Shown piece by piece: positions 1-64,000 of a stretch of 64,000 nt of DNA. Source of the stretch: Candidatus Eiseniibacteriota bacterium. Lineage in GTDB: Bacteria; Eisenbacteria; RBG-16-71-46. Below the pieces are notes generated by a model. It was not told the DNA's origin. It saw nothing but the letters and a program-made list of their open reading frames with translations, and ran no database searches. A program made the translations under genes and the position numbers. Within the stretch, counting starts at the first letter, position 1. The number at the start of each line of letters is the position of its first letter. The DNA is taken from positions 20 to 64,019 of the forward strand of contig JAWOLC010000052.1 of assembly GCA_033853925.1 (NCBI GenBank). The letters are read 5' to 3'.

Positions 1-98
1 CGGCCGGCACCCCGGCGGGGACCGCGGGAGGCCGCCCCCGCGGGCAAGCGAGCCGAACATTTTTCGCCGGTTGTGCCCGCGCCGCGCCGCTCTTTCGG

Positions 99-128
99 TT
101 GTTCGGCGATTCGCCAGCGGACTATACT
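99..128 (+). promoter_or_regulatory. Candidate sigma70-like promoter: -35 TTGTTC (99-104), 18-nt spacer, -10 TATACT (123-128)
   Basis: Hexamers read directly in the sequence; about 55 nt upstream of a GGAGG SD and ATG 189. Confidence 0.35.
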
Positions 129-188
129 GCCTCGGTCACTTGCCCCGCGGCGCAGCCGCAGGTATCGCAGTCAGGAGGTGACCCACCC

Positions 189-1402
189 ATGGGCCTCAGC
201 CAGCTGGCACAGTCCATCGCCGAATCGCCCACCCTCAAGCTGAACGAGGAGGCCCGCATCATGCGGGAGAAGGGCGAGGCCGTCATTCACCTCGGCATCG
301 GCGAGCCCAAGAACAAGACCCCGATCAACGCGATCCTCTCCTCGGCGGTGCGCCTCAGCTCAGGCGAGGTCAAGTACGCGCCCACGGACGGCATGCCCTC
401 CCTCAAGAAGGCGATCATCCGCTACACGGAGGAGAGCTACGACAAGGTGGTGGCCCCGGAGAACATCATCGTCTCCTCGGGGGCGAAGCAGGCCATCTAC
501 AACGTCCTCTTCACCCTGCTGAACCCGCAGGACGAGGTCATCATCCTGGCGCCGTTCTGGGTGAGCTATCCCGAGATCGTGCGCATGTGCTACGGGGTGC
601 CGGTGGTGGTCACCCCGGAGGACGGGACCTTCCACCCCCGCATGGCCGACATCCAGCGCGCCGTCTCCTCCCACACCAAGGCGATCATCTGCAACAGCCC
701 GAACAACCCCTCGGGCGCGGTGTTCGCCGACGCCTTCATCGAAGAGCTGGTCCGCTTCTGCGAGCGCAAGGGCATCTACGTGATCATGGACGACATCTAC
801 CACAAGCTCGTCTTCGACGGACGCCGGCCGGCTCCCGCCTACCGCTTCACCGACAAGGACCTCGAGAGCAGCCGGGTGATCGTGGTGAACGGCGTGTCGA
901 AGCTCTACGGCATGACCGGCTTCCGCATCGGCTGGGTCGTGGCCAGCCGCAAGCACGTCGAGGTCATGCTCAACGTCCAGGCGCAGACGACCTCCTGCGC
1001 CTCCCCCGCCATGCAGGCGGGAGCCGAAGGCGCCCTCAACGGGCTGCAGAGCACGGTCGAGGCCCTTCGCCTCACCATCCAGAACAATCGGGACGTGATG
1101 ATGCAGGAGCTGGTGTCCTTCACCGGCGTCAAGTGCCCGAAGCCGGAGGGCACGTTCTACTGCCTGCCCGACTTCAGCGCCTACATGAAGGACTCGGTGA
1201 AGCTCTCCGAGCTCCTGCTCAAGAAGGCCCTGGTGGTGACGGTGCCGGGCCGCGAGTTCGGGATGGAGGGTCATCTCCGGCTCTCCTACGCGGGCACCGT
1301 CAAGGACGTCACCGAGGGAGTCGCCCGCATGAAGTGGGCGCTGGACCCGAACTCGCCCTCCGAGATCTACATCGGCGACCGGAAGTGCGTGAGGGACTGG
1401 AT

Positions 1403-1406
<4 letters not shown>
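189..1406 (+). CDS. Class-I PLP-dependent aminotransferase (aspartate/aromatic aminotransferase family)
   Basis: ORF 99..1406; internal ATG at 189 preceded by GGAGG; fold motifs NSPNNPSG and SKxxGMTGxRIGW (PLP lysine); the TTG start at 99 sits inside the promoter-like sequence. Confidence 0.85.
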
Positions 1407-3076
<1,670 letters not shown>

Positions 3077-3101
3077 GGCGGCTTCGCTCGCTGGCGCACG
3101 C

Positions 3102-3126
3102 GCCCCGCCGGCTCTCCCGGCGGGGC
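3102..3126 (+). terminator. Perfect 10-bp GC hairpin (GCCCCGCCGG-ctctc-CCGGCGGGGC) downstream of pckA
   Basis: Inverted repeat read in sequence 26 nt after the pckA stop; no U-tract. Confidence 0.4.
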
Positions 3127-3200
3127 GTCGGCGCAGGGTGTCGCCGGCGGGGCCCGGTCCCCTTCACCGCACCCGGCCGCGCGGGCTATTCTGCGCCGTC

Positions 3201-4592
3201 ATGACCCGGCCACGCCGCCCCCTGCCCCTCTTCCTCGCGCTCGCCACGCTGCTCGCCCTCGCCGCTCCGGCGGCCAGGGCGGCCCCCCGGCCGGAGGCGG
3301 GCGCCGCCCGCCCGCGCAGCGTCGTGTTCCTGATCCCCGACGGCTGCGGCCCTGCCGCCATCACCCTCGCCCGCCTGCTGGCCGGACATCCCCTGGCGCT
3401 CGACAGCCTGCTCGTGGGGGCCGTGGAGACGCAGTCGGCCGATTCGCACGTCACCGATTCCGCGGCGGGCGCGACCGCCTACGCCACCGGGGTCAGGACC
3501 GACAACCGCAAGCTGGGCGTGGATCCCGCGGGCCGGCCGCTGGGCACCCTGCTCGAGGCGGCCGCGGCGCGGGGGCTGGCGACAGGCCTCGTGACCACGG
3601 CGCCGCTCACCGATGCGACGCCGGCGGCGTTCGCCGCGCACGTGACGCGGCGCACCCAGGAGGACGACATCGCGGCCCAGATGCTCGCCCATCGCGTGGA
3701 CGTGCTGCTCGGCGGCGGGGCCCGTCACTGGCGGCCGCAGGCGGCGGGCGGGGCCCGGCGCGACGGCCGCGACCTGCTCGCCGAGGCGCGCCGCGCGGGC
3801 ACGCAGGTCGTGACCACGCGGCACGAGCTGGCCGGGGCCCACGCCGCTCCCCTGCTCGGGCTCTTCGGCCGCCGGCAGATCGACTTCGAGGCCGACCGCG
3901 ACACCTCGCTCGAGCCCTCCCTCGACGAGCTGGCGGCGAAGGCCCTCGAGCTGCTCGGCGCGCGTCCGGGCGGCTTCTTCCTCCTGGTCGAGGGCGGGCG
4001 CATCGACGACGCGGCGCACGAGAACGACCCCGCCACCCTGGCCCGCGAGGTGCTGGCCTACGATCGCGCCCTCGCCCGCGTGCTGGCCTTCGCCCGGCGC
4101 GACGGCCGCACCCTGGTGGTCTCGGCCGCCGATCACGAGACCGGCGGGCTGGGCCTGGGCCTGCGCACCGGGTACGACAGCCCCTACGCCGTCCACCCCG
4201 AGTCGCTCCGGGCCGCGACCCGCTCGCTGGGGCGCATGGCCGACTCGATACTCGGCGGCGCCGAGCCCGCCGGCGTGGCCGAGCGCGGCACGGGGGTAGC
4301 GGCGCTCGACGGCGACGAGCGGGCCGCGCTTCGCCGCGCGGCCGCCGCCCCCGACTCGCTCGCGCGCGACGAGCTGCTGGAGGCGCTGAGCGGCATCGAG
4401 AGCCGCCGCGCGCGCCTGGGTTGGAGCACTGGCGGCCACACCGGCACCGACGTGGGGCTCTACGCCTTCGGGCCGGGGCGCGAGCGCTTCGTCGGGGTGC
4501 ACGTGAACACCGAGGTCGCGCACTTGATCGCCGCGCTCCTCGGCCTCGATCTCGAGGCCGAGACGGCGCGGCTGAGACACGGGAGCCCATGA
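3201..4592 (+). CDS. Alkaline phosphatase (PhoA family), secreted
   Basis: ORF 3138..4592; start MTRPRRPLPLFLALATLLALAAPAARA is a signal peptide; motifs DSAAGATAYATG and HETGGL. Confidence 0.8.
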   Translation: MTRPRRPLPLFLALATLLALAAPAARAAPRPEAGAARPRSVVFLIPDGCGPAAITLARLLAGHPLALDSLLVGAVETQSADSHVTDSAAGATAYATGVRTDNRKLGVDPAGRPLGTLLEAAAARGLATGLVTTAPLTDATPAAFAAHVTRRTQEDDIAAQMLAHRVDVLLGGGARHWRPQAAGGARRDGRDLLAEARRAGTQVVTTRHELAGAHAAPLLGLFGRRQIDFEADRDTSLEPSLDELAAKALELLGARPGGFFLLVEGGRIDDAAHENDPATLAREVLAYDRALARVLAFARRDGRTLVVSAADHETGGLGLGLRTGYDSPYAVHPESLRAATRSLGRMADSILGGAEPAGVAERGTGVAALDGDERAALRRAAAAPDSLARDELLEALSGIESRRARLGWSTGGHTGTDVGLYAFGPGRERFVGVHVNTEVAHLIAALLGLDLEAETARLRHGSP

Positions 4593-5989
4593 CCATGCCC
4601 GCCCGCCGCCCATCCACCACCCGCAAGCGCCGGAGCGCCGCGCGCAGGCCGCCCGAGCACGGCTACGGCCGCCAGGCCACGGCCATCGAGGAGCGTTACG
4701 CCCCGAGCACCGTGCTCGTGCACGGCAAGTTCCATTCGCGCCACTGGAACTACTCCGACCACATCGTGCCGCCCATCTCGGCCTCGGCGGCCTACCGCCT
4801 GGAGAGCGCCGGTCGCGGCGCCGAAGGGTTCCTCGAGTTCGCGAACCCCGAGTTCAACCGCACCCAGCGCGCCCCGATCTACATCTACGACCGGCTCGAC
4901 GAGCCCACCCGCGGGATGCTCGAGGAGAGCCTCGCCCTGGCGGAGGGAGGCGAGCGGGCGCTCTGCTTCGCCACCGGCATGGCGGCCATCGCGGCGGCGC
5001 TGGGCGTGCTCCTGCGCGCCGGCGATCGGGTGGTGGCGCACCGCACCCTCTACGGCTGCACCTATTCCCTGTTCGCCAACTGGTACCCGCGCTACGGCAT
5101 CGAGGTGGACCTCGTGGACTTCCGTGACCGGGCGGCGCTGCGCCGGGCGCTGGAGCCCGGCAACGTGATGGCCGCGTACTTCGAGACGCCGGCCAACCCG
5201 ACGCTCGACCTGGTCGACATCCGCGCCGTGGTGGAGGAGGTGCGGCGCGCCAACGCGCGGCGGGCCGCCTTGAAAGGCGGGCGAAAGCACCGTCGCATCT
5301 TCACGGTCGTGGACAACACCTTCGCCACGCCGCTCTGCCAGCGGCCGCTCGGGCTCGGCGTGGACCTCGTTGTCCACAGCCTCACCAAGAACCTCGGCGG
5401 CTTCGGCACGGACATGGGCGGGGCCGTCGTGGGCCCGCGCCTGCTGGAGCCCGACCTGCTCCTCTTCCGCAAGGACTACGGCGCGCCGCTCGCGCCCAAG
5501 AGCGCCTGGCCGGTGCTGGCCTGCGGGCTGCCCTCCCTCCACCTGCGCGTCCAGGCCCAGCAGGCCGCGGCCCTGGCCGTGGCCCGCTTCCTCGAGCGGC
5601 ACCCCAAGGTGGCGCGCGTCTCCTACCCCGGGCTGCCCTCGCATCCCGACCACGCGCTGGCGCGGCGGCAGATGCGCGACCCCGAGGGCCGCTTCGCTCC
5701 CGGCACGCTCGTCTACTTCGTCCTCCGGGGCGACCCGGCCCGGGCGCGGCGCCGCGGCGCGCGCCTGATGGACCATCTCGCCCGGCGCTCGCTGGCGATC
5801 ACGCTGGCGGTGAGCCTGGGACAGGTGCGCACGCTGATCGAGCATCCGGCCTCGATGACCCACGCGCCCATCCCGCCGGAGGAGCAGAAGCGGGCGGGCA
5901 TCGAGCCGGGAGGCGTGCGCATCTCGCTGGGCGTCGAGAGCGTGGCCGACGTGATCGGCGATCTGCGCGAGGCGCTGGCGCGGGCGTAG
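4589..5989 (+). CDS. Cys/Met-metabolism PLP-dependent enzyme (methionine gamma-lyase / cystathionine gamma-synthase / O-acylhomoserine sulfhydrylase family)
   Basis: ORF 4421..5989, start MTMPARR with ATGA overlap on the upstream stop; VVDNTFATP and SLTKNLGG (PLP lysine) motifs; Arg-rich N-terminal extension and a basic insertion. Confidence 0.8.
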
Positions 5990-6091
5990 CCCGGGCGCGG
6001 CGCCGAGATTCTCGGAACGGGCCCGGCCTGCTATCGTGACGGCGGCCGCGCCGGCGCCCGAGCCGGGCTTCCCGCGACCAGGAGGGTGACG

Positions 6092-6541
6092 ATGGGTACG
6101 AACTGGAACTGGTTGCTCGTGATCCTCGGCGCGGTGCTGATCCTGATCGAGGTCGCGGCCGGCGGCTTCGCCGGCTTCGATCTCGTCCTGATCGGCTCGT
6201 CCTTCGTGCTGGGCGGCGCGCTGGGGCTGCTCTTCGGCAGCGCCGAGGCCGGCTTCATCACGGCGGCCGTGCTGTGCGTGCTCTACATCGCCGTCGGGCG
6301 CCGCTGGGTGCGAGTCCGCCTGCGCCGGCCGAAGGTCCCGACCAACATCGACGCCCTGATCGGCCAGCGGGCGCTAGTGACGCAGGACCTGTCGGAGCAC
6401 CAGGCCGGCCAGGTGCGCGTACGTGACGAGGTCTGGCGGGCGCGCCCGGCAGCCGGCGAGCAGGGCGCGATCGCGAACGGAACCGAGGTGCTGGTGGAGG
6501 GCGTGGACGGCGTCACGCTCCTCGTACGGAGGGCTTCCTGA
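6092..6541 (+). CDS. NfeD-like membrane protein (stomatin-operon partner)
   Basis: ORF 6086..6541; N-terminal transmembrane helices plus a C-terminal OB-fold-like tail; GGAGGG SD 6 nt before ATG 6092; TGATG overlap with the next gene. Confidence 0.75.
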
Positions 6542-7416
6542 TGGTCGCGCAGATCGGCTCCCTGCTCCTGATCCTCATCCTGCTCATCGTGCTCATCGCC
6601 CTGGCGCGGGCGGCACGCATCGTCTCGCAGTACGAGAAGGGCCTGGTCATGCGGCTCGGGCGCTACCGGGCGACGGCCGACTCGGGCCTCACCTTCCTCG
6701 TGCCCATGATCGAGGACATGGTCAAGGTGGACATGCGCGAGCGCGTGATCAACGTCGAGCCGCAGAAGGTCATCACCAAGGACAACGTGCTCGTCACCGT
6801 GGACGCCGTGATCTACTACCGGATCATCGACCCGGTGAAGGCCACGTTCGAGGTGCAGAACTTCGCCTACGCCGCCACCACGCTGGCGCAGACCAACCTC
6901 CGCAACCTGATCGGCGACAAGTCGCTCGACGACACGCTCACCGCGCGCGACATCATCAACCAGAACCTGCGGAACGTGCTGGACGAGGCCACGAACACCT
7001 GGGGCGTGAAGGTGACGCGGGTGGAGGTGCAGAAGATCGACCCGCCGGCCGACATCACCGAGGCCATGTCGCGGCAGATGAAGGCCGAGCGCGACAAGCG
7101 CGCCGCGATCCTCGAGGCCGAAGGCGTCAAGCAGTCGCAGATCCTCCAGGCCGAGGGCATCAAGCAGTCCGAGATCCTGAGGGCCGAGGGCGACGCCCAG
7201 GCCCGGGTCACCCGCGCCACCGCCGAGGCCAAGGCCATCGAGATGGTGTCCAACGCGGCCGAGTCCTTCTTCAAGGAGCGCGCCGAGATGAGCAAGAAGC
7301 TCGACGTGCTGAACACGGTGCTGGCGGGCCAGACCAAGTTCATCGTCCCGGCCGGCTCGGACCTGGTGAACGTGCTGGGCCTGGACGACAAGAGCGTGGT
7401 GCCGGTGAAGCGATAG
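6541..7416 (+). CDS. SPFH/band-7 (stomatin/prohibitin-like) protein
   Basis: ORF 6541..7416; N-terminal transmembrane helix, SPFH core, C-terminal coiled-coil Ala/Glu-rich region. Confidence 0.9.
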
Positions 7417-7439
7417 GCGCGACCGGCTTCGATCCCAAC

Positions 7440-7477
7440 GCGCGTCCCCGGGGTCCGCGAGGGCTCCGGGGACGCGC
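7440..7477 (+). terminator. 12-bp inverted repeat GCGCGTCCCCGG...CCGGGGACGCGC downstream of the SPFH gene
   Basis: Perfect arms read in sequence, 14-nt loop, no U-tract. Confidence 0.35.
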
Positions 7478-7678
7478 CCGTTGAGATGCGCGCCTCGCGT
7501 CCCGACCGCGGCTCCACGGAGCGATTCCCGCCCCGCGGACCGGCCACGGAGGGAGGCGTCCCGCGCAACACCGTGGATGGCCGCCCGGCGCAACGATCGC
7601 TTCGCGCGCGGTGACGCGCGGGGTATCATCGCGCTGCCGTTCCCCAGGGCCGGCCACGGTCGGATTCCGGAGTCCCCC

Positions 7679-7894
7679 ATGAGCCGCCGTCTCGTCGTTC
7701 TCGCCTCGTCGGTGGCGCTCGCCGCGCTGCCGCTCGTCTCCCTCCTCACGCCCACGGCCCACGCCAGGGCGTGGGCGAAATGGGCGCCAGCGCCGCTGGC
7801 CTCGGACAGCTCGTACCTGGCAGCGGGAATGGTCGGGGCAGTCGCGGCGTTCCTGGTGGTCGCCAGCCTGTTCGGCAGCATCAAGACGCCCTGA
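7679..7894 (+). CDS. Hypothetical small (72 aa) protein with signal-peptide-like N-terminus and a C-terminal hydrophobic segment
   Basis: Internal ATG of ORF 7481..7894; high GC3; no family recognised. Confidence 0.3.
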   Translation: MSRRLVVLASSVALAALPLVSLLTPTAHARAWAKWAPAPLASDSSYLAAGMVGAVAAFLVVASLFGSIKTP

Positions 7895-7982
7895 CCTCTC
7901 TCCGCGAGCCGCGGCCTCGGGTCCACTGGCTCGCGCCACATGCCGCTTGCCCGCGCCGCGCCCCTCGCGCATCATGCCGGCC

Positions 7983-8753
7983 ATGAGTCCCGCGCCCCTC
8001 GGCAGCGTCCTGGTCACCGGCGCGGCGCGCCGCATCGGTCGCGCCATCGCCCTCGATCTCGCGCGCCGGGGCTGGGCGGTGGCCGTGCACTACCACCGCT
8101 CGGCCGACGAGGCGCGCGAGGTCACCGCCCTCGTCCAGCGGGAAGGCGGCCGCGCGGCGCTCGTCCAGGCGGATCTGGCCCGGGAAGCCGAGGTCGAGGC
8201 GCTGGTGCCGCAGGCGACGGCGGCCCTGGGCGCCCTCACCTGCCTCGTCAACAACGCCTCGACCTTCGAGCTGGACCAGGCCGACACGGTGACCCGCGCG
8301 TCCTGGGACGCGCACCTCGAGACGAACCTGCGCGCGCCCTTCGTGCTCACCCAGGCGTTCGCGCGCCAGCTCCCCGAGGACCGGCCGGGCAACGTCGTCA
8401 ACCTGCTCGACCAGCGGGTGTGGAACCTCACGCCCTACTTCATCTCCTACACGGTGAGCAAGACGGCGCTCTGGACCCTGACCCGGCAGCTCGCGCTGGC
8501 GCTCGCGCCCCGAGTCCGGGTGAACGCCATCGGGCCGGGGCCCGCCCTCAAGAGCCCGCGCCAAACCGAGGCCGACTTCCAGCGGCAGTGCGAGATGACG
8601 CCGCTCAGGCGCGGCACCTCCCCCGAGGAGATCTGTGCCGCCGTCCGCTTCATCCTCGACTCGCCCGCGCTCACGGGACAGATGATCGTCCTGGACGGCG
8701 GGCAGCATCTGGGCATGAAGCTGCCGCCGGGGGTGTCGCTGCCGCCGGAGTAG
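7983..8753 (+). CDS. Short-chain dehydrogenase/reductase, pteridine reductase (PTR1/FolM)-like
   Basis: ORF 7947..8753; VLVTGAARRIGRAIA...HYHRSA closely matches the PTR1/FolM N-terminus; YxxxK as YTVSK. Confidence 0.8.
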   Translation: MSPAPLGSVLVTGAARRIGRAIALDLARRGWAVAVHYHRSADEAREVTALVQREGGRAALVQADLAREAEVEALVPQATAALGALTCLVNNASTFELDQADTVTRASWDAHLETNLRAPFVLTQAFARQLPEDRPGNVVNLLDQRVWNLTPYFISYTVSKTALWTLTRQLALALAPRVRVNAIGPGPALKSPRQTEADFQRQCEMTPLRRGTSPEEICAAVRFILDSPALTGQMIVLDGGQHLGMKLPPGVSLPPE

Positions 8754-8762
8754 TCCCGCCCG

Positions 8763-9773
8763 CTAGCGAGCGGGCCGCGCCGGACCCTTGCCGGCGCCGG
8801 TGCGGGCGATGGCCGCGGCGATCTCGTCCAGCTCCGCCGGCGCGAGCGACAGGCTCGCGCCGCTCACCCAGCCGTCCACCTGCTCGGGCGAGCGCGCCCC
8901 CACGATCGCGCCGGTCACGCCCGGCCAGGACAGCACCCAGGCCACGGCCACCGCCGAGGTGCTCACTCCGTGCCGCCGGGCGAGCGGGCGCAGCGCGTCG
9001 CGCAGCGCCAGATTCCGCTCGAGCGCCGGCGAGCGGAACTGCGGCGACTGCCGGCGCCAGTCGTCGGCGGGAAAAGCCGCGGCGCGCGCGGCCGTGAAGC
9101 TCTCGGTCAGGAGGCCCGACTGCATCGGGCTGTAGCCGATCACCCCCGTCCCGTGCGCCGCGCACCAGGGAATCGTCTCGGCCGCGGCGTCGCGGCGAAT
9201 CAGCGAGAAGCCGGGCTGTAGCGAGTCCACGTGGCGCACCGCCTCGCAGCGCGCCAGGAGCCCCGAGTCGAAGTTGGACACGCCGATGGCGCGCACCTTC
9301 CCCCGCTCGACGAGGCGCTGCATCTCCGCCCACGACTCCTCGACGGGCGTGCCCACCGCGTCGGGCCAGTGGAACTGGTAGAGATCGATCCGCTCGAGGC
9401 CCAGCCGCCGCAGGGAGGCTTCGCACTCGGCGCGGATGGACTCCGGCTTCAGCACGCGCCGGGGCTCGGTCAGCGGCTGGCGCTCGTCCCAGATCAGGCC
9501 GCACTTGGTGAAGACGAGCGGGCGGTCGGCGGCCGGCAGCCGGGCGAGCAGACGCCCCACGACCTCCTCGGAATGGCCCAAGCCGTAGACCGCGGCGGTG
9601 TCGATCCAGTTGATGCCCAGCTCCAGCGCGTGCCGCAGCGCGGCGAGCGACTGCGCGTCGTCCTGCGGCCCCCAGCCGTAGGTCCAGCCGCCGCCGCCGA
9701 TGGCCCAGGCGCCGAAGCCGACGGGCGTGATCGCGAGCCCGCTCGTGCCGAGGGGCCGCGTGGGAAGGGTCAT
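8763..9773 (-). CDS. Aldo/keto reductase family oxidoreductase
   Basis: C-terminal 336 aa of ORF 8763..10163 from MTLPTRPLG; AKR motifs (GFGAW, IDTAAVYG, GVSNF); ATGA overlap with the upstream methyltransferase stop. Confidence 0.85.
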   Translation of the reverse strand: MTLPTRPLGTSGLAITPVGFGAWAIGGGGWTYGWGPQDDAQSLAALRHALELGINWIDTAAVYGLGHSEEVVGRLLARLPAADRPLVFTKCGLIWDERQPLTEPRRVLKPESIRAECEASLRRLGLERIDLYQFHWPDAVGTPVEESWAEMQRLVERGKVRAIGVSNFDSGLLARCEAVRHVDSLQPGFSLIRRDAAAETIPWCAAHGTGVIGYSPMQSGLLTESFTAARAAAFPADDWRRQSPQFRSPALERNLALRDALRPLARRHGVSTSAVAVAWVLSWPGVTGAIVGARSPEQVDGWVSGASLSLAPAELDEIAAAIARTGAGKGPARPAR

Positions 9774-10543
9774 GGCAGATCCTCCGCTGCTCGGCCTTGC
9801 CCCGCGAGCGGGGCGGGCGGCTGCCGCCTCGCTCGCCACCAGACCCCCGTGCACTCGGGGATGCGCGACCAGCCCTCCCGGCGCACGCGGGCCGCGAAGT
9901 CGTCGCCGAAGAAGAACGCGGTCGCCCGCGCCGCGGCCTCCGCGTCGGCGAAGGAGTAGTCGGTGCGGATGGCGAGGCTCCGCATGCCCTGCGCTTCCCC
10001 GAGCCAGGCGTAGTACTCGGCCAGCTCGCGCGTGGGCGGGGCCGGGCTCGTCTCGCCCGTGCCCAGCGTCTCGACGACGATCAGGGTCCCGCCCGGCCGC
10101 AGCGCCCGATCCATCTCGGCCAGGGCCGCGGCGACGGCCTCGAGCCAGGTCTCGTGCTCCCACGAGAGCAGATGCCCGAAGACCCAGCCGGCAATCGCCA
10201 CGTCGGCCCAGCCGGGGCGGAGCGGCAGCCGCCGCGCCTCCGCGCGCAGCAGCTCGCCCCCCGTCGAGGCGAGCCCGCGCAGGCGGCGGCGGGCCAGGGC
10301 GAGCATGGCGGGTCCCGGCTCGACGGCGACGACGCGCGCTCCCCGCGAGAGCACCAGCTCCGTGATCCGCCCGGTGCCCGCGCCGACCTCCAGGACGTGG
10401 GCCCCCGCCAGCGGCGCGACGGACTCCAGCGCCGGCAGCAGGCGCCCCTCGCAGTCCTCGGCGCGCACCAGCGCGTCGTAGGCGTCGGCCTGCTCCGCGT
10501 AGATCCGGCGGAAGTCGCGCGACGATCCTGCCACCGCGCTCAC
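9770..10543 (-). CDS. Class I SAM-dependent methyltransferase
   Basis: C-terminal part of ORF 9770..11320; probable GTG start at 10543 behind AGGCGAGG; motif LEVGAGTG; GTGA overlap with the folE stop. Confidence 0.75.
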   Translation of the reverse strand: MSAVAGSSRDFRRIYAEQADAYDALVRAEDCEGRLLPALESVAPLAGAHVLEVGAGTGRITELVLSRGARVVAVEPGPAMLALARRRLRGLASTGGELLRAEARRLPLRPGWADVAIAGWVFGHLLSWEHETWLEAVAAALAEMDRALRPGGTLIVVETLGTGETSPAPPTRELAEYYAWLGEAQGMRSLAIRTDYSFADAEAAARATAFFFGDDFAARVRREGWSRIPECTGVWWRARRQPPAPLAGQGRAAEDLP

Positions 10544-11178
10544 CTCGCCTGTGGGCTCCCGAGCCTGAGACGCTGGACCCAGGCGGGCTTCGACAGCAGC
10601 CCGCGCAGGGCGCGCGTCTCGAACCAGCCGCTCTTGCGCACGCCGCGCATCTCCATGCACAGGTGCCGACCCTCGAGCACGACCGCGAGTCCCCGGGGCG
10701 AGAGCAGGCGCTCGAGGTGATCCGCGACCTGGGCGGTGAGGCGCTCCTGGAGCTGCGGCCGCCGGGCGTAGAACTCGAGCACTCGGGCGACGCCGGAGAG
10801 CCCGATCAGCCGCTTCCCGGGTACGTAGGCCACGTGGGCCCGGCCAAAGAAGGGAACGAAGTGATGTACGCAGAGCGAGTAGAAGGGCAGATCGCGCACG
10901 ATCACGAGGTCGCCCACCCGCTCCCCCGTCTCGTGACCCGTCTGGCCGGCGGGGAAGGTGGCCGGCCGGGGCTCGGCGCCAGGGTCGAGGCCCGCGAAGA
11001 TCTCGGCGTAGAGGTCGGCGACGCGCTCGGGGGTCTGGAGCAGCTCGGGCTCGGCGGCGGGATCGAGGCCCAGGGCGGCGATCAGGGTCCCCACCGCCTG
11101 GCGGACGGCGCGGGGATCGGCGGGGCGGGGAGCGGGCGAGCCTGTCGAGGCGGGCCGCTTCCGGGGTCGCGGGGCCAT
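10540..11178 (-). CDS. folE: GTP cyclohydrolase I
   Basis: C-terminal 212 aa of ORF 10540..12111 from MAPRPRKRP; FYSLCVHHFVPFFGRAHVAY matches the FolE active-site region. Confidence 0.85.
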   Translation of the reverse strand: MAPRPRKRPASTGSPAPRPADPRAVRQAVGTLIAALGLDPAAEPELLQTPERVADLYAEIFAGLDPGAEPRPATFPAGQTGHETGERVGDLVIVRDLPFYSLCVHHFVPFFGRAHVAYVPGKRLIGLSGVARVLEFYARRPQLQERLTAQVADHLERLLSPRGLAVVLEGRHLCMEMRGVRKSGWFETRALRGLLSKPAWVQRLRLGSPQAR

Positions 11179-11275
11179 GGCTCCTCCCGGGGACGCCGCG
11201 AGACCGGCCGATCCGGGACCCGGCCTCGCGCCGCAGGGAACCCGGCTGCCGGAGCCTCGACCGGCCCCGCAAGTA

Positions 11276-11352
11276 TGGAGCGGAAGACGGGATTCGAACC
11301 CGCGACATCCACCTTGGCAAGGTGGCGCTCTACCGGGCTGAGCTACTTCCGC
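11276..11352 (-). tRNA. tRNA-Gly (anticodon GCC), CCA encoded
   Basis: Reverse complement reads GCGGAAGTAGCTCAGCCCGGTAGAGCGCCACCTTGCCAAGGTGG...GGGTTCGAATCCCGTCTTCCGCTCCA; 7-bp acceptor stem pairs perfectly; anticodon loop TTGCCAA. Confidence 0.85.
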
Positions 11353-11641
11353 TCGAAGGCCTTCAAGGGCGAGGGATAGTAGCGAGCCGGGCGCTAGAAC
11401 GTCAAGGCAACCCCGCGCGTGGTGGTGTCCGCGTAGGGCGCTACCCGGCGCGTCGCGCCTCGTCATCGGCCCGGCGCGCCTCCGCCCGCGTGGTGGCCGG
11501 CACCGCGCACGCATCCGCGCGAGCGCGGGCCACGTCGCTCGGCGCGGCCGACCGCCGTCGCGGCCGAGGCGGGGCGGGGCGAGAAGTCTTCTCGCGCCGC
11601 CCCGCGTGCACCCTCGGCCTCGAAGCCGTATAACTCCCGCG

Positions 11642-12850
11642 ATGGCCGTCCTCGTCCAGAAGTACGGAGGCACCTCGGTCGCCGGACCAGAGCGCATTCG
11701 CGCGGTCGCCCGCCGGGTCGCGGCCGCACGAGCCGCGGGCAACGATCTGCTGGTGGTGGTCTCGGCCATGGGGCAGACCACGGACGAGCTGCTGCGGCTG
11801 GCCCGCGCCGTCTCGCGCGAGCCCAGTCGGCGCGAGCTGGACATGTTGCTCACGACGGGCGAGCGCGTGAGCATGGCCCTGCTGGCCATGGCCCTGCACG
11901 ACCTGGGCGTGCCGGCGATCTCCTTCACCGGCTCGCAGAGCGGCATCCTCACGGACGCGGGACACGGAGCCGCCCGCATCACCTCGGTGCGCCCGGACCG
12001 CCTGCGGCGCGAGCTGGAGCGGGGCAAGGTCGTCATCGTCGCCGGCTTCCAGGGGGTGAACCCCGACACCCGGGAGATCACCACCCTCGGCCGGGGCGGC
12101 TCGGACACCACCGCGGTGGCGCTGGCCGCCTGCTTCGGGGCCGCGCGCTGCGAGATCTACACCGACGTGGCCGGCGTCTTCAGCGCGGACCCGCGTGCGG
12201 TTCCCGCCGCGCGCGTCCTCGCGAGGCTCGATTACCGCGTCTGCTCGACCCTCGCCCACCTGGGCGGCCAGGTCCTGCACGCGCGCTGCGTGGATCTGGC
12301 GGCCCGCGAGGGCGTGCCCCTCGTCGTGCGCTCGTCCTTCGACGAGACGCCCGGCACCGAGATCGGAGAGTTCGAGATGGAAGGACCCCGGGTAGAGGCG
12401 GTGGCGCAGCGGGGAGACTGCTCGATCGCGGTCGCGGAAGGCGACGCGGCCGGGCGCGGAGAGGCTCGCGCCTTGATCGAGTCGGTGGCCGACGCGTTCC
12501 CCGAGCTGGAGCTGGTGGCTCACGAGCGGAGCGCCGAGGCGCACCACGGGCTGGTGTGGACCGGCTCGCGGCAGGACGTGGAGGCACTGGAGAAGGAGTT
12601 CCGCACCCTGCGCGGTCCCGGAGGCGAGTGGACGCTCCGCGCCGAGCACGGCGTGGCCTTCGTCTCGGTGATCGGGCTGGGGCTGGGGGCGCGCGAAGCG
12701 GCGCAGGCGGAGGGTGCTCTGGAGCGCGCCGCGGTGCCGGTCGTCGCCCTGCGCGTCTCCCCCACGGCTCTCGTCTTCCGCGTGCCGGGGGAGCGCGTCG
12801 AGGAGGCGGCGCGGGCCCTGCACGCGGCGCTGATCGAGAGCGGCGACTGA
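11642..12850 (+). CDS. lysC: Aspartate kinase
   Basis: ORF 11606..12850, start [13 protein letters not shown]; amino-acid kinase fold plus C-terminal ACT domains. Confidence 0.9.
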
Positions 12851-12963
12851 GGGCCGGCGGGGACCGGCGCGCCGCGTGGACGTGACGCGGCCGCGACGCC
12901 GGCGGGCGGAGCCGCCCGAGGTCGCGGATCGGCGCGGCCGCTCGCGCCGGTGGCCCGAGGCGG

Positions 12964-14487
12964 TCAGTAGCTGCGGATCACCGACTCGAGCGTCTGCACC
13001 TGCCCGGCCCGCACGCGGGCGAGCGCCCGCGCGTAGAGCCGATCGTAGCCGTCGGCGCTGGCCCGCCAGGAGAAGTCCCGGCTCATGCCGTTCCTCTGCA
13101 GCGCCCCCCACAGCTCCGGCTGCTTCTGGATGGCCAGGGCGCGTTTGAGCGCTCCCAACAGGGCCTCCGGCTCGTACGGCCCGAAGAGGAAGCCCGTGCC
13201 CTCCCGCGAGGCGAGGTCGAACTCCTCGACCGTGTCGGCCAGCCCGCCGGTCTCGCGCACCACGGGGATCGTGCCGTAGCGAAGCGAGTACATCTGGTTG
13301 AGGCCGCACGGCTCGTAGCGCGAGGGCATGAGGAAGAGGTCGGCCCCGCCCTCGATCAGGTGAGCGAAGCGCTCGTCCTGGCGGCCGCTGAAGTGCAGGC
13401 GCTCGGGATGCTCGGAGGTCAGGGCCTCGAGCCATTCCTCGTACCGCGGCTGGCCGTAGCCCAGAACGACGTAGTTGGCGTTGAGCGTGAGCAGCTCGGG
13501 CCCGACCTGCTCCAGCAGGTCGAACCCCTTCTGGTCCACCAACCGCGAGACCATGCCCACGATCGGCCGCTCGGGCGCGAAGCCGCACTCCGTGGCGAGC
13601 GCCTGGCGGCTCGCGAGCTTGCCCTCCAGCGAGTCCGCGTCGTAGGGCTGCGGGAGGAACGGATCGCGGGCCGGGTCCCAGGCCTCGTCGTCGATGCCGT
13701 TGAGGATGCCGAAGAGATCCTCGCCGCGTCGCCGCAGCACCCCTTCCAGGCCGAAGCCGTACTCGCCGTCCTGCTGGATCTCGCGCGCGTAGCGCGGGCT
13801 CACCGTGGACAGGAGGTCGGCGAAGGAGAGCCCCACCTTCATGTAGTTGACTCGCCCCCAGAACTCGAACGGGCCTCCGGCGCGGAAGAGGTCGCGCGGG
13901 AAGCCGGCCAGCCCCAGCACCCAGGGATCGTAGATGCCCTGGTAGCCCAGGTTGTGGATGGTGAAGACGGTGGCCGAGCCCCGCAGCACCGCGGCGCGGG
14001 CCTCGTGGGTGCGCACGAAGCACGGCGCCCAGGCGGCCTGCTGGTCGTGGGCGTGCACCACGTCGACCGCGTCGCCCAGGGCCTTGAGACCTTCCAGCGC
14101 CGCGCGCGCGAAGAAGAGGAAGCGCTCGGCGTTGTCGGCATAGCCCTCCGCGGTCGAGGGCTCGTCGTAGATGCCGGTGCGGTCGAAGAAGCGGCGGTCG
14201 CCGGTGTGGGCCACGAGCAGCACGCGCAGACTGCCGGCCGTCTGCGGGGTGAAGGGGGGTCGCAGGAGCTCGAAGCGCGCCCGCTCGCGGCCCATGCCCC
14301 AGGGCACGTTGGCGGTCGCGACGACCTCGCGGGTCCAGCCGGGGGGAACCTCGACCGAGCGGTAGCCGGGGATGACGACGGTGACGCGGTGGCCGCGGCG
14401 GGCCTGCTCGCCGGCGAGCGAGCCCACCACGTCCGCGAGCCCCCCCACCTTGACGAGAGGCGCCATCTCGCTGGCGAGATGCGCCAC
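12964..14487 (-). CDS. glgA: Glycogen (starch) synthase, ADP-glucose type
   Basis: Part of ORF 12964..14985; K-x-GGL motif in EMAPLVKVGGLADV; likely GTG start at 14487 (MAHLASEMAPL); GT5 family. Confidence 0.85.
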   Translation of the reverse strand: MAHLASEMAPLVKVGGLADVVGSLAGEQARRGHRVTVVIPGYRSVEVPPGWTREVVATANVPWGMGRERARFELLRPPFTPQTAGSLRVLLVAHTGDRRFFDRTGIYDEPSTAEGYADNAERFLFFARAALEGLKALGDAVDVVHAHDQQAAWAPCFVRTHEARAAVLRGSATVFTIHNLGYQGIYDPWVLGLAGFPRDLFRAGGPFEFWGRVNYMKVGLSFADLLSTVSPRYAREIQQDGEYGFGLEGVLRRRGEDLFGILNGIDDEAWDPARDPFLPQPYDADSLEGKLASRQALATECGFAPERPIVGMVSRLVDQKGFDLLEQVGPELLTLNANYVVLGYGQPRYEEWLEALTSEHPERLHFSGRQDERFAHLIEGGADLFLMPSRYEPCGLNQMYSLRYGTIPVVRETGGLADTVEEFDLASREGTGFLFGPYEPEALLGALKRALAIQKQPELWGALQRNGMSRDFSWRASADGYDRLYARALARVRAGQVQTLESVIRSY

Positions 14488-14552
14488 GCACAGCGAGGCG
14501 CGGCTCGGGACCCTGTACGGGGAGTCGGTCAACGGTCGTTCCGGGCGGCCGG

Positions 14553-15566
14553 TCAATCCTCGACCGCGATCTCTCTCAGGTACTGCGCCGCGTCTTCGGG
14601 CGGCGTGGGGTTGATGTGGAACCCCGAGCCGATCTCGAAGCCGGCCACGCGGGTGAGCGTGGGCATGATCTCCAGGTGCCAGTGGTAGTACTCGAGCTCG
14701 CCCTCGGTGACCGGTGCCGTGTGCACGACGAAGTTGTAGGGCGGGCGATCGAGAGCCCGGTTCAGGCGGCCGAGCGTGTCCTTGAGGATGTTCGCCAGGT
14801 CCTTGAACTCGTCCTCGTCCTTCACCACCTGGAAGGAGGAGTCGTGGCGGCGGGGCAGGATCCACGTCTCGAAGGGGAACCGAGGCGCGAACGGCTCGAT
14901 GGTGAGGAAGCGGTCGTTCATGGTCACGACCCGCCGGCCGTTGTGGTCCGCCGTGTCCTGCTGGATGACGTCGCAGAAGACGCACCGCTCCTTCAGCTCG
15001 TAGTAGCGACGCGCCCCGTCCAGCTCCTCCTGGACGAGGCGGGGGATGATCGGGGTGGCGATGAGCTGGGTGTGCGTGTGCTCGAGGGTGGCCCCGGCGC
15101 CGGCGCCGTGGTTCTTGAAGATCAGGACGTAGCGGAAGCGGCGGTCCCGGTGCAGGTCCACCATCCGCTCCCGGTAGGCCTTCAGCACCTCCACCAGGTG
15201 GTCCGCCGGCAGGTCGGCAAGGTCCAGGTCGTGCAGCGGCCCCTCGATCACGACCTCGTGGGCTCCCACGCCGTTCATCTTGTCGTAGAGCCCCTCGCCC
15301 CGGCGGTCCAGCGCCCCCTCGATCTGCAGGGCGGGGAACTTGTTCGGGACCACCCTGACCTTCCAGCCCGTGCTGTTCGGCCCCCCGCCATTCTGGCGGT
15401 AGGCATAGACCTCGGGCGGCGTCTTGTCCTCCTGCCCGGGGCAGAAGGGACAGAAGTTCGTGGTCTTGACGACCCGGACGGGCGTGAAGTTCGTGGGACG
15501 CCGACTGCGGTCAGTGGAGATGATGACCCACCGGCCGACGACCGGGTCCTTGCGCAGTTCCGGCAT
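14553..15566 (-). CDS. Galactose-1-phosphate uridylyltransferase (GalT)-type HIT-family nucleotidyltransferase
   Basis: 337 aa from MPELRKDPVVGRW of ORF 14553..15650; CPFCPG zinc motif and HTHTQ (HxHxQ) catalytic motif; GGAGAG SD. Confidence 0.8.
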   Translation of the reverse strand: MPELRKDPVVGRWVIISTDRSRRPTNFTPVRVVKTTNFCPFCPGQEDKTPPEVYAYRQNGGGPNSTGWKVRVVPNKFPALQIEGALDRRGEGLYDKMNGVGAHEVVIEGPLHDLDLADLPADHLVEVLKAYRERMVDLHRDRRFRYVLIFKNHGAGAGATLEHTHTQLIATPIIPRLVQEELDGARRYYELKERCVFCDVIQQDTADHNGRRVVTMNDRFLTIEPFAPRFPFETWILPRRHDSSFQVVKDEDEFKDLANILKDTLGRLNRALDRPPYNFVVHTAPVTEGELEYYHWHLEIMPTLTRVAGFEIGSGFHINPTPPEDAAQYLREIAVED

Positions 15567-15653
15567 GGATCTCTCCGATGTCTCTCGGATGCCGCCATTC
15601 AGCGTACAGCCCGCTCGGGGATCGCGGGGCGAGAGCGGCAAAAGGAGCACCGT

Positions 15654-15683
15654 AGTCTAGTGATGGAGACAAGCTTAGGTCAA
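15654..15683 (-). promoter_or_regulatory. Candidate sigma70-like promoter for galT-like/glgA: -35 TTGACC, 18-nt spacer, -10 TAGACT
   Basis: Read on the reverse strand in the 260-nt lower-GC intergenic region upstream of ATG 15566. Confidence 0.35.
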
Positions 15684-15828
15684 GAACCCATCGCCTGACC
15701 CCGGCACCGCAGCGACCTGGCGCCACTCCCTAGTCAGCCGCTGCTAAACTTCGCCTCTTGGCATCCCTTCGGATGCGCCGGATTGTCCCGGGAGGCAGCC
15801 TGTCGCGTCCGCCGACGCAGTGCACGGC

Positions 15829-17109
15829 TCAAGCGTGCAGGTCCCGAGCCGCGGCCGCCGCCTCCGTCCGCAGCCATTCCCCCCGCTCGACGGCGCTGGC
15901 CCGGAAGTGAGCCTCGAGAAGGGCGCGCTCGGCGGCCTCGAGGGCCCGTCCGCGCCGTCCCATGACCACCGAGGCGGTGCGCAGGAAGGCGTCGAGGCGG
16001 TGCTCCACCGCCCGCTCTCCGTCCCACCAGGAGAACGGGGGCAGCCGCTTGGGCGCGAACCGCCCCGCTCCGAAGAGATTCGTGCCCACGCCGACCGAGC
16101 CTCCCGTAGGCAGGAGCGAGCCGATCCCCGTCTTGACGTGGGCGCCGATGAAGCTGCCCACCTTGCTCGTGCCGCTGTCCCGCTCGCGGCCTCCGGCCCA
16201 CGCGCGCACCAACCCGTAGTTGTTCTTCAAGTCGCTCGTCGTCGTGAGCGCGCCCAGGTTGACCCACTCGCCCACGATGCTGTGTCCGACGAAGCCGTGG
16301 TGCCGCTTGTTCGCCAGGCCCTGCCAGATCGACTCCTCGATCTCGCCCGCCACCCGGCAGTCCGGCCCCACCGTCGAGCGGCGCACGACGCCTCCCAGCA
16401 CCTGCGTGCCCGCGCCGATGAAGCACGGCCCCTCGACGACACTGTGCGCGAGAATCAGGGCGTCGCGGCCGATCCAGATGGGCCCCTGGCGGGCATCCAG
16501 CACGGCGAAGGGATCCACGCGGGCGCCCGGCTCCACGGTGATCCGCGCGCGCTCGAGCAGGGCCGCACCCGGGGCCACCTCCCCGGCCACCACCCCTGCC
16601 CGCGCGCCCAGGTCGGCCTCGAGGGCCGCGAGATTGCCCCGAACGAAGTCCCATGGCCAACGCAGGACCTCGGCTTCCACCTCGACGCGAGCGAGGTCGA
16701 GCGCCCGGAGCCGCTCGTCGAACCGCGGGCCCGTGCCGAGACAGCCCTGGAGCGACGAGACCGCGAGGCGCGCCCCCACGGGCTCACCTCCCGACACGTA
16801 GAGCGCGGGCGGACCTTCCCGCGCGAGCTCTGCGGCCCAGGCGCCGGGCGTCGCCGCCGCGTTCACGGCCAGGACCTCGTCACCGGCATCCGGCCTCCGC
16901 CCCGCCACCGCGGGCGCCTCGTGCCAGGCCGCCAGAGCGCCGGCCCGCGCCTCGACCGCCAGGAGGGGCAGCTTCAGCGCTGCCAGCCAGCGCTCAGCCA
17001 GGCTCGAGGCGCCGAAGCGCAGGCCCGGCACGGGCAGCAGGTCCGCGAGTGGGCTCAGATCCTCCCAGTGCGAGTCTTCGTACAGCAGCAGGAAGCGGCT
17101 CACGCTCAC
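15829..17109 (-). CDS. GlmU/GlgC-like protein: degenerate N-terminal nucleotidyltransferase-like region plus left-handed beta-helix (hexapeptide repeat) domain
   Basis: ORF 15829..17109; hexapeptide repeats in the C-terminal half; N-terminus lacks the GxGxR signature. Confidence 0.7.
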   Translation of the reverse strand: MSVSRFLLLYEDSHWEDLSPLADLLPVPGLRFGASSLAERWLAALKLPLLAVEARAGALAAWHEAPAVAGRRPDAGDEVLAVNAAATPGAWAAELAREGPPALYVSGGEPVGARLAVSSLQGCLGTGPRFDERLRALDLARVEVEAEVLRWPWDFVRGNLAALEADLGARAGVVAGEVAPGAALLERARITVEPGARVDPFAVLDARQGPIWIGRDALILAHSVVEGPCFIGAGTQVLGGVVRRSTVGPDCRVAGEIEESIWQGLANKRHHGFVGHSIVGEWVNLGALTTTSDLKNNYGLVRAWAGGRERDSGTSKVGSFIGAHVKTGIGSLLPTGGSVGVGTNLFGAGRFAPKRLPPFSWWDGERAVEHRLDAFLRTASVVMGRRGRALEAAERALLEAHFRASAVERGEWLRTEAAAAARDLHA

Positions 17110-17798
17110 CTTCCCCGGAGGCGGAACACTCCCGTGAAGCCTGCCTCGAGGGCGCGCCGCCGCAGGACGTCGGCGACCGTCCGATCCAGGCAGTCACGGG
17201 TGCGGACCTTGTAGAGGCCTCGCTCCTTCTCGATCGTCATGGGCACGAGGAGCTGCGACTGCCCGGCCTGCTGGTAGCGGCGCGCCTTCGCCAGCTCGGC
17301 CGGGGCGGCGATCTGCACTCGCCAGCACGTGTCGGACCGCGCCGCCTGCGCGCGCCCGGGGGGCGCAAGGAGCGCGGCGGGCGGCGGCGGCACGGCGGTG
17401 TCCGGCGCGGCCTCCGCCTGGGGCAGCGGCCGCTCCCCCAGCACGGGCACGGGCGCGGGCACGGGAATCTCCGCGGACGCCGTGTCCGCCTGGGCCACCG
17501 CGGACGATTCGGCCGCGGCCGCGGCAGGAGCCACCACCGGCGGTGGAGGGACGCGTTCCTCGGGCTTGAGGGGCTCGGGAATCGTGGCCAGCACCGCCCG
17601 GGCCTCGGCGGAGGGCGTCGTATCCGGAGCCGCGGGCGCCTTGGCCATCGGCGTGGGCCGCGCGCCTGGCGCCATCGTCGGGGCGGGCGCCGGAGCCGCG
17701 GGCGGCGGCGCCGTGGCGCAGCCGCCCATCCCCAGGCTCGCCGCCGCCAGGGCGAGCGCGATCCCCGCCCCCAGGACCGCCTCTCTCCCTCGGCTCAT
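17106..17798 (-). CDS. Lipoprotein with C-terminal SPOR (peptidoglycan-binding) domain
   Basis: 230 aa from MSRGREAVLGAGIALALAAASLGMGGC (lipobox) of ORF 17106..18974; Pro/Ala-rich linker; SPOR-like C-terminus CWRVQIAAP...GLYKVRTRDC. Confidence 0.7.
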   Translation of the reverse strand: MSRGREAVLGAGIALALAAASLGMGGCATAPPPAAPAPAPTMAPGARPTPMAKAPAAPDTTPSAEARAVLATIPEPLKPEERVPPPPVVAPAAAAAESSAVAQADTASAEIPVPAPVPVLGERPLPQAEAAPDTAVPPPPAALLAPPGRAQAARSDTCWRVQIAAPAELAKARRYQQAGQSQLLVPMTIEKERGLYKVRTRDCLDRTVADVLRRRALEAGFTGVFRLRGR

Positions 17799-18862
17799 CG
17801 CGCCCCTCGCTTGCGCACGGCCTCGGTCACGCTCCGTACGCGATCGGTCTCCGCGCGGCGGCAGGCGAGGGTGGAGCCTTCGGCGTGGACGATCACCATG
17901 TCCTCGAGGCCCATCGCCGCCGCCGTGCCTCCCTCGCCCACGACGATGCAGCGGCTGCAACCCACGGCCACGGCGTCGCCGAAGAGCACGTTGCCGTGCT
18001 CGTCCGTCGGCTGCCGGCGAGCCCAGGCTCCCCAGGAGCCCAGGTCGTCCCAGTCGAAGGAGGCCTCGAGCACGAGCGTGTTCGGGGCCCGCTCCAGCAC
18101 CGCATAGTCCACCGAGATGGCCTCGAGGCCGGGGAAGACCGGCCCGAGCGCGCGCTCGAAGGCCCCCTCGGCGGGCTCCCCTTCCCAGCGCAGCCCCCGC
18201 AGGGCCGCGGCCATGGCCGGGCGGCTGGCCTCGAGCGCGTCCAGGAACACGTCTCCGCGCCAGACGAACATGCCGCTGTTCCACAGGTGCTCGCCGCCCC
18301 GCAGATACTGCTCGGCGCGGGCGCGGTCCGGCTTCTCCACGAAGCGCGCGACGCGGTGCAGCCGGTCGCCCACGGGAGCCCCGCGCTGGATGTAGCCGAA
18401 GTTGGTCTCGGGCGACGTGGCCCGCACGCCGAAGGTGAGCAGGACCCGCTCGCGCTCGGCCGCCGCGAAGGCTCGGCGCGCATCCGCGGCGAAGGCGTCC
18501 AGGTCGTCGATGAGATGGTCGGAGGGCAGGACCAGGAAGGCCCCGCTCCCCCGGGCCGCGAACCAGACCGCCGCGGCGCCGATCGCCGGCGCCGTGTTGC
18601 GGCCGACCGGCTCGCCCACCACGGCCACTCCCGGGCAGTCGCGCCGCACGGCCTCGACGAGGTCGCGCGCGGTCAGCACGAGCACGTTCTCGCGCGAGGT
18701 CAGGCGCAGCGCCCGCTCGAGCGTGGCGGCGAGCAGCGTGCGGCCGCCCCGGGCGAGCGGCAGGAGCTGCTTCGGGCGCTCGGGACGGCTCCACGGCCAG
18801 AAGCGCTCGCCGCGGCCGCCGGCCAGGATGACGACGGATCGGATCGGGGAGGAAGCGGTCAA
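17795..18862 (-). CDS. Mannose-1-phosphate guanylyltransferase-like sugar nucleotidyltransferase (TTG start)
   Basis: ORF 17795..18862; ILAGGRGERFWP nucleotidyltransferase motif; start codon TTG preceded by GAGG. Confidence 0.8.
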   Translation of the reverse strand: MTASSPIRSVVILAGGRGERFWPWSRPERPKQLLPLARGGRTLLAATLERALRLTSRENVLVLTARDLVEAVRRDCPGVAVVGEPVGRNTAPAIGAAAVWFAARGSGAFLVLPSDHLIDDLDAFAADARRAFAAAERERVLLTFGVRATSPETNFGYIQRGAPVGDRLHRVARFVEKPDRARAEQYLRGGEHLWNSGMFVWRGDVFLDALEASRPAMAAALRGLRWEGEPAEGAFERALGPVFPGLEAISVDYAVLERAPNTLVLEASFDWDDLGSWGAWARRQPTDEHGNVLFGDAVAVGCSRCIVVGEGGTAAAMGLEDMVIVHAEGSTLACRRAETDRVRSVTEAVRKRGAR

Positions 18863-18881
18863 GAGAACCTCGTCGGCGGCG

Positions 18882-18887
18882 GACTAT
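18882..18887 (-). promoter_or_regulatory. TATAGT -10-like hexamer 19 nt upstream of the manC-like TTG start
   Basis: Reverse-strand read GGGGTATAGTCC; no convincing -35. Confidence 0.3.
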
Positions 18888-18995
18888 ACCCCAGCCGGAG
18901 GCGGGGCACAGCCCGCGCGCCGGCCTCGCCGGATCGCGTCGCGGCGCCCGCGCGGGCGGGGCGTCGCCGCGCACGGACTCCCGCCCGCGTCGCGC

Positions 18996-20105
18996 TCAAC
19001 GGCGCGCCCGTCCGTCCCCGAGCAGGTCCAGGTACACGCCCTCGGTGCGCCTCGCCACCGGGTCCCAGGAGTAATGGGCCCGGATGTGCTCGCGCGCCTT
19101 CACCTCGTAGCTCCGCACCAGCTCGGGGTTGCGGATGAGCATCTCCAGCTTGGCGCGCAGGTCCTCCGCGTCCCGGCTGCGGAAGGAGACGGCGCACTCC
19201 TCGGCGACCTCGAGGTTCTCGGGGATGTCCGAGACCAGCACGCAGCGGCCGTACGAGAGGGCCTCGAGCAGGGCGATGGAGAGACCTTCCATGACCGACG
19301 GCTGCACCACGAGGTAGGCGTTGCTCCACAGCTCCTCGAGGGTCTCGCCGAACACGTAGTCGAGCAGGCGGATGCGCTCGCCCTCGTAGCTCTTCAGCAG
19401 CCGGACGTAGTCCTCCGAGGCCGACGCGCCGCCCACCACGGCCAGCTTCAGCCCCGTGTCGATCTGCGAGAACGCCTCGCAGAGGAAGTGCACGCCCTTC
19501 TCGGGCACCAGCCGGCCCACGAAGAGCACGTACTGCCCGGGCACGAGCCCGAGCGGCAGGATCTTCCGCGCCGGGCGCGCGGGGACCAGGTTCGTCCCGT
19601 TGGGGATGAACACCGCCTGGGTGTGGTGGTGCTTCTCGAAGTAGTCGCGCAGCGTCTTCGACACGACGATCGTGCGGTTGGGGAAGCGCGCGGCGGGCCC
19701 TTCGCACTGCTTGAGGATCCAGGCCGCGACCCGTCCCCACTTCTCCCGCTGCCAGTCCAGCCCGTGCACGGTCACGACCGTGCGCGCCCCGCCGAGACGA
19801 GGCAGCCAGGAGAACACCGACGGCCCCAGGGCGTGGAAGTGGACGATGTCGTAGTGACGGGCCATGGCTTCGGCCGTGGACCAGGCCACGTGCGTGAAGG
19901 TGTCGAGATGCTTCGTGTGCACGCTGGGGCGGCGCAGCAGGCGCACGTTCCGGTAGGTCGTCCCCGGGGGCGTGTAGTGGAAGCGACAGTAGACGTCGAC
20001 CTGATGTCCCATGCCCGCGAGCCGCCGCGAGATCTCCTCGACGTGCCTCTCGATGCCGCCGTAGGTGGCGGGGATGCCCTTCTGCCCGATCATGGCCACC
20101 CTCAC
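18996..20105 (-). CDS. Glycosyltransferase family 4
   Basis: C-terminal part of ORF 18996..21221; GTG start at 20105 (M-RVAMIGQKGIP) after a GGGGGG SD, alternative ATG 20093; GTGA overlap with the upstream stop; EX7E-type C-terminal region. Confidence 0.8.
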   Translation of the reverse strand: MRVAMIGQKGIPATYGGIERHVEEISRRLAGMGHQVDVYCRFHYTPPGTTYRNVRLLRRPSVHTKHLDTFTHVAWSTAEAMARHYDIVHFHALGPSVFSWLPRLGGARTVVTVHGLDWQREKWGRVAAWILKQCEGPAARFPNRTIVVSKTLRDYFEKHHHTQAVFIPNGTNLVPARPARKILPLGLVPGQYVLFVGRLVPEKGVHFLCEAFSQIDTGLKLAVVGGASASEDYVRLLKSYEGERIRLLDYVFGETLEELWSNAYLVVQPSVMEGLSIALLEALSYGRCVLVSDIPENLEVAEECAVSFRSRDAEDLRAKLEMLIRNPELVRSYEVKAREHIRAHYSWDPVARRTEGVYLDLLGDGRARR

Positions 20106-21334
20106 GAGCGCACCCCCCCGGCCGCCGGCTCGGGCCGTGCCCCGCCCGGGCTCACCGCCGCGCCACCGCCCGACTGCGCCCGGAGCCTCGCGCCCAGCGC
20201 CTCGCCGAGCCTCTCGCCCAGTCGGCCCCAGGCGTACTCCGCCACCGCCCCCGGCATGGCGAGACCCCGCGCCAGCCAGCCCGCCGGGCGCGCACGCAGC
20301 GCCTCGGCCAGCTCGGGCAGCCCGGCCGTCACCACCCACGGCGCCAGCGACGCGTACCCGCGCAGGCCGAAGGGCGTCGTGACCACGGCCATTCCCGCCG
20401 CCAGGTAGGTGGGAAGCTTCACGTTGGTGCCTCCGCCGAGCGTCATGGGGTTGAGCCCCGCGTCGGCGGCGTGCAGCAACGGCGAGAGGTCGGGTGCCTC
20501 GGGCCGGGCGAGCAGCCAGCTCTCGCGCCGCCCGGCGAGGGCGCGCGTGACCGAGCCGGCCACCAGCAGGCGGAAGCCCTCGCCCGCCAGCTCGGGCAGC
20601 ACGCGGTCCATGAGCCAGGCCAGGCCGGCGCGGTTGTGCGGGAAGTCCGAGCCCACGAAGAGCGCCACGTACTCGCGCGGCCCGATGCCCAGGGCGGCGC
20701 GGGCGCGCTCCCGCTCTCCCGTCGCCGGCGGGCGGACCATGGTCTCGTCGTAGCCGTTGGGAATCACGACGAGGGTCTCGGCCGGGGCGCCGTACAGCTC
20801 GCGCACGCGAGCCGCATCCTCGTCGCCGCAGACCACGGTGAGGCCCGCGCGGCGCACGGCCCGACGCTCCAGCGCGCGCAGGCGCTCGCCCCAGAAGGCC
20901 GCGGCCGCCACCTCCGCGCGCGTCATCCGGAATTGGTCCAGCTCCACGTTGTGCGCGGTGTAGACCTTCAGCGGGGCGGGATCGGCGGCGAAGAGCCCGG
21001 TGAGGTGCAGATCGGCCAGCAGCGCGTCGGCCCGTCCGGAGAACGTCCGCGCCAGGCGGCCCGCGCTCGCCGCGTGCCCGGCGGCCACGAGGAAGAGCGG
21101 CGCCAGACGCGCCCGCTCGAGCCGCCAGGCCGCGCTCGTGTACCAGGCCTTGCGTCGCAGGATGCGCACGCCCGCGATCCGTTCCTCGCGCGCCGAGCGG
21201 TTCCGGTTCTCCACCAGGCACAGAGCCTCGACCTCGTGCCGTCGCGCCAGCCCGCGGTAGAGACCGAAGGAGCGCTGCGTGCCGCCGGAGAGCGGCGGGT
21301 GGATGTCGTTCTCGGTGGCGGCGTGGATCAGCAT
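20102..21334 (-). CDS. Glycosyltransferase (GT4-like / GT-B fold)
   Basis: 410 aa from MLIHAATENDIHPPLSGGTQR of ORF 20102..22330. Confidence 0.7.
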   Translation of the reverse strand: MLIHAATENDIHPPLSGGTQRSFGLYRGLARRHEVEALCLVENRNRSAREERIAGVRILRRKAWYTSAAWRLERARLAPLFLVAAGHAASAGRLARTFSGRADALLADLHLTGLFAADPAPLKVYTAHNVELDQFRMTRAEVAAAAFWGERLRALERRAVRRAGLTVVCGDEDAARVRELYGAPAETLVVIPNGYDETMVRPPATGERERARAALGIGPREYVALFVGSDFPHNRAGLAWLMDRVLPELAGEGFRLLVAGSVTRALAGRRESWLLARPEAPDLSPLLHAADAGLNPMTLGGGTNVKLPTYLAAGMAVVTTPFGLRGYASLAPWVVTAGLPELAEALRARPAGWLARGLAMPGAVAEYAWGRLGERLGEALGARLRAQSGGGAAVSPGGARPEPAAGGVRS

Positions 21335-22353
21335 GCCGCGTCCTCCGCGCGAGTCTCCCGCGCCGGCGCGGGGTCCGCCTGCGCCGCGGGCAGGGGACGG
21401 AGGAAGCCCACGACCATGCCGAGCCCGTTCATCGTCCAGGTCAGCAGCGAGTGGAGCGCGACCCGCGAGCTGCGCTTGCGCGCGGTCATCACGGCGAGCA
21501 CGCCGAGGGGCACCAGGACCCAGAGCGCGAGGGCGCGCTCGTCGCCCGTGGCCAGCCCGAACGCCAGGGCGCCGAGCCCCAGCAGCCACAGGCCCATCGT
21601 CGCCACGTACAGCCGCTGGCGCACGAGCAGGGTGCCGAATCCCCGCCGCCCGGCGTACAGCCTCAGCACCTGGCCCTGGCCGAAGCACAGGCCCGTGCGC
21701 CAGCGCCGCGACAGCTCGCGGAAGCTCGGCCGGGGCGCGCTCCAGTGCCGCCCCGCCCTCTGGCCGAGGCAGAGGATCCCGTAGCCGCGCCAGCGGAGCC
21801 GCATGCCCAGCTCGAAGTCCTCGTCGGAGCTGAGCCGCACGTCGTAGCCCCCGGCGGCCAGCAGGGCCTCGCGCCGGTAGAAGGCGACGTTGGCGAGATA
21901 GCCCACGGGGCGATCGCGATCCCCCGCGCCGTACATGTCGTGATGCGGGCCGGGCCGCTCGACCACCCCGTCCACGAACCACTCCTCGATACGACCGCCG
22001 ATCCCGCCCAGCTCGGCCCCCCGGGCGCCGGCCGCGATGGCCGCGTGCACCCAGGAGGCGTCCAGCTCCATGTCGGAGTCCACGAACAGCACCCACTCGC
22101 CCTCGCACGCCGCGAGCCCAGCCATGCGCCCCGCTCCCGGGGTGAGGAGCCGGAGCGGACGCCCGCTCGCGGGCTCGTAGCTCGGGAGGAAGCGCCAGCG
22201 GGCCGCGAGCCGGGGGAGCGGCTCGGGCGAGGGCGCCGCGACCTCGAGCACGCCCTGCCAGTCGTGGCCTGCCAGCGCCCGCTCGAGCGCGGCCACCGTG
22301 CGCGCGAGGAAGCGCTCCTGCCGGTAGCACGAGACCACCACCCCGATCTTCAC
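21328..22353 (-). CDS. Glycosyltransferase family 2
   Basis: GTG start (M-KIGVVVSCYRQ) after an AGGGGG SD; DSD and EDFE motifs; GTGA overlap with the upstream stop. Confidence 0.75.
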   Translation of the reverse strand: MKIGVVVSCYRQERFLARTVAALERALAGHDWQGVLEVAAPSPEPLPRLAARWRFLPSYEPASGRPLRLLTPGAGRMAGLAACEGEWVLFVDSDMELDASWVHAAIAAGARGAELGGIGGRIEEWFVDGVVERPGPHHDMYGAGDRDRPVGYLANVAFYRREALLAAGGYDVRLSSDEDFELGMRLRWRGYGILCLGQRAGRHWSAPRPSFRELSRRWRTGLCFGQGQVLRLYAGRRGFGTLLVRQRLYVATMGLWLLGLGALAFGLATGDERALALWVLVPLGVLAVMTARKRSSRVALHSLLTWTMNGLGMVVGFLRPLPAAQADPAPARETRAEDAAC

Positions 22354-23537
22354 CGTGCCCCCTGCGGCAGCTTGCGATCCTCGAGCGCGAAGCTCGCCAG
22401 GCCCAGGACCTCGTCGTACACGGACTCGAAGGCCTCCACCACCCGCGACCAGGTGAAGCTCTCGCTCACGCGAGCCGCCCCGCGCCGCCCGAGGCGCAAG
22501 GCGGCATCCGGGTGGGCGTGGAACTCCTGCAGCACCGCCGCCAGCGCGCGCGGGTCCTCCGGCGGCACGAGCCGCGCCTGCTCGCCGTCCGCGACCACCT
22601 CCGCGACGCCGCCCACGCTCGTGGCCGCCACCGGTCGCCCGCGGGCCAGCGCCTCCAGCAGCACGAGCGGCAGACCTTCCCAGCGGGAAGGCAGCACCAC
22701 GGCGTCGGCCGCGGCCAGCAGCGGGCCCAGCTCGTCCACCTGGCCGAGGAAGTGGACCCGGTCGGCGAGGCCCAGGGCGCGGGTCTTCTCCTCCAGCGCG
22801 GCGCGGCGCGTGCCTTCTCCCGCCAGGGCGGCGACGAAGTCGAGTCGGCTCGCGGCGACCTGGGCCAGCGCCTCGAGCAGCACGTCCTGCCCCTTCTGCT
22901 GCTCGAGCCGCCCCGCGCAGACCCACAGCGGGCAGCGGGGCCCGGCCCCGAGCTGCTCGCGCAGGCGGCGCGCGTCCGCCCGCTCGGCCAGCTCGTCCGG
23001 CGGGTCGGCGCCGTTGGGCACCACGCGCACCCGCGCGCGGTCCACGCCGTAGTCGCGGACGAGGGAGTCGGCGACCGCGACGCTCACCGCGGTCACGACC
23101 GCGGCCCGAGCCAGCTCGCGGCGCTTCAGCCGGGTCTGCGCCGCGGAGTTCGGCTGGCCGACGATGTGCTCGGTGACGACCAGGTGAGGGACGGCCGCCG
23201 CCCCGGCCAGGGCCGCGAGGTAGCGGTCGGCCGCCGGCCACACGTGATGGATGTGGAGCAGGTCCGGGCGCTCGCGCCCGAGCCGCCGCCACGTCGCCCA
23301 CATCCCCGCCCAGTCCCACCGCGAGTCCACCTCCGCCACGCGCTCGACGGGAAGGCCGCGCGCCGCGAGGGCCGCGGCGAACTCGTCCACGCCCGGCGCG
23401 GGCGACAGCCAGACGCGCACCGCCCAGCGGCTCGGAGGCAGACGGGTGGCCAGCTCCCACAGCACGCGCTCGGTCCCGCCGACCGTGGTTCCGCTCTCGA
23501 CCAACAGCAGCTTCAGTCGCTCCGACTCGGCTTGCAT
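22350..23537 (-). CDS. Glycosyltransferase family 4
   Basis: 395 aa from MQAESERLKLLLVESGTTVGG of ORF 22350..24659. Confidence 0.8.
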   Translation of the reverse strand: MQAESERLKLLLVESGTTVGGTERVLWELATRLPPSRWAVRVWLSPAPGVDEFAAALAARGLPVERVAEVDSRWDWAGMWATWRRLGRERPDLLHIHHVWPAADRYLAALAGAAAVPHLVVTEHIVGQPNSAAQTRLKRRELARAAVVTAVSVAVADSLVRDYGVDRARVRVVPNGADPPDELAERADARRLREQLGAGPRCPLWVCAGRLEQQKGQDVLLEALAQVAASRLDFVAALAGEGTRRAALEEKTRALGLADRVHFLGQVDELGPLLAAADAVVLPSRWEGLPLVLLEALARGRPVAATSVGGVAEVVADGEQARLVPPEDPRALAAVLQEFHAHPDAALRLGRRGAARVSESFTWSRVVEAFESVYDEVLGLASFALEDRKLPQGAR

Positions 23538-24724
23538 AGCCTCTCGTAGGCGCGCAGGAGCTCTCCCGCGGAGTGCTCCCAGGACATGGTCTCCAGAAAA
23601 CGCTGGCGGTTGTACGCCCCCATCCGCTCGCGGCGCTCGGGATCGTCGAGCAGCTCGGCGATCCGGTCCGCCAGGCGGCGCTCGTCGTTCGGCTCGGCGT
23701 AGAGGGCGCCCTCCCCCGCCGAGTAGCGGTGCTCGCGGAGGTCGTAGGCCACGATGGGGCGGCCGCAGGCCATGTACTCGAGCACCTTGTTCATGGTGGA
23801 GACGTCGTTCAGGGGATTCTTGGGATCGGGACAGACGCAGACGTCCGCCGTGGCCAGGAACCTCTCGACTTCCTCGTCGGGGATGCGGCCCGTGAACTCC
23901 ACGAACGAGGCGATGCCCAGCTCGCGCGCCAGGACCCGCAGGTCCTCGAAGGAGTCGCCCGCCCCGATCAGGGTGTAGCTCACGTCGCCCCGGCCCCGGT
24001 CGGCGAGGATGCGCGCCGCGCGCAGGAGGTGGTCCACGCCGTCCTGCGGGGCCATCACTCCCAGGTAGACGACGAGCTGCCGGCGGCCCCGCCGCAGCCG
24101 CGCATCCACGGCCCGCAGGGTGGCGAAGCGCTCCCGGCTCGGGCCGCTCCGCACGACGAAGACCCGGTCGGGCGGCACGCGCCCGCGCGTCAGCGCCACC
24201 TGCCGGTAGGACTCGTTGGTCGAGATCACCAGGTCGGCGGTGAGGAACTGCGCGCGCTCCAGCAGCCGCAGGAGCCGGTGCGGCAGCGAGCCTTCGCGCT
24301 CGAGGCCGAAGCGCGAGAGGTACAGCTCGGGACACAGGTCGTGGTGGTCGAAGACGTAGCGCTTGCCGAAGAGCTTGTACGGGGCCGCCAGGGCCCAGAA
24401 CGTGTCCGGCGGGTTCGCGGAGTGGATCACGTCGAATCCGCGCCGCGCCAGCACGACGAGCGACAGGCGCGCGGTCTGCACGAAGCAGTAGAGGAACTCC
24501 CAGACATAGGAGAGGAAGCCCCGCGTGGGCGGCGGCGCCGGGTAGCGCCAGATGTGGATGCCGTCGATGACCTCGTAGGGAGCGGTCCAGCCCTGGCCCG
24601 TCGGGCAGATGGCGGAGATCTCCCAGCCGCCCGCGCGCAGGGCGCTCAGCTCCATCCACACGCGGCGGTCGAAGGGCAGCGTCAGGTTCTCCGAGAGATG
24701 GAGGACGCTACCACACGAAGCCAT
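23513..24724 (-). CDS. Glycosyltransferase family 4
   Basis: 403 aa from MASCGSVLHLSENLT of ORF 23513..25075; GGGGAG SD. Confidence 0.8.
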   Translation of the reverse strand: MASCGSVLHLSENLTLPFDRRVWMELSALRAGGWEISAICPTGQGWTAPYEVIDGIHIWRYPAPPPTRGFLSYVWEFLYCFVQTARLSLVVLARRGFDVIHSANPPDTFWALAAPYKLFGKRYVFDHHDLCPELYLSRFGLEREGSLPHRLLRLLERAQFLTADLVISTNESYRQVALTRGRVPPDRVFVVRSGPSRERFATLRAVDARLRRGRRQLVVYLGVMAPQDGVDHLLRAARILADRGRGDVSYTLIGAGDSFEDLRVLARELGIASFVEFTGRIPDEEVERFLATADVCVCPDPKNPLNDVSTMNKVLEYMACGRPIVAYDLREHRYSAGEGALYAEPNDERRLADRIAELLDDPERRERMGAYNRQRFLETMSWEHSAGELLRAYERLCKPSRSD

Positions 24725-26024
24725 GGTACTCCCCGCGGACGACGCTGGACGGATCCACGGCATGCACGAGGTCGAGGAGCACCTGGCCGGGCTCGAGGAG
24801 CGCGCCCACCTCGCGATACTCCCGGGCGCGGTTGGCCACCACCACCACCTCGCTGCTCCGCACCACCTCGAGCAGGTCCCCGCGCAGGCGCTCGGGCAGG
24901 TAGGGGAGCTCGTCCTCGACGTAGCGCCGGTTGGCCCCCAGCACTCGGGCCATGTCCAGGTTGGGGTCGTGGAGGAGCACGCTGTAGCCCTTGCCCACGA
25001 GCGTCCCGACCACTCGCAGGATCGGGCTCTCGCGCAGATCGTCGGTCTCGGACTTGAAGGAGAGGCCGAGGACACCCACGTGCCGGCGCTTCAGGCGCTC
25101 GATGTGCTGGATCGCCTCGTTCACGTGGCGCTCGTTCGAGCGCGGGATGGCGTCGATGATCGGCAGCTCCACGCCCAGCACGCGCGCCCGTTGCTGCAGG
25201 GCCCGCACGTCCTTCGGCAGGCACGAGCCGCCGTAGGCGAAGCCCGGCTTGAGGTAGTACGGGCTCAGGTTGAGCCGCTTGTCGCGCACGAAGAGGTCCA
25301 TCACCAGATGGCTGTCGATCCCCTCACGCTTGCAGATCCGTCCGACCTCGTTGGCGAACGCGACCTTGAGGGCGTGGTAGGCGTTGTTGACGTACTTCAG
25401 GATCTCCGAGGTGCGCAGCGGGATCACCACGGTCTCGCCGCCGATGTCCGCGTAGAGACGGCGCAGGATCTCCGCGCTGCGCTCGTCGTCGGCGCCGATC
25501 ACCGTCAGCTCGGCGTCGAAGAAGTCGCGGATGGCCGTGCCCTCGCGCAGGAACTCGGGGTTGTAGGCCACGCCGAAGTCGCGGCCCGCCTTCAGCCCGG
25601 AAGCCTCCTCCAGCGCCGGAGTGAGCAGGCCCTGGACGCTCCCCGGGAGCATCGTGCTGCGCATGACGACGACGGTGTAGGTGCGCGTGGCCCGCAGGGC
25701 GTGGCCCACCTCCTGCACGGAGCGCAGCACGTGCGCGAGGTCGAGGCTGCCGTCGGGCGCGCTGGGAGTCCCCACGCAGACCAGCACCGCCTCCGCGCCG
25801 GGCAAGGCCTCGTCGATGCGGGTCGTGGCGGTGAGGTGGCCGGCCGCGCGCGCGGCGGAGATCAGCTCCCCGAGGCCGCGCTCCACGATGGGGCTGTCGC
25901 CACGCCGAATGCAGTCCACCTTGTACTCGTTCGTGTCGACGCCCACCACCTCGTGCCCCCGGCTCGCCAGGCAAGCCGAGCACACGGAGCCGACGTACCC
26001 CAGTCCCACCACCGCCACACGCAT
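24708..26024 (-). CDS. UDP-glucose/GDP-mannose 6-dehydrogenase family (nucleotide-sugar dehydrogenase)
   Basis: ORF 24708..26024; MRVAVVGLGYVGSV Rossmann fold; catalytic-cysteine region GGSCLPKD; GGGAGGTG SD. Confidence 0.9.
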   Translation of the reverse strand: MRVAVVGLGYVGSVCSACLASRGHEVVGVDTNEYKVDCIRRGDSPIVERGLGELISAARAAGHLTATTRIDEALPGAEAVLVCVGTPSAPDGSLDLAHVLRSVQEVGHALRATRTYTVVVMRSTMLPGSVQGLLTPALEEASGLKAGRDFGVAYNPEFLREGTAIRDFFDAELTVIGADDERSAEILRRLYADIGGETVVIPLRTSEILKYVNNAYHALKVAFANEVGRICKREGIDSHLVMDLFVRDKRLNLSPYYLKPGFAYGGSCLPKDVRALQQRARVLGVELPIIDAIPRSNERHVNEAIQHIERLKRRHVGVLGLSFKSETDDLRESPILRVVGTLVGKGYSVLLHDPNLDMARVLGANRRYVEDELPYLPERLRGDLLEVVRSSEVVVVANRAREYREVGALLEPGQVLLDLVHAVDPSSVVRGEYHGFVW

Positions 26025-26159
26025 GCAGTCACCTCCCGGTCAGGGAACCTTCGCCCGCGGGCCCCGGGACCGATGCCGTGCCCCGCGGTAATCCGTCCGC
26101 TCTCGCCGCTCGCGCCCCGCCGGAAGCCGGAGCTGGCGGCCGACCTGCCCGAGGCGGAA

Positions 26160-27695
26160 TCAGGGAGCCGCGTCCCGGCTCGCGCCCCACCCCGGGACGT
26201 GCCACACCTGGACGCCCGCGAAGCGGTACTCCTGCGCCTCCGGATGGCGGGCGGCGAGAATCCGCGCGAAGACGCCCCCTGGATCCAGGTCCTCCGCACG
26301 GCTGAGCACGATCCAGGTGCCTCGCGCGCCTGCCAGCTTGCCCTCCAGCTCTTCGCTCAAGCGTCGCGGTCGGTCCGCGTAGCCCAGCCAGAGCTGGTCG
26401 ACGGGAAGCGGCCCACGATAGTAATAGTAGATCGGCTCCTGCGCACCTAGGGCCAGGACCTTCTCGCCGAGCCGGCCTTGCTGGCGGACGAGCTGCGCCG
26501 CCGCTCGGTAGTCCTCCTTGCCGTAGCGCGGGTCGAAGTAGAGGTGCGCGAGCGACACCGCCCAGAGCAGGCCGACGGCGAGGCCGGCTCCGACCTTCCA
26601 CCCCCTGCGCAGGTCCGCCAGCCCTGCGGCCAGCACGAGCAGCAGCAGCGGCGCCCCGACCGCGAGGTAGCGCGGGTTGAAGACCTTGAAGTTGCGCAGG
26701 GCGAAGAAGCTGACCACCACGATGGGCACGCCGAGCCAGAGGAGCGCGTCCAGGAGGCGCCGGCGCCGCACCAGGCCCCGGAGCCCGGCGAGGCCGAGGA
26801 AGCCGAAGACCAGGGTGGTCGCGACGAGCTCGGGAACGTGGCGGCCCAGCACGGCCGTCGGCGAGCCCGACTTCAGCTCGCGCAACGCCGGCCCGAGCGA
26901 GTACCCCACCGTCAGGGCGTGAAGGGCGAAGGGAATGGCCGCCGCGTGGAACGTGGTGGCGCCCCGCAGAGGCGCCTGCCCGGCGGGCGCCGCGCGTCCG
27001 AGGTGCAGCCGGCTCCAGTCCCAGGTACGCGTCATCTGCGGCACCCACGGCAGGAGGATCAGGGCCAGGAGAACGGCGAGCGCCACCAGCCCCAGCGCGC
27101 GCCAGAGTCCGCGCGACCGATTCGCCGCCCGCGGCACCGAGGGATCGCCGGCCGACTCCCCGGCGCCGACGAGCCACCAACGCAGGTGCAGCGGGCCCAG
27201 GAGCGCGAACGAGAAGTTGGCGAGCAACCCCGCGCCCGCCGCGAGGAAGTAGCCGACGAGGCGCAGGAGCGGGCGGCGGACGGGCCCGGCCAGAACGGCT
27301 CCGGCCAGGCAGGCGCAGAGGACGAGCAGCATGTAGTTGCGCGCTTCCTGCGAGTACCAGACGAGGAACGGCGAGCCGGCGGCCAGCCAGGCGGCCGGGA
27401 CCGCGGTCTCGCGGCCGAGCCAGCGCGCCGCGAGCCAGGCCAGCGCCGGCACCACCATCACGCCGAACAGCATGGATGGCGCGCGGAGCGCCCACTCGGA
27501 GTCGCCGGCCACCGCGCCCCAGGCGTGGAGGATCAGCGTGTAGAGAGGTCCGTGCACGTTCTCGAGCAGCGTGGCGAGCGGCAGGCGTCCGCCGAGGTCG
27601 GCGCCCAGCCAGGTGAAGGCCTCGTCCACCCACAGGCTCTGCGCGCCCAGGTGGAACACCCGCAGGGCGAGGGCCGCCAGCGTGGCGGCGAGCAC
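26160..27695 (-). CDS. GT-C glycosyltransferase, ArnT/PMT_2 (GT83/GT39-like) family
   Basis: ORF 26160..27695 (GTG start); motifs SLWVDEAF and HGPLYTL; multiple transmembrane helices; N-terminus may extend further via a non-canonical start. Confidence 0.75.
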   Translation of the reverse strand: MLAATLAALALRVFHLGAQSLWVDEAFTWLGADLGGRLPLATLLENVHGPLYTLILHAWGAVAGDSEWALRAPSMLFGVMVVPALAWLAARWLGRETAVPAAWLAAGSPFLVWYSQEARNYMLLVLCACLAGAVLAGPVRRPLLRLVGYFLAAGAGLLANFSFALLGPLHLRWWLVGAGESAGDPSVPRAANRSRGLWRALGLVALAVLLALILLPWVPQMTRTWDWSRLHLGRAAPAGQAPLRGATTFHAAAIPFALHALTVGYSLGPALRELKSGSPTAVLGRHVPELVATTLVFGFLGLAGLRGLVRRRRLLDALLWLGVPIVVVSFFALRNFKVFNPRYLAVGAPLLLLVLAAGLADLRRGWKVGAGLAVGLLWAVSLAHLYFDPRYGKEDYRAAAQLVRQQGRLGEKVLALGAQEPIYYYYRGPLPVDQLWLGYADRPRRLSEELEGKLAGARGTWIVLSRAEDLDPGGVFARILAARHPEAQEYRFAGVQVWHVPGWGASRDAAP

Positions 27696-27804
27696 CTGGG
27701 CGACGACGGCGCGGTTGCCGACCGGGGAGAGCGCGGGCGCGCCGACGAACCGGCCGGGAGTGGCTCCGCGGATCCCCGTAGGTGCTCCGGTCAGCCGTCC
27801 GGGA

Positions 27805-28719
27805 CTAGTAGGCTCCCTCGCGGGAGAGCACCGCGGGGATCGTCCGGACGAGGATCTTCAGGTCGAGCCAGAGGCTGCGGTGCTTGATGTACTCCAGATC
27901 CAGCCGCATCCACTCCTGGAAGCCGATGCGGCTCCGCCCACTGATCTGCCAGAGGCAGGTGATGCCCGGGAGCACGTCGAGGCGCCGAAGCTGCCAGGGC
28001 TCGTACTGCACGACCTCCTCGGCGATCGGCGGGCGCGGGCCCACCAGGCTCATGTCGCCCTTCAGCACGTTCCAGAGCTGCGGAACCTCGTCGACGCTGG
28101 TGATGCGCAGCCAGCGACCGATCGTCGTGACGCGCGGGTCGCGCGCCATCTTGAACACCGGGCCATCCGTCTCGTTCAGGTGCGAGAGGGAGTGCCGGTG
28201 GCGATCGGCGCCGTCCACCATGGTGCGCAGCTTGTAGAACGTGAACGGCTTCGCGCCCCGCCCGATCCGCACGGACTTGTAGACCACGGGGCCACGCGAC
28301 CCGAGCTTGATGAGGACGGCGGCCAGGAGGAGGAGCGGCGAGGCCACGACCAGGCCGACGAGCGCGCCGCAGACGTCCAGACCGCGCTTCCCGGCGCGCA
28401 GGTACGGGCCACGCTCGGGCGGGATCTGGTGCGCGGCGCGGAGGCGCACCACCGAGGCCCTCGCAGGCAGGAGGCCGGGCCAGGTGGTCGCCCCATTCCC
28501 GTTCCCGGAGCCGTTCAAATGAGCCCCGGCTCCGTTGTGCAGGGCCGCGGCCTTGCCATTGGTCGCGATCGTCGCGTGCCGGTCGTCGATGACCAGCGGT
28601 GGCCTGGCTCCGTGCTTCCCGTCCTTGGGCGTGTCATGCAACACCTCATCGGCCGGCAGCGGCCATCCTCTGGCACTGGGAGCCGCGCTCTTCTGGGAGG
28701 CGAGGATGTTGGGCTCCAT
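27805..28719 (-). CDS. Polyprenyl-phosphate sugar phosphotransferase (bacterial sugar transferase, WbaP/PssY C-terminal type) - priming enzyme
   Basis: ORF 27805..28785; catalytic motifs DVLKGDMSLVGPRP and ISGRS; start taken at MEPNIL (28719) because 28785 lies inside a strong hairpin and uses a rare TTA codon. Confidence 0.8.
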   Translation of the reverse strand: MEPNILASQKSAAPSARGWPLPADEVLHDTPKDGKHGARPPLVIDDRHATIATNGKAAALHNGAGAHLNGSGNGNGATTWPGLLPARASVVRLRAAHQIPPERGPYLRAGKRGLDVCGALVGLVVASPLLLLAAVLIKLGSRGPVVYKSVRIGRGAKPFTFYKLRTMVDGADRHRHSLSHLNETDGPVFKMARDPRVTTIGRWLRITSVDEVPQLWNVLKGDMSLVGPRPPIAEEVVQYEPWQLRRLDVLPGITCLWQISGRSRIGFQEWMRLDLEYIKHRSLWLDLKILVRTIPAVLSREGAY

Positions 28720-28755
28720 GATGCTGCTCTCTGTTGCGTTGCCCGTTAAGCAGGA

Positions 28756-28781
28756 GCCGAGGGCGTAGAAACGCCCTCGGC
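28756..28781 (-). promoter_or_regulatory. Perfect 11-bp GC-rich hairpin (GCCGAGGGCGT-ttct-ACGCCCTCGGC) in the 5' leader of the priming sugar transferase
   Basis: Inverted repeat read in sequence about 35 nt upstream of ATG 28719. Confidence 0.45.
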
Positions 28782-29655
28782 TCAACGCTCTCGCCTAATG
28801 CAGATGCACTGGGTCCCGGTCTCGAAGACCACGAGCAACAGGGGGGGAAACAGCAAGTTGTCGATCCTCAGAAGCGTGTCCTGGGCTCGGTAGGTGGCCG
28901 GGCCGCACTGGCGACCCTCGATCTGGCCTCCCCTACGGCGAACCGCTGTAGCAACGCGTCGCTAGCGCGCCCTCCTCTGGGGACTTTGCGGGGCCCTGAA
29001 CTCCAGGCCTAGGTTAGCAAAACTATGACAGTCGGCGCAAGTCAAACGTTCGGCTCGCACTGATCGCCTAAGACGCTGCCGGACAAACGGATAGCCGATG
29101 GGGCCCTACCCGCTTCCTCCGCTCCGGGCCGAGGCGGCCCCGGACCCACCCCTCCGCACTCGTCCCCGAGGCATGCTTCGGGCGCTCGTCCGAGGCGGGC
29201 CCGGCGCTGGTCGTCGTGCCCCCGCTCGCAAGGCCGCCTTCCCTCCATGGCCACGATGTCCAGCCGGGACCATGGAGGCGCGCGGGGCGCGCGCGAGAAG
29301 GTGCTCTGCAAGACGCAGCCGCGAGTCCGCGGCCGAGCCGGGACGTCGCGCGCCGTGCTCGAGCGTGGACGCGGGGATGACCGCGGGCCGCTCCGGATGC
29401 CGCCCGCGCGAGAGAGGAATGGTCTCCGGAGAAGCACCCCCGCGGGCTCGGAACGAACGCGGAGCGCAGCGCGCCGCTGCGCGCCGCCGGCGGCGGGGTC
29501 ACGCCCGTTGCGTCCGGCGCGGTCGGATCGCGGGCGAGGAAGTCGGGAGCCGCATCCGCGGGAAGGCGTTCCTTGCCGCCATCGGTGTGCGGTTGCTAGA
29601 GTCCCGCGAGCATGACTCCCGACCTCGGCCATTTCCTCCGGATCGCGCGGCCTTC

Positions 29656-30330
29656 ATGATCGGCGGCCTGCGGATCTCCTGCGTCATTCCCTGCTACAAC
29701 GAGGAGAACGGGATCCAGGAAGTCCTGGGGCGCATGCCTCCGGCGGTGGACGAGGTCGTGGTCGTCGACAACAACTGCACCGACCGCACGGCGGAGGTCG
29801 CGAGCGCCCGCGGCGCGCGCGTCGTCGCCGAGAGGACGCCCGGCTACGGAGCCGCCTACAAGACCGGGCTCGGCGCCGCCACGGGGGACCTGGTCGCCAC
29901 CATGGATGGGGACGGCACCTATCCGCCGGAGGAGATCCCGCGGCTGGTGGGCGTGTTGCTCGACCGGCAGTGGGACTTCCTCTCCGCCAGCCGCTTCCCC
30001 CTCGCCGACCCGCGCGCCATGGGAGCCAGCAACCGTCTCGGCAACTGGGTCCTGACCGTGGCCGCGGGCATGCTGTTCTTCAAGCCGATTCGCGACAGCC
30101 AGTCCGGCATGTGGGTGTTCCGCCGCGCCGCCCTCGAGCGGATGCGGCTCACCTCCGACGGCATGGCCTTCAGCGAGGAGATCAAGCTGGAGGCGCTGCT
30201 CCGAGGCCTGCGCTTCGGCGAGGAGCACATCCCCTACGGGACTCGCGTGGGAGAGGTCAAGCTGCAGAAGTGGCGCGACGGCTGGAACAACCTCCTCTTC
30301 CTCCTGCGCAAGCGTCTCGGTTGGCTCTGA
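29656..30330 (+). CDS. GtrB/DPM1-like polyprenyl-phosphate glycosyltransferase (GT2)
   Basis: Internal ATG of ORF 29098..30330; MIGGLRISCVIPCYNEE and DGDG motifs; the upstream part of the ORF has low GC3. Confidence 0.8.
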   Translation: MIGGLRISCVIPCYNEENGIQEVLGRMPPAVDEVVVVDNNCTDRTAEVASARGARVVAERTPGYGAAYKTGLGAATGDLVATMDGDGTYPPEEIPRLVGVLLDRQWDFLSASRFPLADPRAMGASNRLGNWVLTVAAGMLFFKPIRDSQSGMWVFRRAALERMRLTSDGMAFSEEIKLEALLRGLRFGEEHIPYGTRVGEVKLQKWRDGWNNLLFLLRKRLGWL

Positions 30331-30622
30331 GGCCTGGCGCCCCGTGCGCCGCGGGCACGGAGATCGCTGCCGCAGCGACCTCGGCCGCGTGAGCCCGAAC
30401 GCCCTGCCTCGCCGCCACGAGGCGCGGCCCACCACTGCGAGACGCTGGGCTCGCGGGTTGCGCTTCGAGGCGACCGACATCCGGCTGGGGTAAGATATCG
30501 TCGTGCGTGACTGCGGGCCCGAGGCTCGGGGGATCGCCGTGCCTCACGCCCGGTTCCAGCGCTGGGCGCGCCTCTGGATCGTCCCGGCCGACCAGGGGGA
30601 GCGGAGGAGAGCGGAGAGGAAG

Positions 30623-32092
30623 ATGGCACTCCAAGGGGCGGGGCGCACCCGACTCGCGCTCGGCGCGATCTTCGTGCTCGCGCTCCTGGTCCGCGCCGCC
30701 GTGGGCTACATGGCCCGGGGACACGGCGAGATGGAAGGCCTCGCGGACCGTTACCAGGAGGAGGCGTACGCGCTGGCCGCCGGATACGGCGCGGTGCGCC
30801 CGCTCGCGACCCGGCCTCCCGAGGTGAACCTGATCCGCCTCGCGGACAGCCTGGAAGCGCGGGGCGCCAAGCTCACGCCCCGGACGGCGCCGCCCATCCA
30901 TCGGGCCCTCTGGCGGCCCTCGACCATGCATCCGCCCGGGTACGCCGTCTTCCTCTTGGGGATCTATCGGCTGCTGGGCGAGCCGCTCATCCCCAAGGCC
31001 AAGGTCGTGCAGGTTCTGCTCGACGCCGCCTCCATCCTCCTCGTGTACTCCATCGGCAAACGCTTCGCCGGCCGCACGGTCGGGCTCCTGGCTGCCACGG
31101 CGGCGGCGCTGTCGGCGCCGGCGGCCTTCCTCGCCACCTCGAGGGTGGCCGACTCCCTGTGCCCCGCGCTCTACGTCCTCGTGTTCTGGCTGTCGGTGCG
31201 GGCCCTCGAAACCCGACGCGCGCTGTGGTTCGTCGCGGCGGGGGCCGCCTGCGGCATCATCTCCCTCATGCGCCCCGACTACCTGGTCTACCCGCCCTTC
31301 CTCTTCCTGGGCGCGCTTCTCTTCCTCCGGCAGCCGCTGGCGGCCATCAGGGGGACCGCCTTCTTCGCGGCGGCGATGTTCCTGGTGCTCCTCCCCTGGG
31401 GACTGCGCAATCAACGCGTCTTCGGGACGTTCACGGTGAGCTCCACCTGCGGGTGGGCGGGGCTCTACCAGACGATCGGACAGTTCAAGAATCCGTACGG
31501 AATCGTCTTCAGCGACGCCCTCATGGACGCGCTCGCCCGGGACGCCGGCTTCGACAGCTTCGACGATCCCGCGGCCAACAGCTACTTCAAGGGGAAGTTC
31601 CTGGCCATCGTCCGGGAGAATCCGGCCTTCCTGGCCGGCGAGGCGCTACGGCGCATCCCCATGGCCGTGGCCCCCATGTATCGCTGGGGCTACGTGAACG
31701 CGCACTACGAAGCGGGGCACGGCTTCTACGACTACCTGGCGCGCGAGGGGCTGAGCACGGGCCAGGCCGTGCGGCGTCACCCCCGAGAGCTGCTGCTCGC
31801 CTACTGGGACCGGCTGCTCTCCGGGGCGATCTCCCTCGGGCTCTTCGTGGCCAGCGTGGCGTTCCTCGTGGCCGAGCGGCGGCGCTGGCGGACGGCCGTG
31901 CTCCTGCTCCTGCCCTACGCCACGATCGTGCTGACGCACCTCGGCTACAACATGGGGGCCCGCTTCCTCGCGCCGGCGCTCTTCTGCCAGCTCGTGGTCG
32001 CGGCCTACTGGATCGTGCGCCTGTCCGGCTCGGAGCCCGTGACGCTCTGGGAGCCCGGTCGGCCTCCGTCCGTGGGCCCGGCGCGCGCCTAG
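30623..32092 (+). CDS. GT-C type integral-membrane glycosyltransferase (ArnT/PMT_2-like)
   Basis: 489 aa from MALQGAGRTRLALGAIFVLALL of ORF 30503..32092; GGAGAGGAAG SD; motif MHPPGYAVFLLG; at least 10 predicted transmembrane helices. Confidence 0.7.
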   Translation: MALQGAGRTRLALGAIFVLALLVRAAVGYMARGHGEMEGLADRYQEEAYALAAGYGAVRPLATRPPEVNLIRLADSLEARGAKLTPRTAPPIHRALWRPSTMHPPGYAVFLLGIYRLLGEPLIPKAKVVQVLLDAASILLVYSIGKRFAGRTVGLLAATAAALSAPAAFLATSRVADSLCPALYVLVFWLSVRALETRRALWFVAAGAACGIISLMRPDYLVYPPFLFLGALLFLRQPLAAIRGTAFFAAAMFLVLLPWGLRNQRVFGTFTVSSTCGWAGLYQTIGQFKNPYGIVFSDALMDALARDAGFDSFDDPAANSYFKGKFLAIVRENPAFLAGEALRRIPMAVAPMYRWGYVNAHYEAGHGFYDYLAREGLSTGQAVRRHPRELLLAYWDRLLSGAISLGLFVASVAFLVAERRRWRTAVLLLLPYATIVLTHLGYNMGARFLAPALFCQLVVAAYWIVRLSGSEPVTLWEPGRPPSVGPARA

Positions 32093-32341
32093 GAGGCACG
32101 AAGGCGTCGAGGCGTTCGGCCGCCAGGCGAAGCGCCGCGCTCTCCCTCGCGGCACACGCGGCTTGCCGCAGGGCCGGGGCTCGCGTAGCCTGACCGCCGC
32201 GCGTGGTCGTCCGCTCGCGTGGCCGTGCCGTCCGCCGGTTCCCGGCAGCGCGCCGTGCCGGCGGCTCCCGCGACGGAGAGCCAGAGGCGCCCCGCGAGCC
32301 TCCACCGCGCGGGTTCGAGATCACGTCGGGAGACCAGGCAG

Positions 32342-33529
32342 ATGACCAGAACAGGCGCCAATCCCGCGACGCACGGGCAGGATCGCTCGCTCCCGGCCGC
32401 TCTCCGGCTGGAGAGCCCGGCGTTCGTCACGCGACCCACGATGCCGGACCTGAAGGAGTACGCGCGGCTCCTGGAGGAGATCTGGGGCTCGCGGTGGCTC
32501 ACGAACCAGGGCCCCTTCCACCAGCGCCTCGAGCAGAGGCTGGGCGAGTACCTCGGCGAGGATCACGTCAGCCTGTTCTGCAACGGCACGATCGCTCTCC
32601 TGGTGGCCCTGCAAGCCCTGCGGATCAACGGCGGACAGGTCATCACGACGCCCTTCACCTTCCCCGCCACGACGCACGTGCTCTTCTGGAACCGGATCGA
32701 GCCGGTCTTCTGCGACATCGATCCCGACACCATGAACATCGACCCGCGGCAGATCGACGGGCTCATCGGCCCCGACACGCGGGCGATCCTGCCGGTGCAC
32801 GTCTTCGGCCAGCCCTGCGACACGGAGGCCATCCAGGAGATCGCCACCCGCCACGGCTTGCACGTGATCTACGACGCGGCGCACGCCTTCGGGGTGCGCT
32901 GGAAGGATCGCTCCATCACCGCGCAAGGCGACATCTCGATGCTGAGCTTCCACGCCACGAAGCTGTACTCGAGCATGGAGGGCGGGGCGTTGGCCTGTCG
33001 CTCCGCCGAGGTGAAGCGGCGCATCGACTCCCTCAAGAACTTCGGCATCGCCGACGAGGAGACGGTGATCGCCCCGGGGATCAACGGCAAGATGATCGAG
33101 GCCTGCGCGGCCTTCGGCCTCCTGCACTTGAACATGGTGGACGAGGAGATCCGGCGGCGGCGCGCGGTCGCCGCGAGATACACCGAGCGCCTCACGGGCC
33201 TGCCCGGCCTCAACCTGCTTCCCGCGCGCGCCGGCGTGGTCGAGAACTACTCCTATTACCCGATCCGCATCCGGGCGAGCGAGTTCGGCGCCTCGCGCGA
33301 CGAGCTGCACCGGTATCTGCGGGCGGGGAACGTCGTGTCGAGGAAGTACTTCTACCCGCCGGCGAACCGCTATCCCTGCTACGCGAAGCTGCCCAGCGCG
33401 GCGCCCGCCTCTCTGCCCGTCTCGGAGAGGGTGGCGCAGGAGATCCTCTGCCTCCCCATCTACGGCGAGCTGAGCCTCCAGGCCGTGGACGGGGTGTGCG
33501 ACATCATCGACTGGGTCAGGAGGAGCTGA
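32342..33529 (+). CDS. DegT/DnrJ/EryC1 sugar aminotransferase, ArnB-like (UDP-4-keto-sugar aminotransferase)
   Basis: ORF 32219..33529; LSFHATKLYSSMEGG (PLP lysine) and GSRWLTNQGP correspond to ArnB motifs; start 32342 after a GGGAGA SD (alternative 32441). Confidence 0.85.
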   Translation: MTRTGANPATHGQDRSLPAALRLESPAFVTRPTMPDLKEYARLLEEIWGSRWLTNQGPFHQRLEQRLGEYLGEDHVSLFCNGTIALLVALQALRINGGQVITTPFTFPATTHVLFWNRIEPVFCDIDPDTMNIDPRQIDGLIGPDTRAILPVHVFGQPCDTEAIQEIATRHGLHVIYDAAHAFGVRWKDRSITAQGDISMLSFHATKLYSSMEGGALACRSAEVKRRIDSLKNFGIADEETVIAPGINGKMIEACAAFGLLHLNMVDEEIRRRRAVAARYTERLTGLPGLNLLPARAGVVENYSYYPIRIRASEFGASRDELHRYLRAGNVVSRKYFYPPANRYPCYAKLPSAAPASLPVSERVAQEILCLPIYGELSLQAVDGVCDIIDWVRRS

Positions 33530-34506
33530 TGCCGGGCACGCCGTCGCCGGCGAAGCCGGTCGAGCTGTCGGCGGTGATCACCTGCTACTACGAGGAGCGG
33601 ACGATCGCCGAGTTCCACGAGCGGCTCGTCGCCGCGCTGCGCGACCTGGGGGCGACGTTCGAGATCGTGTACGTGAACGACGGCAGCCAGGACGCCACCT
33701 TCCGCTGCCTGGCCGAGATCTTCGCCCGGGACCCGGAGGTGGCCTGCGTGCTGGATCTCTTCGCCAACTCGGGCCAGCTCGCCGCCATCACCGCCGGCCT
33801 CCAGGAAGCCAGCGGGCGGGTGATCCTGAGCATGGACAGCGACCTGCAGCTCGATCCCGCGGAGATCCGCAACCTCTGGGGCAAGTACCGGGAGGGCTTC
33901 GACGTCGTCAGCGGCTTCCGCGAGAAGCGCGCCGACTCGCGGCTGCGCACCGTCCCCTCGAAGATCGCCAACGTCATCATGCGGCGGGCCAGCCACTCGC
34001 GGCTGAGCGACTTCGGCTGCACGTTCAAGCTCTACAACGGCGACCTGGTCCGCGCCTTCGGCTTCGGCCCCCACCGCCCGTTCAATCCGGTCCGCGTGGT
34101 GAGCCACGCCGGCCGCTGCGTCGAGATCCGGGTCACGCATCGGCCCCGGCAAGTCGGCAAGTCGGGCTGGACGTTCCGCAAGCTCTGGAACTACCAGATG
34201 GAGCACGTCGTGCGCCTGAGCGAGAAGCCCTTCCAGTTCCTCTCCGCGGCCTGCATGCTCCTCGCGGCGCTCATCGTCGTGCGCCTGATCCTGGCCTGGT
34301 TCGTCGACTTCCACTTCGTGAGCCAGGTGACGAACGGCCTCCTGCTGAACGTGCAGGTGGCGAGCACCCTCGTCGTCCTCTTCGTCCTGGCCGTGATGGG
34401 CGAGTTCGTGATCCGGGTGTTCATCTCGACTCAGGCCGAGCCCCGCTACATCGTGCGCACGAGGCTCCGCAAGCCCGCCGCGGAGGGCAGCGATGGAGCG
34501 CGCTGA
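33529..34506 (+). CDS. ArnC-like undecaprenyl-phosphate aminosugar transferase (GT2 with two C-terminal TM helices)
   Basis: In-frame part of ORF 32203..34506 from MPGTPSP (AGGAGG SD); VITCYYEE, DSD and DxxRxxxVxxHxxR-like regions; C-terminal hydrophobic helices; 1-nt TGATG overlap. Confidence 0.85.
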   Translation: MPGTPSPAKPVELSAVITCYYEERTIAEFHERLVAALRDLGATFEIVYVNDGSQDATFRCLAEIFARDPEVACVLDLFANSGQLAAITAGLQEASGRVILSMDSDLQLDPAEIRNLWGKYREGFDVVSGFREKRADSRLRTVPSKIANVIMRRASHSRLSDFGCTFKLYNGDLVRAFGFGPHRPFNPVRVVSHAGRCVEIRVTHRPRQVGKSGWTFRKLWNYQMEHVVRLSEKPFQFLSAACMLLAALIVVRLILAWFVDFHFVSQVTNGLLLNVQVASTLVVLFVLAVMGEFVIRVFISTQAEPRYIVRTRLRKPAAEGSDGAR

Positions 34507-35152
34507 GCGGCCGACGGGCGTCGCCATCCTGGGCGCCGGGGGGATGGGCCGCGAGGTGTACTGGTACCTCGCCACCGCGGGCGTCGGCCCCCTGGTCTTC
34601 GTGGACGACGTGAGCGGCATCCGCACCGTGCGCATGGGCGCGGTCGACGTCCCGGTCGTCGCGGACTGGACCTTCTCGGCGCGCGAAGGCCGCCCGGCGG
34701 TCGCACGCTTCGTGGTCGGCCTGGGCGACCCGCGGGGGAAGAGGCGGATGGTGGAGCGAGCCCTGGGCGCCGGCCTCCAGCCGATCCCGACGATCGTCCA
34801 TCCGCGCGCGTGTCTCGCCGCGGGTGACGCGGTCCTGGGCCTGGGCGGCGTCCTCTGCCCGGGCGTGGTCGTCAGCACGAACGTGCGCATCGGGGACTAC
34901 GTCATCTGCAACTGGAACGCCTCGATCGGGCACGACGCCGTGATCGGCGACTTCGCCACGGTCAACCCGGGGGTCTGCGTCTCGGGAAACGTGCACGTCG
35001 CCGAGGACGTCCTCCTCGGGGCCGGCGCGGTCGTGCGCGAGCGCATCCGCATCGCGCCGGGCGTCGTGGTGGGCGCGGCCGCCTGCGTCGTCAAGGACAT
35101 CGCCGAGCCCGGCTGCGTGGTCGTGGGCGTGCCGGCCAAGAAGCTGACCTGA
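34493..35152 (+). CDS. PglD/NeuD-like sugar N-acetyltransferase (hexapeptide left-handed beta-helix)
   Basis: ORF 34493..35152; N-terminal GAGGMGREV Rossmann-like domain plus hexapeptide repeats. Confidence 0.8.
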   Translation: MERAERPTGVAILGAGGMGREVYWYLATAGVGPLVFVDDVSGIRTVRMGAVDVPVVADWTFSAREGRPAVARFVVGLGDPRGKRRMVERALGAGLQPIPTIVHPRACLAAGDAVLGLGGVLCPGVVVSTNVRIGDYVICNWNASIGHDAVIGDFATVNPGVCVSGNVHVAEDVLLGAGAVVRERIRIAPGVVVGAAACVVKDIAEPGCVVVGVPAKKLT

Positions 35153-35309
35153 GCCGCGGCGCGCCGCCCGCGGGCTCGCCGGCGACCTCGGCCGCGGCAC
35201 CGGCGCCGAGGCCTCTGCGGCGCCGGCTCCGTCCGGCCCGCGCGCCTTGCCGCTTCCGGCGGGCGGTTGCTACACTGGTGTCCGCGCGATTGCGCCTCCC
35301 TGCCGGCCG

Positions 35310-35400
35310 GTCGTGGGCCGGAACCCGTGGCCGGCGACGCCTCGGGGCCGATGGGACCGCAGCGCCCAGGGTGGCCGAAGGGGTGGGTGTGGCCGATAAC
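35310..35400. repeat. Four copies of GTGGCCG(R) in two closely spaced pairs within the 450-nt leader upstream of the Wzy-like gene
   Basis: Read in sequence: GTCGTGGGCCGG, CCGTGGCCGGCG, GGTGGCCGAAG, TGTGGCCGATAA. Confidence 0.35.
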
Positions 35401-35603
35401 CGTCTTTCGAGGGGCGCGGTCGGGCTCGCCGCTCCTCCGGGAGTCCGCGCGCGGCCGCAGGAGCCGGCGAGGCGGGGCGCTCGCGGGCTCGTGGCGATCC
35501 CGGCCGCCACCGGACCCCATCATCGGGAGGGCACACCCCGGGTCATGGACGCGCCGCTCACCTCAGGACGGCCACGGATTCGACGCTTGCGCCGCGGCCA
35601 CGC

Positions 35604-37052
35604 ATGAGCCTCGCGCCACGCACACTTCGGGCGCCGCGCCCGCTGCTCGGACTGCTGAACCGCCTCGGCGCGGTCCTGCTGGTCGTGATCACCGGCGCGG
35701 TGCTCGGCCTGCAGTACATCGTGCCGAACAAGCGAGTCCTCGCCGTCCTGGCCGCCACCGTGCTGTTCGGCGTGGCCTGGCGCGTGGACATGGTGTCGGG
35801 CCTGGGCGTGTTGTCGCTCGCCCTGCCCTTCCCCCGCAACACCGTGTTCGGCAACACCAACCTCGCCTTCATCCTGCTCCTGCTCGTGCTCTGGCTGCTG
35901 CGCGTCTCCCAGAGGCAGCTCCCCCTGCCGCAGCGCACGCCCGCCGACGCGCCGATGGTCGCGATCTTCATCGCCTACGTGGTGTCCTTCTACAACGTCA
36001 CCTCGAGGGAGGCTCTCGGGCTGGGCCTCCTGCGGTTCGAGATCGTCGCCGCGACCATGTTCATGTTCGTCCTGATCACCAGGAACATCCGCTCGGAGTC
36101 GGACTTCCGGCGCCTGCTGGCGTTCCAGGCCGTCACCGTGCTGACCGTCTGCCTCCTCGCGCTCTTCGAGCTGGCCCACCCGGGCGGCACGGTCGTCCCC
36201 GGCTGGATCGGCTTCTCCGGAACCGAGAACCCCGAGATCAACCTCCACACGCTCCGCGTGGGCTCGGCCTTCTTCGACTACGAGCTGCTCGCCGAGTTCT
36301 GCGCCCTCTTCGGCCTGGTCGTGGTGTTCCTCATGATCCGCGCGGAGAACGTCAGCCTGCGGGTGATGTACGGGGGCCTCCTCCTGCTCGACGTGTTCGT
36401 GCTCTTCGCCGCGGTCACCCGGGGCGCGTTCCTCGCGCTCGCCGGGGGCCTCGCCTACTTCCTGTTCCTCGTCCGGCGGCGGCTGCGCTTCGTGCCGCTG
36501 GTGCTGGCGTCGGCCGGCATCGTGGCGCTCTTCCTGGCCATGGACTTCTACGTGAGCAACTACACGCGGTCGGGGAGCGTGGTGGGCCGGTTCACCACGG
36601 GCCCGCAGTTCAAGGGCATCGTCCCCGCGGACCGGGGCGAGACGTGGACCCTGGCCTTCACGCGCATGCTCGAGCATCCCTGGATCGGCCACGGTCCCTA
36701 CTACTCGATCATGACCGGCACGAACGTCTGGACCTGGCCCCACTGCGTCTATCTGCTGATCGCGAACAACGTGGGCCTGCTCGGTCTCGCCATGTACCTG
36801 TGGCTGTTCTGGACCCTGTTCAGGCTCTCCAAGCCGCCCACGGACGATCTGCGCCGGGGCCCCATCGCCGAGAGCTATCTGATCATCGCCCGCGTCCAGA
36901 TGGTGGTGTTCCTGGTGGACGAGATCAAGATCGACTACCTGCGCAACTCCACGTATCAGTTCCAGGTCTGGATGATGTTCGCCCTGCTCATGTCCGCCCG
37001 GCAGCTCACCCACTCCCTGCGGCCCACCAACGGTCAGTCCGTGACTCGGTAG
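35604..37052 (+). CDS. O-antigen ligase / Wzy-type polymerase family membrane protein (Wzy_C domain)
   Basis: ORF 35604..37052; 10-12 transmembrane helices; RGAFLALAGGLAYFL and HPWIGHGP typical of Wzy_C. Confidence 0.75.
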   Translation: MSLAPRTLRAPRPLLGLLNRLGAVLLVVITGAVLGLQYIVPNKRVLAVLAATVLFGVAWRVDMVSGLGVLSLALPFPRNTVFGNTNLAFILLLLVLWLLRVSQRQLPLPQRTPADAPMVAIFIAYVVSFYNVTSREALGLGLLRFEIVAATMFMFVLITRNIRSESDFRRLLAFQAVTVLTVCLLALFELAHPGGTVVPGWIGFSGTENPEINLHTLRVGSAFFDYELLAEFCALFGLVVVFLMIRAENVSLRVMYGGLLLLDVFVLFAAVTRGAFLALAGGLAYFLFLVRRRLRFVPLVLASAGIVALFLAMDFYVSNYTRSGSVVGRFTTGPQFKGIVPADRGETWTLAFTRMLEHPWIGHGPYYSIMTGTNVWTWPHCVYLLIANNVGLLGLAMYLWLFWTLFRLSKPPTDDLRRGPIAESYLIIARVQMVVFLVDEIKIDYLRNSTYQFQVWMMFALLMSARQLTHSLRPTNGQSVTR

Positions 37053-37723
37053 CGGAGCAGGGTGAAGAACGCCTCGAACGCGTCACGCCACCCGATCTTC
37101 TTGCCCTGGGCGCGAGTGCGGTAGTGGAAGTGGATGGGCACCTCGAGGATGCGCTCCCCCCGGCGGGCCACGCGCGCGGTCACCTCGGGGCAGAACTCGA
37201 AGCGCTCGCAGCGCAGGGGGAGAGACTTGAGGAGGTCGGCGCGGAAGGCCTTGTAGCCGGTGGCTTCGTCGGTGAGCCGCAACCCGTACAGCGCGTTCGC
37301 CACGAAGTTCAGGACGAGCACGCCCAGCTTGTAGTGGGTGAACGGCAGGTCGTTGCGCGGGTCCAGGTAGCGGGAGCCGTAGACCACCTTGGCCTCCCCG
37401 AGCGCGATGGGCTCCACGAGCCGCGGATAGTCCTCCGGGTCGTATTCGAGGTCGGCGTCCTGGACGATGACGATGTCGCCCTTCGCCTCGGCCAGCGCGC
37501 TGCGGATCGCCGCGCCCTTGCCCCGGTTCCTGGCATGGACGAGGAGGCGGATCGGCAGCCTCGCGGCGAGCCGGGCCAGCAGCTCGCGCGTCCCGTCGGT
37601 GGAGCCGTCGTCCACGACGATGATCTCCTTGTCCAGCGGCACGGCCACCACGCGCTCCAGGAGCCGCTCCACCGTGGAGCGCTCGTTGTAGGCCGGCACG
37701 AGGATCGAGAGCAGCGGGGCCAG
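37034..37723 (-). CDS. Glycosyltransferase family 2 (DPM1-like), probable CTG start
   Basis: ORF 37034..37699 begins at GTG inside the conserved LSILVPAYNE strand; an AAGGAG SD lies 7 nt upstream of an in-frame CTG at 37723, giving (M)APLLSILVPAYNE. Confidence 0.7.
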   Translation of the reverse strand: MAPLLSILVPAYNERSTVERLLERVVAVPLDKEIIVVDDGSTDGTRELLARLAARLPIRLLVHARNRGKGAAIRSALAEAKGDIVIVQDADLEYDPEDYPRLVEPIALGEAKVVYGSRYLDPRNDLPFTHYKLGVLVLNFVANALYGLRLTDEATGYKAFRADLLKSLPLRCERFEFCPEVTARVARRGERILEVPIHFHYRTRAQGKKIGWRDAFEAFFTLLRYRVTD

Positions 37724-37839
37724 GCGGGCGCTCCTTGTGGGGGACGGGCGGCGAGGGCTCCGAGTGGGAGATGCGAGCGCCGGATTCTAGCAGAGCGCCG
37801 CGAGGGGGAGGCAGCGCCACGGGGGCCCCTGTTGCACCG

Positions 37840-37848
37840 TGCTATAGT
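37840..37848 (+). promoter_or_regulatory. Extended -10 promoter element TGcTATAGT about 140 nt upstream of the FemAB-like gene
   Basis: TG one nt upstream of TATAGT, read in the divergent intergenic region 37724-37991. Confidence 0.45.
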
Positions 37849-37991
37849 GTCGTCGCCATGAGTGCTCCAGGCATGGCCGCAGGGCCGTCGCCGATCTCAC
37901 GGGGGCGCCGCTCGTCTCCGACCACCGCCCCCCGCCCGGCGCCCCCTCTTCCGCCCACGACCGGGTCCCCCTTCTCGAGAGGCCTCGACCG

Positions 37992-39008
37992 CTGAGAATT
38001 CGCCCGTTCATCGCCGCTGACCGCGAGCCCTGGGACGCGTACGTGCACGCCCGGGCCGACTCGCACTTCGGCCAGCTCACGGCATGGAGGGAGCTGATCG
38101 TCGAGACCTACGGCTGCCGGCCCCACTACTGGCTGGCCGAGGACGGGGACCGGATCCGGGGCGTTCTGCCGCTCTTCGAGCGGCGCGGCCGGGAGCCGGC
38201 GCTCTTCTCGGCCCCCGGAGGGCTGCTCGCGGATGACGAGGCGAGCGCGGCCGCGCTCCTCGAGCCGGCCCGCGAGGCGCTCGCCCGGGGGAAGCTGGAG
38301 TACATCGAGCTGCGTGACCAGCGCCGGGCCTGGCCGGGCCTCGAGACGAGCCAGGAGCACGTCACGATGGTGCTGGAGCTGGCGGGCGACGCCGAGGCGC
38401 AATGGCGCGCCCTGGACGGCAAGCTGCGGAACCAGATCCGCAAGTCGGAGAAGGCGGGATTCGAGGCGCGCTGGGGTCGAGAGCTGGCGCCGCTCTTCCA
38501 CGCGGTCCTGCTCGAGAACCTGCGCGATCTGGGCACGCCCGTGCGCGATCTTCCCTACTTTCGCCGGGCGCTGGAGGTCCTGGGACCGGCGGCCGACGTG
38601 CTGGTCCTGCTCCATCGCGGCGAGCCGGCCGGCGCGATGTTCGCCGTGGCGCACGGCGAGACCATGTCCGACCCGTGGGCCTCCTCCCTGCGCCGCTATT
38701 TCGCCCTCTGCCCGAACCAGATGCTCTACTGGCTGGGGCTGCAGCGCACCCTGGCCCTGGGCCTGCGCCGCTTCGATTTCGGCCGCAGCCAGTGGCACTC
38801 GAGCACCTATCGCTTCAAGGAGCAATGGGGGGCCGTGCCCGTGCCGCTCTTCTATCAGTACGCCCTGGGCCGCGCGCGTCGCCTCCCCACCCTCGAGCGG
38901 CAGAAGGCCGGCTACGCTCTGGCGGTGACCCTGTGGCGCCGGCTACCCTTGCCGATCGCCCGCCCGCTCGGCGAGCGGGTCAAGCGACTGTTCCCGGAGG
39001 TCCTGTGA
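37992..39008 (+). CDS. FemAB-like / BioF2-like acyltransferase (PEP-CTERM-locus type), probable CTG start
   Basis: ORF 38043..39008 (GTG) lacks the family N-terminus; an in-frame CTG at 37992 gives (M)RIRPFIAADREPWDAYV, which matches the family start, with a GAGAGG SD 9 nt upstream. Confidence 0.7.
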   Translation: MRIRPFIAADREPWDAYVHARADSHFGQLTAWRELIVETYGCRPHYWLAEDGDRIRGVLPLFERRGREPALFSAPGGLLADDEASAAALLEPAREALARGKLEYIELRDQRRAWPGLETSQEHVTMVLELAGDAEAQWRALDGKLRNQIRKSEKAGFEARWGRELAPLFHAVLLENLRDLGTPVRDLPYFRRALEVLGPAADVLVLLHRGEPAGAMFAVAHGETMSDPWASSLRRYFALCPNQMLYWLGLQRTLALGLRRFDFGRSQWHSSTYRFKEQWGAVPVPLFYQYALGRARRLPTLERQKAGYALAVTLWRRLPLPIARPLGERVKRLFPEVL

Positions 39009-39045
39009 CGCCGGCCCGCGGCCGGGCGGGCGAAGGAGAGCGGCC

Positions 39046-39546
39046 TTGAAGATCAGCGCACGTGTTCCCCGCCGGCAGTACGAGCGCGAGATCGCCCCCC
39101 GCAGCCTGCTGCGCACGCTCTGGCAGAAGTCCCTCCACATCCTGGCGCGCTTCTGCATCCCGCCCGGCCCGCGGCTCTGGCTCTATCGCGGCATGGGGAT
39201 CGCGATCGGCCGCCACGTCTTCGTGGGGCTCGACACCTGGCTCGACGACCAGTTCCCCGAGCTGATCCGCATCGAGGACGAGGTCACGATCTCCTTCCGC
39301 GTCATGGTCGTCGTGCACGACGACGCCCGGCGCATGGACCGGACGGCCCCGGGAGCGGGAGACGGCACGGTGGCGCCGGTGGTGCTGGAGCGGGGCTGCT
39401 ATCTCGGCGCCGGCTGCATCATCCTCCCCGGCGTCACCGTGGGGCGCGGGGCCGTGGTCGGCGCGGGAGCCGTCGTGACCCGGGACGTGCCCCCCGGCAA
39501 GCTGGCGGTTGGCGTGCCGGCCCGTGTCCTCAAGGACGTGGGTTGA
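39046..39546 (+). CDS. Hexapeptide-repeat acetyltransferase (WcaF/WbbJ-like), TTG start
   Basis: ORF 39046..39546; AAGGAG SD about 9 nt before TTG; hexapeptide repeats in the C-terminal half. Confidence 0.75.
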   Translation: MKISARVPRRQYEREIAPRSLLRTLWQKSLHILARFCIPPGPRLWLYRGMGIAIGRHVFVGLDTWLDDQFPELIRIEDEVTISFRVMVVVHDDARRMDRTAPGAGDGTVAPVVLERGCYLGAGCIILPGVTVGRGAVVGAGAVVTRDVPPGKLAVGVPARVLKDVG

Positions 39547-41573
39547 GAGGCTCGCGCGCGCCGCTGGCGCCCCTCGCCCTCGGCCTGCTCGCCGTCGCCG
39601 GCTGGCTCGTCCCCGGCGTGGCCGGTCAGGCGCTCCTCTATCCCCTGCTCGGCGTCTTTCCCGGGATGGCGATCGCCGCGCTGCTGGCCGGGGCGCGCCA
39701 GCCCCGCTGGACGCTGGGGCTGGCCTTCGCGCCGCTGGCGAGCGCGGCGGGCGGGGCCCTGCTCCTTCTCGCCGGCCTGCCGCTGGCCCCCACGGCTCTC
39801 GGCCTCGCGGCAGCAGGCTGGCTGCTGTGGACCGCGCTCGAGGCCGCGCGGGCAACGCGGACCGGCGCTCCGCCGCCCGGGCCAGGCGGCGAGCCGCGCG
39901 CCGACCTCCGCTTCCTCGTCCTCTTCGCCGTGGGGATCGCGCTGCTCACGAGCGTGCCATGGCTCCTGAACCCCTGGCTGCGCTCCCGCTCGGACGCCTG
40001 GATCCACGGCGGCATCGTCTGGGACATCGTGCGGCACGGCATTCCGCCCGAGGATCCGCGCTTCGTCGGGCTGAGGCTCAACTACGTCTGGTTCTTCAAT
40101 CTCTTCATCGCCCTCGCGACCGGGCTCACGGGGCGCGACCCGTTCGTCTTCATGATGCTCTTCAACGCCGTCAACCTGGGCGTGTGCATCGCCCTCGTGT
40201 ACCGCCTGGCGCTGGAGCTGTGGCGCGAGCGCTGGGCGGCGGCCGGAGCCGCGATCCTCGTTCCGGTCGGCCTGGGCGCCGGCAACTGGCTGCTCTGGTC
40301 GCTCCCGGTGCTGAAGAAGCTGCTCGGCTCGCCGCACGGCTGGGCGGACGCCGCGAGCCAAGTGCGCGCCCTCCGCTGGGGCACTTGTGACGTCCTCGCC
40401 AGCCTCGGCGCGCCTTTCGCCTACATGGTCAACACGCTCGACAAGTTCACGGTGGGCACGGCCCTCTCCTACGCCTGGCTGATGATGCTGGCGTACCTGT
40501 GGGCGATGGTCTCGTGGCTGGCGCGCGGGAGCCGGCGGGCCCTGGTGTGGGCCGGCGCGGGGGCGGCGGGGATGCTCTTCTTCCATGGAGTCGTCGGCTT
40601 GAGCGTGATCCCGGTGGCTCTCGGCGCCCTGGCCGTCGCCTGGCTGGCCTCGTTCCGCTGGCCATGGCTCCCCCGGGGCCGGCTGCTCGGGCTCGCCGGG
40701 GCGACGGCGGCCGGAGCCCTGCTCGCCGCGCCCTACACCCTCGCCATCTCGAGGGGCTGGTCCGCGGAGGAAACGGCAGTGCCGAACCAGTACGTCCACT
40801 TCGGCCTGAAGATGGCCTGGACGATGGCGGCGTCCCTGGCGGTCGTGGCCGCGCTCGCCGGCCGCGGCCTGCTGCGGGTGGCGCGCGAGCGGAATCCAGG
40901 CGGGGCGGCGCTCGCGCTCTTCACGCTGGGCATGGCGCTCTTCGCCCTGATCGTGCACCTCCCGCTCGACAACGAGACCAAGTTCGTGTTCGAGGTCTTC
41001 TTCCCCCTGGCGATCTTCGCGGGGCCGGCGCTGCCTCCCTTCGCGGCCGCCACCGTGCGCCGGCTGGGGGCGCCCCTGGGCGCGGCCGCCCTGGCCCTGC
41101 TCTTCCTCGTCCCGCCCGTGGTCATGCTGGCCAGCTACGCGCTGGACCCCTCCGGCCGGACCGATCCGGCGGTCGCTCCCGCCCCCGGCGAGGACGCGCT
41201 CTATGCCTGGATCCGCGCGCACGTGCCCGACGACGGCTACCTCGTGGACCGCGGCGGTCGGGATCTCGTCATGGTGAAGGCGCAGCGTCGCCTCTGGGTC
41301 GGCACGACCTCCGGGCCCGAGAGAGCCGCCTTCCCTGCACGCGAGCTGGCCCGGCGGCGGGCAGTGGAAGCGGACCTCTACGGCTCCGCGGACTCCCTGG
41401 AGGCGGACGCGCGCGCGCTGGCCGGCCTGGGGCGGCCGGCCTACGTGCTCTATCGCCTCTCCGACTTCCGGGAGGCGAAGCCCTGGCGCGCGCTCGAGGC
41501 GCGGTACCAGAGGTTCATGACCGTGTACACGACCAGGGAGTTCCGGCTCTACCGCGTGCGGAGCGAGCGGTGA
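39543..41573 (+). CDS. Polytopic membrane protein, uncharacterised family (paralog A; possible GT-C-like enzyme)
   Basis: ORF 39543..41573, TTG start overlapping the upstream stop (TTGA); at least 12 transmembrane helices; conserved motif NPWLRSRSDAWIHGGIVWDIVRHGIPPEDP; C-terminal soluble domain. Confidence 0.7.
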   Translation: MRGSRAPLAPLALGLLAVAGWLVPGVAGQALLYPLLGVFPGMAIAALLAGARQPRWTLGLAFAPLASAAGGALLLLAGLPLAPTALGLAAAGWLLWTALEAARATRTGAPPPGPGGEPRADLRFLVLFAVGIALLTSVPWLLNPWLRSRSDAWIHGGIVWDIVRHGIPPEDPRFVGLRLNYVWFFNLFIALATGLTGRDPFVFMMLFNAVNLGVCIALVYRLALELWRERWAAAGAAILVPVGLGAGNWLLWSLPVLKKLLGSPHGWADAASQVRALRWGTCDVLASLGAPFAYMVNTLDKFTVGTALSYAWLMMLAYLWAMVSWLARGSRRALVWAGAGAAGMLFFHGVVGLSVIPVALGALAVAWLASFRWPWLPRGRLLGLAGATAAGALLAAPYTLAISRGWSAEETAVPNQYVHFGLKMAWTMAASLAVVAALAGRGLLRVARERNPGGAALALFTLGMALFALIVHLPLDNETKFVFEVFFPLAIFAGPALPPFAAATVRRLGAPLGAAALALLFLVPPVVMLASYALDPSGRTDPAVAPAPGEDALYAWIRAHVPDDGYLVDRGGRDLVMVKAQRRLWVGTTSGPERAAFPARELARRRAVEADLYGSADSLEADARALAGLGRPAYVLYRLSDFREAKPWRALEARYQRFMTVYTTREFRLYRVRSER

Positions 41574-42433
41574 ACCCGGCGGCGTTCTCGCTCGACATCG
41601 AGGACTGGTATCACTCGGAGCTGATCGACCGACGCGACCGGCACGGCCACGGCATGACCGTGGTGCGTCCCGGCACCGAGGCGCTGCTCGACCTCTTCGC
41701 CAGCCGGGGCGTGCGCGCCACCTTCTTCGTGCTCGGCGACGTGGCGCGAGAGCATCCCGACCTCGTCCAGCGTCTCGCCGCCGAGGGACACGAGCTGGGC
41801 TGCCACGGCATGGACCACCGCCCGCTCTGGGAGCTGGACCCCGCGGGATTTCGCCGGCAGCTCGTCGAGTTTCGCCGGGTCGTCGAGGGAATCCTCGGAG
41901 GCTTCCCCGTCACCGGATTCCGCGCGCCGGTTTTCAGCCTCGATCCCTCCACGGCCTGGGCGCTGGAGGTGCTGCGCGAGCAGGGCTACCGCTACGACTC
42001 GAGCATCTTCCCCGCCAAGGTGCCGACCTACGGCATGTCGCGGGCACCCCTGACCATCTACCGGCCGGCGCACGACGATCTCGCGCGCCACGACCCCCAG
42101 GGAGAGGTCGTGGAATTCCCGGTGGCCGTCCAGCAGTGGGGGCCGCTGCGGGTGCCGGTGGGGGGCGGCTTCTACCTGCGCGCTCTTCCACTGTGGATGG
42201 TCCGCCGCTCGCTCGACGAGATCCTCAAGGAGCGTCCGGTGGCCCTCTACCTGCACCCCCGGGAGTACGTGCCCGAGCAGCGGCGCCTGCGCCTGGCCCC
42301 CTGGCAGGCGCTCGTCACCTACACCAACCTGCACACCGTCCGGCCGAAGCTGGAAAGCCTGTTCTCCCGCTACGCCTGGGTGACGATGCGCGAGGCTCTG
42401 GAGCGGGGCGGCCACCTGCCCGCGGGCGCGTGA
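41570..42433 (+). CDS. Polysaccharide deacetylase (CE4) of the PEP-CTERM-locus subfamily (with DUF3473-like C-terminus)
   Basis: In-frame part of ORF 40499..42433 from GTG 41570 (GTGA overlap); NodB motifs TFFVLGDVA and HELGCHGMDH. Confidence 0.85.
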   Translation: MNPAAFSLDIEDWYHSELIDRRDRHGHGMTVVRPGTEALLDLFASRGVRATFFVLGDVAREHPDLVQRLAAEGHELGCHGMDHRPLWELDPAGFRRQLVEFRRVVEGILGGFPVTGFRAPVFSLDPSTAWALEVLREQGYRYDSSIFPAKVPTYGMSRAPLTIYRPAHDDLARHDPQGEVVEFPVAVQQWGPLRVPVGGGFYLRALPLWMVRRSLDEILKERPVALYLHPREYVPEQRRLRLAPWQALVTYTNLHTVRPKLESLFSRYAWVTMREALERGGHLPAGA

Positions 42434-42603
42434 TGCCCGGCGCCGCTTCTCCCGGCGCGCGCGCCCGGGCTCGGGCGGTGGCCGTCACGCGGGGCCTGGC
42501 CTATGATCGCGGAGCCGCCGGCGGCCGGCCGGGCCCGCAGCCCGCGCCGGGCCTCGCGACTCCTCGGCTTCCTGCCTTCGCCTCGGGACACGCGCGCTAG
42601 ACC

Positions 42604-44661
42604 ATGCCGATCGCCAAGCGCTCCTGGACTCCGTCCCTGCTCGTCCTGCTGGGCCTCGCTTCCCTGGCCGCGCGGGCGCTGCCGCCGGGCCTGCGCGAGG
42701 TGGCCTTCTATCCGGCGCTCGGGCTCTTCCCCGGCTTGCTCGTCGCCGAGCTGCTGGCGGGCCGCGAGCGGGAGTTCGATCGCTGGATCCTGGGGCTGGC
42801 CCTCTCGCCGCTCGTCGCCGCCCTCGCCGGAATCGGATTGTGCCGGCTCGGAGTGAGCCTGGCAGTGGGCACCTCGCTCATCGCCGGCGTGAGCTTCGGC
42901 GGCTGTCTGATCGCCCAGGTCGGGCGCCGGCTCCGGCGCCCCTCTTCCTCCGAGTTCCCCGAGCGACGAAGCTGGCAGTGGCTCGGCTGGGCTCTGGGGT
43001 TCGCCGGCGTGCTCGCCCTGCTCCCGATCGTCAATCCGTGGCTGCTCGTCCGCGCCGACTCGTGGTTCCACGCCGGCATGGTCTGGGAGATCGTGAGGCG
43101 CGGCATCCCCCCGGAGACGCCGAGCGTGGCCGGCCCTCCCGCCAACTACATGTGGACCTACAACTTCTTTCTCGCCCAGTCCACGAGCCGGGGGTGCGAT
43201 CCGTTCGTGCTGATGGCGGTCCTGAACGTGGTGTCCGGCTTCCTCCTCGTCGCCATCGTGCGGCGCCTGGCGTTGCTGGCGTGGCGCAGCGAGCAGGCGG
43301 CCACCGGGGCCGCCGCCTTGGCTCTCGTGGGCCTCGACGCCGGCACCTGGCTGCTCTGGCCCCTGAGCCCGCTGCGGGCCCTGACGGGACAGGTGCGGGG
43401 CGGGGCGGAGCTGACCCGGCAGCTCCACAACGTCCACCTCCTCGATGCGGGCGTGCTCTACTTCGTCGCCGCGCCCTTCTCGTCCGTCGCGAGCCTCATC
43501 GACAAGCTCACGGAGGGTACGGCGCTCGGCTACGCCTGGATCCTCCTGCTGCTCCTCCTGTGGAGCGCGCTGGCCTGGCTCGAGCAGGGGCGCAGGAGAA
43601 CCCTGGGCGTGGCGGCCCTGGCGACCCTCGGGCTCTTCTTCCTCCACGCCGTGGTCGCCCTCTCGGTCGTGCCGGTGATGCTCGTGACGCTGGCGGCGAT
43701 CTGGCTGCTGCGCGGCAGACAGACGTGGCTCCCGCCCAGGGGACGTGTGCTCTCCCTCCTGCTCGCGGTCGCCGTCGGGGCGGGACTGGGGATGCCCTAC
43801 CTCTGGTCGGTCATGCGGGCGTGGACGCGCGCGGACTCCGGTCCGCGCTTCCACTACCTCCCCCCCGACGCCTTCATGCTCTGGACCTTGCTGACGACCG
43901 TGGGAGTCGTGGGCTGGCTGGCCTGGCGGCCGGCGCTGCGCTCGTTCCGCGAGCGGCTCGCTCTCCCCGCCGTGGTGACGGCCTTCGCCCTCTTCATGAC
44001 GCTCTACGCCCTGGCCGTGCGGCTGCCCGTGCCGACCGACACGAAGCTCGTCGTCCAGGTCTTCTTCCCGCTCGCGCTCCTGGCCGGCGCCGGCTTCCTC
44101 CCGGGCGTGGCCCGGCTCGCCGCACGGCGGGGGCGCGGCTTCGCCGCCGCGGTGCTGGCTCTGGTGTTCGGCGTGGGCCCGCTCCTGACCGTGATCGGCT
44201 TCGCCGCGGATCCGAGCCGGGGGAGCGACCCGCACTTCCTCGAGACGCCGGCGGAGCGCCGCCTCGACGCGTGGGTCCGGGAGCGCACCCCGGTGGACGC
44301 CGTGCTCCTCGACGGGGGCTTCCGCAATCTCCTCACCGTCCGCGGGCAGCGGCGGCAGTACCTGGCCTCGGGTTACGAGCCTTTCGTCCTCGGCTTCCCC
44401 GCGGCGGAGCTGGCGCTGCGAACGGCCGTCATGCAGGATCTCTACGGCCCGGGCGCCGATCTTGCCGCGGACGCGGAGAAGCTCCGCGCGCTGGGAGCGC
44501 CGGTCTTCGTCGTGTACCGCCCCGAGGATCGCCGGGGTCCGCGGACCCCGTGGTCGGGGCCCGCGGGCCGCGGGGATCTCTACACGCCGGTCTACGCCGC
44601 CGACGGCTTCCACGTCTTCCGCGTGCGGGAGACGGCCGGAGCCCTCCCGCCCGCGGAATAA
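42604..44661 (+). CDS. Polytopic membrane protein, uncharacterised family (paralog B of 39543..41573)
   Basis: ORF 42604..44661; collinear with paralog A, including IVNPWLLVRADSWFHAGMVWEIVRRGIPPETP. Confidence 0.75.
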   Translation: MPIAKRSWTPSLLVLLGLASLAARALPPGLREVAFYPALGLFPGLLVAELLAGREREFDRWILGLALSPLVAALAGIGLCRLGVSLAVGTSLIAGVSFGGCLIAQVGRRLRRPSSSEFPERRSWQWLGWALGFAGVLALLPIVNPWLLVRADSWFHAGMVWEIVRRGIPPETPSVAGPPANYMWTYNFFLAQSTSRGCDPFVLMAVLNVVSGFLLVAIVRRLALLAWRSEQAATGAAALALVGLDAGTWLLWPLSPLRALTGQVRGGAELTRQLHNVHLLDAGVLYFVAAPFSSVASLIDKLTEGTALGYAWILLLLLLWSALAWLEQGRRRTLGVAALATLGLFFLHAVVALSVVPVMLVTLAAIWLLRGRQTWLPPRGRVLSLLLAVAVGAGLGMPYLWSVMRAWTRADSGPRFHYLPPDAFMLWTLLTTVGVVGWLAWRPALRSFRERLALPAVVTAFALFMTLYALAVRLPVPTDTKLVVQVFFPLALLAGAGFLPGVARLAARRGRGFAAAVLALVFGVGPLLTVIGFAADPSRGSDPHFLETPAERRLDAWVRERTPVDAVLLDGGFRNLLTVRGQRRQYLASGYEPFVLGFPAAELALRTAVMQDLYGPGADLAADAEKLRALGAPVFVVYRPEDRRGPRTPWSGPAGRGDLYTPVYAADGFHVFRVRETAGALPPAE

Positions 44662-44667
44662 GCCGCC

Positions 44668-46851
44668 TCAGGGCGTGCCCACCTTGCCGGCCGCGGCGCC
44701 CGTGGGCTTCGCCGGGGCCGGCTGGCGCCAGCTCACGCCCAGCTCGGCGAACAGGAACGAGTAGACGTCCGCGTTCAGCTCGTTGCGCGCCTTGAGCGGC
44801 GTGCCGATGTGGCCGGTGCCCTTCTCGGCGCGGAGCAGGACGGGCAAGCCGGAGGTGCTCGCCGCCTGGAGCCGTGCGGTCATCTTCCGCGAGTGCATCG
44901 GGTTCACGCGCGGGTCGTTCGAGCCGGTCGTGAACAGGACCGCCGGGTACTTCGTGCCGTCCACGACGTGATGATAGGGCGAGTAGGCGTAGAGGGCGGC
45001 GAATTGCACGGAGTCCTTCACGCTGCCGTACTCGGTCGTGTTGAAGAGGCCGTTCGACTCCAGCTCGCTCCTCAGCATGTCGTAGACGCCCACGCTCGAC
45101 ACCACCGCCCGGAAGGCGTCGGGGTGCTGAGTGATCATGGCCCCCATCAGGATGCCGCCGTTGCTCCCCCCCTGGCAGGCGAGCCTCGCCGGCGAGGTGT
45201 AGTGGTGATCCACCAGCCAGCGGGCGCAGGCGTAGAAGTCGTCGAAGACGTTCTGCTTCTTCGTCAGCATGCCGCCCTCGTGCCAGGCGTCGCCGAACTC
45301 GCCTCCGCCGCGGATGTGCGCGACGGCGTAGATGCCACCCTGGTCGAACCACACCCGCCGCGTGGCCACGAACGACGGACGCTGGCTGATCGCGTAGCCG
45401 CCGTACCCGTAGAGCAGCGTCGGGGCCGTTCCGTCCAGGCGCGTTCCCTTGCGCATGAGGATCGTGAGGGGGACGCGGGTGCCGTCCTTCGAGACGGCCG
45501 TGGCCCGCTGCACCTCGATGTCCGCGTAGCTCACCGGGGAGCGGCGGACGAGGGCGGTCGTCCCCACGGTCTTCCGCGCCGGGTCGTAGGTCACCCAGCG
45601 AGGCGGCTCCGTCCAGCGGGTGATGCCCAGCGCGACCTTGCCGCCGCCGGTCGGCACCATGCCGCCGACCGTGGTCTGCTCGGGCAGCGGCACCGTGCCC
45701 CTCGCCTGGCCGTCGCTCGTGAAGATCCGGACCTGGGAGGGGCCGCCGAGGATCTCCTCCACGTAGAGCAGGTCCTCCGAGGGCGTGAACCACTCGATGC
45801 CCGCCTGCCCCTCGGGGACCAGCACGGCGGCCTGGCTCAGCCCCTCGGCGGGCAGCGGAAGCCGCAGCACCTTCCCGTTCGGGGCGTCCATGCGCGACAG
45901 GAGGTAGAGGACCCCGGGACCGAAGCCGGCGTCCACCACGCGATCGGCGAAGGTCGAGAGCGGGTGGAACACGCCGTCGGCCTGCGACGCCAGCCACATC
46001 ATGTGGTCGCCGCCGTCGCCGTTCAGCACGTCGGCCAGCACCCACTTCCCGTCCTTCGAGGACGAGAGCTTGATCTCCGCGATCTTCGGGAACTCCTTCC
46101 CCACGGCGTAGGTGTCCGAGGCTTCCGGAGTGCCCAGGCGGTGGAAGTACACCTGCTGGTAGAAGGGCAGGTCCTCGTCGGGCCGCTCGCCGGGTGCCGG
46201 ATAGCGCGTCCGCCAGTACCCCGTCCCGTCGGCGTTCCACGCCAGGCTGCCACCGGCCGTGCCGCCATTCGTGCGCGGCACCTCGTCGCTCAGCTTCCGC
46301 CCCGTCGCCACTTCCCAGACGTGCACCGTGCCCGACTCGGTGCCGCCCTTGGAGAGCGAGACGGCGACCTTCGCCCCGTCGCGCGAGGGCACGTAGAAGT
46401 CGATGGTCGTGGCGCCGCTCGGGTCGATCGCGTTCGGGTCCACGAGCACCTTCTCCCCCGTCGGTCGCACGAGCGAGCGCAGGGTCACGAGGACGGGCTG
46501 CTGCTTGGGCGGATCGTCCTTGAGCGCGAAGTAGATGCCGCCCGCGCGCTCCACGGCGAACCAGCCGGGCGTGGGCTTCTCGGTGATGGACTCCACCTGG
46601 CGCAGAACGGCGGCGCGCATGGGCAGGCTGTCCAGGAAGGCCCGCGCCACGGCGCTCTCCGAATCGCTCCAGGCCGGCACCGCCGGATCGTGCCAGTCCT
46701 CGAGCCAGCGGTAGTCATCGGTGACCGTCACGCCCCAGTAGTGGTCCTCCACCGGGCGCTTCGGAGTGAGCGGCAGGGGCGGCCCGGCGACAGCCACCAA
46801 CGTGAGGGAGGCGATTGCCGCAGCCGCGGCGAAGATCGTCCACATGCGCAT
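44668..46851 (-). CDS. Prolyl oligopeptidase (S9A family serine peptidase), secreted
   Basis: 727 aa from MRMWTIFAAAAAIASLTLVAVA (signal peptide; AAGGAGA SD) of ORF 44668..46941; catalytic GGSNGG motif and C-terminal alpha/beta hydrolase. Confidence 0.85.
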   Translation of the reverse strand: MRMWTIFAAAAAIASLTLVAVAGPPLPLTPKRPVEDHYWGVTVTDDYRWLEDWHDPAVPAWSDSESAVARAFLDSLPMRAAVLRQVESITEKPTPGWFAVERAGGIYFALKDDPPKQQPVLVTLRSLVRPTGEKVLVDPNAIDPSGATTIDFYVPSRDGAKVAVSLSKGGTESGTVHVWEVATGRKLSDEVPRTNGGTAGGSLAWNADGTGYWRTRYPAPGERPDEDLPFYQQVYFHRLGTPEASDTYAVGKEFPKIAEIKLSSSKDGKWVLADVLNGDGGDHMMWLASQADGVFHPLSTFADRVVDAGFGPGVLYLLSRMDAPNGKVLRLPLPAEGLSQAAVLVPEGQAGIEWFTPSEDLLYVEEILGGPSQVRIFTSDGQARGTVPLPEQTTVGGMVPTGGGKVALGITRWTEPPRWVTYDPARKTVGTTALVRRSPVSYADIEVQRATAVSKDGTRVPLTILMRKGTRLDGTAPTLLYGYGGYAISQRPSFVATRRVWFDQGGIYAVAHIRGGGEFGDAWHEGGMLTKKQNVFDDFYACARWLVDHHYTSPARLACQGGSNGGILMGAMITQHPDAFRAVVSSVGVYDMLRSELESNGLFNTTEYGSVKDSVQFAALYAYSPYHHVVDGTKYPAVLFTTGSNDPRVNPMHSRKMTARLQAASTSGLPVLLRAEKGTGHIGTPLKARNELNADVYSFLFAELGVSWRQPAPAKPTGAAAGKVGTP

Positions 46852-47258
46852 CAGCACTTCTCCTTCTCGCGGGCCGGAGGGTCCGCGGCCCAAGAGGGAC
46901 GTAGCGGCGCGCGTTCGCGCCGCGGCGCGGTCGGCGACCACCGGGGTCGCCAGCCGAAGCGCTCCAGGTCGATCCTACCTCGGGCGTCGAACCTCACGCC
47001 CTCGCCTTCGAGCCGGAGACGCTGGGTGACGTCGTCGCCGCGCCCGGGGGGCAGGCTGATCCCGCCGCGCGCATTGACGACACGGTGCCAGGGAGCGTAG
47101 CTCGCCTGCGGCAGCGCGTGAAGGGCGTAGCCCACCTGCCGGGCGTGCCCCTCCAGCCCGGCCAGCCTGGCCACCTGCCCGTACGTCGCGACGCGTCCCC
47201 GCGGGATCCGGCGGACGACGGCGTAGACGCGCTCCCACCGGCTCGGTGCGCGCTGCAC
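46851..47258 (-). CDS. Alkyltransferase-like (ATL) protein - MGMT DNA-binding domain with Trp replacing the active-site Cys
   Basis: ORF 46851..47315; motif PWHRVV instead of PCHRV; probable GTG start at 47258 after GAAGGGGA; TGATG overlap with the oligopeptidase start. Confidence 0.65.
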   Translation of the reverse strand: MQRAPSRWERVYAVVRRIPRGRVATYGQVARLAGLEGHARQVGYALHALPQASYAPWHRVVNARGGISLPPGRGDDVTQRLRLEGEGVRFDARGRIDLERFGWRPRWSPTAPRRERAPLRPSWAADPPAREKEKC

Positions 47259-47302
47259 GCTTCCCCTTCGCGCCTCCGGCGGCCGAGTCCGCCCCCCGCC
47301 GC

Positions 47303-48412
47303 TCAGCGCGCCCATCTCTCGAGAACCCCCTCGAGGCGTGGGCGCACCCGCTCCCAGGCGAATCCCTCGGCGGTGCGGCGGGCGCCGGCGCCCAGCCTGC
47401 AGGCGAGATCCGGTCGCGAGAGCACGCGGGCCAGCGCCTCCCGCAGGGCGGCGGGGTCGCCGGGAGGCACGAGCAGCCCGTTCACCCCGTCCACGATCAG
47501 CTCACGCACGCCGGCGACCGGCGTGCCGATCACGGGCCGCCCCCACGACATGGCCTCGAGGAGCACGTTGGGCAGGCCTTCGCCGCTGCGCGCCGCGAGC
47601 ACGACACAGGCCGCGCCGGCGTACAGGGCGCCCAGCCCGGGGCGGCCCACGAAGCCCGCGAATTCCACGCTCGCCGACCGCCGACGGGCCAGCTCCTCCA
47701 GCCGGCTCCGTTCCGGTCCTGTTCCGGCGATGATCAGCCGACGGCTCTGCCCGGCGGCCGCCTCGATCGCCACGTCCATGCCCTTGTCGCGAATGAGTCG
47801 CCCCACCGCCAGCACCGGGCCCGTGGCCACGTCCGCCGCGGGCAGGGGCGGGTCGGGCAGGTCGAGCCCGTTCGGCACCACGTCGAGGTGGGAGTCCACT
47901 TCGGCGCGCGCCCACGGCGCGTACCGCTCCAACTCCCGCAGCAGCGCCTCGCGCCCCGCAGAGGTCTGGACGAGCACGCCGCGGGCCGCTCTCCAGGTCC
48001 GGCAATTGAGGGCGCCCTTCAGCCCGGCTTCCCCCAGACGATACTCACCCTCCCCGCGGATCCAGACGATCGCGGGAACGCCCAGCCGCCGCTGCGCCCG
48101 CACGCCCACCCAGCCACTGATGAACGACTGGAAGCAGACCAGCAGGTCCGGCCGTGGCTGCAGGGCGTCCAGCGCTCGGCCCGTGCGGTGCGCGTCGACC
48201 AGAGCCCGCAGGCCCCGGGCCGGGAACAAGGGCAGGCGAATCACCTCGTAGCCGTCCCGCGCCTCGCGCCCGGGCGGGGCCGGAGGCTCCTGCCGCGTGA
48301 TCACGACCACCCGGTGGCGATCGCTCAGACGGCGCGCCCACCCCTCGGCCTGGTGCTCCGCTCCTCCCTGGGGTCCGGGAGGAAACCGGCCGACCAGGAA
48401 GGCGAGGTTCAC
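47303..48412 (-). CDS. Glycosyltransferase family 4
   Basis: C-terminal part of ORF 47303..48745 from GTG 48412 (M-NLAFLVGRFPP); GTGA overlap with the asnB-like stop. Confidence 0.8.
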   Translation of the reverse strand: MNLAFLVGRFPPGPQGGAEHQAEGWARRLSDRHRVVVITRQEPPAPPGREARDGYEVIRLPLFPARGLRALVDAHRTGRALDALQPRPDLLVCFQSFISGWVGVRAQRRLGVPAIVWIRGEGEYRLGEAGLKGALNCRTWRAARGVLVQTSAGREALLRELERYAPWARAEVDSHLDVVPNGLDLPDPPLPAADVATGPVLAVGRLIRDKGMDVAIEAAAGQSRRLIIAGTGPERSRLEELARRRSASVEFAGFVGRPGLGALYAGAACVVLAARSGEGLPNVLLEAMSWGRPVIGTPVAGVRELIVDGVNGLLVPPGDPAALREALARVLSRPDLACRLGAGARRTAEGFAWERVRPRLEGVLERWAR

Positions 48413-50328
48413 GACGGCTCGCTCGGCCGCAGCGAGGCCAGCGGCGCCCCCAGCTCTTCTCGCGGCCGGTCCAGGTAGGTCCGGGCCCACAGCTCGAGGC
48501 AGACCAGCACCCAGGTCTGACGCGTGCGGCGCTCGTCCCTGGAGCCGCTGTCGCCGAGCTGCCGCTCGATCGCGGCCGTGTCCAGCCAGCCCCGGCGCCG
48601 GGTGACGGGATCCAGGAGCACCTCCCGCGCCAGCCGCGAGAAGCCGCCCCCGAACCAGTGCACGAGCGGCACGCCGAAGCCCTGCTTGCCGCGGGCCACG
48701 ATCTCCGGGGGCAGCAGCGGGCGGGCACACTCGCGCAGGATCCACTTGCCCACGTTCCCCCGCAGCTTAAGGTGGAAGGGAATGCGCGCCGCGAACTCCT
48801 GCAGCGGATGGTCGAGGAGCGGCTCGCGCGATTCCAGCGAGTGGATCATCGTCGTCCGGTCCACCTTGGCCATCACGTCGTCGACCAGGTAGGTCTGAGC
48901 GTCCAGGGGCAGGAGGGCGGGAATCTCCCCGAGACCCGCCGCCGCCGCGCGGTGGATCGCTCGCGGCGTGGCCCCCGCGTCGTAGTCGGCGACGGCCGCC
49001 CGCAGCTCCGGCGTCAGCATCGCCGCCAGCTCGAGGGGCGGGAAGGTGGCCTCGACGTGCAGGTGCCGCGCGCCGACATCCATCGCCACGCGCCGGAGCT
49101 TGCGCCCCAGCGGGTGATCGGGATGCATCCAGCCGGCCGGCCGTGCCAAGCCCCGGCGCAGGGCCGCCGGGAGGAAGTCCAGAGCCGCGTAACGCCGGGC
49201 CCACGCGTAGGTGGAGTAGCCGCCGAACGTCTCGTCGCCACCATCGCCCGAGAGGCTCACGGTGACGTGCCGCCTGGCCATCTGCGCCAGGTAGTACATG
49301 GGGATCATCGAGGCGTCGGCGTGCGGCTCGTCCATCTGCCAGATCAGGGTCGGCAGGAGCTCGAGGGCGTGCGCCTTCACGACCAGCTCGTGGTGCTCCG
49401 TGCCGAGGTGCCGCGCCACCTGCCGGGCGTGCTCGACCTCGGTGAAGTCCTCCTCCTCGAAGCCGATGGTGAAGGTCTTCACCCGCTCCGGGGCCACCTG
49501 CTGCATGAGCGCGACGACCACGCTGGAATCCAGGCCGCCGGAGAGAAACGCCCCCAGGGGAACGTCGGAGTGCAGGCGCAGGCGCACGGCCTCCCGGAGC
49601 AGGCTCGTGAGGCGCTCGCGATACCAGTCCTCGGGATGGCCGGCGTCCACTTCCGTGGGGAGCTGCCAGTAGCGCTCCAGCCGCGCCCCGTTCGCGTCGC
49701 AGATCAGCCGGTGGGCTGCCGGCAGCTTGCGCACGCCGCGCCAGATCGTGCGGGGCTGCGCCACGTACTGGTACGAGAGGTAGTCGGCCACGGCACACTC
49801 GTCGATCTCCCGCGGGATCGAGGGGTCCAGCATCAGGCCCTTGAGCTCCGAGGCGAAGACGAGGCGCCGCCCGTCGTCGTGATAGTAGAGGGGCTTCACC
49901 CCGAAGCGGTCTCGCCCGAGCACCAGCCGCCGCCGCCGGCGATCGAAGAGGCCGAAGGCGAACATGCCGCGCAGGCGGCTGAACATCTCGTCGCCGTACT
50001 CCTCGTAGAGGTGGAGCAGAGCCTCGGTGTCGCTCGTCCCCCGCAGGCGGTGGCCGCGAGCCACCAACCCGGGAGCGAGGTCGGGCCAGTCGTACAGCTC
50101 GCCGCTGTAGACGACCCAGACGCTCTCGTCCTCGTTGGCCATGGGCTGGCTCCCCGTCGGGCTCAGGTCGAGGATGGCCAGCCGCCGATGGGCGAAGGCC
50201 ACGTCCCCGTCCACCCACGTTCCCGCGCCGTCCGGACCGCGGTGCCGCATGGCCCACGCCTGCCGCTCGAGCAGAACGGAGTCGGCCGCCCCACCCCCAT
50301 AGTGGAAGACTCCGCTAATCCCGCACAC
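48409..50328 (-). CDS. Asparagine synthetase B-family glutamine amidotransferase (exosortase/EPS-locus-associated type)
   Basis: ORF 48409..50328; MCGISG N-terminal nucleophile Cys; SGGLDSS PP-loop. Confidence 0.9.
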   Translation of the reverse strand: MCGISGVFHYGGGAADSVLLERQAWAMRHRGPDGAGTWVDGDVAFAHRRLAILDLSPTGSQPMANEDESVWVVYSGELYDWPDLAPGLVARGHRLRGTSDTEALLHLYEEYGDEMFSRLRGMFAFGLFDRRRRRLVLGRDRFGVKPLYYHDDGRRLVFASELKGLMLDPSIPREIDECAVADYLSYQYVAQPRTIWRGVRKLPAAHRLICDANGARLERYWQLPTEVDAGHPEDWYRERLTSLLREAVRLRLHSDVPLGAFLSGGLDSSVVVALMQQVAPERVKTFTIGFEEEDFTEVEHARQVARHLGTEHHELVVKAHALELLPTLIWQMDEPHADASMIPMYYLAQMARRHVTVSLSGDGGDETFGGYSTYAWARRYAALDFLPAALRRGLARPAGWMHPDHPLGRKLRRVAMDVGARHLHVEATFPPLELAAMLTPELRAAVADYDAGATPRAIHRAAAAGLGEIPALLPLDAQTYLVDDVMAKVDRTTMIHSLESREPLLDHPLQEFAARIPFHLKLRGNVGKWILRECARPLLPPEIVARGKQGFGVPLVHWFGGGFSRLAREVLLDPVTRRRGWLDTAAIERQLGDSGSRDERRTRQTWVLVCLELWARTYLDRPREELGAPLASLRPSEPS

Positions 50329-52894
50329 GTGCCGCCTCCGCCGCCGCCACGCTCCCTCGCGGCGCCAGGAGCCGCAGGCTGCCCACGGCCCTCCCCGCGA
50401 AGTAGTCCTGGTCGAAGAAGTAGTCCGAGAGCCTGAAGTTCGCGAAGACCGGCGAGCGGATCATGCGCACGCGCACGACGTACTCGCCGGGAGCCACGTC
50501 CCTGGGCACCGCCACCGAGAACTCGTCACGCACGACCTGGTCGGGCCGCCAGAGATCCACCCCGTAGATCCCTCCCACGGGGAGATGGTCGTCCCGGAAG
50601 CGCAGGCGCTCGTGGAGCCGCCTCTCCAGCAGCTTCCGCCAGGGCTTCCCCAGGAACGCGGGAGGACTCCAGCCCGCGGGCAGGGGGCGGTCGAAGCGCA
50701 CGGCCACGGTGTAGGAGCCCGGCGGCATCGGCCCCGGCGCGCGCCAGTCCACGGCGCAGCGAAGCGTGTCGCCGGGCCGAGCCCGCTCGGGACGGAGCGC
50801 GAAGCCCACGATGGCCGGAAGAGCCGCGGAGCGAGACTCCGGCGCCAGCGCGTCTCCCGCCGTCACCGGCCGCACGAAGGGCCGCGGCGCCGGTGGACTG
50901 GCCAGCCGGTCCAGCCCGCGCGGGCGCACGCGGTAGACGACCACGCCGCGCAGGTCCGCCAGGCGCTCGAAGGCCCCGGGGGCCGAGTCCAGGCGCGCGC
51001 GCTCGGCGGCGTACCACGAGCGAGTCGGGGTCCAGTACAGGAGCGGGGCGGCATCGCCCAGCCGGCCGTCGAGCACGATCACGCTCACGCCGTACCGCCC
51101 GATCACGTCGCGCATCCGCGCCCACGGCTCGTAGGGGTCGAGCGCGTCGCGCGTGTCCAGGATCCGCCGCAGGGCCAGCGAGTCGTTCGGCGAGCTGTGC
51201 TGGTCCACGATGGCGACGACGTATCGCCCCGTCATCATGGGCACCATGTACGACGTGGCCAGGTCCGAGAGCACGACGTCGTCGGGCGGCAGGTGGGCGT
51301 TCATCCACGCGAAGACGTCCCCCCAGCGCCGGGGATCGTACTCGCGCCTGGCCTGCTGGAGCGGCTCGGGGGCCAGGAGCACCGTGGCCGCATCGCGCGC
51401 GGGCGCGGCGAGCAGCACCACCGCGAGCGCCAGCACCACGCCCGCCGCCGCGCGCCGCGCCCACGGGCCGGTCGCGGCCACGCGCGCGGCCAGCTCGGGC
51501 AGCAGCCAGCCGAGAATGCCCGCGAGGGGCACGAGCCAGATCAGCCGCATCAGCAGGTAGCCCAGGCGAGGCTGGAGCAGGGCGACGACCGGCGGGTCGT
51601 ACATGATCAGGCCCACGGCCAGGGAGGAGGTCAGCAGGTAGAGCACGGCGGGGTTGTGCCTCCCGCGCGCCCACAGCCATGGCCAGGCGAGCGGCACCAG
51701 CACCCAGGCCTCGCCCATGTGGGTCCAGAGCGCTCCGATCGTGACCACTCGCAGGGTTCCGACCAGGGTCAGCAGCCCCTGCGGCTCCGTATGGATGATG
51801 TTCGTGGGCGCGTACGCCTGTCCGGCGCGCATGACGACGTAGGGCAGGCATGCCGCGGCCATCAGCAGGACCGTGGGAACGAGCCGGCGCAGGTCGGGGC
51901 CGACCCGCCGGTCCCGCAGCAGGAGGCCGAGCGCGAGCGCCGAGAACACCACCGCGAAGTGAACGGCCGCGAACACGTGCGTCGCCACGGCCGCGAAGCC
52001 GAGGATCGCCGCCGAGACGCGCGTCCCGCGGGCGCGCATCCGGAGGTCTGCCAGGACCGCGACCACGGCCGCCAGCGCGAGCTGATCGCCGAAGTGGGAG
52101 GCGAAGGCCATCTGGCGCAGCTCCTCGGACCACAGGCCTCCGCCGAAGGTGAGGAGGAGCGCCCACGCGGCCAGTCCGGCGCCGATCGGCCCGCGGCAGA
52201 GGTACCCCAGCCCGGCCACGGTGAGCACGAAGAAGGGCACGATGAAGCTCCCGAGCCAACGCCAGGACTCGAGCGGGTCCACGGCCGCGAGCCGCGTGAT
52301 CAGCGCGATGACGACGTGCCAGACTCCCTTGCGCGGGTCGGCGCCCATGCGGCCCGCGTCACGGAAGAACGCGTCGGTGGGAAACGCCTGGCCGGTGAGC
52401 AGCATGCGCCGCAGCGTGCCCACGTGGTCGGGCGTGTCGGTGCCGTATCCCGTCGGCGGGCCGATGCTCCCCGCGGTCCAGGCCGCCACGCCCGCCGCCA
52501 GCAGCACGGCCAGCACGGCCCAGCGAGGCAGCGTGGGCGCCCCGTCCGGCCAGGGGACGCGCCCGCGCCAGACCACGACGCCCCAGAGCGCGGCGTTGGC
52601 CGGGAGCATCCAGAGCGTCAGGGGCAGGAAGCTCGGGACGAGCGTGTGCGCCAGCAAGGCCAGCGCCGAGGCCCAGGCCACCCCGAAGCCGAGCGCCCAG
52701 CCGGCGGCCAGCCAGGATCCTCCCGGCGGCCGGGCTCCCAGGGCGACGAAGGCCCAGCCGGGAACCAGGACGAGCACGCCGAAGGCCAGCGCCACCCGCA
52801 CGGGACCCGGCAGGGCGGCTCCCGCCCCCGCCAGCAGAGCGGCGTGGAACGCCAGGCTGGCGAGGCCAAGAGCCAGCGCTCGCGCTCGGGTCAT
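50315..52894 (-). CDS. Large polytopic membrane protein with C-terminal periplasmic domain (paralog C, distant from A/B)
   Basis: 860 aa from MTRARALALGLASLAF of ORF 50315..53053; DTPDHVGTLRRMLLTGQAFPTD aligns with the D-x-W-x-H-x-G...G-x-P-x-D motif of A/B; ATGA overlap with the upstream stop. Confidence 0.7.
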   Translation of the reverse strand: MTRARALALGLASLAFHAALLAGAGAALPGPVRVALAFGVLVLVPGWAFVALGARPPGGSWLAAGWALGFGVAWASALALLAHTLVPSFLPLTLWMLPANAALWGVVVWRGRVPWPDGAPTLPRWAVLAVLLAAGVAAWTAGSIGPPTGYGTDTPDHVGTLRRMLLTGQAFPTDAFFRDAGRMGADPRKGVWHVVIALITRLAAVDPLESWRWLGSFIVPFFVLTVAGLGYLCRGPIGAGLAAWALLLTFGGGLWSEELRQMAFASHFGDQLALAAVVAVLADLRMRARGTRVSAAILGFAAVATHVFAAVHFAVVFSALALGLLLRDRRVGPDLRRLVPTVLLMAAACLPYVVMRAGQAYAPTNIIHTEPQGLLTLVGTLRVVTIGALWTHMGEAWVLVPLAWPWLWARGRHNPAVLYLLTSSLAVGLIMYDPPVVALLQPRLGYLLMRLIWLVPLAGILGWLLPELAARVAATGPWARRAAAGVVLALAVVLLAAPARDAATVLLAPEPLQQARREYDPRRWGDVFAWMNAHLPPDDVVLSDLATSYMVPMMTGRYVVAIVDQHSSPNDSLALRRILDTRDALDPYEPWARMRDVIGRYGVSVIVLDGRLGDAAPLLYWTPTRSWYAAERARLDSAPGAFERLADLRGVVVYRVRPRGLDRLASPPAPRPFVRPVTAGDALAPESRSAALPAIVGFALRPERARPGDTLRCAVDWRAPGPMPPGSYTVAVRFDRPLPAGWSPPAFLGKPWRKLLERRLHERLRFRDDHLPVGGIYGVDLWRPDQVVRDEFSVAVPRDVAPGEYVVRVRMIRSPVFANFRLSDYFFDQDYFAGRAVGSLRLLAPRGSVAAAEAARVRD

Positions 52895-53622
52895 GCGCGG
52901 ATCTCCGGCGGCCGCGGCCGCACGGGAGCCGGAGGCTCGTCCGCCCCGCGGGGTCGAGCCTGGGCCAGCCACTGGAAGGCCATGAGGTCGGGAAGTGAGG
53001 CGCAGGCCAGCCGGTTCAGGGCCCGATCCATGGCCCCCAGGCGCAGCCGGCACAGGACGCGGTCGAGCCGGCAGGGCTGCAGGCTGAAGGTCAGCTCCAA
53101 GATGCGAAAGCCGCCACCCTCCAGCAGGGCCGAGAAGCTCCGCCGGGTGAAGAAGCGCAGGTGGGTCCGATCCAGGATGCCGTATTCCTCGTAGTCGAAG
53201 CGGCCGCGCAGCAGCGCCCGGCGAATCGTGTGATGCGCCACGTTGGGGATCGACACCAGCAGCCGTCCCTCCGGCGCCAAAGCCGCGCGACAGCGCGCCA
53301 GGACGGCTTCGGGCTCGCGCAGGTGCTCGAGCACGTCGGCGAGGATCGCCACGTCGAAGGGGGGCACGACGTCCGTCCAGAGCCGCTCGTCCTCCACGTC
53401 TCCCACGAGCACGGCTTCACAGAACGGCGCCGCGTGCGCGGCGGCGGTGGGGCTCCGCTCGACGCCCGTGACCCGGCAGGCTCGCCTCTCCCGCAGCACC
53501 CGGCTCATGTAGCCCGTGGCGCAGCCGATCTCGAGCACCCGCGTGCCCGCGGGCGTCCAGTCGACGAGCACGCGCTTGTTCGCCTCCAGCTCGTCGCGCC
53601 AGGGGTAGACCTTGTCTCTCAT
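52891..53622 (-). CDS. Class I SAM-dependent methyltransferase
   Basis: 243 aa from MRDKVYPW (AGGGAGG SD) of ORF 52891..53676; VLEIGCATGYM motif. Confidence 0.75.
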   Translation of the reverse strand: MRDKVYPWRDELEANKRVLVDWTPAGTRVLEIGCATGYMSRVLRERRACRVTGVERSPTAAAHAAPFCEAVLVGDVEDERLWTDVVPPFDVAILADVLEHLREPEAVLARCRAALAPEGRLLVSIPNVAHHTIRRALLRGRFDYEEYGILDRTHLRFFTRRSFSALLEGGGFRILELTFSLQPCRLDRVLCRLRLGAMDRALNRLACASLPDLMAFQWLAQARPRGADEPPAPVRPRPPEIRA

Positions 53623-54599
53623 GACGCCGCCGCCTCCCTGCCGCGCGCCTCGGGAGACACGAGCATCCGCAGGCATCTGCGCATCAGGCGAAGGACGTGC
53701 GCGGTCCGGGCCCGGCGGGGCGGGGCGAAGGGCGCCAGCAGCGCGTTGCGGAGGAGCGACAGCCCGAGGCTCGCCAGGAGCGCCAGCTTCAGCAGCGCAC
53801 CCGCCGGCCCCGTGAACGTCAGGTCCCAGAACACGCCGATCGAGCGCAGGCTGAGCAGGGAATTCGTCTCGACGTCCAGCTCACGGCTCGTGCCCCCCAG
53901 ATGCACCACCTCGGCCGCCGGCTCGTAGCGCAACGTGAGGCCATGACGCCGTGCGCGAAGGCTCCACTCCACGTCATCGTAGTTGAGCACCAGCCGCTCG
54001 TCGAGCAGCCCGACCCGGGCCAACGCCTCGCGGCGGAAGAGGATGCAGGCTCCCGACAGCACGTCCGGCACGCCCGGCTGCTCGTACCACCGCCGCGGGT
54101 AGGTGCCGCGCACGAAGGGGAGCAGGGCCGGCACCAGGGCGGGGAGCTGGGTGTGGCCGAGGAGCGAGGGCAGGAAGCGCGGCGCCCGGCGAGCGCAGAC
54201 CCACTGCGTGGAGCCGTCCGCGTGGAGGAGACGGGGGCCCACCGCTGCGGCCGACGGCTCGCCCTCCAGCCGGCGGACGAGCGCCCCGAGCGCGTCGCCG
54301 CGGAGCAGCGCGTCCGAGTTGAGCGCCAGCACGTAATGCCCGCGGGCCTCGCGGAGACCCTGGTTGCACGCGGGCGCGTAGCCGCGGTTCTCGCCGTTCA
54401 CGACGAGGCGCGCCGCGGGCCAGCGCTCCGCCACGCGCCGCGCCGAGCCATCGCTCGACGCGTTGTCGATCACGAGCAGCTCGCGCGCTATCTCCGGCGA
54501 GCTGGCGAGCGCGTCCTCCAGGCAGCGCACCAGCAGGTCGCGCGTGTTGAAGCTCACGACCACGATGCTGACGAGGGGCGCGCCGCTGGCCTCAGGCAT
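53619..54599 (-). CDS. Glycosyltransferase family 2
   Basis: ORF 53619..54599; VSIVVVSFNTRD, DNASSDGS and DxD region. Confidence 0.8.
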   Translation of the reverse strand: MPEASGAPLVSIVVVSFNTRDLLVRCLEDALASSPEIARELLVIDNASSDGSARRVAERWPAARLVVNGENRGYAPACNQGLREARGHYVLALNSDALLRGDALGALVRRLEGEPSAAAVGPRLLHADGSTQWVCARRAPRFLPSLLGHTQLPALVPALLPFVRGTYPRRWYEQPGVPDVLSGACILFRREALARVGLLDERLVLNYDDVEWSLRARRHGLTLRYEPAAEVVHLGGTSRELDVETNSLLSLRSIGVFWDLTFTGPAGALLKLALLASLGLSLLRNALLAPFAPPRRARTAHVLRLMRRCLRMLVSPEARGREAAAS

Positions 54600-56064
54600 C
54601 CGAGCCGCCTCCGGCGGGCTGCAGCCGCGCCAGCAGGACCTCGCGAATCCGCTCGATCTCGCGGCGGGTGATGGAGGTCAGCGCCCAGGCGAGGGCGATC
54701 GCGATGCCCACGAGGCGCAGGCGCAGATCGGGGAACGGCAGGGAGGCGACGGCCACGACCGCCACCGTGCTCGAGAGCAGCAGCCGCGTGTTCTCCGCCG
54801 TGAAGCGGAAGCCGTTCACCCGGCGCAGGTAGACCACCATCATGACGAAGGCCACCGCCCACGAGACCGTGTGCCCCCAGATGGCTCCCTGCAGGCGGGC
54901 CGCCGCCGGCACGCCGAAGAAGATCCCCGCGAACACCCCGTACTGGACGAGCGACATCACGTTGCGCGCGCGGAAGCGCTCCTGGGGAAGCATGGGGAGC
55001 TGGACCGCGAAGACCACGGCCTTGACGAGGTCGCCGACCATCTGCACGGGAAACAGCGCCGCCGCGTCCAGGAATCGGCTCGAGTACAGCACCCGGATCA
55101 TCACGTCCCGCGACAGGAGGAGCGCGAGGATGCCGGCCGTGGAGAAGAGGAGCGCCACGCGCGTAGCGTTGTTGACCTCCTGATTGATGGCCCCGAGCTC
55201 GCGGAGCTGGCTGATGCGGGGGAACGAGTACGCGGTCATCGCGTTCAGGGGAATGGCCAGGTACTGGGTGGAGACGGCGAAGAGCACCTGGTAGATCCCG
55301 TTCCGGGTCAGGCCCAGGTCGTGGACGATCTGGGCGCGCAGCACGAAGGGGAACATCAGGGTGAGGACGAACGGCGGCAGGTTCGCGTAGCCGAAGCGGA
55401 AGAGGCTGGTGATGGCCGGGCGGTCGAAGGGGGCTTCGTCCACGGCCCGCCTCATCTCGTGCCCCATCGCTCGGTCGGCGGTCCAGCGGGCGACGGCCCA
55501 GGCCAGGATGGCGAAGACGAAGAGGTGGATCGTGGCTCCCTTGAGCCCCCAGGCGAGCACCAGCGGAGCCAGAACGGCGAGCCCCAGCACCGAGGTCAGC
55601 ACCAGAGCCCGCGAGTAGGCGCGCATGTCGAGCCCGGCCTGCACGTAGGTCAGCCAGGTCTGGCTCTGCACCAGGAAGGGAATGCCCAGGATGGGCGGGA
55701 TGAGCAGGACCAGGTAGGCCGGCGAGTTCGTGGCCCACAGGGTGATCGGTCGGATGAAGAGCAGGCAGAGCGCCGTCGCCCCCACGGACAGCCACAGGAA
55801 GGTGCGTGCCGAGGTGGCCACGAAGCGGGCCTGCCGGTTCGGATCCCCGGTGCGATAGAGGGCGAAGTAGCGCAGCGCCCCGGTCTGCAGCCCGAGGGGC
55901 ACGATCCCGGCGGCCACGGTCTGCAAGCCGAAGAGCTGCGCGAACAGACCGATGCCCGTGGGCCCGAGGGTCACCGCCAGCAGCTTGTTGCGGAGAACCG
56001 ACACCCCCGTGTTCGCGACGGAGGAGAGGCCGATCAGGAAGACCGAGCGAACGAGCGCCCTCAT
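54592..56064 (-). CDS. Wzx-type flippase (polysaccharide biosynthesis protein, MOP superfamily)
   Basis: 490 aa from MRALVRSVFLIGLSSVANTG (GGGAGA SD) of ORF 54592..56241; about 12 transmembrane helices. Confidence 0.8.
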   Translation of the reverse strand: MRALVRSVFLIGLSSVANTGVSVLRNKLLAVTLGPTGIGLFAQLFGLQTVAAGIVPLGLQTGALRYFALYRTGDPNRQARFVATSARTFLWLSVGATALCLLFIRPITLWATNSPAYLVLLIPPILGIPFLVQSQTWLTYVQAGLDMRAYSRALVLTSVLGLAVLAPLVLAWGLKGATIHLFVFAILAWAVARWTADRAMGHEMRRAVDEAPFDRPAITSLFRFGYANLPPFVLTLMFPFVLRAQIVHDLGLTRNGIYQVLFAVSTQYLAIPLNAMTAYSFPRISQLRELGAINQEVNNATRVALLFSTAGILALLLSRDVMIRVLYSSRFLDAAALFPVQMVGDLVKAVVFAVQLPMLPQERFRARNVMSLVQYGVFAGIFFGVPAAARLQGAIWGHTVSWAVAFVMMVVYLRRVNGFRFTAENTRLLLSSTVAVVAVASLPFPDLRLRLVGIAIALAWALTSITRREIERIREVLLARLQPAGGGSDA

Positions 56065-57533
56065 GCCGTCTCCCGGGGCGCCGTCCACAGCGTGGCGACC
56101 TTGTCCAGGCCGGCGCCGCGGCCCAGCCAGGCCAGCACGGGGAGCGCCAGCAGGATCACTGCGGCCGACCGGACCAGAGCCGCCAGCACCGGCCGCGGCG
56201 GCCCCAGCTCGCAGGCCACGAACGCCGCCGCGCCGAGCCACAGCGTGGGCAGGAAGCTCGAGGCGGCGAAGGACAGGCGCGCGCGCGGCGCCGCATGGAG
56301 GTCACGCGCCGCGAGCGCCACGATGACCACCGCGAACAGTCCGTAGCCCGCGCAGGCCGCGGCGGCGACCGGGAAGGGCCGGGGCGCGCGCGCGGCCACG
56401 CCGAACACGACGGCGGCGGCGAGGGCGGCGCACAGGACGCCGGCCGCGAGCAGGGCGCGGGCGTGTCCCCGCCCCAGCAGCCAGTAGCCCGGCAGCGTGG
56501 CCGCCGAGAGCAGCAGGGCGGCCATCGCCAGCAGCCGGACGGACCTCGCGGCCGTCACGAACTGCGGCAGGAACAGCTCCAGCACGGGCGTCACCCAGAT
56601 CATGGACACCGCCACGGCCACGGGCAGCAGCAGGGACAGGGTCCGTTGCGCGCGCGTCACCTCGTGCCGGGTCCGCTCCAGATCGCGAGCCCCGTCCGCG
56701 GCCGCCACGATGCGGGGATAGAGGACCGCCGCCGCGGCCTCGGGCAGGTAGAACACGAGCCCCGCCGCCATGAGGCCCACGCTGTAGGCACCCAGGTCTT
56801 CCGGATGGCCGAAGCGGATGAGGGCGAGCCGATCCACGGAGCGGAGGACGAGCGACACCCCGTAGAAGGCGAACACCACGAATCCCCCGCGCACCAGCGC
56901 CCGCGAGCGGGCCAGCGCGCCGAGCCGGAAGGGCACGTCGGGGGCCGCGCGGCGCACCCAGACCAGGGCCACGGCCGTGCCCGCGAGCCAGCCCCACAAG
57001 AGCCCCGGGATCCCGAAGCGGTGCACGAGCGCGATCCCCAGCGCCCCTCCCACCAGGACCTGGGCGGCGGTCGAGCCGCTGACCGCATCGAATCGGCCGC
57101 GCGCGCGCAGGACCGAGCCGACGTACTGCAGCACGAGCTGGAGGAGCCCGGCTGCGAGCATGAGGAGCGGCGCCTGCCAGCCGAGCCCGCGCAGGATCCG
57201 GGGGTGCCCGTTCGCCAGCATGACGATCACGGCGAGCGCGAAGAGGGCCCCACCCCCCACCACCATGTTCCAGGTCCCCGCCAGGAGCCGCCGCGATTCC
57301 TGGGCCTCACCTCGCGCGCTGGTCGCGGGCAGGCGGAGATCCAGCCCCTGCAGGGCCCCGCAGGGAGCGTACGCGCTGTAGTCCAGGATCAGGTTCAGCG
57401 CGTTCCAGCTCCCGAAGCCCGCGGGTCCGAGCGTGGCCGCCGCCACCACACCCCGAGCGAGCAGCATCGCCCGCGAGACGTACTGGCTCGCGGCCAGCCC
57501 CAGCATGTCGCGGACGAAACGGCGCCCCGTCAC
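56061..57533 (-). CDS. MOP-superfamily polysaccharide flippase (Wzx-like), second copy
   Basis: ORF 56061..57533; about 12-14 transmembrane helices; ATGA overlap with the downstream gene. Confidence 0.7.
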   Translation of the reverse strand: MTGRRFVRDMLGLAASQYVSRAMLLARGVVAAATLGPAGFGSWNALNLILDYSAYAPCGALQGLDLRLPATSARGEAQESRRLLAGTWNMVVGGGALFALAVIVMLANGHPRILRGLGWQAPLLMLAAGLLQLVLQYVGSVLRARGRFDAVSGSTAAQVLVGGALGIALVHRFGIPGLLWGWLAGTAVALVWVRRAAPDVPFRLGALARSRALVRGGFVVFAFYGVSLVLRSVDRLALIRFGHPEDLGAYSVGLMAAGLVFYLPEAAAAVLYPRIVAAADGARDLERTRHEVTRAQRTLSLLLPVAVAVSMIWVTPVLELFLPQFVTAARSVRLLAMAALLLSAATLPGYWLLGRGHARALLAAGVLCAALAAAVVFGVAARAPRPFPVAAAACAGYGLFAVVIVALAARDLHAAPRARLSFAASSFLPTLWLGAAAFVACELGPPRPVLAALVRSAAVILLALPVLAWLGRGAGLDKVATLWTAPRETA

Positions 57534-57661
57534 GGCCCGGCCGCCCGCGGCCGCTGGAGCCCGAGGCGCACGTGTCCTAGAATCCGACGACCGATGCGCC
57601 CTCTCGTCTCGAACGCGGCCTGCCGGTCCTGCCGGGCTTCCGGACGCCGCCCACCGCGCCC

Positions 57662-58867
57662 GTGAGCGCTCCGCCCGCTCCTCTTGCCTCCCGCGGCGGC
57701 GCTCCCGTGCGCTCCGCCTTCCTGCCCTTCTCGCGTCCCTCGATCGGCCCGCGGGAGAAGGAGCGCGCGCTCGAAGCGCTGGACTCCGGCTGGATCACGA
57801 CCGGACCCCTGGCTCAGGAGCTGGGGCGCCGCGTGGCGGCGCTCGCGGGCGCGCGCCACGGCTTGGCGGTCAACTCGGCCACGGGCGCCCTGCATCTCGC
57901 GCTCCTCGGGCTGGGGGTGGGGCCGGGGGACGAAGTCGTGACCTCGGCCTACACGTTCGTGGCCTGCGCGAACGTCATCGAGCACGTCGGCGCGCGCGTG
58001 GTCCTGGCCGACGTCGAGGCGGACACGCTCTGCATGGACCCGCGCTCGCTGGAGCGGGCGCTGGGTCCGCGCACCCGGGCGATCCTGCCGGTGGACTACG
58101 CCGGCCATCCCTGCGACCTCGAGGCCATCGGGGCCCTGGCGCGCGCCCGCGGCCTGCCCGTGATCGAGGACGCGGCGCACTCGCTGGGGGCGGCGATCGG
58201 AGAGCGTCCCGTGGGCTCCTTCTCCACGGTGACCGCCTTCTCCTTCTACGCCACGAAGAACGTCACCACCGGCGAGGGCGGGGCCGCCGTCACCGACGAC
58301 GAGGCCCTGGCCGAGCGCATGGAGCAGTACGCCCTGCACGGCATGAACCGCGACGCCTGGCGGCGCTACTCGGACACCGGCTCCTGGTACTACGAGGTCA
58401 CGACGCCGGGGTTCAAGTACAACCTGAGCGACGTGCTCGCGGCTGTCGGCCTGGCCCAGCTCGAGCGCTTCGCGGACATGCAGCGCCGGCGCCGCGAGCT
58501 GGTGGCGCGCTACGACGACGCCCTGGCGGGAATCCCCGAGGTGCGCCGGCCGCGCTCGCGCCCCGGGGTGGTGCACGCCCATCACCTGTACCCCATCGCC
58601 CTGGAGCTGGACCGCCTGAGCTGCGACCGCGCCCGCTTCATCGAGGAGCTGCGGGCGGAGAACATCGGCGCCTCCGTTCACTTCATCCCCATCCACTTCC
58701 ATCCCTACTTCCGCGACCGCCTCGGGCTCGGAGCCGGCGCGTTCCCGGTCGCCGAGGAAGCCTACCGGCGCGCGGTCACCCTGCCGCTCTTCCCCGACAT
58801 GTCGGCGCAGGACGTCGCCGACGTGGCGAGCGCCGTGGGCAAGATCGTCGCCCACTACCGCCGCTAG
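57662..58867 (+). CDS. ArnB-like sugar aminotransferase (DegT/DnrJ/EryC1 family), second copy
   Basis: ORF 57662..58867; FLPFSRPSIG...ALDSGWITTGP and FSFYATKNVTTGEGG closely match ArnB; an alternative GTG start at 57707 gives M-RSAFLPFSRP. Confidence 0.85.
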   Translation: MSAPPAPLASRGGAPVRSAFLPFSRPSIGPREKERALEALDSGWITTGPLAQELGRRVAALAGARHGLAVNSATGALHLALLGLGVGPGDEVVTSAYTFVACANVIEHVGARVVLADVEADTLCMDPRSLERALGPRTRAILPVDYAGHPCDLEAIGALARARGLPVIEDAAHSLGAAIGERPVGSFSTVTAFSFYATKNVTTGEGGAAVTDDEALAERMEQYALHGMNRDAWRRYSDTGSWYYEVTTPGFKYNLSDVLAAVGLAQLERFADMQRRRRELVARYDDALAGIPEVRRPRSRPGVVHAHHLYPIALELDRLSCDRARFIEELRAENIGASVHFIPIHFHPYFRDRLGLGAGAFPVAEEAYRRAVTLPLFPDMSAQDVADVASAVGKIVAHYRR

Positions 58868-58974
58868 CTCTCGGCCCGCCTCCTCGCCCACCGGGCCGCG
58901 CCCGACAGGACCCTTCCCCGTTCCTCCCGCTTCCGGGCCGAGCCCCGGCCGCAGGCGCGCGGGCGCGCGAGCCT

Positions 58975-59982
58975 TCACGTGGTCACCTCCTGCGCCCGGT
59001 TGAGCGAGGCCAGGGAGAGGCCCTCGCGCCGGAGGTAGTAGAGGCCCACGACCGTGACCGGCAGCCACTGCGCGGCCCAGTAGAACCACGAGAAGGAGCT
59101 GGCCACGTCGCGGCTGCGGAAGCCGAACAGCGTCAGGCCCATGACGCACGCGGCGTTCATGGTGCCCACGTAGCCCGGCGCGGCGGGGGCCATGATGGCG
59201 ATGGCGGTGATCACGAGCAGGGTGAAGCCGGCGTACCAGGGCAGGTGGATGCTCAGGGCCTCGAGGCTCCACTGCAGGGCGACGCCGAAGCAGCCGAACA
59301 TGATGAAGGAGAGCAGGAAGACCCAGAGCAGGCGGGGCACGTCGCGGAAGAGGCTCAGGCCCTCCATGAAATGGTCCAGCATGACCTCGAGCTTGGTCCG
59401 GTAGCGCACGGGGAGCCAGCGCACGAGGGCGTGGACCAGGCGGCGCGCGGCCGTGGGCGTGCGCTCGAGCAGGACGAGCACCAGCGTGAGCAGGATGGTC
59501 AGGAGGATGAGGGCGATGGCTCCGCCGCGGATGCTCCGGCCGGCCTCGCTGTGGGCCTCGATGGGGTGCACGAGGAGCGTGAGGGCCAGGATCCCCAGCA
59601 GGGTCAGCATGTCCACGGCGCGCTCGACGACCACCGTCGCCAGCACCATGGTCCCCGAGCACTTCTCGCGGCGGGCGAGGGCCCAGGCCCGCACGAACTC
59701 GCCGAGCCGCAGAGGCAGGACGTTGTTGGCCATGAAGCCGATCATGGTGGCGCTGAACAGGCTGTCCAGGCTGGCCTGGCGGGGCGCGGCCAGGAGCGAA
59801 CGCCAGCGCAGGGCCCGCAGCCAGAAGGAGAACAGGGTGAGCCCCATGACCCCGGCGAAGAGCAGCAGATTGGACTGGCGCAGCGCCTCGATCACGCGGG
59901 GAAGGCTCACGCCCCGCATGGAGTACCAGATGGCGACGATGGAGATCGCCAGGCCCAGAGCGAAGTGCAGCCCGCGCTTCAT
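58975..59982 (-). CDS. UPF0104/flippase-like integral membrane protein (lysyl-PG-synthase TM-domain-like)
   Basis: 335 aa from MKRGLHFALGLAISIVAIWY of ORF 58975..60429; 8 transmembrane helices. Confidence 0.7.
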   Translation of the reverse strand: MKRGLHFALGLAISIVAIWYSMRGVSLPRVIEALRQSNLLLFAGVMGLTLFSFWLRALRWRSLLAAPRQASLDSLFSATMIGFMANNVLPLRLGEFVRAWALARREKCSGTMVLATVVVERAVDMLTLLGILALTLLVHPIEAHSEAGRSIRGGAIALILLTILLTLVLVLLERTPTAARRLVHALVRWLPVRYRTKLEVMLDHFMEGLSLFRDVPRLLWVFLLSFIMFGCFGVALQWSLEALSIHLPWYAGFTLLVITAIAIMAPAAPGYVGTMNAACVMGLTLFGFRSRDVASSFSWFYWAAQWLPVTVVGLYYLRREGLSLASLNRAQEVTT

Positions 59983-60368
59983 CCGCGCTCCGCGGGGGCG
60001 CCCGCCGGCCCGCCCCCCCGCCGGAGATCCTCGAGCTCGCTGCGCAGCAGGGCCAGCTCCCGCGTCAGCGCGTGGTTGTCCTGTCCCAGCCGGGACAGCT
60101 TGACGGAGAGATGGAGCAGCATGGCCAGGCTGAAGCCGATGCCGAAGGCGAAGACCGTGGAGCTCGCGCCCATCATGCCCAGCGCGCGCGTGATCCAGGT
60201 GAGCAGCGGCGTCGAGAAGCCCAGCGTGGCCACGAGCACGGTGCAGATGACCCACAGGAGCGAGTACTCCTCCGAGAGCTTGCGGCGGCGCACGAGGTCC
60301 AGCACGTACAGCACGAGCAGGACCGCGCCGATCGCCATGATGACCTGGGTTCTCGAGAGAAACGTCAT
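59979..60368 (-). CDS. DUF2304-family small membrane protein
   Basis: ORF 59979..60368; three transmembrane helices and a C-terminal amphipathic helix. Confidence 0.65.
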   Translation of the reverse strand: MTFLSRTQVIMAIGAVLLVLYVLDLVRRRKLSEEYSLLWVICTVLVATLGFSTPLLTWITRALGMMGASSTVFAFGIGFSLAMLLHLSVKLSRLGQDNHALTRELALLRSELEDLRRGGGPAGAPAERG

Positions 60369-60377
60369 GGAGGCTCC

Positions 60378-61088
60378 TCAGAGCTGGGCCGGCCGCTTCA
60401 GCAGCGCCATCAGCGAGGCCAGCAGACACTTGTAGGGGTAGTACAGCGATCGCCCGAGCGTGTAGAAGGATCGTCCCGCCCGCCGCTCACGCATCTCGAC
60501 CGGCACCTCCTCGAAGCGGAATCCGCGGCGGCCCAGGGTAATGAGGAGCGGGGCGTCGGGGAAGTCCCTCGGGAAGTCCTGCTGGCACACCTCCATGACC
60601 GCCCGGGAATAGGCGCGAAAGCCGGAGGTCGTGTCGGTGATCCGCCGTCGGAGCACGGCGCTCACGAGGTGGGAGAAGAGCACCATGCCGAGCCGGCGCG
60701 CGACCGGGGCGCGGTAGCCCGTGCGCCGCAGGTAGCGGGAGCCGATGCTCACGTCACAGCGGCCGGCGGCCAGCGGCTCGACCAGGGCGCCGAGGAAGGC
60801 CGGGTCGTGCTGCCCGTCCGCGTCGAGCTGGACCCCCACGTCGTAGCCGTGCTCCACGGCCCAGCGGAAGCCGGACTGCAGGGCCCCGCCCACCCCCAGG
60901 TTGACGGCGTGCCGCAGGACGGGCGCACCGCGCTCGCGCGCGACCCGCGCCGTGGCGTCACGCGAGCCGTCGTCCACCACGAGCGCGTCCATCTGGGGCG
61001 CGAGCGCGTGCAGCTCGGCGAGCGTGGCCGGCAGGCTCTCCTGCTCGTTCAGCGCGGGAATGATCACCAGCACGCGGGGAGCGCTCAC
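60378..61088 (-). CDS. GtrB/DPM1-like polyprenyl-phosphate glycosyltransferase (GT2)
   Basis: ORF 60378..61088; VLVIIPALNEQ, VDDGSRD and DADGQH motifs. Confidence 0.85.
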   Translation of the reverse strand: MSAPRVLVIIPALNEQESLPATLAELHALAPQMDALVVDDGSRDATARVARERGAPVLRHAVNLGVGGALQSGFRWAVEHGYDVGVQLDADGQHDPAFLGALVEPLAAGRCDVSIGSRYLRRTGYRAPVARRLGMVLFSHLVSAVLRRRITDTTSGFRAYSRAVMEVCQQDFPRDFPDAPLLITLGRRGFRFEEVPVEMRERRAGRSFYTLGRSLYYPYKCLLASLMALLKRPAQL

Positions 61089-62671
61089 GAGGGTCTCCGC
61101 GACTCGGCCAGGCGGGCGAAGAAGCCCAGGAACCAGACGAGGCTGCCGCGCACGAAGCGGGTCCAGGCGGCCTCGAGCGGCACCTCCTCCAGCTTCTCCA
61201 GGTCCTGGCGCCGCACCAACCCGAAGGCGAACAGGCCCACCGCCGCGGGGAAGAGCAGGACGACATGGAAGGCGAAGAGGGCGAAGACGTGCCCGCGCAG
61301 GCTCCAGTCGACGAGCAGCGTGATCCCGACCAGGGGCAGCACCAGCCCCAGGGTCGTCAGCGTCGCCCGCGACCGCTCGCGCGCCTCCTCCGGCAGCAGG
61401 CGGGTGCCCACGAAGAGCGCGGCCGCGTAGGACACGACCGCGCCCACCAGGTTGGACCAGGCCGCGCCGATGACGCCCAGGGTGGTCACCAACAGGAAGT
61501 AGGCCCCGAACTCGCCCACGAACTTCACGACCGCCAGGACCAGCTCGATGCCGGGGCGACCCAGGGCCCGGAACAGCATGGTGAAGGGCTGCTGGGCGGT
61601 GCGGGCGAGCGGAACCAGCGCGAGGACGCGCAGCAGCGGCACCGCGGGCAGGAAGAGTCGGCTGCCGAGCACCCGGGTCAGCTCGCGGGCGAACACGAAC
61701 AGGCCCAGCGAGACGACGAAGGCCAGCGCCTGGACCAGGCGGTGCGCCTGCGAGAACGCCAGGCGCAGCCGCACCCGCTCACCCCGAGCCACGAGCCAGG
61801 TGAGCGAGGGCAGCAGCGCGGAGGGGATGGCGTTCACGAACTCGCTGAAGCGCTCGACGGTCTGGTAGGCGAAGGTGAAGTACCCCAGCAGGGTCGTGTC
61901 GAACAGGCCGCCCACGATGATCTTGCTGAGGTTCTGCCCCGAGGTGAAGGCGATGCGCCCTCCGAGCAGCGGGAGGCAGTAGGCGAACATGCCGCGGAGC
62001 AGGCCGCCCCAGGTACGCTCGGGCGCCGGCGCCTCCCGCTCCTCCGGCTGCCGCAGGATCCAGAAGCAGACCGCGGTCTGCATCAGGCCCAGGCTCACCG
62101 AGAGCCCCGCGAAGCCCACGGCCAGAGGCACCAGGCCTTGCCGGCTCCACCACAGCGCCCCCACCAGGACGGTCTTGGCCACATGGAACACCACGGCCAG
62201 GACCGAGACCCAGCGGAATTGCTGGAGGCCGAAGAGCGTGGAGCGACTCGTCGTCGCCAGGCCGTCGAAGGCCACGGTGACCACGAGGATCGGCACGAGC
62301 ACGCGCAGCTCGGGAGTCTCCCAGCGCCCGGCCAGCCAGGGGAGGATCGCCAGCAGCACCGCGCTGGCCAGCAGGCCCAGCGAGACCTTGACCGCGAGCG
62401 CCAGCACGTGGGCGCGGCGGAGGGTCACGCCCAGCCGGCGTGCCTCGTACTCGGCGGCGTAGCGCTCGAGATACATCTCGAAGTTGCCCGTCGCCGTCGC
62501 CGCCATCCCGGTGAAGGCGAGGGCCAGGGTCATGATGCCCAGCTTGGTGGGCCCCAGCCAGCGCATCAGCAGCAACGTGTAGGCGACACCGGAGAAGATC
62601 GCGGCCGCCTTCTCGACGGCCAGCCAGAACGCGCCGCGCGAGACGCTGTGCGCGATGCCGCGGGGGTTCAT
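61085..62671 (-). CDS. Wzx-type flippase (MOP superfamily), third copy
   Basis: 528 aa from MNPRGIAHSVSRGAFWLAVEKAA of ORF 61085..62998. Confidence 0.75.
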   Translation of the reverse strand: MNPRGIAHSVSRGAFWLAVEKAAAIFSGVAYTLLLMRWLGPTKLGIMTLALAFTGMAATATGNFEMYLERYAAEYEARRLGVTLRRAHVLALAVKVSLGLLASAVLLAILPWLAGRWETPELRVLVPILVVTVAFDGLATTSRSTLFGLQQFRWVSVLAVVFHVAKTVLVGALWWSRQGLVPLAVGFAGLSVSLGLMQTAVCFWILRQPEEREAPAPERTWGGLLRGMFAYCLPLLGGRIAFTSGQNLSKIIVGGLFDTTLLGYFTFAYQTVERFSEFVNAIPSALLPSLTWLVARGERVRLRLAFSQAHRLVQALAFVVSLGLFVFARELTRVLGSRLFLPAVPLLRVLALVPLARTAQQPFTMLFRALGRPGIELVLAVVKFVGEFGAYFLLVTTLGVIGAAWSNLVGAVVSYAAALFVGTRLLPEEARERSRATLTTLGLVLPLVGITLLVDWSLRGHVFALFAFHVVLLFPAAVGLFAFGLVRRQDLEKLEEVPLEAAWTRFVRGSLVWFLGFFARLAESRRPS

Positions 62672-63813
62672 CGGCCCAGCTCCGCCAGCTCGCCTTCGAG
62701 GTAGCCGCGCACGTCCTTGAGGTGGCGCAGCGCCTCGGGCAGGGGGCGGTTGGCGAAGAGCAGCGCCGCCATGTCCGCGTGCCTCGGGTCGTAGCCGTGC
62801 ATGGCCGCCAGCGGGCGCGAGCCCATGAACGAGGGCACCATCAGCACGCCCGGATCGAGCAGGAAGATGTCGTCCCCGTAATCCCGCCCGGGGAACAGCG
62901 CCCCTTCCCGCTCCAGCTCGGCATCCGTGAGCCAGTGGCCGCCGGGCTGCGCGCCCAGGGCCGCGCGCACCTCCGCCCGCGCCCCGTCCGACCGCCACCA
63001 GAAGCGCGCCAGGGTGGAGTCGAAGAAGGGGACGAAGTCACGCGGCCACCGGCAGGAGCATCTCGCCACCACGCCCATCAGGTCGACGCTGCGGCCAACC
63101 CTCACCATCCCGTGGTCGGAGAGCAGCACGAGCCGAAGGTCCTCCCCGCGCCGCTCCGCCGCCCGGACGACGCGTCCGAGCCAGGCGTCGTAGAGTGCGA
63201 GCCGCTCCCGGGCCCCGGGGCCGTCGGGGCCCTCCTGATGCAGCACGGCGTCGAGCTTGCCAGTGTAGCAGAAGAGGAAATCCTCCGGCCCGCTCTCGAG
63301 GGCTCGCTCCACCGCCGCCAGGCTCTCCGACTCCGGCATTCGCCAGCTCCAGCCCTGCCAGAGGAGGCCGAGGCGCTCCGGCGCGCTCCACAGGCTGTCG
63401 CCGGGCAGGCCGTGGGCCGCGAAGACGTCCTCGCGCTCGGCCAGGTCGAATTCCTCGAGCAGCTCGCGCGGCACCTCGTAGAGGCTGAAGTAGCCACGCA
63501 CCCCGCGCGCCACCACGAGCCGCGTGAGCAGCACCGAGAGCTTCCAGCTCCGGCGCAGGCGAGGCGGCAGCCAAGCGAGCCGGCGGAAGCCGCGGAAGGG
63601 CGTTCCGGCGCCGGTGGCCCGGCGGTACATGAGCCAGCGCCCGTGCTCGTGCGGCAGCCGGCCGGTGAACAGGGTCGGCAGCGCGCCGGCGCTGAAGCCG
63701 AGGATCGTCTCCAGCCGGCGCCGATGCGGCAGCATGCCGGCGAAGCCGGGCGAGCGGCACGCCAGCTCCCAGCCCAGGGCATCCACGAGCAGGACCACCA
63801 GCCGTCGTCTCAC
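62668..63813 (-). CDS. Alkaline-phosphatase-superfamily metalloenzyme (type I phosphodiesterase/nucleotide pyrophosphatase-like)
   Basis: From GTG 63813 (M-RRRLVVLLVDALGWE) behind a GAGGAG SD in ORF 62668..63978; metal-ligand region SDHGM. Confidence 0.7.
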   Translation of the reverse strand: MRRRLVVLLVDALGWELACRSPGFAGMLPHRRRLETILGFSAGALPTLFTGRLPHEHGRWLMYRRATGAGTPFRGFRRLAWLPPRLRRSWKLSVLLTRLVVARGVRGYFSLYEVPRELLEEFDLAEREDVFAAHGLPGDSLWSAPERLGLLWQGWSWRMPESESLAAVERALESGPEDFLFCYTGKLDAVLHQEGPDGPGARERLALYDAWLGRVVRAAERRGEDLRLVLLSDHGMVRVGRSVDLMGVVARCSCRWPRDFVPFFDSTLARFWWRSDGARAEVRAALGAQPGGHWLTDAELEREGALFPGRDYGDDIFLLDPGVLMVPSFMGSRPLAAMHGYDPRHADMAALLFANRPLPEALRHLKDVRGYLEGELAELGR

Positions 63814-64000
63814 GCCGGCTCCTCGCTGCGCTGGCCGTCCAGCACCCAGCGATCCCAGACCGCCGCCACGGCCCCGGCCGCCGCCGGCCAGTCGGGGCGC
63901 GCGGCCGCGCTCACGACGCCCAGGCGGGCGAGCGCGCCGGCGGCGCGGGCCGGCAGGGTCGGGGCCGCGGCCGACCACGCCGCGGTCGCCGCGGCCCGCA

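Follow-up and report, generated by a model that had tools for sequence, protein, structure and literature searches.

A predicted GT-C-fold membrane glycosyltransferase with an Ig-like extension in an envelope-glycan locus of Candidatus Eisenbacteria

Gene C encodes a large membrane protein with a predicted GT-C fold in a stretch of 64,000 nucleotides from a Candidatus Eiseniibacteriota bacterium, referred to below as the window. With a probability of about 0.65, the modelled protein is a periplasm-facing GT-C(A) glycosyltransferase that uses polyprenyl-phosphate-sugar donors and acts on a surface glycan. Its active site would face the periplasm within a bundle of about 15 helices and would be formed by the loop D153-x-P-D156-H157...G168...P172-x-D174 after helix 5 together with D270, H306, the 363-373 loop and R450. 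The C-terminus forms an Ig-like beta-sandwich (residues 666-859 with linker and tail), whose probable task is to hold the glycan acceptor or to measure it.

Gene C and its junctions

50315 to 52894 including the stop codon, minus strand: gene C, predicted GT-C-fold membrane glycosyltransferase (open reading frame and translation)
52891 to 53676, minus strand: SAM-dependent methyltransferase (Methyltransf_23), translationally coupled and upstream of C
48409 to 50328, minus strand: AsnB-type amidotransferase, with the XrtA/PEP-CTERM amidotransferase as top NCBIfam match, below cut-off

The open reading frame of gene C is real and occupies the frame with high GC3 (0.92-0.97, approximately, in a coding-frame check). 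The product has 859 amino acids plus a stop, one residue fewer than the 860 given in the original prediction. The ATG at 52894 (context gcgcATGAcc) encodes the same start Met as in the homologs and overlaps the TGA of the upstream methyltransferase gene, in agreement with the coupling that had been proposed for these two genes. An ATGA junction had also been proposed between C and the amidotransferase gene, but here the genes overlap by 14 nucleotides at the 3' end of C, with a GTG start for AsnB at 50328 (V-C-G-I-S-G). Met-Cys is the usual N-terminus of class II amidotransferases.

Relationship to paralogs A and B

39543 to 41573, plus strand: paralog A, 676 amino acids, same superfamily, without the beta-sandwich
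42604 to 44661, plus strand: paralog B, 685 amino acids, 41% identical to A, weak DUF6541 match

A and B are close paralogs (41% identity, BLASTP E 5e-122) and are encoded on the strand opposite to C at a distance of 6-11 kb. Pairwise comparison does not link C to them significantly (BLASTP E 0.068 for A and 0.17 for B), and a BLASTP search with C against all open reading frames of the window gave nothing significant. When a 66-sequence alignment of the C family was compared with a 51-sequence alignment of the A/B family in hhalign, the two matched with 98.8% probability and E 5.3e-17 over 585 collinear columns (E 3.3e-17 in a local repeat). The match extends over residues 31-668 of C and 21-678 of A/B and covers all of A/B. 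Four composition controls all gave E values of at least 0.025: the reversed A/B alignment reached 0.3% (E 0.22) against C, and three unrelated multi-helix families of the same loci reached at most 2% (E at least 0.025). Judged from these profiles, C is genuinely related to A and B, but very remotely, with kinship at the level of a superfamily. The three proteins had been placed in one membrane-protein family from a short loop motif. The alignment over 585 columns reaches far past that motif, and the placement is therefore upheld.

Outside the conserved positions the C and A/B families share only about 21% identity. The family-conserved residues that align (C/A-B numbering) are P45/P40, G46/G41, D153/D151, H157/H155, G168/G166, P172/P169, D174/D171, G181/G176, D270/D300, H306/H348, P351/P397 and R450/K480 in the membrane part and W530/W556, P569/P598 and D583/D611 in the soluble domain.

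The presence of three copies at the locus, from which three specificities had been proposed, is not the general arrangement: in most related genomes C is accompanied by a single A-type copy. In some, a third A-like subfamily is encoded immediately upstream of C. It is reasonable to suppose that A, B and C may each have their own substrate or acceptor specificity.

Domain layout and conserved residues

52526 to 52894, minus strand: four N-terminal membrane helices, residues 1-123 (DSSP of the model, hydropathy, loop charges)
52277 to 52525, minus strand: fifth membrane helix and external loop, residues 124-206, putative EL1-like catalytic loop
52373 to 52438, minus strand: DTPDH...G..P.D motif, residues 153-174, with candidate catalytic Asp153 and with Asp156, His157 and Asp174
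51374 to 52276, minus strand: about ten remaining membrane helices, residues 207-507 (model, hydropathy, conservation)
50900 to 51373, minus strand: alpha/beta domain common to A, B and C, residues 508-665 (hhalign, secondary structure, end of DUF6541)
50318 to 50899, minus strand: C-specific extension, residues 666-859, absent from A and B (separate AF2 model)

The part common to A, B and C consists of the membrane domain of about 15 helices and an alpha/beta domain of about 155 amino acids, and it ends at residue ~665 of C. The N-terminal helices carry P45-G46, which is invariant in both families. The motif-bearing segment 124-206 has the highest mean column conservation of all segments in C (0.74), with short helices at 154-167, 181-184 and 192-203 in the DSSP assignment of the model. 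The motif itself reads DTPDHVGTLRRMLLTGQAFPTD in C, and its counterparts are DAWIHGGIVWDIVRHGIPPED in A and DSWFHAGMVWEIVRRGIPPET in B. As had been predicted, the motif aligns with the loop motif of the paralogs: D153, H157, G168, P172 and D174 pair with D151, H155, G166, P169 and D171, which are invariant or near-invariant in the A/B family. Among the 66 C-family sequences D153, P155, D156, H157, G168 and P172 are invariant. D153, accompanied by D156 and D174, belongs to a long loop with two to three short helices after helix 5, and this loop may be the equivalent of the catalytic EL1 loop. The following helices (207-507) contain the conserved D270, H306, P351, a loop at 363-373 (P-x-N-x-x-H-x-x-x-Q-G) and R450.

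The residues that do not vary in either family are acidic, His or basic. When the positive-inside rule is applied to the loop charges, all of them would be on the periplasmic side, and the loop in 124-206 would likewise be periplasmic.

Similarity to GT-C enzymes

The AF2 model of C has a pLDDT of 93.3 and a pTM of 0.92. In a Foldseek search of this model against the PDB, every match with E ≤ 1e-3 (25 of 25) is a GT-C enzyme with probability 1.00. The matches range from E 3e-9 to 1e-3 and include DPY19 (7zlg, E 3e-9), STT3/OST (8pn9, E 4e-9), AglB (3wak), PglB (3rce), AftA (8if8), ArnT (5ezm) and Pmt4 (9i5k). Target-length-normalised TM scores reach 0.5-0.55 in the best matches and lie at 0.32-0.49 in the rest. 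With TM scores of 0.38-0.55 and an rmsd of 8-13 Å the similarity is moderate. The predicted structure is superimposable on solved GT-C enzymes and has a multi-helix GT-C fold.

None of the known GT-C family models in Pfam and NCBIfam matches C. A PMT_2-type GT-C family that is also encoded in the window gives 0.6% against C and 0.2% against A/B in hhalign, and when PDB sequences were searched with the C and A/B profiles, nothing but chance matches appeared (E > 1). The GT-C assignment is therefore drawn entirely from the predicted structure and Foldseek.

The last helix of C leads into a soluble alpha/beta domain, as in DPY19, OST and the arabinosyltransferases, and this domain at 508-665 may be periplasmic and may match the 'luminal dome' described for these enzymes (PMC10154233). 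The long external loop with an invariant acidic residue may be another feature that C has in common with GT-C(A) enzymes. STT3, DPY19, ArnT, PMT and AftA are members of this class, and in canonical GT-C enzymes the motif loop comes after the first helix. In C the loop follows helix 5 and not helix 1, and the model suggests four extra N-terminal helices relative to GT-C(A) enzymes. C also differs from the solved enzymes in that it has no sequence-level similarity to them and carries an additional Ig-like domain.

The two top fold matches, DPY19 and STT3/OST, followed by AglB and PglB, could indicate that C glycosylates secreted or surface proteins, either like OST by en-bloc transfer of a polyprenyl-diphosphate glycan or like DPY19 and PMT with a single sugar on a side chain. 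However, AftA, which acts on a glycan, and ArnT, which acts on a lipid, score nearly as well. The Pfam models for STT3, PMT and DPY19 have no match in C, and WWD[YWF]G is absent from the 66 C-family and 51 A/B-family sequences, with no WW at all in C. Without the WWDYG motif, C was rejected as an STT3-family oligosaccharyltransferase. The locus also has relatives of the XrtA/PEP-CTERM type (a FemAB-like protein, a DUF3473 deacetylase and the amidotransferase), a system for which a role with glycosylated proteins has been suggested. But every one of these matches is below the NCBIfam cut-off (218 bits against 276 for TIGR03006, 230 against 260 for TIGR03019 and 564 against 817 for TIGR03108) and no exosortase was found among the window genes scanned, so a true XrtA/PEP-CTERM locus was rejected. 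The conserved neighbours of C are polysaccharide genes, which also argues against protein substrates, and a protein glycosyltransferase is an unlikely identity for C.

The C-specific extension

Beyond its last membrane helix C has a soluble region of about 350 amino acids (508-859), the first ~155 of which are shared with A and B. The original prediction had described a C-terminal soluble domain of roughly 300 amino acids unique to C. A C-specific extension does exist, but it comprises only about 195 amino acids (666-859). Modelled alone it has an AF2 pLDDT of 88, and its column conservation is 0.68. The predicted layout is a linker, an Ig-like beta-sandwich at 693-845 and a disordered tail. 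A conserved basic helix, 746-760 (K-P-x-R-K-L-x-E), is inserted in the sandwich.

The best PDB matches of the extension in Foldseek are the carbohydrate-binding domains of Wzt (6o14, 8dky, 7k2t, 5hnp), an O-antigen ABC transporter. The similarity is modest, with E 5e-5 to 7e-4, a target-length-normalised TM of 0.48-0.54 and 10-15% identity. Further matches are an AlkC Ig-like domain, a GH3 FnIII-like domain, NPC2, CARDB, protein 4.2 and arrestin-like proteins, and a match to NPCBM_assoc/NEW3 is sub-threshold. Non-glycan Ig-like domains (AlkC, NPC2, protein 4.2 and arrestin-like) match the extension equally well, and the matches of the sandwich are to generic Ig-like folds. The fold prediction that had been recommended as a check thus gave an Ig-like beta-sandwich, and the carbohydrate binding that had been asked about is suggested only by the modest Wzt-type matches.

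Wzt carbohydrate-binding domains recognise the capped end of the O-antigen. C might then be a polysaccharide polymerase, a ligase or a factor for chain length or export (Wzy-, WaaL- or Wzz-like) in which the sandwich reads the chain terminus as in Wzt. Of the large membrane proteins at the locus, C is the one conserved most widely, and a methyltransferase gene is coupled directly upstream of it in the window and in one other locus (L049). But the methyltransferase is missing from nearly all other loci, and a conserved pairing with C was rejected for that reason. The fold of C matches GT-C(A) enzymes and not Wzy, WaaL or RodA-type proteins, a separate Wzy_C protein (35604 to 37052) and Wzx-type flippases are present in the window, and the Wzt match is modest (TM about 0.4-0.55). 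A role in polymerisation or export is accordingly quite improbable, more so than one in protein glycosylation.

A more speculative combination, to which we give still less weight, is that C, A, B and DUF6541 form an undescribed GT-C family with four extra helices, in which the Wzt-like sandwich of C reads a modification at the polymer end and ties glycosylation to chain termination or length. The terminal mark could be, for example, a methyl cap from the coupled methyltransferase. If such a sandwich-guided GT-C enzyme were real, Eisenbacteria and Krumholzibacteriota would have a lineage-wide enzyme for building the envelope, and its way of choosing an acceptor would be one that has not been described among GT-C enzymes.

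DUF6541 and the distribution of homologs

Homologs of C are numerous: 238 are full length with 48-63% identity. The family is conserved across Eisenbacteria and reaches Krumholzibacteriota with 25-29% identity. A GC content of 73% had suggested that the DNA comes from an actinomycete, but this was rejected, because the named C homologs and 80 genomic loci belong to Candidatus Eisenbacteria. A profile search with the family gave 1380 clusters at 50% identity. In a cluster look-up of ten distant members, the only entries were 'hypothetical protein' or no name.

The Pfam family DUF6541 (PF20176) is an integral membrane family with a model length of 646 and a gathering cut-off of 29 bits. Orthologs of C score 24.4-34.9 bits with residues ~41-665 on model positions 1-645/646, and two of the six tested reach the cut-off. 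A more distant relative of C (P0220) scores 50 bits, and B has a partial match of 21.1 bits. For A there is no reportable score. The Pfam and NCBIfam scans gave no match for the C protein of the window itself, and DUF6541 was not matched in Pfam even at E ≤ 5. Several C orthologs match the whole model, which ends where the part common to A, B and C ends (residue ~665 in the C homologs), and C differs by the addition of the beta-sandwich of ~195 amino acids. Literature searches found no mention of DUF6541 and no papers on Eisenbacteria and exopolysaccharide.

The GT-C reading of C provides a functional hypothesis for this large set of 'hypothetical' membrane proteins (1380 clusters), extending to DUF6541, and sketches an envelope-glycan locus that is conserved in Candidatus Eisenbacteria. 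This phylum is not known to have a cultured member. D153, D270, H157, H306 and R450 can be targeted directly by mutagenesis.

Neighbouring genes and proposed function

60378 to 61088, minus strand: short GT2, 236 amino acids, candidate polyprenyl-phosphate-sugar synthase and proposed donor maker
59979 to 60368, minus strand: DUF2304 small membrane protein (GacJ/Rv3632 family), partner of the short GT2 (Pfam 83 bits, cut-off 25.5)
58975 to 59982, minus strand: flippase-like membrane protein (LPG_synthase_TM/TIGR00374), ATG overlapping the DUF2304 stop

The gene order Phosphodiesterase - Wzx - short GT2 - DUF2304 - flippase-like - DegT - U490 - C - AsnB - GT4 is repeated in dozens of Eisenbacteria species, and the AsnB-type amidotransferase follows C in 32 of 49 loci. 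The short GT2 is 69-82% identical across Eisenbacteria loci. Its top NCBIfam matches are PpgS (1.8e-27), AglJ, Dol-P-hexose transferase and ArnC, all far below cut-off (PpgS 96 bits against 370), and its PDB matches are DPMS (5mlz, 7e-13) and ArnC.

The least probable of the readings considered is that C is a non-catalytic scaffold or transporter with a retained GT-C-like fold: activity has been shown for no member of the C family or DUF6541, but C has an invariant Asp/His/Arg cluster in external loops that is common to families only ~21% identical, and the C family is consistently linked with the polyprenyl-phosphate-sugar synthase module.

Two-step modification of periplasmic glycans occurs in ArnC/ArnT, GtrB/GtrA/Gtr-type and CsbB/YfhO systems. 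It has also been described for GacI/GacJ/GacL of Streptococcus pyogenes (bioRxiv 10.1101/180810) and PpgS/Rv3632/Rv3779 of Mycobacterium tuberculosis (PMC3485146). The DUF2304 proteins GacJ and Rv3632 stimulate polyprenyl-phosphate-sugar synthases, and the products of such synthases feed the GT-C enzymes GacL and Rv3779 (bioRxiv 10.1101/180810, PMC3485146). The locus of C resembles the GacI/GacJ/GacL and PpgS/Rv3632/Rv3779 systems in having a short GT2, a DUF2304 partner, a flippase-like protein and GT-C-fold transferases, and it appears to hold a complete module for making, flipping and transferring a lipid-linked sugar.

For C as a periplasmic glycosyltransferase, the short GT2 and its DUF2304 partner would load the sugar onto polyprenyl phosphate in the cytoplasm and the lipid-linked sugar would be flipped across the membrane. 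C, working at the inner membrane's outer face, would then pass the sugar to the surface polysaccharide of the surrounding Wzx/Wzy-type locus. A and B might catalyse comparable steps that differ in the donor or in the acceptor position. The scheme has the same logic as GacIJKL, PpgS/Rv3779 and ArnC/ArnT and brings no conceptual surprise, and C is therefore of use as an annotation but does not represent a new kind of system.

Unlike the two-step systems, the locus has the synthase module and C several genes apart, and C is without detectable sequence kinship to any of the GT-C enzymes of those systems. The short GT2 is encoded on the strand of C and about 7.5 kb upstream of it, and the genes between them include the divergent DegT, so the two are not in the same operon. 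The window contains five GT-C-fold candidates and several GT2s, which makes the pairing of donors and enzymes ambiguous. In Krumholzibacteriota a different short GT2 is located upstream of the C-like gene in all eight loci (8/8), and it resembles the 221-amino-acid GT2 of the window (37034 to 37699) with 27-31% identity.

Delimitation of gene C

Gene C is a real gene in a densely coding window with a G+C content of ~73 %. Its reading frame has its stop end at 50315 on the minus strand and two possible starts, GTG 53053 and ATG 52894. The ATG (gcgcATGAcc) shares bases with the stop codon of 52891..53676, the gene upstream and a Methyltransf_23 SAM methyltransferase by domain match. The full-length homologs of C share this start methionine. 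C therefore spans 50315..52894 and encodes 859 amino acids, in agreement with the start chosen in the original prediction. The ATGA coupling claimed for both sides holds at the methyltransferase junction only: the AsnB-type amidotransferase directly downstream starts at GTG 50328 (V-C-G-I-S-G) and therefore overlaps C by 14 nt with no ATGA coupling.

Relationship to A and B

The motif DTPDHVGTLRRMLLTGQAFPTD occupies residues 153-174 of C. A regular-expression scan of all ORFs in the window found similar strings in two further membrane proteins:

39543..41573, plus strand: A, 676 amino acids, DAWIHGGIVWDIVRHGIPPED
42604..44661, plus strand: B, 685 amino acids, DSWFHAGMVWEIVRRGIPPET

A and B are clearly paralogous to each other (41 % identity, E 5e-122), whereas BLASTP detects no similarity of C to A (E 0.068) or B (E 0.17). 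Homologs were gathered for C (238) and A/B (60), and 66 and 51 of them, respectively, were aligned. Comparison of the two alignments with hhalign gave a probability of 98.8 % (E 5.3e-17) over 585 collinear columns, matching C 31-668 to A/B 21-678, which is the entire A/B protein. The coinciding family-invariant residues, in C numbering, are P45-G46, D153, H157, G168, P172, D174, G181, D270, H306, P351, R450 (Lys in A/B), W530, P569 and D583.

The C alignment against the reversed A/B alignment gave 0.3 % (E 0.22). Either alignment against the Wzx, flippase-like and U490 (a 490-residue membrane protein) families of the same loci gave at most 2 % (E >= 0.025), and the window's PMT_2-type GT-C family gave 0.6 % (E 0.092) with C and 0.2 % (E 0.31) with A/B. 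These controls exclude shared GC-rich membrane-protein composition as the source of the match. The match and the negative controls together therefore show that the similarity extends far beyond the short motif. As judged from sequence profiles, C, A and B are one superfamily with C as its remote branch, so the proposal that C is a third member of the A/B family was correct, though the kinship is distant.

Predicted fold and domain architecture

The AlphaFold2 model of C, built on the C-family alignment, has a pLDDT of 93.3 and a pTM of 0.92 and is divided as follows:

residues up to 507: membrane helices
residues 508-665: alpha/beta domain
between the alpha/beta domain and the beta-sandwich: linker
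residues 693-845: beta-sandwich
past the beta-sandwich: disordered tail

The hhalign match to A/B stops at ~665, and Pfam DUF6541 covers residues 41-665 in C orthologs (model 1-645 of 646, 24-35 bits with a cut-off of 29). Because both end there, the C-specific part is ~195 amino acids and not the ~300 first assumed; the first ~155 amino acids of the soluble region are common to A and B. Column conservation in the C family peaks in the segment of helix 5 and the following loop with the motif (0.74); the alpha/beta domain, at 0.71, and the beta-sandwich, at 0.68, are highly conserved as well.

Hydropathy and loop charges predict ~15 helices with the N-terminus inside and the C-terminus outside. 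D153, D156, H157, D174, D270, H306, the 363-373 loop and R450 would then all be periplasmic. The position of the motif loop after helix 5 suggests that four N-terminal helices have been added to the canonical GT-C core.

In a Foldseek search of the PDB, the 25 chains found at E <= 1e-3 are all GT-C glycosyltransferases, including the C-mannosyltransferase DPY19 (3e-9), STT3 of OST complexes, AglB, PglB, AftA, ArnT and Pmt4, and the best matches have TM-scores of 0.5-0.55 when normalised by target length. PMC10154233 describes DPY19 as having 13 helices, two long luminal loops, a catalytic Glu located in EL1 and, at the C-terminus, a 'luminal dome' that OSTs and arabinosyltransferases share. 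C resembles it in general elements: an invariant acidic residue lies in a long loop predicted to be external, and the last helix is followed by a soluble alpha/beta domain (508-665) that is a candidate counterpart of the dome. None of the sequence methods used (Pfam, NCBIfam, PDB-sequence profile search, hhalign) links C to known GT-C families.

The top fold matches modify proteins, and C might accordingly be a protein glycosyltransferase. However, the oligosaccharyltransferase motif WWDYG is found in none of the 117 aligned sequences of the C and A/B families, and GT-Cs that modify glycans and lipids score nearly as high. The most fitting description of C is an uncharacterised protein related to DUF6541, predicted from its model to be a GT-C-fold glycosyltransferase to which an Ig-like domain has been added, and encoded in an envelope-glycan locus that is conserved in Eisenbacteria.

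The C-terminal beta-sandwich

Modelled by itself, the extension is an Ig-like beta-sandwich (pLDDT 88) with an inserted conserved basic helix, K750-P-x-R-K-x-x-E757. The O-antigen transporter Wzt gives the best PDB matches, through its carbohydrate-binding domain (E 5e-5 to 7e-4, TM ~0.5). Next come the AlkC Ig-like domain, the FnIII-like domain of GH3 glucosidases, NPC2 and CARDB; an NPCBM_assoc/NEW3 match is below threshold. The carbohydrate binding suggested in the original prediction is plausible on this modelled fold.

A polymerase or a reader of chain ends would also fit the Wzt-like domain and the methyltransferase coupled to C. This is less convincing because the window already has a Wzy_C protein, C belongs to the GT-C(A) fold class, and conservation of the methyltransferase is lacking: it precedes C in the window and in one other locus (L049) only.

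Distribution and synteny

An exhaustive profile search with the C family gave 1380 clusters (50 % identity) at E <= 1e-3 and 306 at E <= 1e-30, many matching over the full 845 residues; none of the clusters examined has a name. Species-representative genomes contain 80 C loci, nearly all in Candidatus Eisenbacteria MAGs (44-58 % identity). Candidatus Krumholzibacteriota has full-length relatives (25-29 % identity), and in 8/8 of these loci the C-like gene has upstream of it another short GT2, one with 27-31 % identity to the 221-residue GT2 of the window (37034..37699). Close homologs (46-54 % identity) also occur in MAGs labelled Limnocylindria, Binatia, Saccharimonadaceae, Verrucomicrobiia, Udaeobacter or Acidiferrales (L004, L009, L034, L045, L052, L066); their synteny is of the Eisenbacteria type, and the contigs were probably binned or labelled wrongly.

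A tblastn survey with the proteins of the window shows a syntenic arrangement of phosphodiesterase, Wzx, short GT2, DUF2304, flippase-like protein, DegT (opposite strand), U490, variable genes, C, AsnB and GT4, with deacetylase, A, hexapeptide acetyltransferase and FemAB-like protein farther along. DegT is upstream in 36/36 loci, and AsnB comes after C in 32/49. U490 (56061..57533, minus strand, with a weak Polysacc_synt_3 match only) is kept just upstream of C in 23/44 loci, often as two divergent copies in tandem.

In 7 to 13 loci the gene next to the C homolog on its upstream side belongs to a third A-like subfamily (~677 amino acids, SDGWFH...GVPPED, 26-33 % identical to A/B), for example L009 (5905..7938, plus strand) and also L005, L006, L012, L013, L027, L042, L044, L053, L055, L059 and L067. 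It is absent from the position directly upstream of C in the window. The view that three copies are the usual state of the locus also needs correction.

Proposed donor module and function

Three genes form a conserved module:

60378..61088, minus strand: short GT2, best matches to polyprenyl-phosphate glycosyl synthases
59979..60368, minus strand: DUF2304 protein (GacJ/Rv3632 family, 83 bits), next gene past the short GT2
58975..59982, minus strand: flippase-like LPG_synthase_TM protein, its ATG overlapping the DUF2304 stop

Among Eisenbacteria species the short GT2 keeps 69-82 % identity. It matches PpgS (1.8e-27), AglJ, Dol-P-hexose transferase and ArnC in NCBIfam, all far below the family cut-offs, and DPMS (5mlz) and ArnC in the PDB. 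The DUF2304 proteins GacJ and Rv3632 stimulate GacI and PpgS, and the GT-C proteins GacL and Rv3779 decorate cell-wall polysaccharides with the lipid-linked sugars from GacI and PpgS (bioRxiv 10.1101/180810; PMC3485146).

By analogy, C is proposed to take a sugar from a polyprenyl-phosphate donor and add it to a surface glycan at the periplasmic face. D153 would probably serve as catalytic base or metal ligand, phosphate binding would fall to R450 and H306, and the beta-sandwich would hold the acceptor; A and B would perform the same reaction with other specificities. A non-catalytic role is hard to reconcile with invariant polar residues common to very divergent families.

Besides A, B and C, the window encodes two PMT_2 (GT39/GT83-like) GT-C-type membrane proteins and therefore has five GT-C-fold candidates:

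30539..32092, plus strand: PMT_2 protein
26160..27695, minus strand: PMT_2 protein

Other genes in the window

The FemAB-like protein (38043..39008, plus strand), the DUF3473 polysaccharide deacetylase (41570..42433, plus strand) and AsnB (48409..50328, minus strand) each have an XrtA/PEP-CTERM-system family as best NCBIfam match, 3/3 below the curated cut-offs; an exosortase was not found in the window. No Pfam match was obtained for two predicted proteins (~373 and ~334 amino acids) encoded at 20102..22330 (minus strand), where the locus is rich in glycosyltransferases. The two halves of the glycan locus are separated by 44668..47315 (minus strand), which holds two genes:

44668..46941, minus strand: S9 prolyl oligopeptidase
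46851..47315, minus strand: O6-methylguanine-DNA-methyltransferase-like gene

Other genomes have glycosyltransferases instead at the corresponding position.

Follow-up and report, generated by a model that had tools for sequence, protein, structure and literature searches.

The window analysed here is a 64-kb stretch of DNA from an uncultured soil bacterium. Its nearest genomes are MAGs of Candidatus Eisenbacteria, a lineage that, following established taxonomy, we take to belong to the FCB group. The window covers most of a large, hypervariable surface-polysaccharide locus of ~14.5-64 kb (Table 1). Three flippase genes of the MOP superfamily, termed A, B and C, lie within 8 kb, all on the minus strand. 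The G+C content of the window is ~73% and spurious ORFs are therefore common (111 ORFs of >=100 aa overlap the 30-64 kb interval). The coding signature of A, B and C is strong, with a GC3 of 0.94-0.96 versus a GC2 of 0.46-0.55. Profile scans of every window ORF found exactly these three MOP genes and no fourth one. The first-pass annotation had placed three Wzx-type genes and one Wzy_C gene at this locus, and our analysis recovered all four at exactly these coordinates.

Table 1. Genes of the 64-kb window considered in this study (sequence positions within the window).
Gene or product	Position	Strand	Basis or remark
PMT_2 (GT-C fold) membrane glycosyltransferase	26160..27695	-	PF13231 34.2 bits
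Priming polyprenyl-phosphate glycosyl-1-phosphate transferase, sole one detected in window	27805..28719	-	Bac_transf 214 bits
Short GT2, polyprenyl-phosphate-hexose synthase class	29656..30330	+	Dol-P-hexose transferase 116 bits, AglJ 115 bits
PMT_2 (GT-C fold) membrane glycosyltransferase	30503..32092	+	PF13231 44.7 bits
ArnC/GtrB-type GT2, two C-terminal TM helices	33529..34506	+	ArnC 155 bits, PgfS 140 bits, full length
Wzy_C-family polymerase or ligase, 482 aa, ~11 TM	35604..37052	+	PF04932 48.5 bits, cutoff 31.7
Short GT2, polyprenyl-phosphate-sugar synthase class	37034..37699	-	AglJ 112 bits, ArnC 70 bits
X676, polytopic membrane protein, ~13 TM, paralog of X685	39543..41573	+	41% identity over 650 aa
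Polysaccharide deacetylase with DUF3473 domain	41570..42433	+	PF01522 75 bits, PF11959 98 bits
X685, polytopic membrane protein, ~13 TM	42604..44661	+	DUF6541 1.1e-4, below cutoff
GT4 glycosyltransferase, last gene of B-A operon	47303..48412	-	Glycos_transf_1, Glyco_trans_1_4
AsnB-type amidotransferase (PEP-CTERM EPS-locus type)	48409..50328	-	Asn_synthase 329 bits
X859, polytopic, ~13 TM and soluble C-terminal domain of ~360 aa	50315..52894	-	hydropathy
MT, SAM methyltransferase of the A cassette	52891..53622	-	Methyltransf_23 88 bits
GT2a, conventional GT2 glycosyltransferase, travels with A	53619..54599	-	Glycos_transf_2 84 bits
A, WzxE-like PST flippase, 490 aa	54592..56064	-	variable slot after B
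B, orphan-clade MOP flippase, 490 aa, ~14 TM	56061..57533	-	Polysacc_synt_3
DegT-family sugar aminotransferase (PseC/ArnB-like), divergent from B	57707..58867	+	PF01041 399 bits
LPG_synthase_TM, standalone MprF-flippase-like membrane protein, 335 aa	58975..59982	-	PF03706 167 bits
DUF2304 small membrane protein (GacJ/Rv3632 family), 119 aa	59979..60338	-	PF10066 76.9 bits, cutoff 25.5
GT2p, soluble GT2, polyprenyl-phosphate-sugar synthase class (GacI/PpgS-like), 236 aa	60378..61088	-	Glycos_transf_2 82 bits
C, PST/MOP flippase, WzxC-like, 528 aa	61085..62671	-	Polysacc_synt
Phosphodiest-family protein, last of Wza/Wzc-like block, directly upstream of C	62668..63786	-	PF01663 54.6 bits

A, B and C are intact PST/Wzx-type genes and anciently diverged deep paralogs. 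Each is full length and has many full-length orthologs of 45-80% identity. According to BLASTP, A and B share 28% identity over 325 aa (E = 3e-4), while the similarity of A to C and of B to C is not significant, and the earlier description of the three as "copies" is therefore wrong. An NJ tree built from 90 MOP ORFs of related loci separated clades A, B, C and a sister clade of B (B2), each containing orthologs from many loci.

A is regarded as WzxE-like because its ortholog profile matches E. coli WzxE (117 bits; 99.4% over 388 columns with hhalign). The protein itself has no Pfam match; it hits NCBIfam WzxE at 2.2e-25, below the cutoff, and the solved WzxE structure PDB 9g95 at 1.2e-11 over residues 6-406. 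Close homologs of A number only ~37. C is regarded as WzxC-like because its ortholog profile matches E. coli WzxC (E = 1.8e-10, 345 aligned columns), and it also matches Pfam Polysacc_synt (71 bits, cutoff 28) and Polysacc_synt_3 (57 bits) and NCBIfam PRK10459 (2e-13). B belongs to a lineage-specific orphan clade, and its profile yielded nothing significant against five E. coli MOP proteins. Its AlphaFold (AF2) model predicts a MOP fold with confidence (pLDDT 89.6, pTM 0.86), and we count B as a Wzx on account of this fold and a marginal Pfam score (Polysacc_synt_3, 26.2 bits, cutoff 23).

The MOP fold alone cannot separate Wzx, MurJ and MATE proteins. The top Foldseek match of the B model was WzxE (2.4e-7, 18% identity), an alignment with MurJ spanned ~515 columns, and the E-values of Wzx, MurJ and MATE matches were alike. 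Some C orthologs furthermore carry secondary MurJ or MatE matches in precomputed Pfam. At least one of the three might on these grounds be a MATE efflux pump, the lipid II flippase MurJ or a decaying pseudogene; the first-pass annotation had named two pseudogenes or MATE drug-efflux clades as outcomes that would overturn its reading. Neither was found, however: no Pfam MatE or MurJ match exists in A, B or C of the window, the profiles of A, B, B2 and C all miss E. coli MurJ and MdtK, and the three conserved genes are embedded among glycan genes, to which they are translationally coupled. We consider such an identity very unlikely and largely refuted.

We compared the window with ~80 related loci, mostly Candidatus Eisenbacteria-like metagenome contigs, and according to this comparison its "one locus" is a composite of modules. 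Within the window, overlaps of 4-8 nt join Phosphodiest-C-GT2p, DUF2304-LPG_synthase_TM and B-A-GT2a-MT-X859-AsnB-GT4. The start of C overlaps the Phosphodiest stop and its stop the GT2p start by 4 nt each. Wherever a related locus has room for it, the Phosphodiest gene lies upstream of C, and the genes before it in relatives are Poly_export, one that is Wzz-like and one that is ParA/AAA_31-like, giving the block order Wza, Wzz-like, kinase-like, unknown, Phosphodiest and C. C is gained or lost together with this Wza/Wzc-like block. Loci L083 and L015, for example, have a common left flank (Peptidase_M16, aminotransferase, DUF3108 and a ~318-aa product), and the block from Poly_export through Phosphodiest and C is present in L083 and missing from L015. 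C was found in 17 of the 22 B-anchored loci with sufficient upstream sequence, and two C-anchored loci were inspected. As the contig ends at ~64 kb, the window itself contains no Wza or Wzc gene, and synteny predicts their presence in this genome. The most likely substrate of C, we posit, is the undecaprenyl-diphosphate-linked repeat unit of an exopolysaccharide that is exported through Wza/Wzc; the lone Bac_transf enzyme would prime this unit and the Wzy_C protein would polymerise it.

B and C flank a synthase pair of the GacI/GacJ type. The best NCBIfam matches of GT2p, which has no TM helix, are PpgS (1.8e-27), AglJ, Dol-P-hexose transferase and ArnC, all under their equivalog cutoffs; with 96 bits against a cutoff of 370, the similarity to PpgS is at class level only. 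GacI and PpgS are activated by the DUF2304 proteins GacJ and Rv3632, respectively (bioRxiv 10.1101/180810). The LPG_synthase_TM gene overlaps the DUF2304 gene by 4 nt and, in practically every related locus, comes immediately downstream of GT2p-DUF2304; its product matches TIGR00374 "flippase-like domain" with 81.8 bits (cutoff 43). The DegT protein scores 378 bits against PseC and 372 bits against ArnB, both under cutoff, and its gene is separated from B by a divergent intergenic region of 173 bp. Since the loci were gathered by anchoring on B, the linkage counts of B are conditional on its presence: 22/22 loci have DUF2304, 18/18 have GT2p and practically all have LPG_synthase_TM. This linkage also holds in compact loci without C, A and DegT.

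By analogy with GacI-GacJ-GacK-GacL, GT2p and its DUF2304 activator would make a polyprenyl-phosphate-(amino)sugar in the cytoplasm, which would be flipped, and the sugar would then be moved onto a periplasmic glycan. At least one substrate of the three flippases is probably a lipid-linked monosaccharide for periplasmic decoration, and B is the best candidate for flipping that of GT2p. The gene context agrees with the first-pass suggestion of a monosaccharide flippase alongside GtrB-type synthases. C could equally take this role, as C and not B is translationally coupled to GT2p and as the M. tuberculosis order Rv3630-ppgS-Rv3632, by locus-tag numbering, resembles C-GT2p-DUF2304. Alternatively, the MprF-flippase-like protein may translocate the GT2p product, with B flipping a small conserved glycan.

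The slot between B and X859 is variable. It holds A in the window and in L002, L016 and L003, B2 in 12 loci, and is empty in ~25 loci. The start of A forms an ATGA overlap with the stop of B. GT2a (NCBIfam matches PgaC, rhamnosyltransferase and EpsD-like) follows 3' of A wherever the contig reaches far enough (L002, L003, L007 and L009), and the methyltransferase after A-GT2a recurs in L002. More distant A-type genes are the sole MOP gene found on the GT4-bearing contigs L004 and L008, the former of which also carries Wzy_C and Bac_transf. In extended loci X859 lies directly 3' of B, or of B and the slot gene, and the GT4 gene after AsnB is kept in relatives. We posit that a second oligosaccharide unit, or a modified one, built with the extra transferase GT2a is the most likely substrate of A. 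A distinct unit for A is consistent with the preference of Wzx proteins for their cognate unit.

The changing content of the slot could also reflect a partly redundant, serotype-like replacement, in which B, B2 and A would be interchangeable for variants of one repeat unit and the tandem B-A would be a snapshot of a replacement under way rather than two working pathways. B2 occurs without B in L066, L072 and L083. In two loci the B gene carries frameshifts, namely L003 (beside an intact A) and L064 (beside an intact B2), and in L026 a short remnant resembling B2 separates B from X859. The B2-only and frameshifted-B loci suggest a functional overlap of B with B2 and perhaps also with A. The frameshifts of L003, however, also strike the neighbouring LPG_synthase_TM and DegT genes and could be long-read errors. 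Moreover, the window, L002, L013, L045 and ~10 other loci carry both genes of the tandem in an intact and translationally coupled state, and the divergence of A from B and the maintenance of clades A, B and B2 across many loci argue against interchangeability. We regard replacement as improbable.

The remaining gene content points to a demand for several flippases, as the window encodes four synthase-class GT2 enzymes, two PMT_2 GT-C proteins and three further large polytopic proteins, and the ORFs scanned include no flippase of the GtrA or ArnE/F type. The ArnC/GtrB-type GT2 sits in a group of DegT, GT2, PglD-like and PMT_2 genes, and the PMT_2 protein encoded next to the priming transferase reaches 54 bits against Agl23-like, under the cutoff. 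X859 is a candidate GT-C transferase or polymerase. It matches nothing in Pfam or NCBIfam itself, 3 of 14 orthologs match DUF6541 (best 2e-12), and its single-sequence model has a pLDDT of 40, so that the fold is not set by the model. X676 adjoins the deacetylase gene in L013 as well.

Our overall reading is that three ancient paralogous flippases each sit in their own module with their own lipid-linked substrate, and we give it an even chance of being correct in full. That A, B and C flip three different lipid-linked substrates is most likely, and the first-pass proposal of several distinct substrates is accordingly supported by the three deep clades and their different partner genes. What is observed here is that the genes are intact, to which families and folds they belong, how deeply they diverge, and how synteny and the presence or absence of modules vary; the substrates, in contrast, are all inferred from gene context. 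A rather unlikely alternative is that of three separate Wzx/Wzy polymers, such as an EPS, an O-antigen-like glycan and one more, with A, B and C all flipping undecaprenyl-diphosphate-linked repeat units and the monosaccharides of the GtrB/PpgS-class GT2 enzymes being flipped by the MprF-flippase-like protein or an unrecognised factor. All three flippases are indeed of the PST type, X859, X676 and X685 could be unrecognised polymerases, and compact loci have B as their sole MOP gene, in a small cluster with GT2 and GT4 genes and a 568-aa unannotated protein. The LPG_synthase_TM protein, which always adjoins GT2p-DUF2304, passes the TIGR00374 cutoff, but we found no literature report in which polyprenyl-linked sugars are flipped by an MprF-like domain. 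That just a single priming phosphoglycosyl transferase and a single Wzy_C protein were detectable in the 64 kb speaks against three polymers, as does the published precedent of a Wzx-type flippase in GacI/GacJ-type systems, where a GT-A enzyme, a TM partner, a Wzx-type flippase and a GT-C enzyme act together (PMC8035078).

Loci with three flippases occur in at least six relatives. As the arrangement recurs in this way and resembles known multi-pathway loci, we consider it real but fairly ordinary. Several markers of PEP-CTERM/exosortase EPS loci are approached in the window, namely FemAB (TIGR03019, 230 of 260 bits), the AsnB-type amidotransferase (TIGR03108, 564 of 817 bits) and the priming transferase (EPS_sugtrans, 280 of 296 bits), together with the Polysacc_deac_1 and DUF3473 deacetylase. 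TIGR03019, TIGR03108, EPS_sugtrans and DUF3473 are markers tied to exosortase loci. Unlike in such loci, all three scored markers remain under their curated cutoffs, and no exosortase was detected in the window.

The PpgS-Rv3632-Rv3779 pathway for arabinogalactan GalN of M. tuberculosis and Corynebacterium resembles the window in its synthase, PpgS being the best NCBIfam match of GT2p (well under the equivalog cutoff), in the DUF2304 partner and in a deacetylase, which is required there and encoded here. Its acceptor glycan is entirely different, and its flippase has not yet been identified. A MATE/MOP-like fold is described for Rv3630 (PMC8562490), the neighbour of ppgS (Rv3631) in locus-tag order, and this arrangement would mirror C-GT2p-DUF2304, with adjacency judged by locus-tag number and likeness by fold.

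Two systems come closest, and the window locus is a variation on them. In E. coli K-12 the cps (colanic acid) and rfb (O-antigen) clusters are adjacent, each with its own polymerase, and WzxC and RfbX lie ~9 kb apart in one 37-kb super-locus, a layout that would also suit three separate polymers. The ECA flippase WzxE is encoded elsewhere in E. coli. As in cps-rfb, each flippase lies among its own glycosyltransferases, and WzxC is tied to Wza-Wzb-Wzc export as the WzxC-like C is to its block, with A being WzxE-like. Unlike in E. coli, the window has three flippases in 8 kb, B and A are translationally coupled in a single operon, one Wzy_C and one priming transferase are seen, and B is without a counterpart. 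The GacI-GacJ-GacK-GacL system of Streptococcus pyogenes, the Wzx-type variant of multi-component transmembrane glycosylation, likewise combines a soluble polyprenyl-phosphate-sugar GT2 and a DUF2304 membrane partner with an adjacent Wzx-family flippase (GacK, likened by family and not by sequence) and a large polytopic membrane protein, X859 being only a candidate GT-C in comparison with GacL. In contrast to this Gram-positive organism, relatives of the window's host carry a Wza (Poly_export) gene, and the window module is flanked by two MOP genes, B and C, and adds an MprF-flippase-like protein, linked without exception, and in most cases a DegT aminotransferase.

The three flippase genes A, B and C encode PST (Wzx) family members of the MOP superfamily, for which glycan translocation is predicted. 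Genes were called by codon-position GC in a window whose G+C content of about 73% gives rise to many long spurious ORFs (30-64 kb of the window overlaps with 111 ORFs that are 100 aa or longer). A, B and C display a strong coding signature (GC3 0.94-0.96, GC2 0.46-0.55), and ORF calling reproduced exactly the coordinates that the first-pass annotation had given for them and for the Wzy_C gene (see table). C is firmly PST according to Pfam (Polysacc_synt 71 bits, cutoff 28; Polysacc_synt_3 57 bits, cutoff 23), and its fold assignment is based on these matches and on approximately 11-14 hydrophobic segments. B matched Polysacc_synt_3 marginally (26.2 bits, cutoff 23) and A matched none of the Pfam PST models. 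Despite this, A is the best anchored of the three: it matched NCBIfam WzxE (2e-25) and the solved lipid III flippase WzxE (9g95; 1.2e-11, residues 6-406, collinear over about 400 residues), and a profile of A orthologs matched Escherichia coli WzxE with 117 bits and an hhalign probability of 99.4% over 388 columns. PDB sequence searches with B and C, both as single sequences and as profiles, returned nothing relevant. Because no solved structure matched B in sequence, B was modelled (AF2) from a 36-sequence alignment. The all-helical model (pLDDT 89.6, pTM 0.86) had WzxE as its top Foldseek hit (E = 2.4e-7, 18% identity, TM-score 0.69-0.72), followed by MurJ, whose alignment over about 515 columns implies some 14 TM helices, and then by MATE pumps at 12-15% identity. 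B is therefore placed in the MOP superfamily by structure prediction, with TM-scores of 0.6-0.72 against WzxE, MurJ and MATE, and its predicted similarity to MATE is at fold level that common to the entire superfamily.

Profile scans of every window ORF identified exactly A, B and C as MOP genes and no MurJ-like or MdtK-like gene. No PF03023 (MurJ) match at E < 0.01 was found for A, B or C, and the profiles of A, B, C and B2 (a sister clade of B absent from the window) scored at most 0 bits against E. coli MurJ (E of at least 0.079); some C orthologs carry precomputed MurJ matches, as secondary matches only. PF01554 (MATE) likewise gave no match for A, B or C, and the profiles were not significant against E. 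coli MdtK. The first-pass annotation had raised the possibility that two of the three genes are pseudogenes or belong to MATE efflux clades; neither is the case, the three genes being intact and the MatE and MdtK comparisons negative. Non-flippase readings, which the fold shared with MATE pumps might invite, are very improbable in our view, as A, B and C are embedded among glycosyltransferase, polymerase and priming-enzyme genes and show translational coupling to GT2 genes.

The three genes had also been described as copies, which they are not. Over 325 residues A is 28% identical to B (BLASTP, E = 3e-4), A/C and B/C similarity was not significant by BLASTP, and hhalign among the three profiles gave only weak, low-probability alignments, owing to the narrowness of the profiles (Neff about 2.5). 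A neighbour-joining tree built on 90 MOP ORFs of related loci separates four deep clades (A, B, B2 and C), each with orthologs from many loci. A recent duplication of a single wzx gene is excluded by the pairwise identities together with this tree. When compared with five E. coli K-12 MOP proteins, the A profile paired with WzxE and the C profile with WzxC (28.6 bits, E = 1.8e-10; hhalign over 345 columns), and the B and B2 profiles had no partner in this set.

Positions of the features discussed, in the window unless a related locus is named
Feature	Position	Strand	Description
Right-hand anchor	12964-18862	-	ManC - SPOR-domain - NTP_transf_4 - GalT-like - glycogen-synthase-like
Right-hand anchor, L015	16895-21467		same gene order
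EPS_sugtrans	27805-28719	-	280/296, near cutoff
Further synthase-class GT2 genes	29656, 33529, 37034		polyprenyl-phosphate-sugar synthase class
Arn-like group	30503-35152	+	PMT_2 (GT-C) - DegT (DesI/PseC-like) - ArnC/PgfS-like GT2 - NeuD/PglD-family acetyltransferase
Wzy_C protein	35604-37052	+	Wzy_C 48.5 bits
FemAB	38043-39008	+	230/260, near cutoff
X676	39543-41573	+	polytopic membrane protein
DUF3473 deacetylase	41570-42433	+	
X685	42604-44661	+	polytopic membrane protein
S9 prolyl-oligopeptidase and MGMT-like DNA-binding-domain gene	44668-47258	-	
Amidotransferase	48409-50328	-	564/817, near cutoff
X859	50315-52894	-	polytopic membrane protein
A	54592-56064	-	PST flippase, WzxE-like
B	56061-57533	-	MOP flippase, orphan clade
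LPG_synthase_TM	58975-59982	-	standalone MprF-flippase-like protein
C	61085-62671	-	PST flippase, WzxC-like
Window end past Phosphodiest	63787-64000		214 bp
Frameshifted B, L003	6000-10100		intact A next
Frameshifted B, L064	790-2203		intact B2 next
B2-profile fragment, L026	1551-1667		46 bits

From about 14.5 kb to the window end almost all genes are glycan-related, and the core of a Wzx/Wzy pathway is all there, with a priming phosphoglycosyl transferase, Wzy and the three PST genes. The flippase genes lie in two minus-strand operons with overlaps of 4-8 nt. The first reads Phosphodiest (PF01663) - C - GT2p - DUF2304 - LPG_synthase_TM, GT2p being a soluble GT2 of the polyprenyl-phosphate-sugar synthase class; the second reads B - A - GT2a (a conventional GT2) - methyltransferase - X859 - AsnB-like - GT4. 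Between them lies a divergently transcribed PseC/ArnB-like DegT aminotransferase. Synthase-class GT2 genes occur at three further places, and the ArnC/PgfS-like GT2 of the Arn-like group has two C-terminal TM helices. No dedicated small flippase was found near this group, and no GtrA or ArnE/F flippase among the ORFs scanned in the window. Other genes of the locus encode a FemAB-like protein, a hexapeptide transferase, a DUF3473 deacetylase, a UDP-glucose dehydrogenase and five more glycosyltransferases; PMT_2 (GT-C) proteins number two, and a second DegT and a PglD-like acetyltransferase are also encoded. Overall, the synthase-class GT2 genes number four and the GT-C proteins at least two, alongside only one Bac_transf (214 bits) and one Wzy_C; by these counts, lipid-linked monosaccharide donors in need of translocation outnumber oligosaccharide pathways. 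Three separate oligosaccharide pathways, with which the PST type of all three flippases would agree, seem rather unlikely to us in view of these counts.

Three proteins of the locus scored slightly below the cutoffs of PEP-CTERM/exosortase EPS-locus families (FemAB, amidotransferase and EPS_sugtrans), and the DUF3473 deacetylase is present beside these markers; we take all four families to be those of PEP-CTERM/exosortase-associated EPS loci. No exosortase was detected in the window. The glycan locus is also broken into by the S9 prolyl-oligopeptidase and the MGMT-like gene; an S9 homolog follows X859 in one related locus (L027) too, so the association may be non-accidental.

GT2p comprises 236 aa and has no TM helix, as is the case for GacI. 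Its best NCBIfam matches were PpgS (96 bits, 1.8e-27), AglJ, dolichyl-phosphate hexose transferase and ArnC, all polyprenyl-monophosphate-sugar synthases, in class-level matches below the equivalog cutoffs. Immediately downstream follows the DUF2304 gene (PF10066, 76.9 bits, cutoff 25.5) and then LPG_synthase_TM (TIGR00374, 81.8 bits, cutoff 43), which was always found directly after the GT2-DUF2304 pair (L002, L013-L015, L082, L083 and most of L016-L081). A full-text search found no papers tying LPG_synthase_TM, PF03706, DUF6541 or TIGR00374 to glycan pathways. Two Wzx-type genes are near GT2p: C overlaps it by 4 nt, and B, which is linked to it in all related loci, is found three genes further downstream.

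X859 combines about 13 TM helices with a soluble domain of about 360 aa, and such a layout, with about 13 TM helices and a large soluble domain, is typical of GT-C enzymes. It had no family match and no PDB match in a profile search, its orthologs matched only DUF6541 in Pfam (3 of 14), and the pLDDT of its single-sequence model (40) was too low for a fold assignment. An Asp-rich loop, SDxPDHxGTxRRM (residues ~152-164), is invariant. Two further proteins, X676 and X685, are paralogs with 41% identity; all three are polytopic with about 13 TM helices each and lack a firm family, X685 and some X859 orthologs touching DUF6541.

In order to place the three genes in context, about 80 related loci were compared, anchored on A, on B (including a metagenome scan, 66 loci) and on C, and annotated with the window proteins and clade profiles; sampling was largely B-anchored. 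Candidatus Eisenbacteria MAGs, whose A orthologs are 71-72% identical, are the closest genomes, and an actinobacterial origin, as the G+C content of about 73% might suggest, was rejected on this ground. The extended locus reads Poly_export (Wza) - Wzz-like - ParA/AAA_31-like - unknown - Phosphodiest - C - GT2p - DUF2304 - LPG_synthase_TM - DegT (opposite strand) - B - variable slot - X859, followed by AsnB and GT4 in L002, L003 and L013 and by an epimerase and GT4s in L014. True B orthologs are preceded by DUF2304 in 22 of 22 loci, by GT2p in 18 of 18 and by LPG_synthase_TM in essentially all, and this linkage is kept in compact loci without C, A, DegT and the Wza block (L015, L037, L049, L060). 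C was present in 17 of the 22 B-anchored loci having at least 5.5 kb of upstream sequence. L083 and L015 have a common left flank (Peptidase_M16 - aminotransferase - DUF3108 - ~318 aa), and L083 has the Wza-to-C block between this flank and GT2p, a block that L015 lacks; C and the export machinery therefore travel together. The A protein has an exact match on a contig of 64,019 bp, of which the window covers practically everything. The window ends shortly past Phosphodiest, so that the Wza, Wzz-like and kinase-like genes lie outside it; in syntenic relatives Poly_export, Wzz-like and ParA/AAA_31-like genes are located directly upstream of Phosphodiest-C, and their counterparts are expected beyond 64 kb. 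On the other side, glycan genes between the conserved right-hand anchor and B span about 39 kb in the window vs about 5 kb in L015. This is how a hypervariable polysaccharide island flanked by conserved anchors behaves.

The slot between B and X859 is occupied by A in the window, L002 and L016, and also in L003, where B is fragmented; by B2 in 12 loci and also in L064, where B is again fragmented; and it is empty in about 25 loci. Wherever the contig extends, A is followed by GT2a (L002, L003, L007, L009). In L004 and L008, contigs that carry GT4 genes, a more distant A-type gene (45-51% identity) was the sole MOP gene found; L004 additionally carries Wzy_C, methyltransferase, AsnB and Bac_transf. 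Three MOP genes occur together in the window, L002, L003, L013, L016, L045 and L047. Serotype-like replacement of one flippase by another might fit the variable occupancy of the slot, but we consider it quite unlikely. In L003 and L064 the frameshifted B stands next to an intact MOP gene, and in L003 the neighbouring LPG_synthase_TM and DegT genes carry one frameshift each. As protein identity is still 57-94%, these frameshifts would stem either from decay in the very recent past or from errors in long-read assembly. A B2 fragment between intact B and X859 in L026 may be the remnant of a deleted B2 gene. Loci with B2 only, together with frameshifted B beside intact A or B2, hint at overlapping function.

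Taking gene linkage as a guide, we posit that C, WzxC-like and tied to Wza/Wzc, would flip the undecaprenyl-diphosphate-linked repeat unit of an exported EPS. B, which is linked to GT2p, DUF2304, LPG_synthase_TM and DegT and followed by X859, would flip a polyprenyl-phosphate-(amino)sugar that serves periplasmic decoration, on the pattern of GacIJKL, and A, WzxE-like and accompanied by a GT2 and here a methyltransferase, would flip a second or modified oligosaccharide unit. We hold this assignment as a whole with roughly even confidence; the translational coupling of C, and not B, to GT2p speaks against it. Alternatively, B may act on a glycan that is small and conserved, and the monosaccharide would then be flipped by the MprF-like protein. 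The GT2 (PpgS/GacI-like), DUF2304 and MprF-flippase-like proteins could further form a self-contained unit that makes and flips the polyprenyl-phosphate-(amino)sugar, B then flipping another substrate; the three genes are consistently adjacent, B is linked to them as well, and we judge this version unlikely. If true, the MprF flippase domain family (LPG_synthase_TM/TIGR00374) would gain a role in lipid-linked-sugar translocation, and candidates for the flippase of the mycobacterial PpgS pathway would follow.

Several Wzx flippases per genome, even in adjacent clusters, are well known, and the count of three is therefore not surprising. The novelty lies in the lineage, in the orphan clade formed by B and B2, in the tandem of coupled MOP genes within one operon and in the MprF-like protein that invariably partners the GT2/DUF2304 pair. 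The locus also gives a first account of the genetics of envelope glycans in Candidatus Eisenbacteria-like bacteria; no papers were found in a full-text search for 'Eisenbacteria' with 'exopolysaccharide'. One conserved backbone with one, two or three MOP flippases provides a natural set for flippase-substrate pairing, and B stands for an orphan MOP clade which is well conserved and can be recognised chiefly from its fold. The GacI/GacJ-type pair is always accompanied by MOP and MprF-flippase-like proteins, which offers concrete monosaccharide-flippase candidates bearing on polyprenyl-phosphate-monosaccharide flipping in several systems, the PpgS pathway of mycobacteria among them.

Among known systems, the neighbouring cps and rfb clusters of E. 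coli K-12 contain two Wzx genes separated by 9 kb. The DUF2304 proteins GacJ (Streptococcus pyogenes) and Rv3632 (Mycobacterium tuberculosis) activate the GT2 enzymes GacI and PpgS, and the Wzx-family protein GacK is the proposed flippase of GlcNAc-P-undecaprenol, from which the sugar is transferred by GacL, a GT-C enzyme (bioRxiv 10.1101/180810; PMC8035078). In GacIJKL a Wzx-type protein would thus serve a lipid-linked monosaccharide; GacK is likened to the window flippases by description, and the window module differs in the addition of a standalone MprF-flippase-like protein. The flippase of the PpgS pathway is described as 'as yet unidentified' (PMC9671496). Rv3630, annotated as a drug pump, has a MATE/MOP-like fold (PMC8562490) and adjoins ppgS (Rv3631) by locus-tag numbering. 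The order Rv3630-ppgS-Rv3632, again by locus tag, would mirror C-GT2p-DUF2304 of the window, and this synteny points to Rv3630 as a possible flippase for the product of PpgS.

Follow-up and report, generated by a model that had tools for sequence, protein, structure and literature searches.

An MprF-type candidate flippase coupled to a two-subunit polyprenyl-phosphate sugar synthase in Eisenbacteria

Introduction

To our knowledge, the flipping of undecaprenyl- and dolichyl-phosphate monosaccharides is still unproven for every family that has been proposed to carry it out, including GtrA, ArnE/F and the Wzx-like proteins GacK and AglR. For PpgS/Rv3632 of mycobacteria, the flippase of the pathway is described as 'as yet unidentified' (PMC9671496). 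The same question arises for an uncultured soil bacterium of the phylum Eisenbacteria, in whose polysaccharide gene cluster a GT2 gene is followed by genes for a DUF2304 and a UPF0104 membrane protein. A preliminary description of the window (the whole stretch of DNA that was analysed, 64,000 nucleotides) had proposed the two membrane proteins as a flippase unit of the GtrA kind that recurs widely in bacteria and archaea, working on a GtrB homologue. Here we asked what each of the three proteins is likely to do, and how widespread their association is.

Results

Organization of the operon and its surroundings

Positions 58975..61088 of the minus strand hold exactly three genes, encoding a GT2 catalytic subunit of 236 aa (60378..61088; PF00535, 82 bits, E 6e-23), a DUF2304 protein of 129 aa (59979..60368; PF10066, 83 bits, E 2e-23) and a UPF0104/LPG_synthase_TM protein of 335 aa (58975..59982; PF03706, 166.9 bits against a cut-off of 33.4, E 1e-48). 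All three Pfam scores were well above the gathering cut-offs, and GC at the third codon position was 0.94-0.98 across the reading frames. The translational coupling reported for the triad was borne out, with the ATG of the DUF2304 gene 9 nt past the GT2 stop behind a Shine-Dalgarno-type GGAG, and the ATG of the UPF0104 gene sharing an ATGA with the DUF2304 stop. Upstream, the GTG start of the GT2 gene overlaps, within a GTGA, the stop of a gene for a Wzx/MOP-family flippase (61085..62671, minus strand; PF01943 71 bits, PF13440 57 bits, and an NCBIfam MOP flippase hit). The Wzx start is in turn overlapped by 4 nt by the stop of a gene of the type I phosphodiesterase/nucleotide pyrophosphatase family (alkaline-phosphatase superfamily; 62668..63798, minus strand; PF01663, 57 bits). 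The triad is the distal end of this five-gene coupled operon, in the order phosphodiesterase-family, Wzx, GT2, DUF2304 and UPF0104. The Wzx-type gene, which encodes the usual flippase partner of such GT2-DUF2304 pairs, had been missed previously.

The operon lies within a conserved Eisenbacteria exopolysaccharide/capsule locus, which is also of the Wza/Wzc type. The Wzx gene was kept in 54 of 58 Eisenbacteria loci and the phosphodiesterase-family gene was found upstream in 42/48. Convergent with the operon, on the plus strand, is a gene for a DegT/PseC/ArnB-like sugar aminotransferase (57662..58867; PF01041, 398 bits), which scored 378 bits with the PseC and 372 bits with the ArnB model of NCBIfam, both below their cut-offs. 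A DegT-type aminotransferase gene was present in 49 of 51 loci, and the enzyme probably supplies an amino-sugar nucleotide. Next to it, a 490-aa polytopic protein with multiple predicted TM segments and a weak MOP-family signal (56061..57533, minus strand; PF13440, 26 bits) was conserved in 41 of 44 loci. The locus also encodes several GT4/GT2 transferases, a second GT2, a methyltransferase and MOP-like membrane proteins, and a Bac_transf phosphoglycosyl transferase is found within the window at 27805..28644.

The GT2 and DUF2304 proteins as a two-subunit synthase

The GT2 protein carries the motifs DDGS and DADGQH and has no TM helix by hydropathy. Its best NCBIfam matches were PpgS, AglJ, Dol-P-hexose transferase and ArnC, and in the PDB it had relatives only in the DPMS of P. 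furiosus (5mlz) and ArnC, which supports the polyprenyl-phosphate sugar synthase class given to it earlier. The label 'GtrB-type' fails, as this protein of 236 aa lacks the hairpin of two C-terminal TM helices seen in GtrB and ArnC; GtrB-type enzymes have about 300-330 aa. Because it is short and without a TM helix, it is of the GacI/PpgS type. With the PpgS equivalog model NF058614 it reached 96.3 bits against a cut-off of 370, so it is a relative and not an orthologue of PpgS, and the GalNAc specificity cannot be transferred. The GtrA family (PF04138) gave no match in the operon or in the other window genes scanned, which were those outside 189..14532.

Two other GT2 proteins that had been counted as lipid-sugar synthases also resemble this class. 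The product of 29656..30330 is AglJ/Dol-P-hexose-like (116 bits, no TM helix), and that of 33529..34506 is ArnC/GtrB-like (155 bits) and, with its two C-terminal TM helices, a true member of that type. A further candidate, the fourth in the window, is located at 37034..37699.

For the DUF2304 protein three TM helices and a C-terminal amphipathic helix were predicted, and for the UPF0104 protein about eight TM helices were obtained by hydropathy and prediction, in agreement with the numbers claimed (three and eight). A profile search with DUF2304 found no solved relative. The GT2 gene was directly upstream of the DUF2304 gene in 65/65 Eisenbacteria loci and in 47 of 54 diverse loci, and natural fusions of the two occur in both orders (P0342, P0280, P0331). 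Proteins of the DUF2304 kind have been characterised: a GacI/GacJ complex was shown by experiment, with an effect on Km (10.1101/180810), WpsB activates WpsA, for which activity, a model and an active fusion were reported (PMC10821137), and PpgS is stimulated by Rv3632 (PMC9671496). It was therefore wrong to describe DUF2304 as having no assigned function. With a short TM-less GT2 related to DPMS, ArnC and PpgS, a 3-TM DUF2304 gene immediately 3' of it, and a pairing that is conserved or fused elsewhere, the assignment as a two-subunit polyprenyl-phosphate sugar synthase of the GacI/GacJ (PpgS/Rv3632, WpsA/WpsB) type is well supported. Since the pair belongs to this characterised type, the DUF2304 protein is, by analogy, an activator and membrane anchor of the GT2 and not a flippase.

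One apparent DUF2304-UPF0104 fusion (P0247) was considered as evidence for a joint unit, but it matches both families only partially and was rejected and left uncounted. It is 53% identical to the window protein and most likely comes from a frameshifted Eisenbacteria contig.

The UPF0104 protein and the MprF fold

The UPF0104 protein scored 81.8 bits with TIGR00374, the 'flippase-like domain' (cut-off 43.2). PDB searches by sequence, both with the single sequence and with a profile, found nothing, and the relation to MprF was seen only by fold search. With the AF2 model (pLDDT 80) the top six PDB hits of Foldseek were all MprF (9goe, 9j8s, 9j8q, 7duw, 7f47, 6lvf), with a probability of 1.0 and a TMq of about 0.5, and the next hits had a probability of at most 0.41. 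As modelled, the protein has the fold of the transmembrane (flippase) domain of MprF. The C-terminal aminoacyl-phosphatidylglycerol synthase domain of MprF is absent, as the 335-aa protein carries PF03706 only. With MprF as the only PDB match of its model, UPF0104 can reasonably be taken as a candidate flippase, and judged by this fold it is probably a lipid flippase; of the earlier proposal this half stands, and the half concerning DUF2304, the activator and anchor, does not. We know of no UPF0104 protein that has been demonstrated to flip a polyprenyl-phosphate sugar. The flippase reading itself is not new, being found both in the literature (PMC5898192; Makarova 2015) and in the database name of COG0392, as quoted in PMC12713373. 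In C. difficile (PMC10128005) and P. aeruginosa (PMC12713373) the UPF0104 partner was dispensable for glycolipid synthesis.

Distribution of the triad

An initial alignment of 68 DUF2304 sequences proved too heterogeneous for scanning loci, and a subset of 15 sequences was used. The genome scan kept mostly Eisenbacteria loci because its ranking is relative to the query, and for an unbiased sample the HMM consensus was placed first in the alignment of the metagenome scan. The UPF0104 gene was directly downstream of DUF2304 in all 57 of the 57 species-level Eisenbacteria loci, mostly with the same 4-nt overlap, whereas it was beside DUF2304 in 0/11 distant genome loci and near it, non-adjacent, in about 1 of 80 diverse metagenomic loci. 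The triad is lineage-restricted and not widespread, and UPF0104 is an unusual addition to a known pair. The general recurrence expected from the preliminary description was thus not found in these bacterial samples. In one locus from an unrelated lineage (L130, 43% GC) a UPF0104 gene whose product is 37% identical is clustered with a GT2-DUF2304 pair in a different gene order.

By their labels, the loci with the triad would have a wide taxonomic spread (Terriglobales, Udaeobacter, Saccharimonadaceae and others). This spread was rejected, since identical synteny and 60-85% identity point to mis-binned contigs. A tblastn search of DUF2304 against plasmids gave no match, and contigs encoding relatives of the window UPF0104 protein were only 1.2-1.5 kb long and carried no gene context.

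A GT-C transferase at the same locus

An 859-aa protein encoded at 50315..52894 (minus strand) matched no Pfam or NCBIfam family. Its AF2 model (pLDDT 93, pTM 0.93) has a GT-C glycosyltransferase fold with a C-terminal beta-sandwich domain, and the top 23 PDB hits of Foldseek were all GT-C enzymes (STT3, DPY19, AglB, AftA, ArnT, PglB). The residues D153, D156 and H157 are invariant, and the gene was found in 22 of 33 Eisenbacteria loci. From this fold, the protein is a candidate for using the lipid-linked sugar on the outer side of the membrane. Among the 60 membrane neighbours of DUF2304 genes that were scanned, GT-C proteins were also the most frequent (PMT_2 21, PMT 4 and GT87 4, counts that can overlap), followed by Polysacc_synt, and a GT-C-DUF2304 fusion exists (P0388). 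With both Wzx and GT-C present, the locus has all members of the four-component system of GT2, DUF2304, Wzx and GT-C (PMC10821137).

Discussion

The best reading of the locus is a known four-component glycosylation system to which an extra MprF-type flippase module has been added. We propose a pathway of three steps, synthesis by GT2 and DUF2304, flipping by UPF0104 and transfer by GT-C, to which we give an even chance as a whole. On the cytoplasmic face, the soluble GT-A subunit would charge undecaprenyl phosphate with a sugar taken from a nucleotide sugar, while the 3-TM DUF2304 protein would anchor and orient this subunit and let it bind the lipid with higher affinity. Because the DegT neighbour is conserved, a HexNAc or an amino sugar is the probable substrate. 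This step is well supported by the precedents of GacI/GacJ, WpsA/WpsB and PpgS/Rv3632, by the DUF2304-GT2 fusions and by the adjacency of the two genes within and outside Eisenbacteria. The UPF0104 protein, with its MprF fold, may then move, or help to move, the lipid-linked product to the outer leaflet, working as a split version of the archaeal AglD, in which a GT2 is fused to UPF0104. Its constant place downstream of the pair in Eisenbacteria and the L130 cluster back this second step, as do the other cases of a synthase with UPF0104, namely MprF, the AglD fusion, HexSDF and GpgSDF (PMC5898192, PMC10128005, PMC12713373, 10.1101/2022.03.11.483950). Its near-complete absence beside DUF2304 pairs elsewhere argues against it, and so does the dispensability of the UPF0104 partner in C. 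difficile and P. aeruginosa. Finally, judging from fold and synteny, the 859-aa GT-C would pass the lipid-borne sugar or glycan to an extracytoplasmic polymer, which is consistent with GT-C proteins being the commonest membrane neighbours of DUF2304 genes and with the P0388 fusion. A stronger form of the proposal, in which UPF0104 proteins are dedicated polyprenyl-monophosphate-sugar flippases in a stoichiometric complex with the GacI/GacJ-type synthase, is tentative, and we would sooner doubt than accept it.

The pathway would be complete without UPF0104 too, since the Wzx coupled in the operon corresponds to the proposed flippase of GacIJKL and WpsABGJ. The locus could then be a canonical four-component system, in which the Und-P-sugar made by GT2 and DUF2304 is flipped by the coupled Wzx, the part proposed for GacK, WpsG and AglR, and its sugar is transferred by GT-C. 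UPF0104 would then be supplementary, serving some other cargo, for example a different lipid, or an accessory function such as general lipid homeostasis. The four-component scheme has been stated before (PMC10821137; 10.1101/180810 for the GacK model), and it is consistent with the overlap of the Wzx stop and the GT2 start, with the conservation of Wzx, and with Polysacc_synt/MOP proteins, not UPF0104, being the typical flippase-like neighbours of DUF2304 pairs across diverse lineages. However, a Wza/Wzc-type locus needs Wzx for its Und-PP-linked repeat unit, so that Wzx may already be committed, and the invariable position of UPF0104 beside DUF2304 suggests a role tied to the synthase. Moreover, UPF0104 and Wzx are not mutually exclusive, since a single Haloferax pathway contains both the Wzx-like AglR and AglD, which includes a UPF0104 domain (PMC3871713). 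We consider the canonical scheme somewhat unlikely, although a serious contender. Rather unlikely, too, is that the pair acts as an initiating enzyme like WpsA/WpsB, the Und-P-sugar being no single-sugar donor but elongated in the cytoplasm to a repeat unit, flipped, polymerised and attached by GT-C. The lactococcal precedent (PMC10821137) and the further transferases and MOP-like proteins of the locus speak for it, but the separate phosphoglycosyl transferase at 27805..28644 could initiate the main polymer; this alternative concerns the cargo and fits either flippase.

The experimentally linked cargos of UPF0104 proteins have so far all been glycerolipids (PMC10128005, PMC12713373, 10.1101/2022.03.11.483950), and UPF0104 might, like MprF, HexF and GpgF, flip a glycerolipid-type glycolipid or an aminoacyl lipid unrelated to the GT2 product, its adjacency to the synthase reflecting a shared envelope function only. 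We regard this as improbable, as UPF0104 is coupled here to a polyprenyl-phosphate-type GT2 throughout the 57 loci, and neither a GT4/GT28 MGDG-type glycosyltransferase nor a deacetylase is coupled to it. Also in L130 it is found among Und-P-sugar genes. The GtrA-like unit of DUF2304 and UPF0104 with which we started can claim the tight coupling of the three genes, but it is largely refuted and now very improbable, as DUF2304 activates the synthase and has GT2 instead of UPF0104 as its fusion partner (10.1101/180810; PMC10821137), the triad is lineage-restricted, and the GT2 is not of the GtrB type.

Comparison with known systems is in line with a four-component system carrying an added flippase module. 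The GacI/GacJ pair of Streptococcus pyogenes, like EpaI/EpaJ, WpsA/WpsB and PpgS/Rv3632, shares the short TM-less GT2 followed by a 3-TM DUF2304 protein, the DPMS/ArnC-type homology, and a cluster with a Wzx-type protein and a GT-C transferase. The Eisenbacteria pair differs in being distant in sequence, as its PpgS score showed, and its EPS locus, in an uncultured phylum, is of the Gram-negative type. GacI/GacJ-type systems lack the UPF0104 gene that overlaps the DUF2304 stop here. In AglD a polyprenyl/dolichyl-phosphate sugar synthase is likewise tied to a UPF0104 module, at its C terminus, and in Haloferax volcanii the Wzx-like AglR and the GT-C AglS belong to the same pathway. However, AglD is one polypeptide and archaeal aglD lies outside the agl cluster, whereas the bacterial GT2 and UPF0104 genes are separate, with DUF2304 between them, and clustered. 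MprF, hexSDF of C. difficile and gpgSDF of P. aeruginosa, the latter two also three-gene operons, combine a lipid-modifying synthase with a putative flippase of the UPF0104/MprF type, and for the Eisenbacteria protein the fold search bore out the resemblance to the TM domain of MprF. Their cargos are glycerolipids, their synthases are aminoacyl-transferases or of the GT4/MGDG type, and a deacetylase is present, whereas the Eisenbacteria synthase is a polyprenyl-phosphate GT2 without an aminoacyl-PG synthase domain. GtrA/GtrB/GtrC and ArnC/ArnE-F/ArnT follow the same logic of a GT2-made Und-P-sugar, small membrane protein(s) proposed as flippase and a periplasmic polytopic transferase, but their flippase candidates, GtrA (PF04138) and ArnE/F (EamA-type), belong to families other than UPF0104.

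A protein with the modelled MprF fold, tied to the synthase by a conserved 4-nt gene overlap across a phylum, is a concrete flippase candidate and parallels, in bacteria, the fusion seen in AglD. If the dedicated-flippase reading is true, the operon would be a bacterial split counterpart of AglD and would provide a clean system of three genes for demonstrating Und-P-sugar flipping, a step that has long lacked proof. The interest of the locus is modest, the GT2-DUF2304 pair being already understood and UPF0104 an unusual lineage-restricted addition, and so is its practical value, because the flippase idea is already a database annotation and the organism is uncultured. As a by-product, a family of unannotated GT-C transferases was recognised.

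Organisation of the triad and its operon

The preliminary description was right about the sequence, and its functional reading holds in part and is outdated in part. The GT2, DUF2304 and UPF0104 triad represents a variant, specific to one lineage, of a system already known, and is of modest interest. The three most useful new facts are that an MprF-fold gene has become fixed to a GacI/GacJ pair throughout the phylum, that co-occurrence of the triad was looked for outside the Eisenbacteria phylum with a negative result, and that an unannotated GT-C family was recognised.

Based on gene frames, overlaps, a G+C of 0.94-0.98 at the third codon position in all three frames, and Pfam and NCBIfam matches, we confirmed that 58975..61088 consists of exactly three minus-strand genes. 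The GT2 gene (60378..61088; 236 aa; PF00535, 82 bits) has a GTG start in a GTGA overlap with the stop of the upstream gene. The DUF2304 gene (59979..60368; 129 aa; PF10066, 83 bits) begins with an ATG, preceded by GGAG, 9 nt past the GT2 stop, and its own stop shares an ATGA overlap with the start of the UPF0104 gene (58975..59982; 335 aa; PF03706, 167 bits), whose product also matches NCBIfam TIGR00374 'flippase-like domain'. The triad forms the distal end of a coupled five-gene run, with a Wzx/MOP flippase gene (61085..62671, minus strand) 5' of GT2 and, as the first gene, a member of the PF01663 phosphodiesterase family of the alkaline-phosphatase superfamily (62668..63798, minus strand). 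The PF01663 gene heads the operon in 42 of 48 related loci, and by analogy with GacH-type enzymes its product might add or remove a phosphate-linked glycan substituent. A DegT/PseC/ArnB-like aminotransferase gene is convergent with the run.

GT2 and DUF2304 as a synthase pair

No TM helix was predicted in the triad GT2. Among curated models it scores best with PpgS (96 bits, below the equivalog cut-off), AglJ, Dol-P-hexose transferase and ArnC, and P. furiosus Dol-P-mannose synthase and ArnC are the only relatives with a solved structure; it is therefore a short-type polyprenyl-phosphate glycosyltransferase. Since GtrB and ArnC have two C-terminal TM helices, the label 'GtrB-type' does not suit it, and it is another GT2 of the window, at 33529..34506, that carries such a C-terminal pair.

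DUF2304 had been described as having no assigned function, which is contradicted by characterised partners of such synthases. [quoted passage not shown] Similarly, PpgS is assisted by Rv3632 (PMC9671496) and WpsA is activated by WpsB; for the latter pair, an AlphaFold model and the activity of a WpsB-WpsA fusion speak for a complex with the 3-TM protein both anchoring and orienting the soluble GT2 (PMC10821137). GT2 was located directly 5' of DUF2304 in 65/65 Eisenbacteria loci of the genome scan and in 47/54 diverse metagenomic loci, and both fusion orders, DUF2304-GT2 and GT2-DUF2304, were found among library representatives, in agreement with DUF2304 being the synthase partner. In one library representative, P0388 (620 aa), a PMT_2 GT-C protein is naturally fused to a C-terminal DUF2304 domain, which suggests an additional ability of DUF2304 to associate with the transferase consuming the lipid-linked sugar.

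Homology and published biochemistry strongly support that GT2 and DUF2304 make a polyprenyl-phosphate sugar at the inner membrane face. The conserved DegT neighbour, together with DegT genes recurring near other DUF2304 pairs, points to a HexNAc or amino sugar. The lipid-linked product would then be moved outward and used by the GT-C protein encoded at 50315..52894.

Co-occurrence of the triad genes

Using a DUF2304 alignment, we searched 185,579 species genomes and analysed the best 80 loci, which comprised 66 of the Eisenbacteria orthogroup and 14 distant ones. Within the orthogroup, UPF0104 was directly 3' of DUF2304 in all 57 loci with enough flank, and in 39 of these the distance between the two stops (1001 or 1004 nt) fits the 4-nt overlap. 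Wzx was found in 54/58 orthogroup loci, DegT in 49/51, a 490-aa membrane protein in 41/44 and an ~860-aa protein in 22/33. The distant loci include Anaerolineae, Solirubrobacterales, Planctomycetota, Bacillota, Latescibacterota, Thermoanaerobaculia and a second Eisenbacteria paralogue; UPF0104 was near DUF2304 in none of the 11 with enough flank, and a Pfam scan identified their polytopic neighbours as Rhomboid, PMT_2, Polysacc_synt and others.

To remove ranking bias, metagenomes were scanned with a consensus-led alignment, giving 80 diverse loci (32-69% G+C) with 60 membrane proteins within 4 kb of DUF2304. These neighbours included GT-C families (PMT_2, 21; PMT, 4; GT87, 4), flippase-type proteins (Polysacc_synt (Wzx), 11-12; MurJ-like, 4) and a single PF03706 protein, in locus L130. 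The triad, proposed to recur generally, is thus constant within one phylum and rare outside it. GT2-DUF2304 pairs are in general accompanied by a GT-C transferase and a Wzx-type flippase, a combination that exactly matches GacIJKL and the lactococcal 'four-component glycosylation system' (PMC10821137).

The UPF0104 protein of L130 (43% G+C) is 37% identical to that of the window and is encoded in the same cluster as GT2-DUF2304 in another order (728-11211: EamA-like small protein, PMT_2, UPF0104, Bac_transf, GT2, DUF2304, PMT_2, unknown, Wzx). The EamA-type protein is ArnE/F-like, so that three flippase-candidate families occur in this cluster.

Candidate flippases

In the PDB, MprF structures were the only credible matches to the AlphaFold-modelled UPF0104 protein (pLDDT 80); the six best had probability 1.0 and a TM-score of ~0.5. 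The flippase role of the family rests on MprF, and predictions have carried it over to the AglD C-terminal domain in archaea and all COG0392 (PMC5898192), and to 'PplT' proteins generally (10.1101/2022.03.11.483950). The three-gene operons hexSDF of C. difficile (PMC10128005) and gpgSDF of P. aeruginosa (PMC12713373) each combine a lipid glycosyltransferase with a UPF0104 putative 'flippase'; in both systems the UPF0104 gene is dispensable for lipid synthesis and flipping is unproven. The model match and these precedents make a flippase reasonable, as had been suggested, but the idea is already standard annotation.

UPF0104 is favoured for the outward step by its tight coupling to the synthase, by its reappearance in L130 and by the precedent of the fused AglD, and we give this reading slightly less than an even chance. 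The coupling of Wzx in the same operon and the neighbour statistics of other lineages speak for Wzx instead, an alternative that we consider less probable. UPF0104 and Wzx may also both act, each with a cargo of its own (an Und-PP repeat unit versus an Und-P sugar). AglD, the Wzx-like AglR and the GT-C protein AglS are found together in Haloferax (PMC3871713).

Predicted unannotated GT-C transferases

No Pfam or NCBIfam family matched the conserved 859-aa protein encoded at 50315..52894 (minus strand). Its model is very confident (pLDDT 93, pTM 0.93), the top 23 PDB matches are all GT-C proteins (STT3, DPY19, AglB, AftA, ArnT, PglB), and a C-terminal beta-sandwich resembles the Wzt carbohydrate-binding domain. 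With this GT-C fold, the locus contains all four canonical components plus UPF0104. The invariant residues D153, D156 and H157, in the loop between a predicted TM helix (124-144) and a short helix (154-167), are placed in the model where a GT-C catalytic motif could plausibly lie. About 160 homologues were found, mostly annotated as 'hypothetical' and some with a DUF6541 match. Two proteins of 676 and 685 aa (39543..41573 and 42604..44661, plus strand), with ~12 TM helices and a soluble C-terminal part, matched no family save for DUF6541 weakly on the second, and are probably further unannotated GT-C-like transferases.

Other DUF2304 loci and the surrounding glycan island

A second Eisenbacteria GT2-DUF2304 paralogue pair (44-46% identity) was observed in loci L072, L073 and L077, with DegT upstream in the first two. 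UPF0104 was absent from L077, and the contigs of L072 and L073 end too near DUF2304 to tell; in L077 the genes after the pair encode an 846-aa, 11-TM family-less protein and a 1128-aa protein related to the GT-C protein. Six loci (L023, L051, L059, L060, L063, L066) labelled as Terriglobales, Limnocylindria, Methylomirabilota, Udaeobacter, Verrucomicrobiia and Saccharimonadaceae have the Eisenbacteria gene order as far as their contigs reach, with 60-85% identity, and are therefore probably mis-binned contigs in soil MAG sets. In the Anaerolineae-type loci L076, L079 and L086 a convergent rhomboid protease gene flanks DUF2304, and L076, L086 and L132 encode 1430-1450-aa proteins with 21-23 TM helices; beside DUF2304 in these four loci, a GT2 resembling that of the window was not detected.

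The window (72% G+C) is one long glycan-biosynthesis island with many GT4 and GT2 enzymes, sugar-nucleotide enzymes, a Bac_transf initiating transferase, two PMT_2 GT-C proteins and one Wzy_C protein. Close homologues of all three triad proteins occur in MAGs named Candidatus Eisenbacteria, and related contigs have Wza, Wzz and kinase genes upstream. A second lipid-sugar module of five plus-strand genes (29656..35152) encodes an AglJ-like short GT2 (29656..30330), a PMT_2 GT-C protein (30539..32092), a DesI/PseC-like aminotransferase (32441..33529), the ArnC/GtrB-type GT2 with two C-terminal TM helices (33529..34506) and a PglD-like acetyltransferase (34493..35152). The triad GT2 had been counted as the third lipid-sugar synthase of the window, a list that lacked a fourth short polyprenyl-phosphate-type GT2 at 37034..37699 (minus strand; AglJ model, 112 bits; no TM). 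Additionally, three MOP/Wzx-like membrane proteins are encoded within 8 kb on the minus strand (54592..56088, 56061..57533 and 61085..62671).
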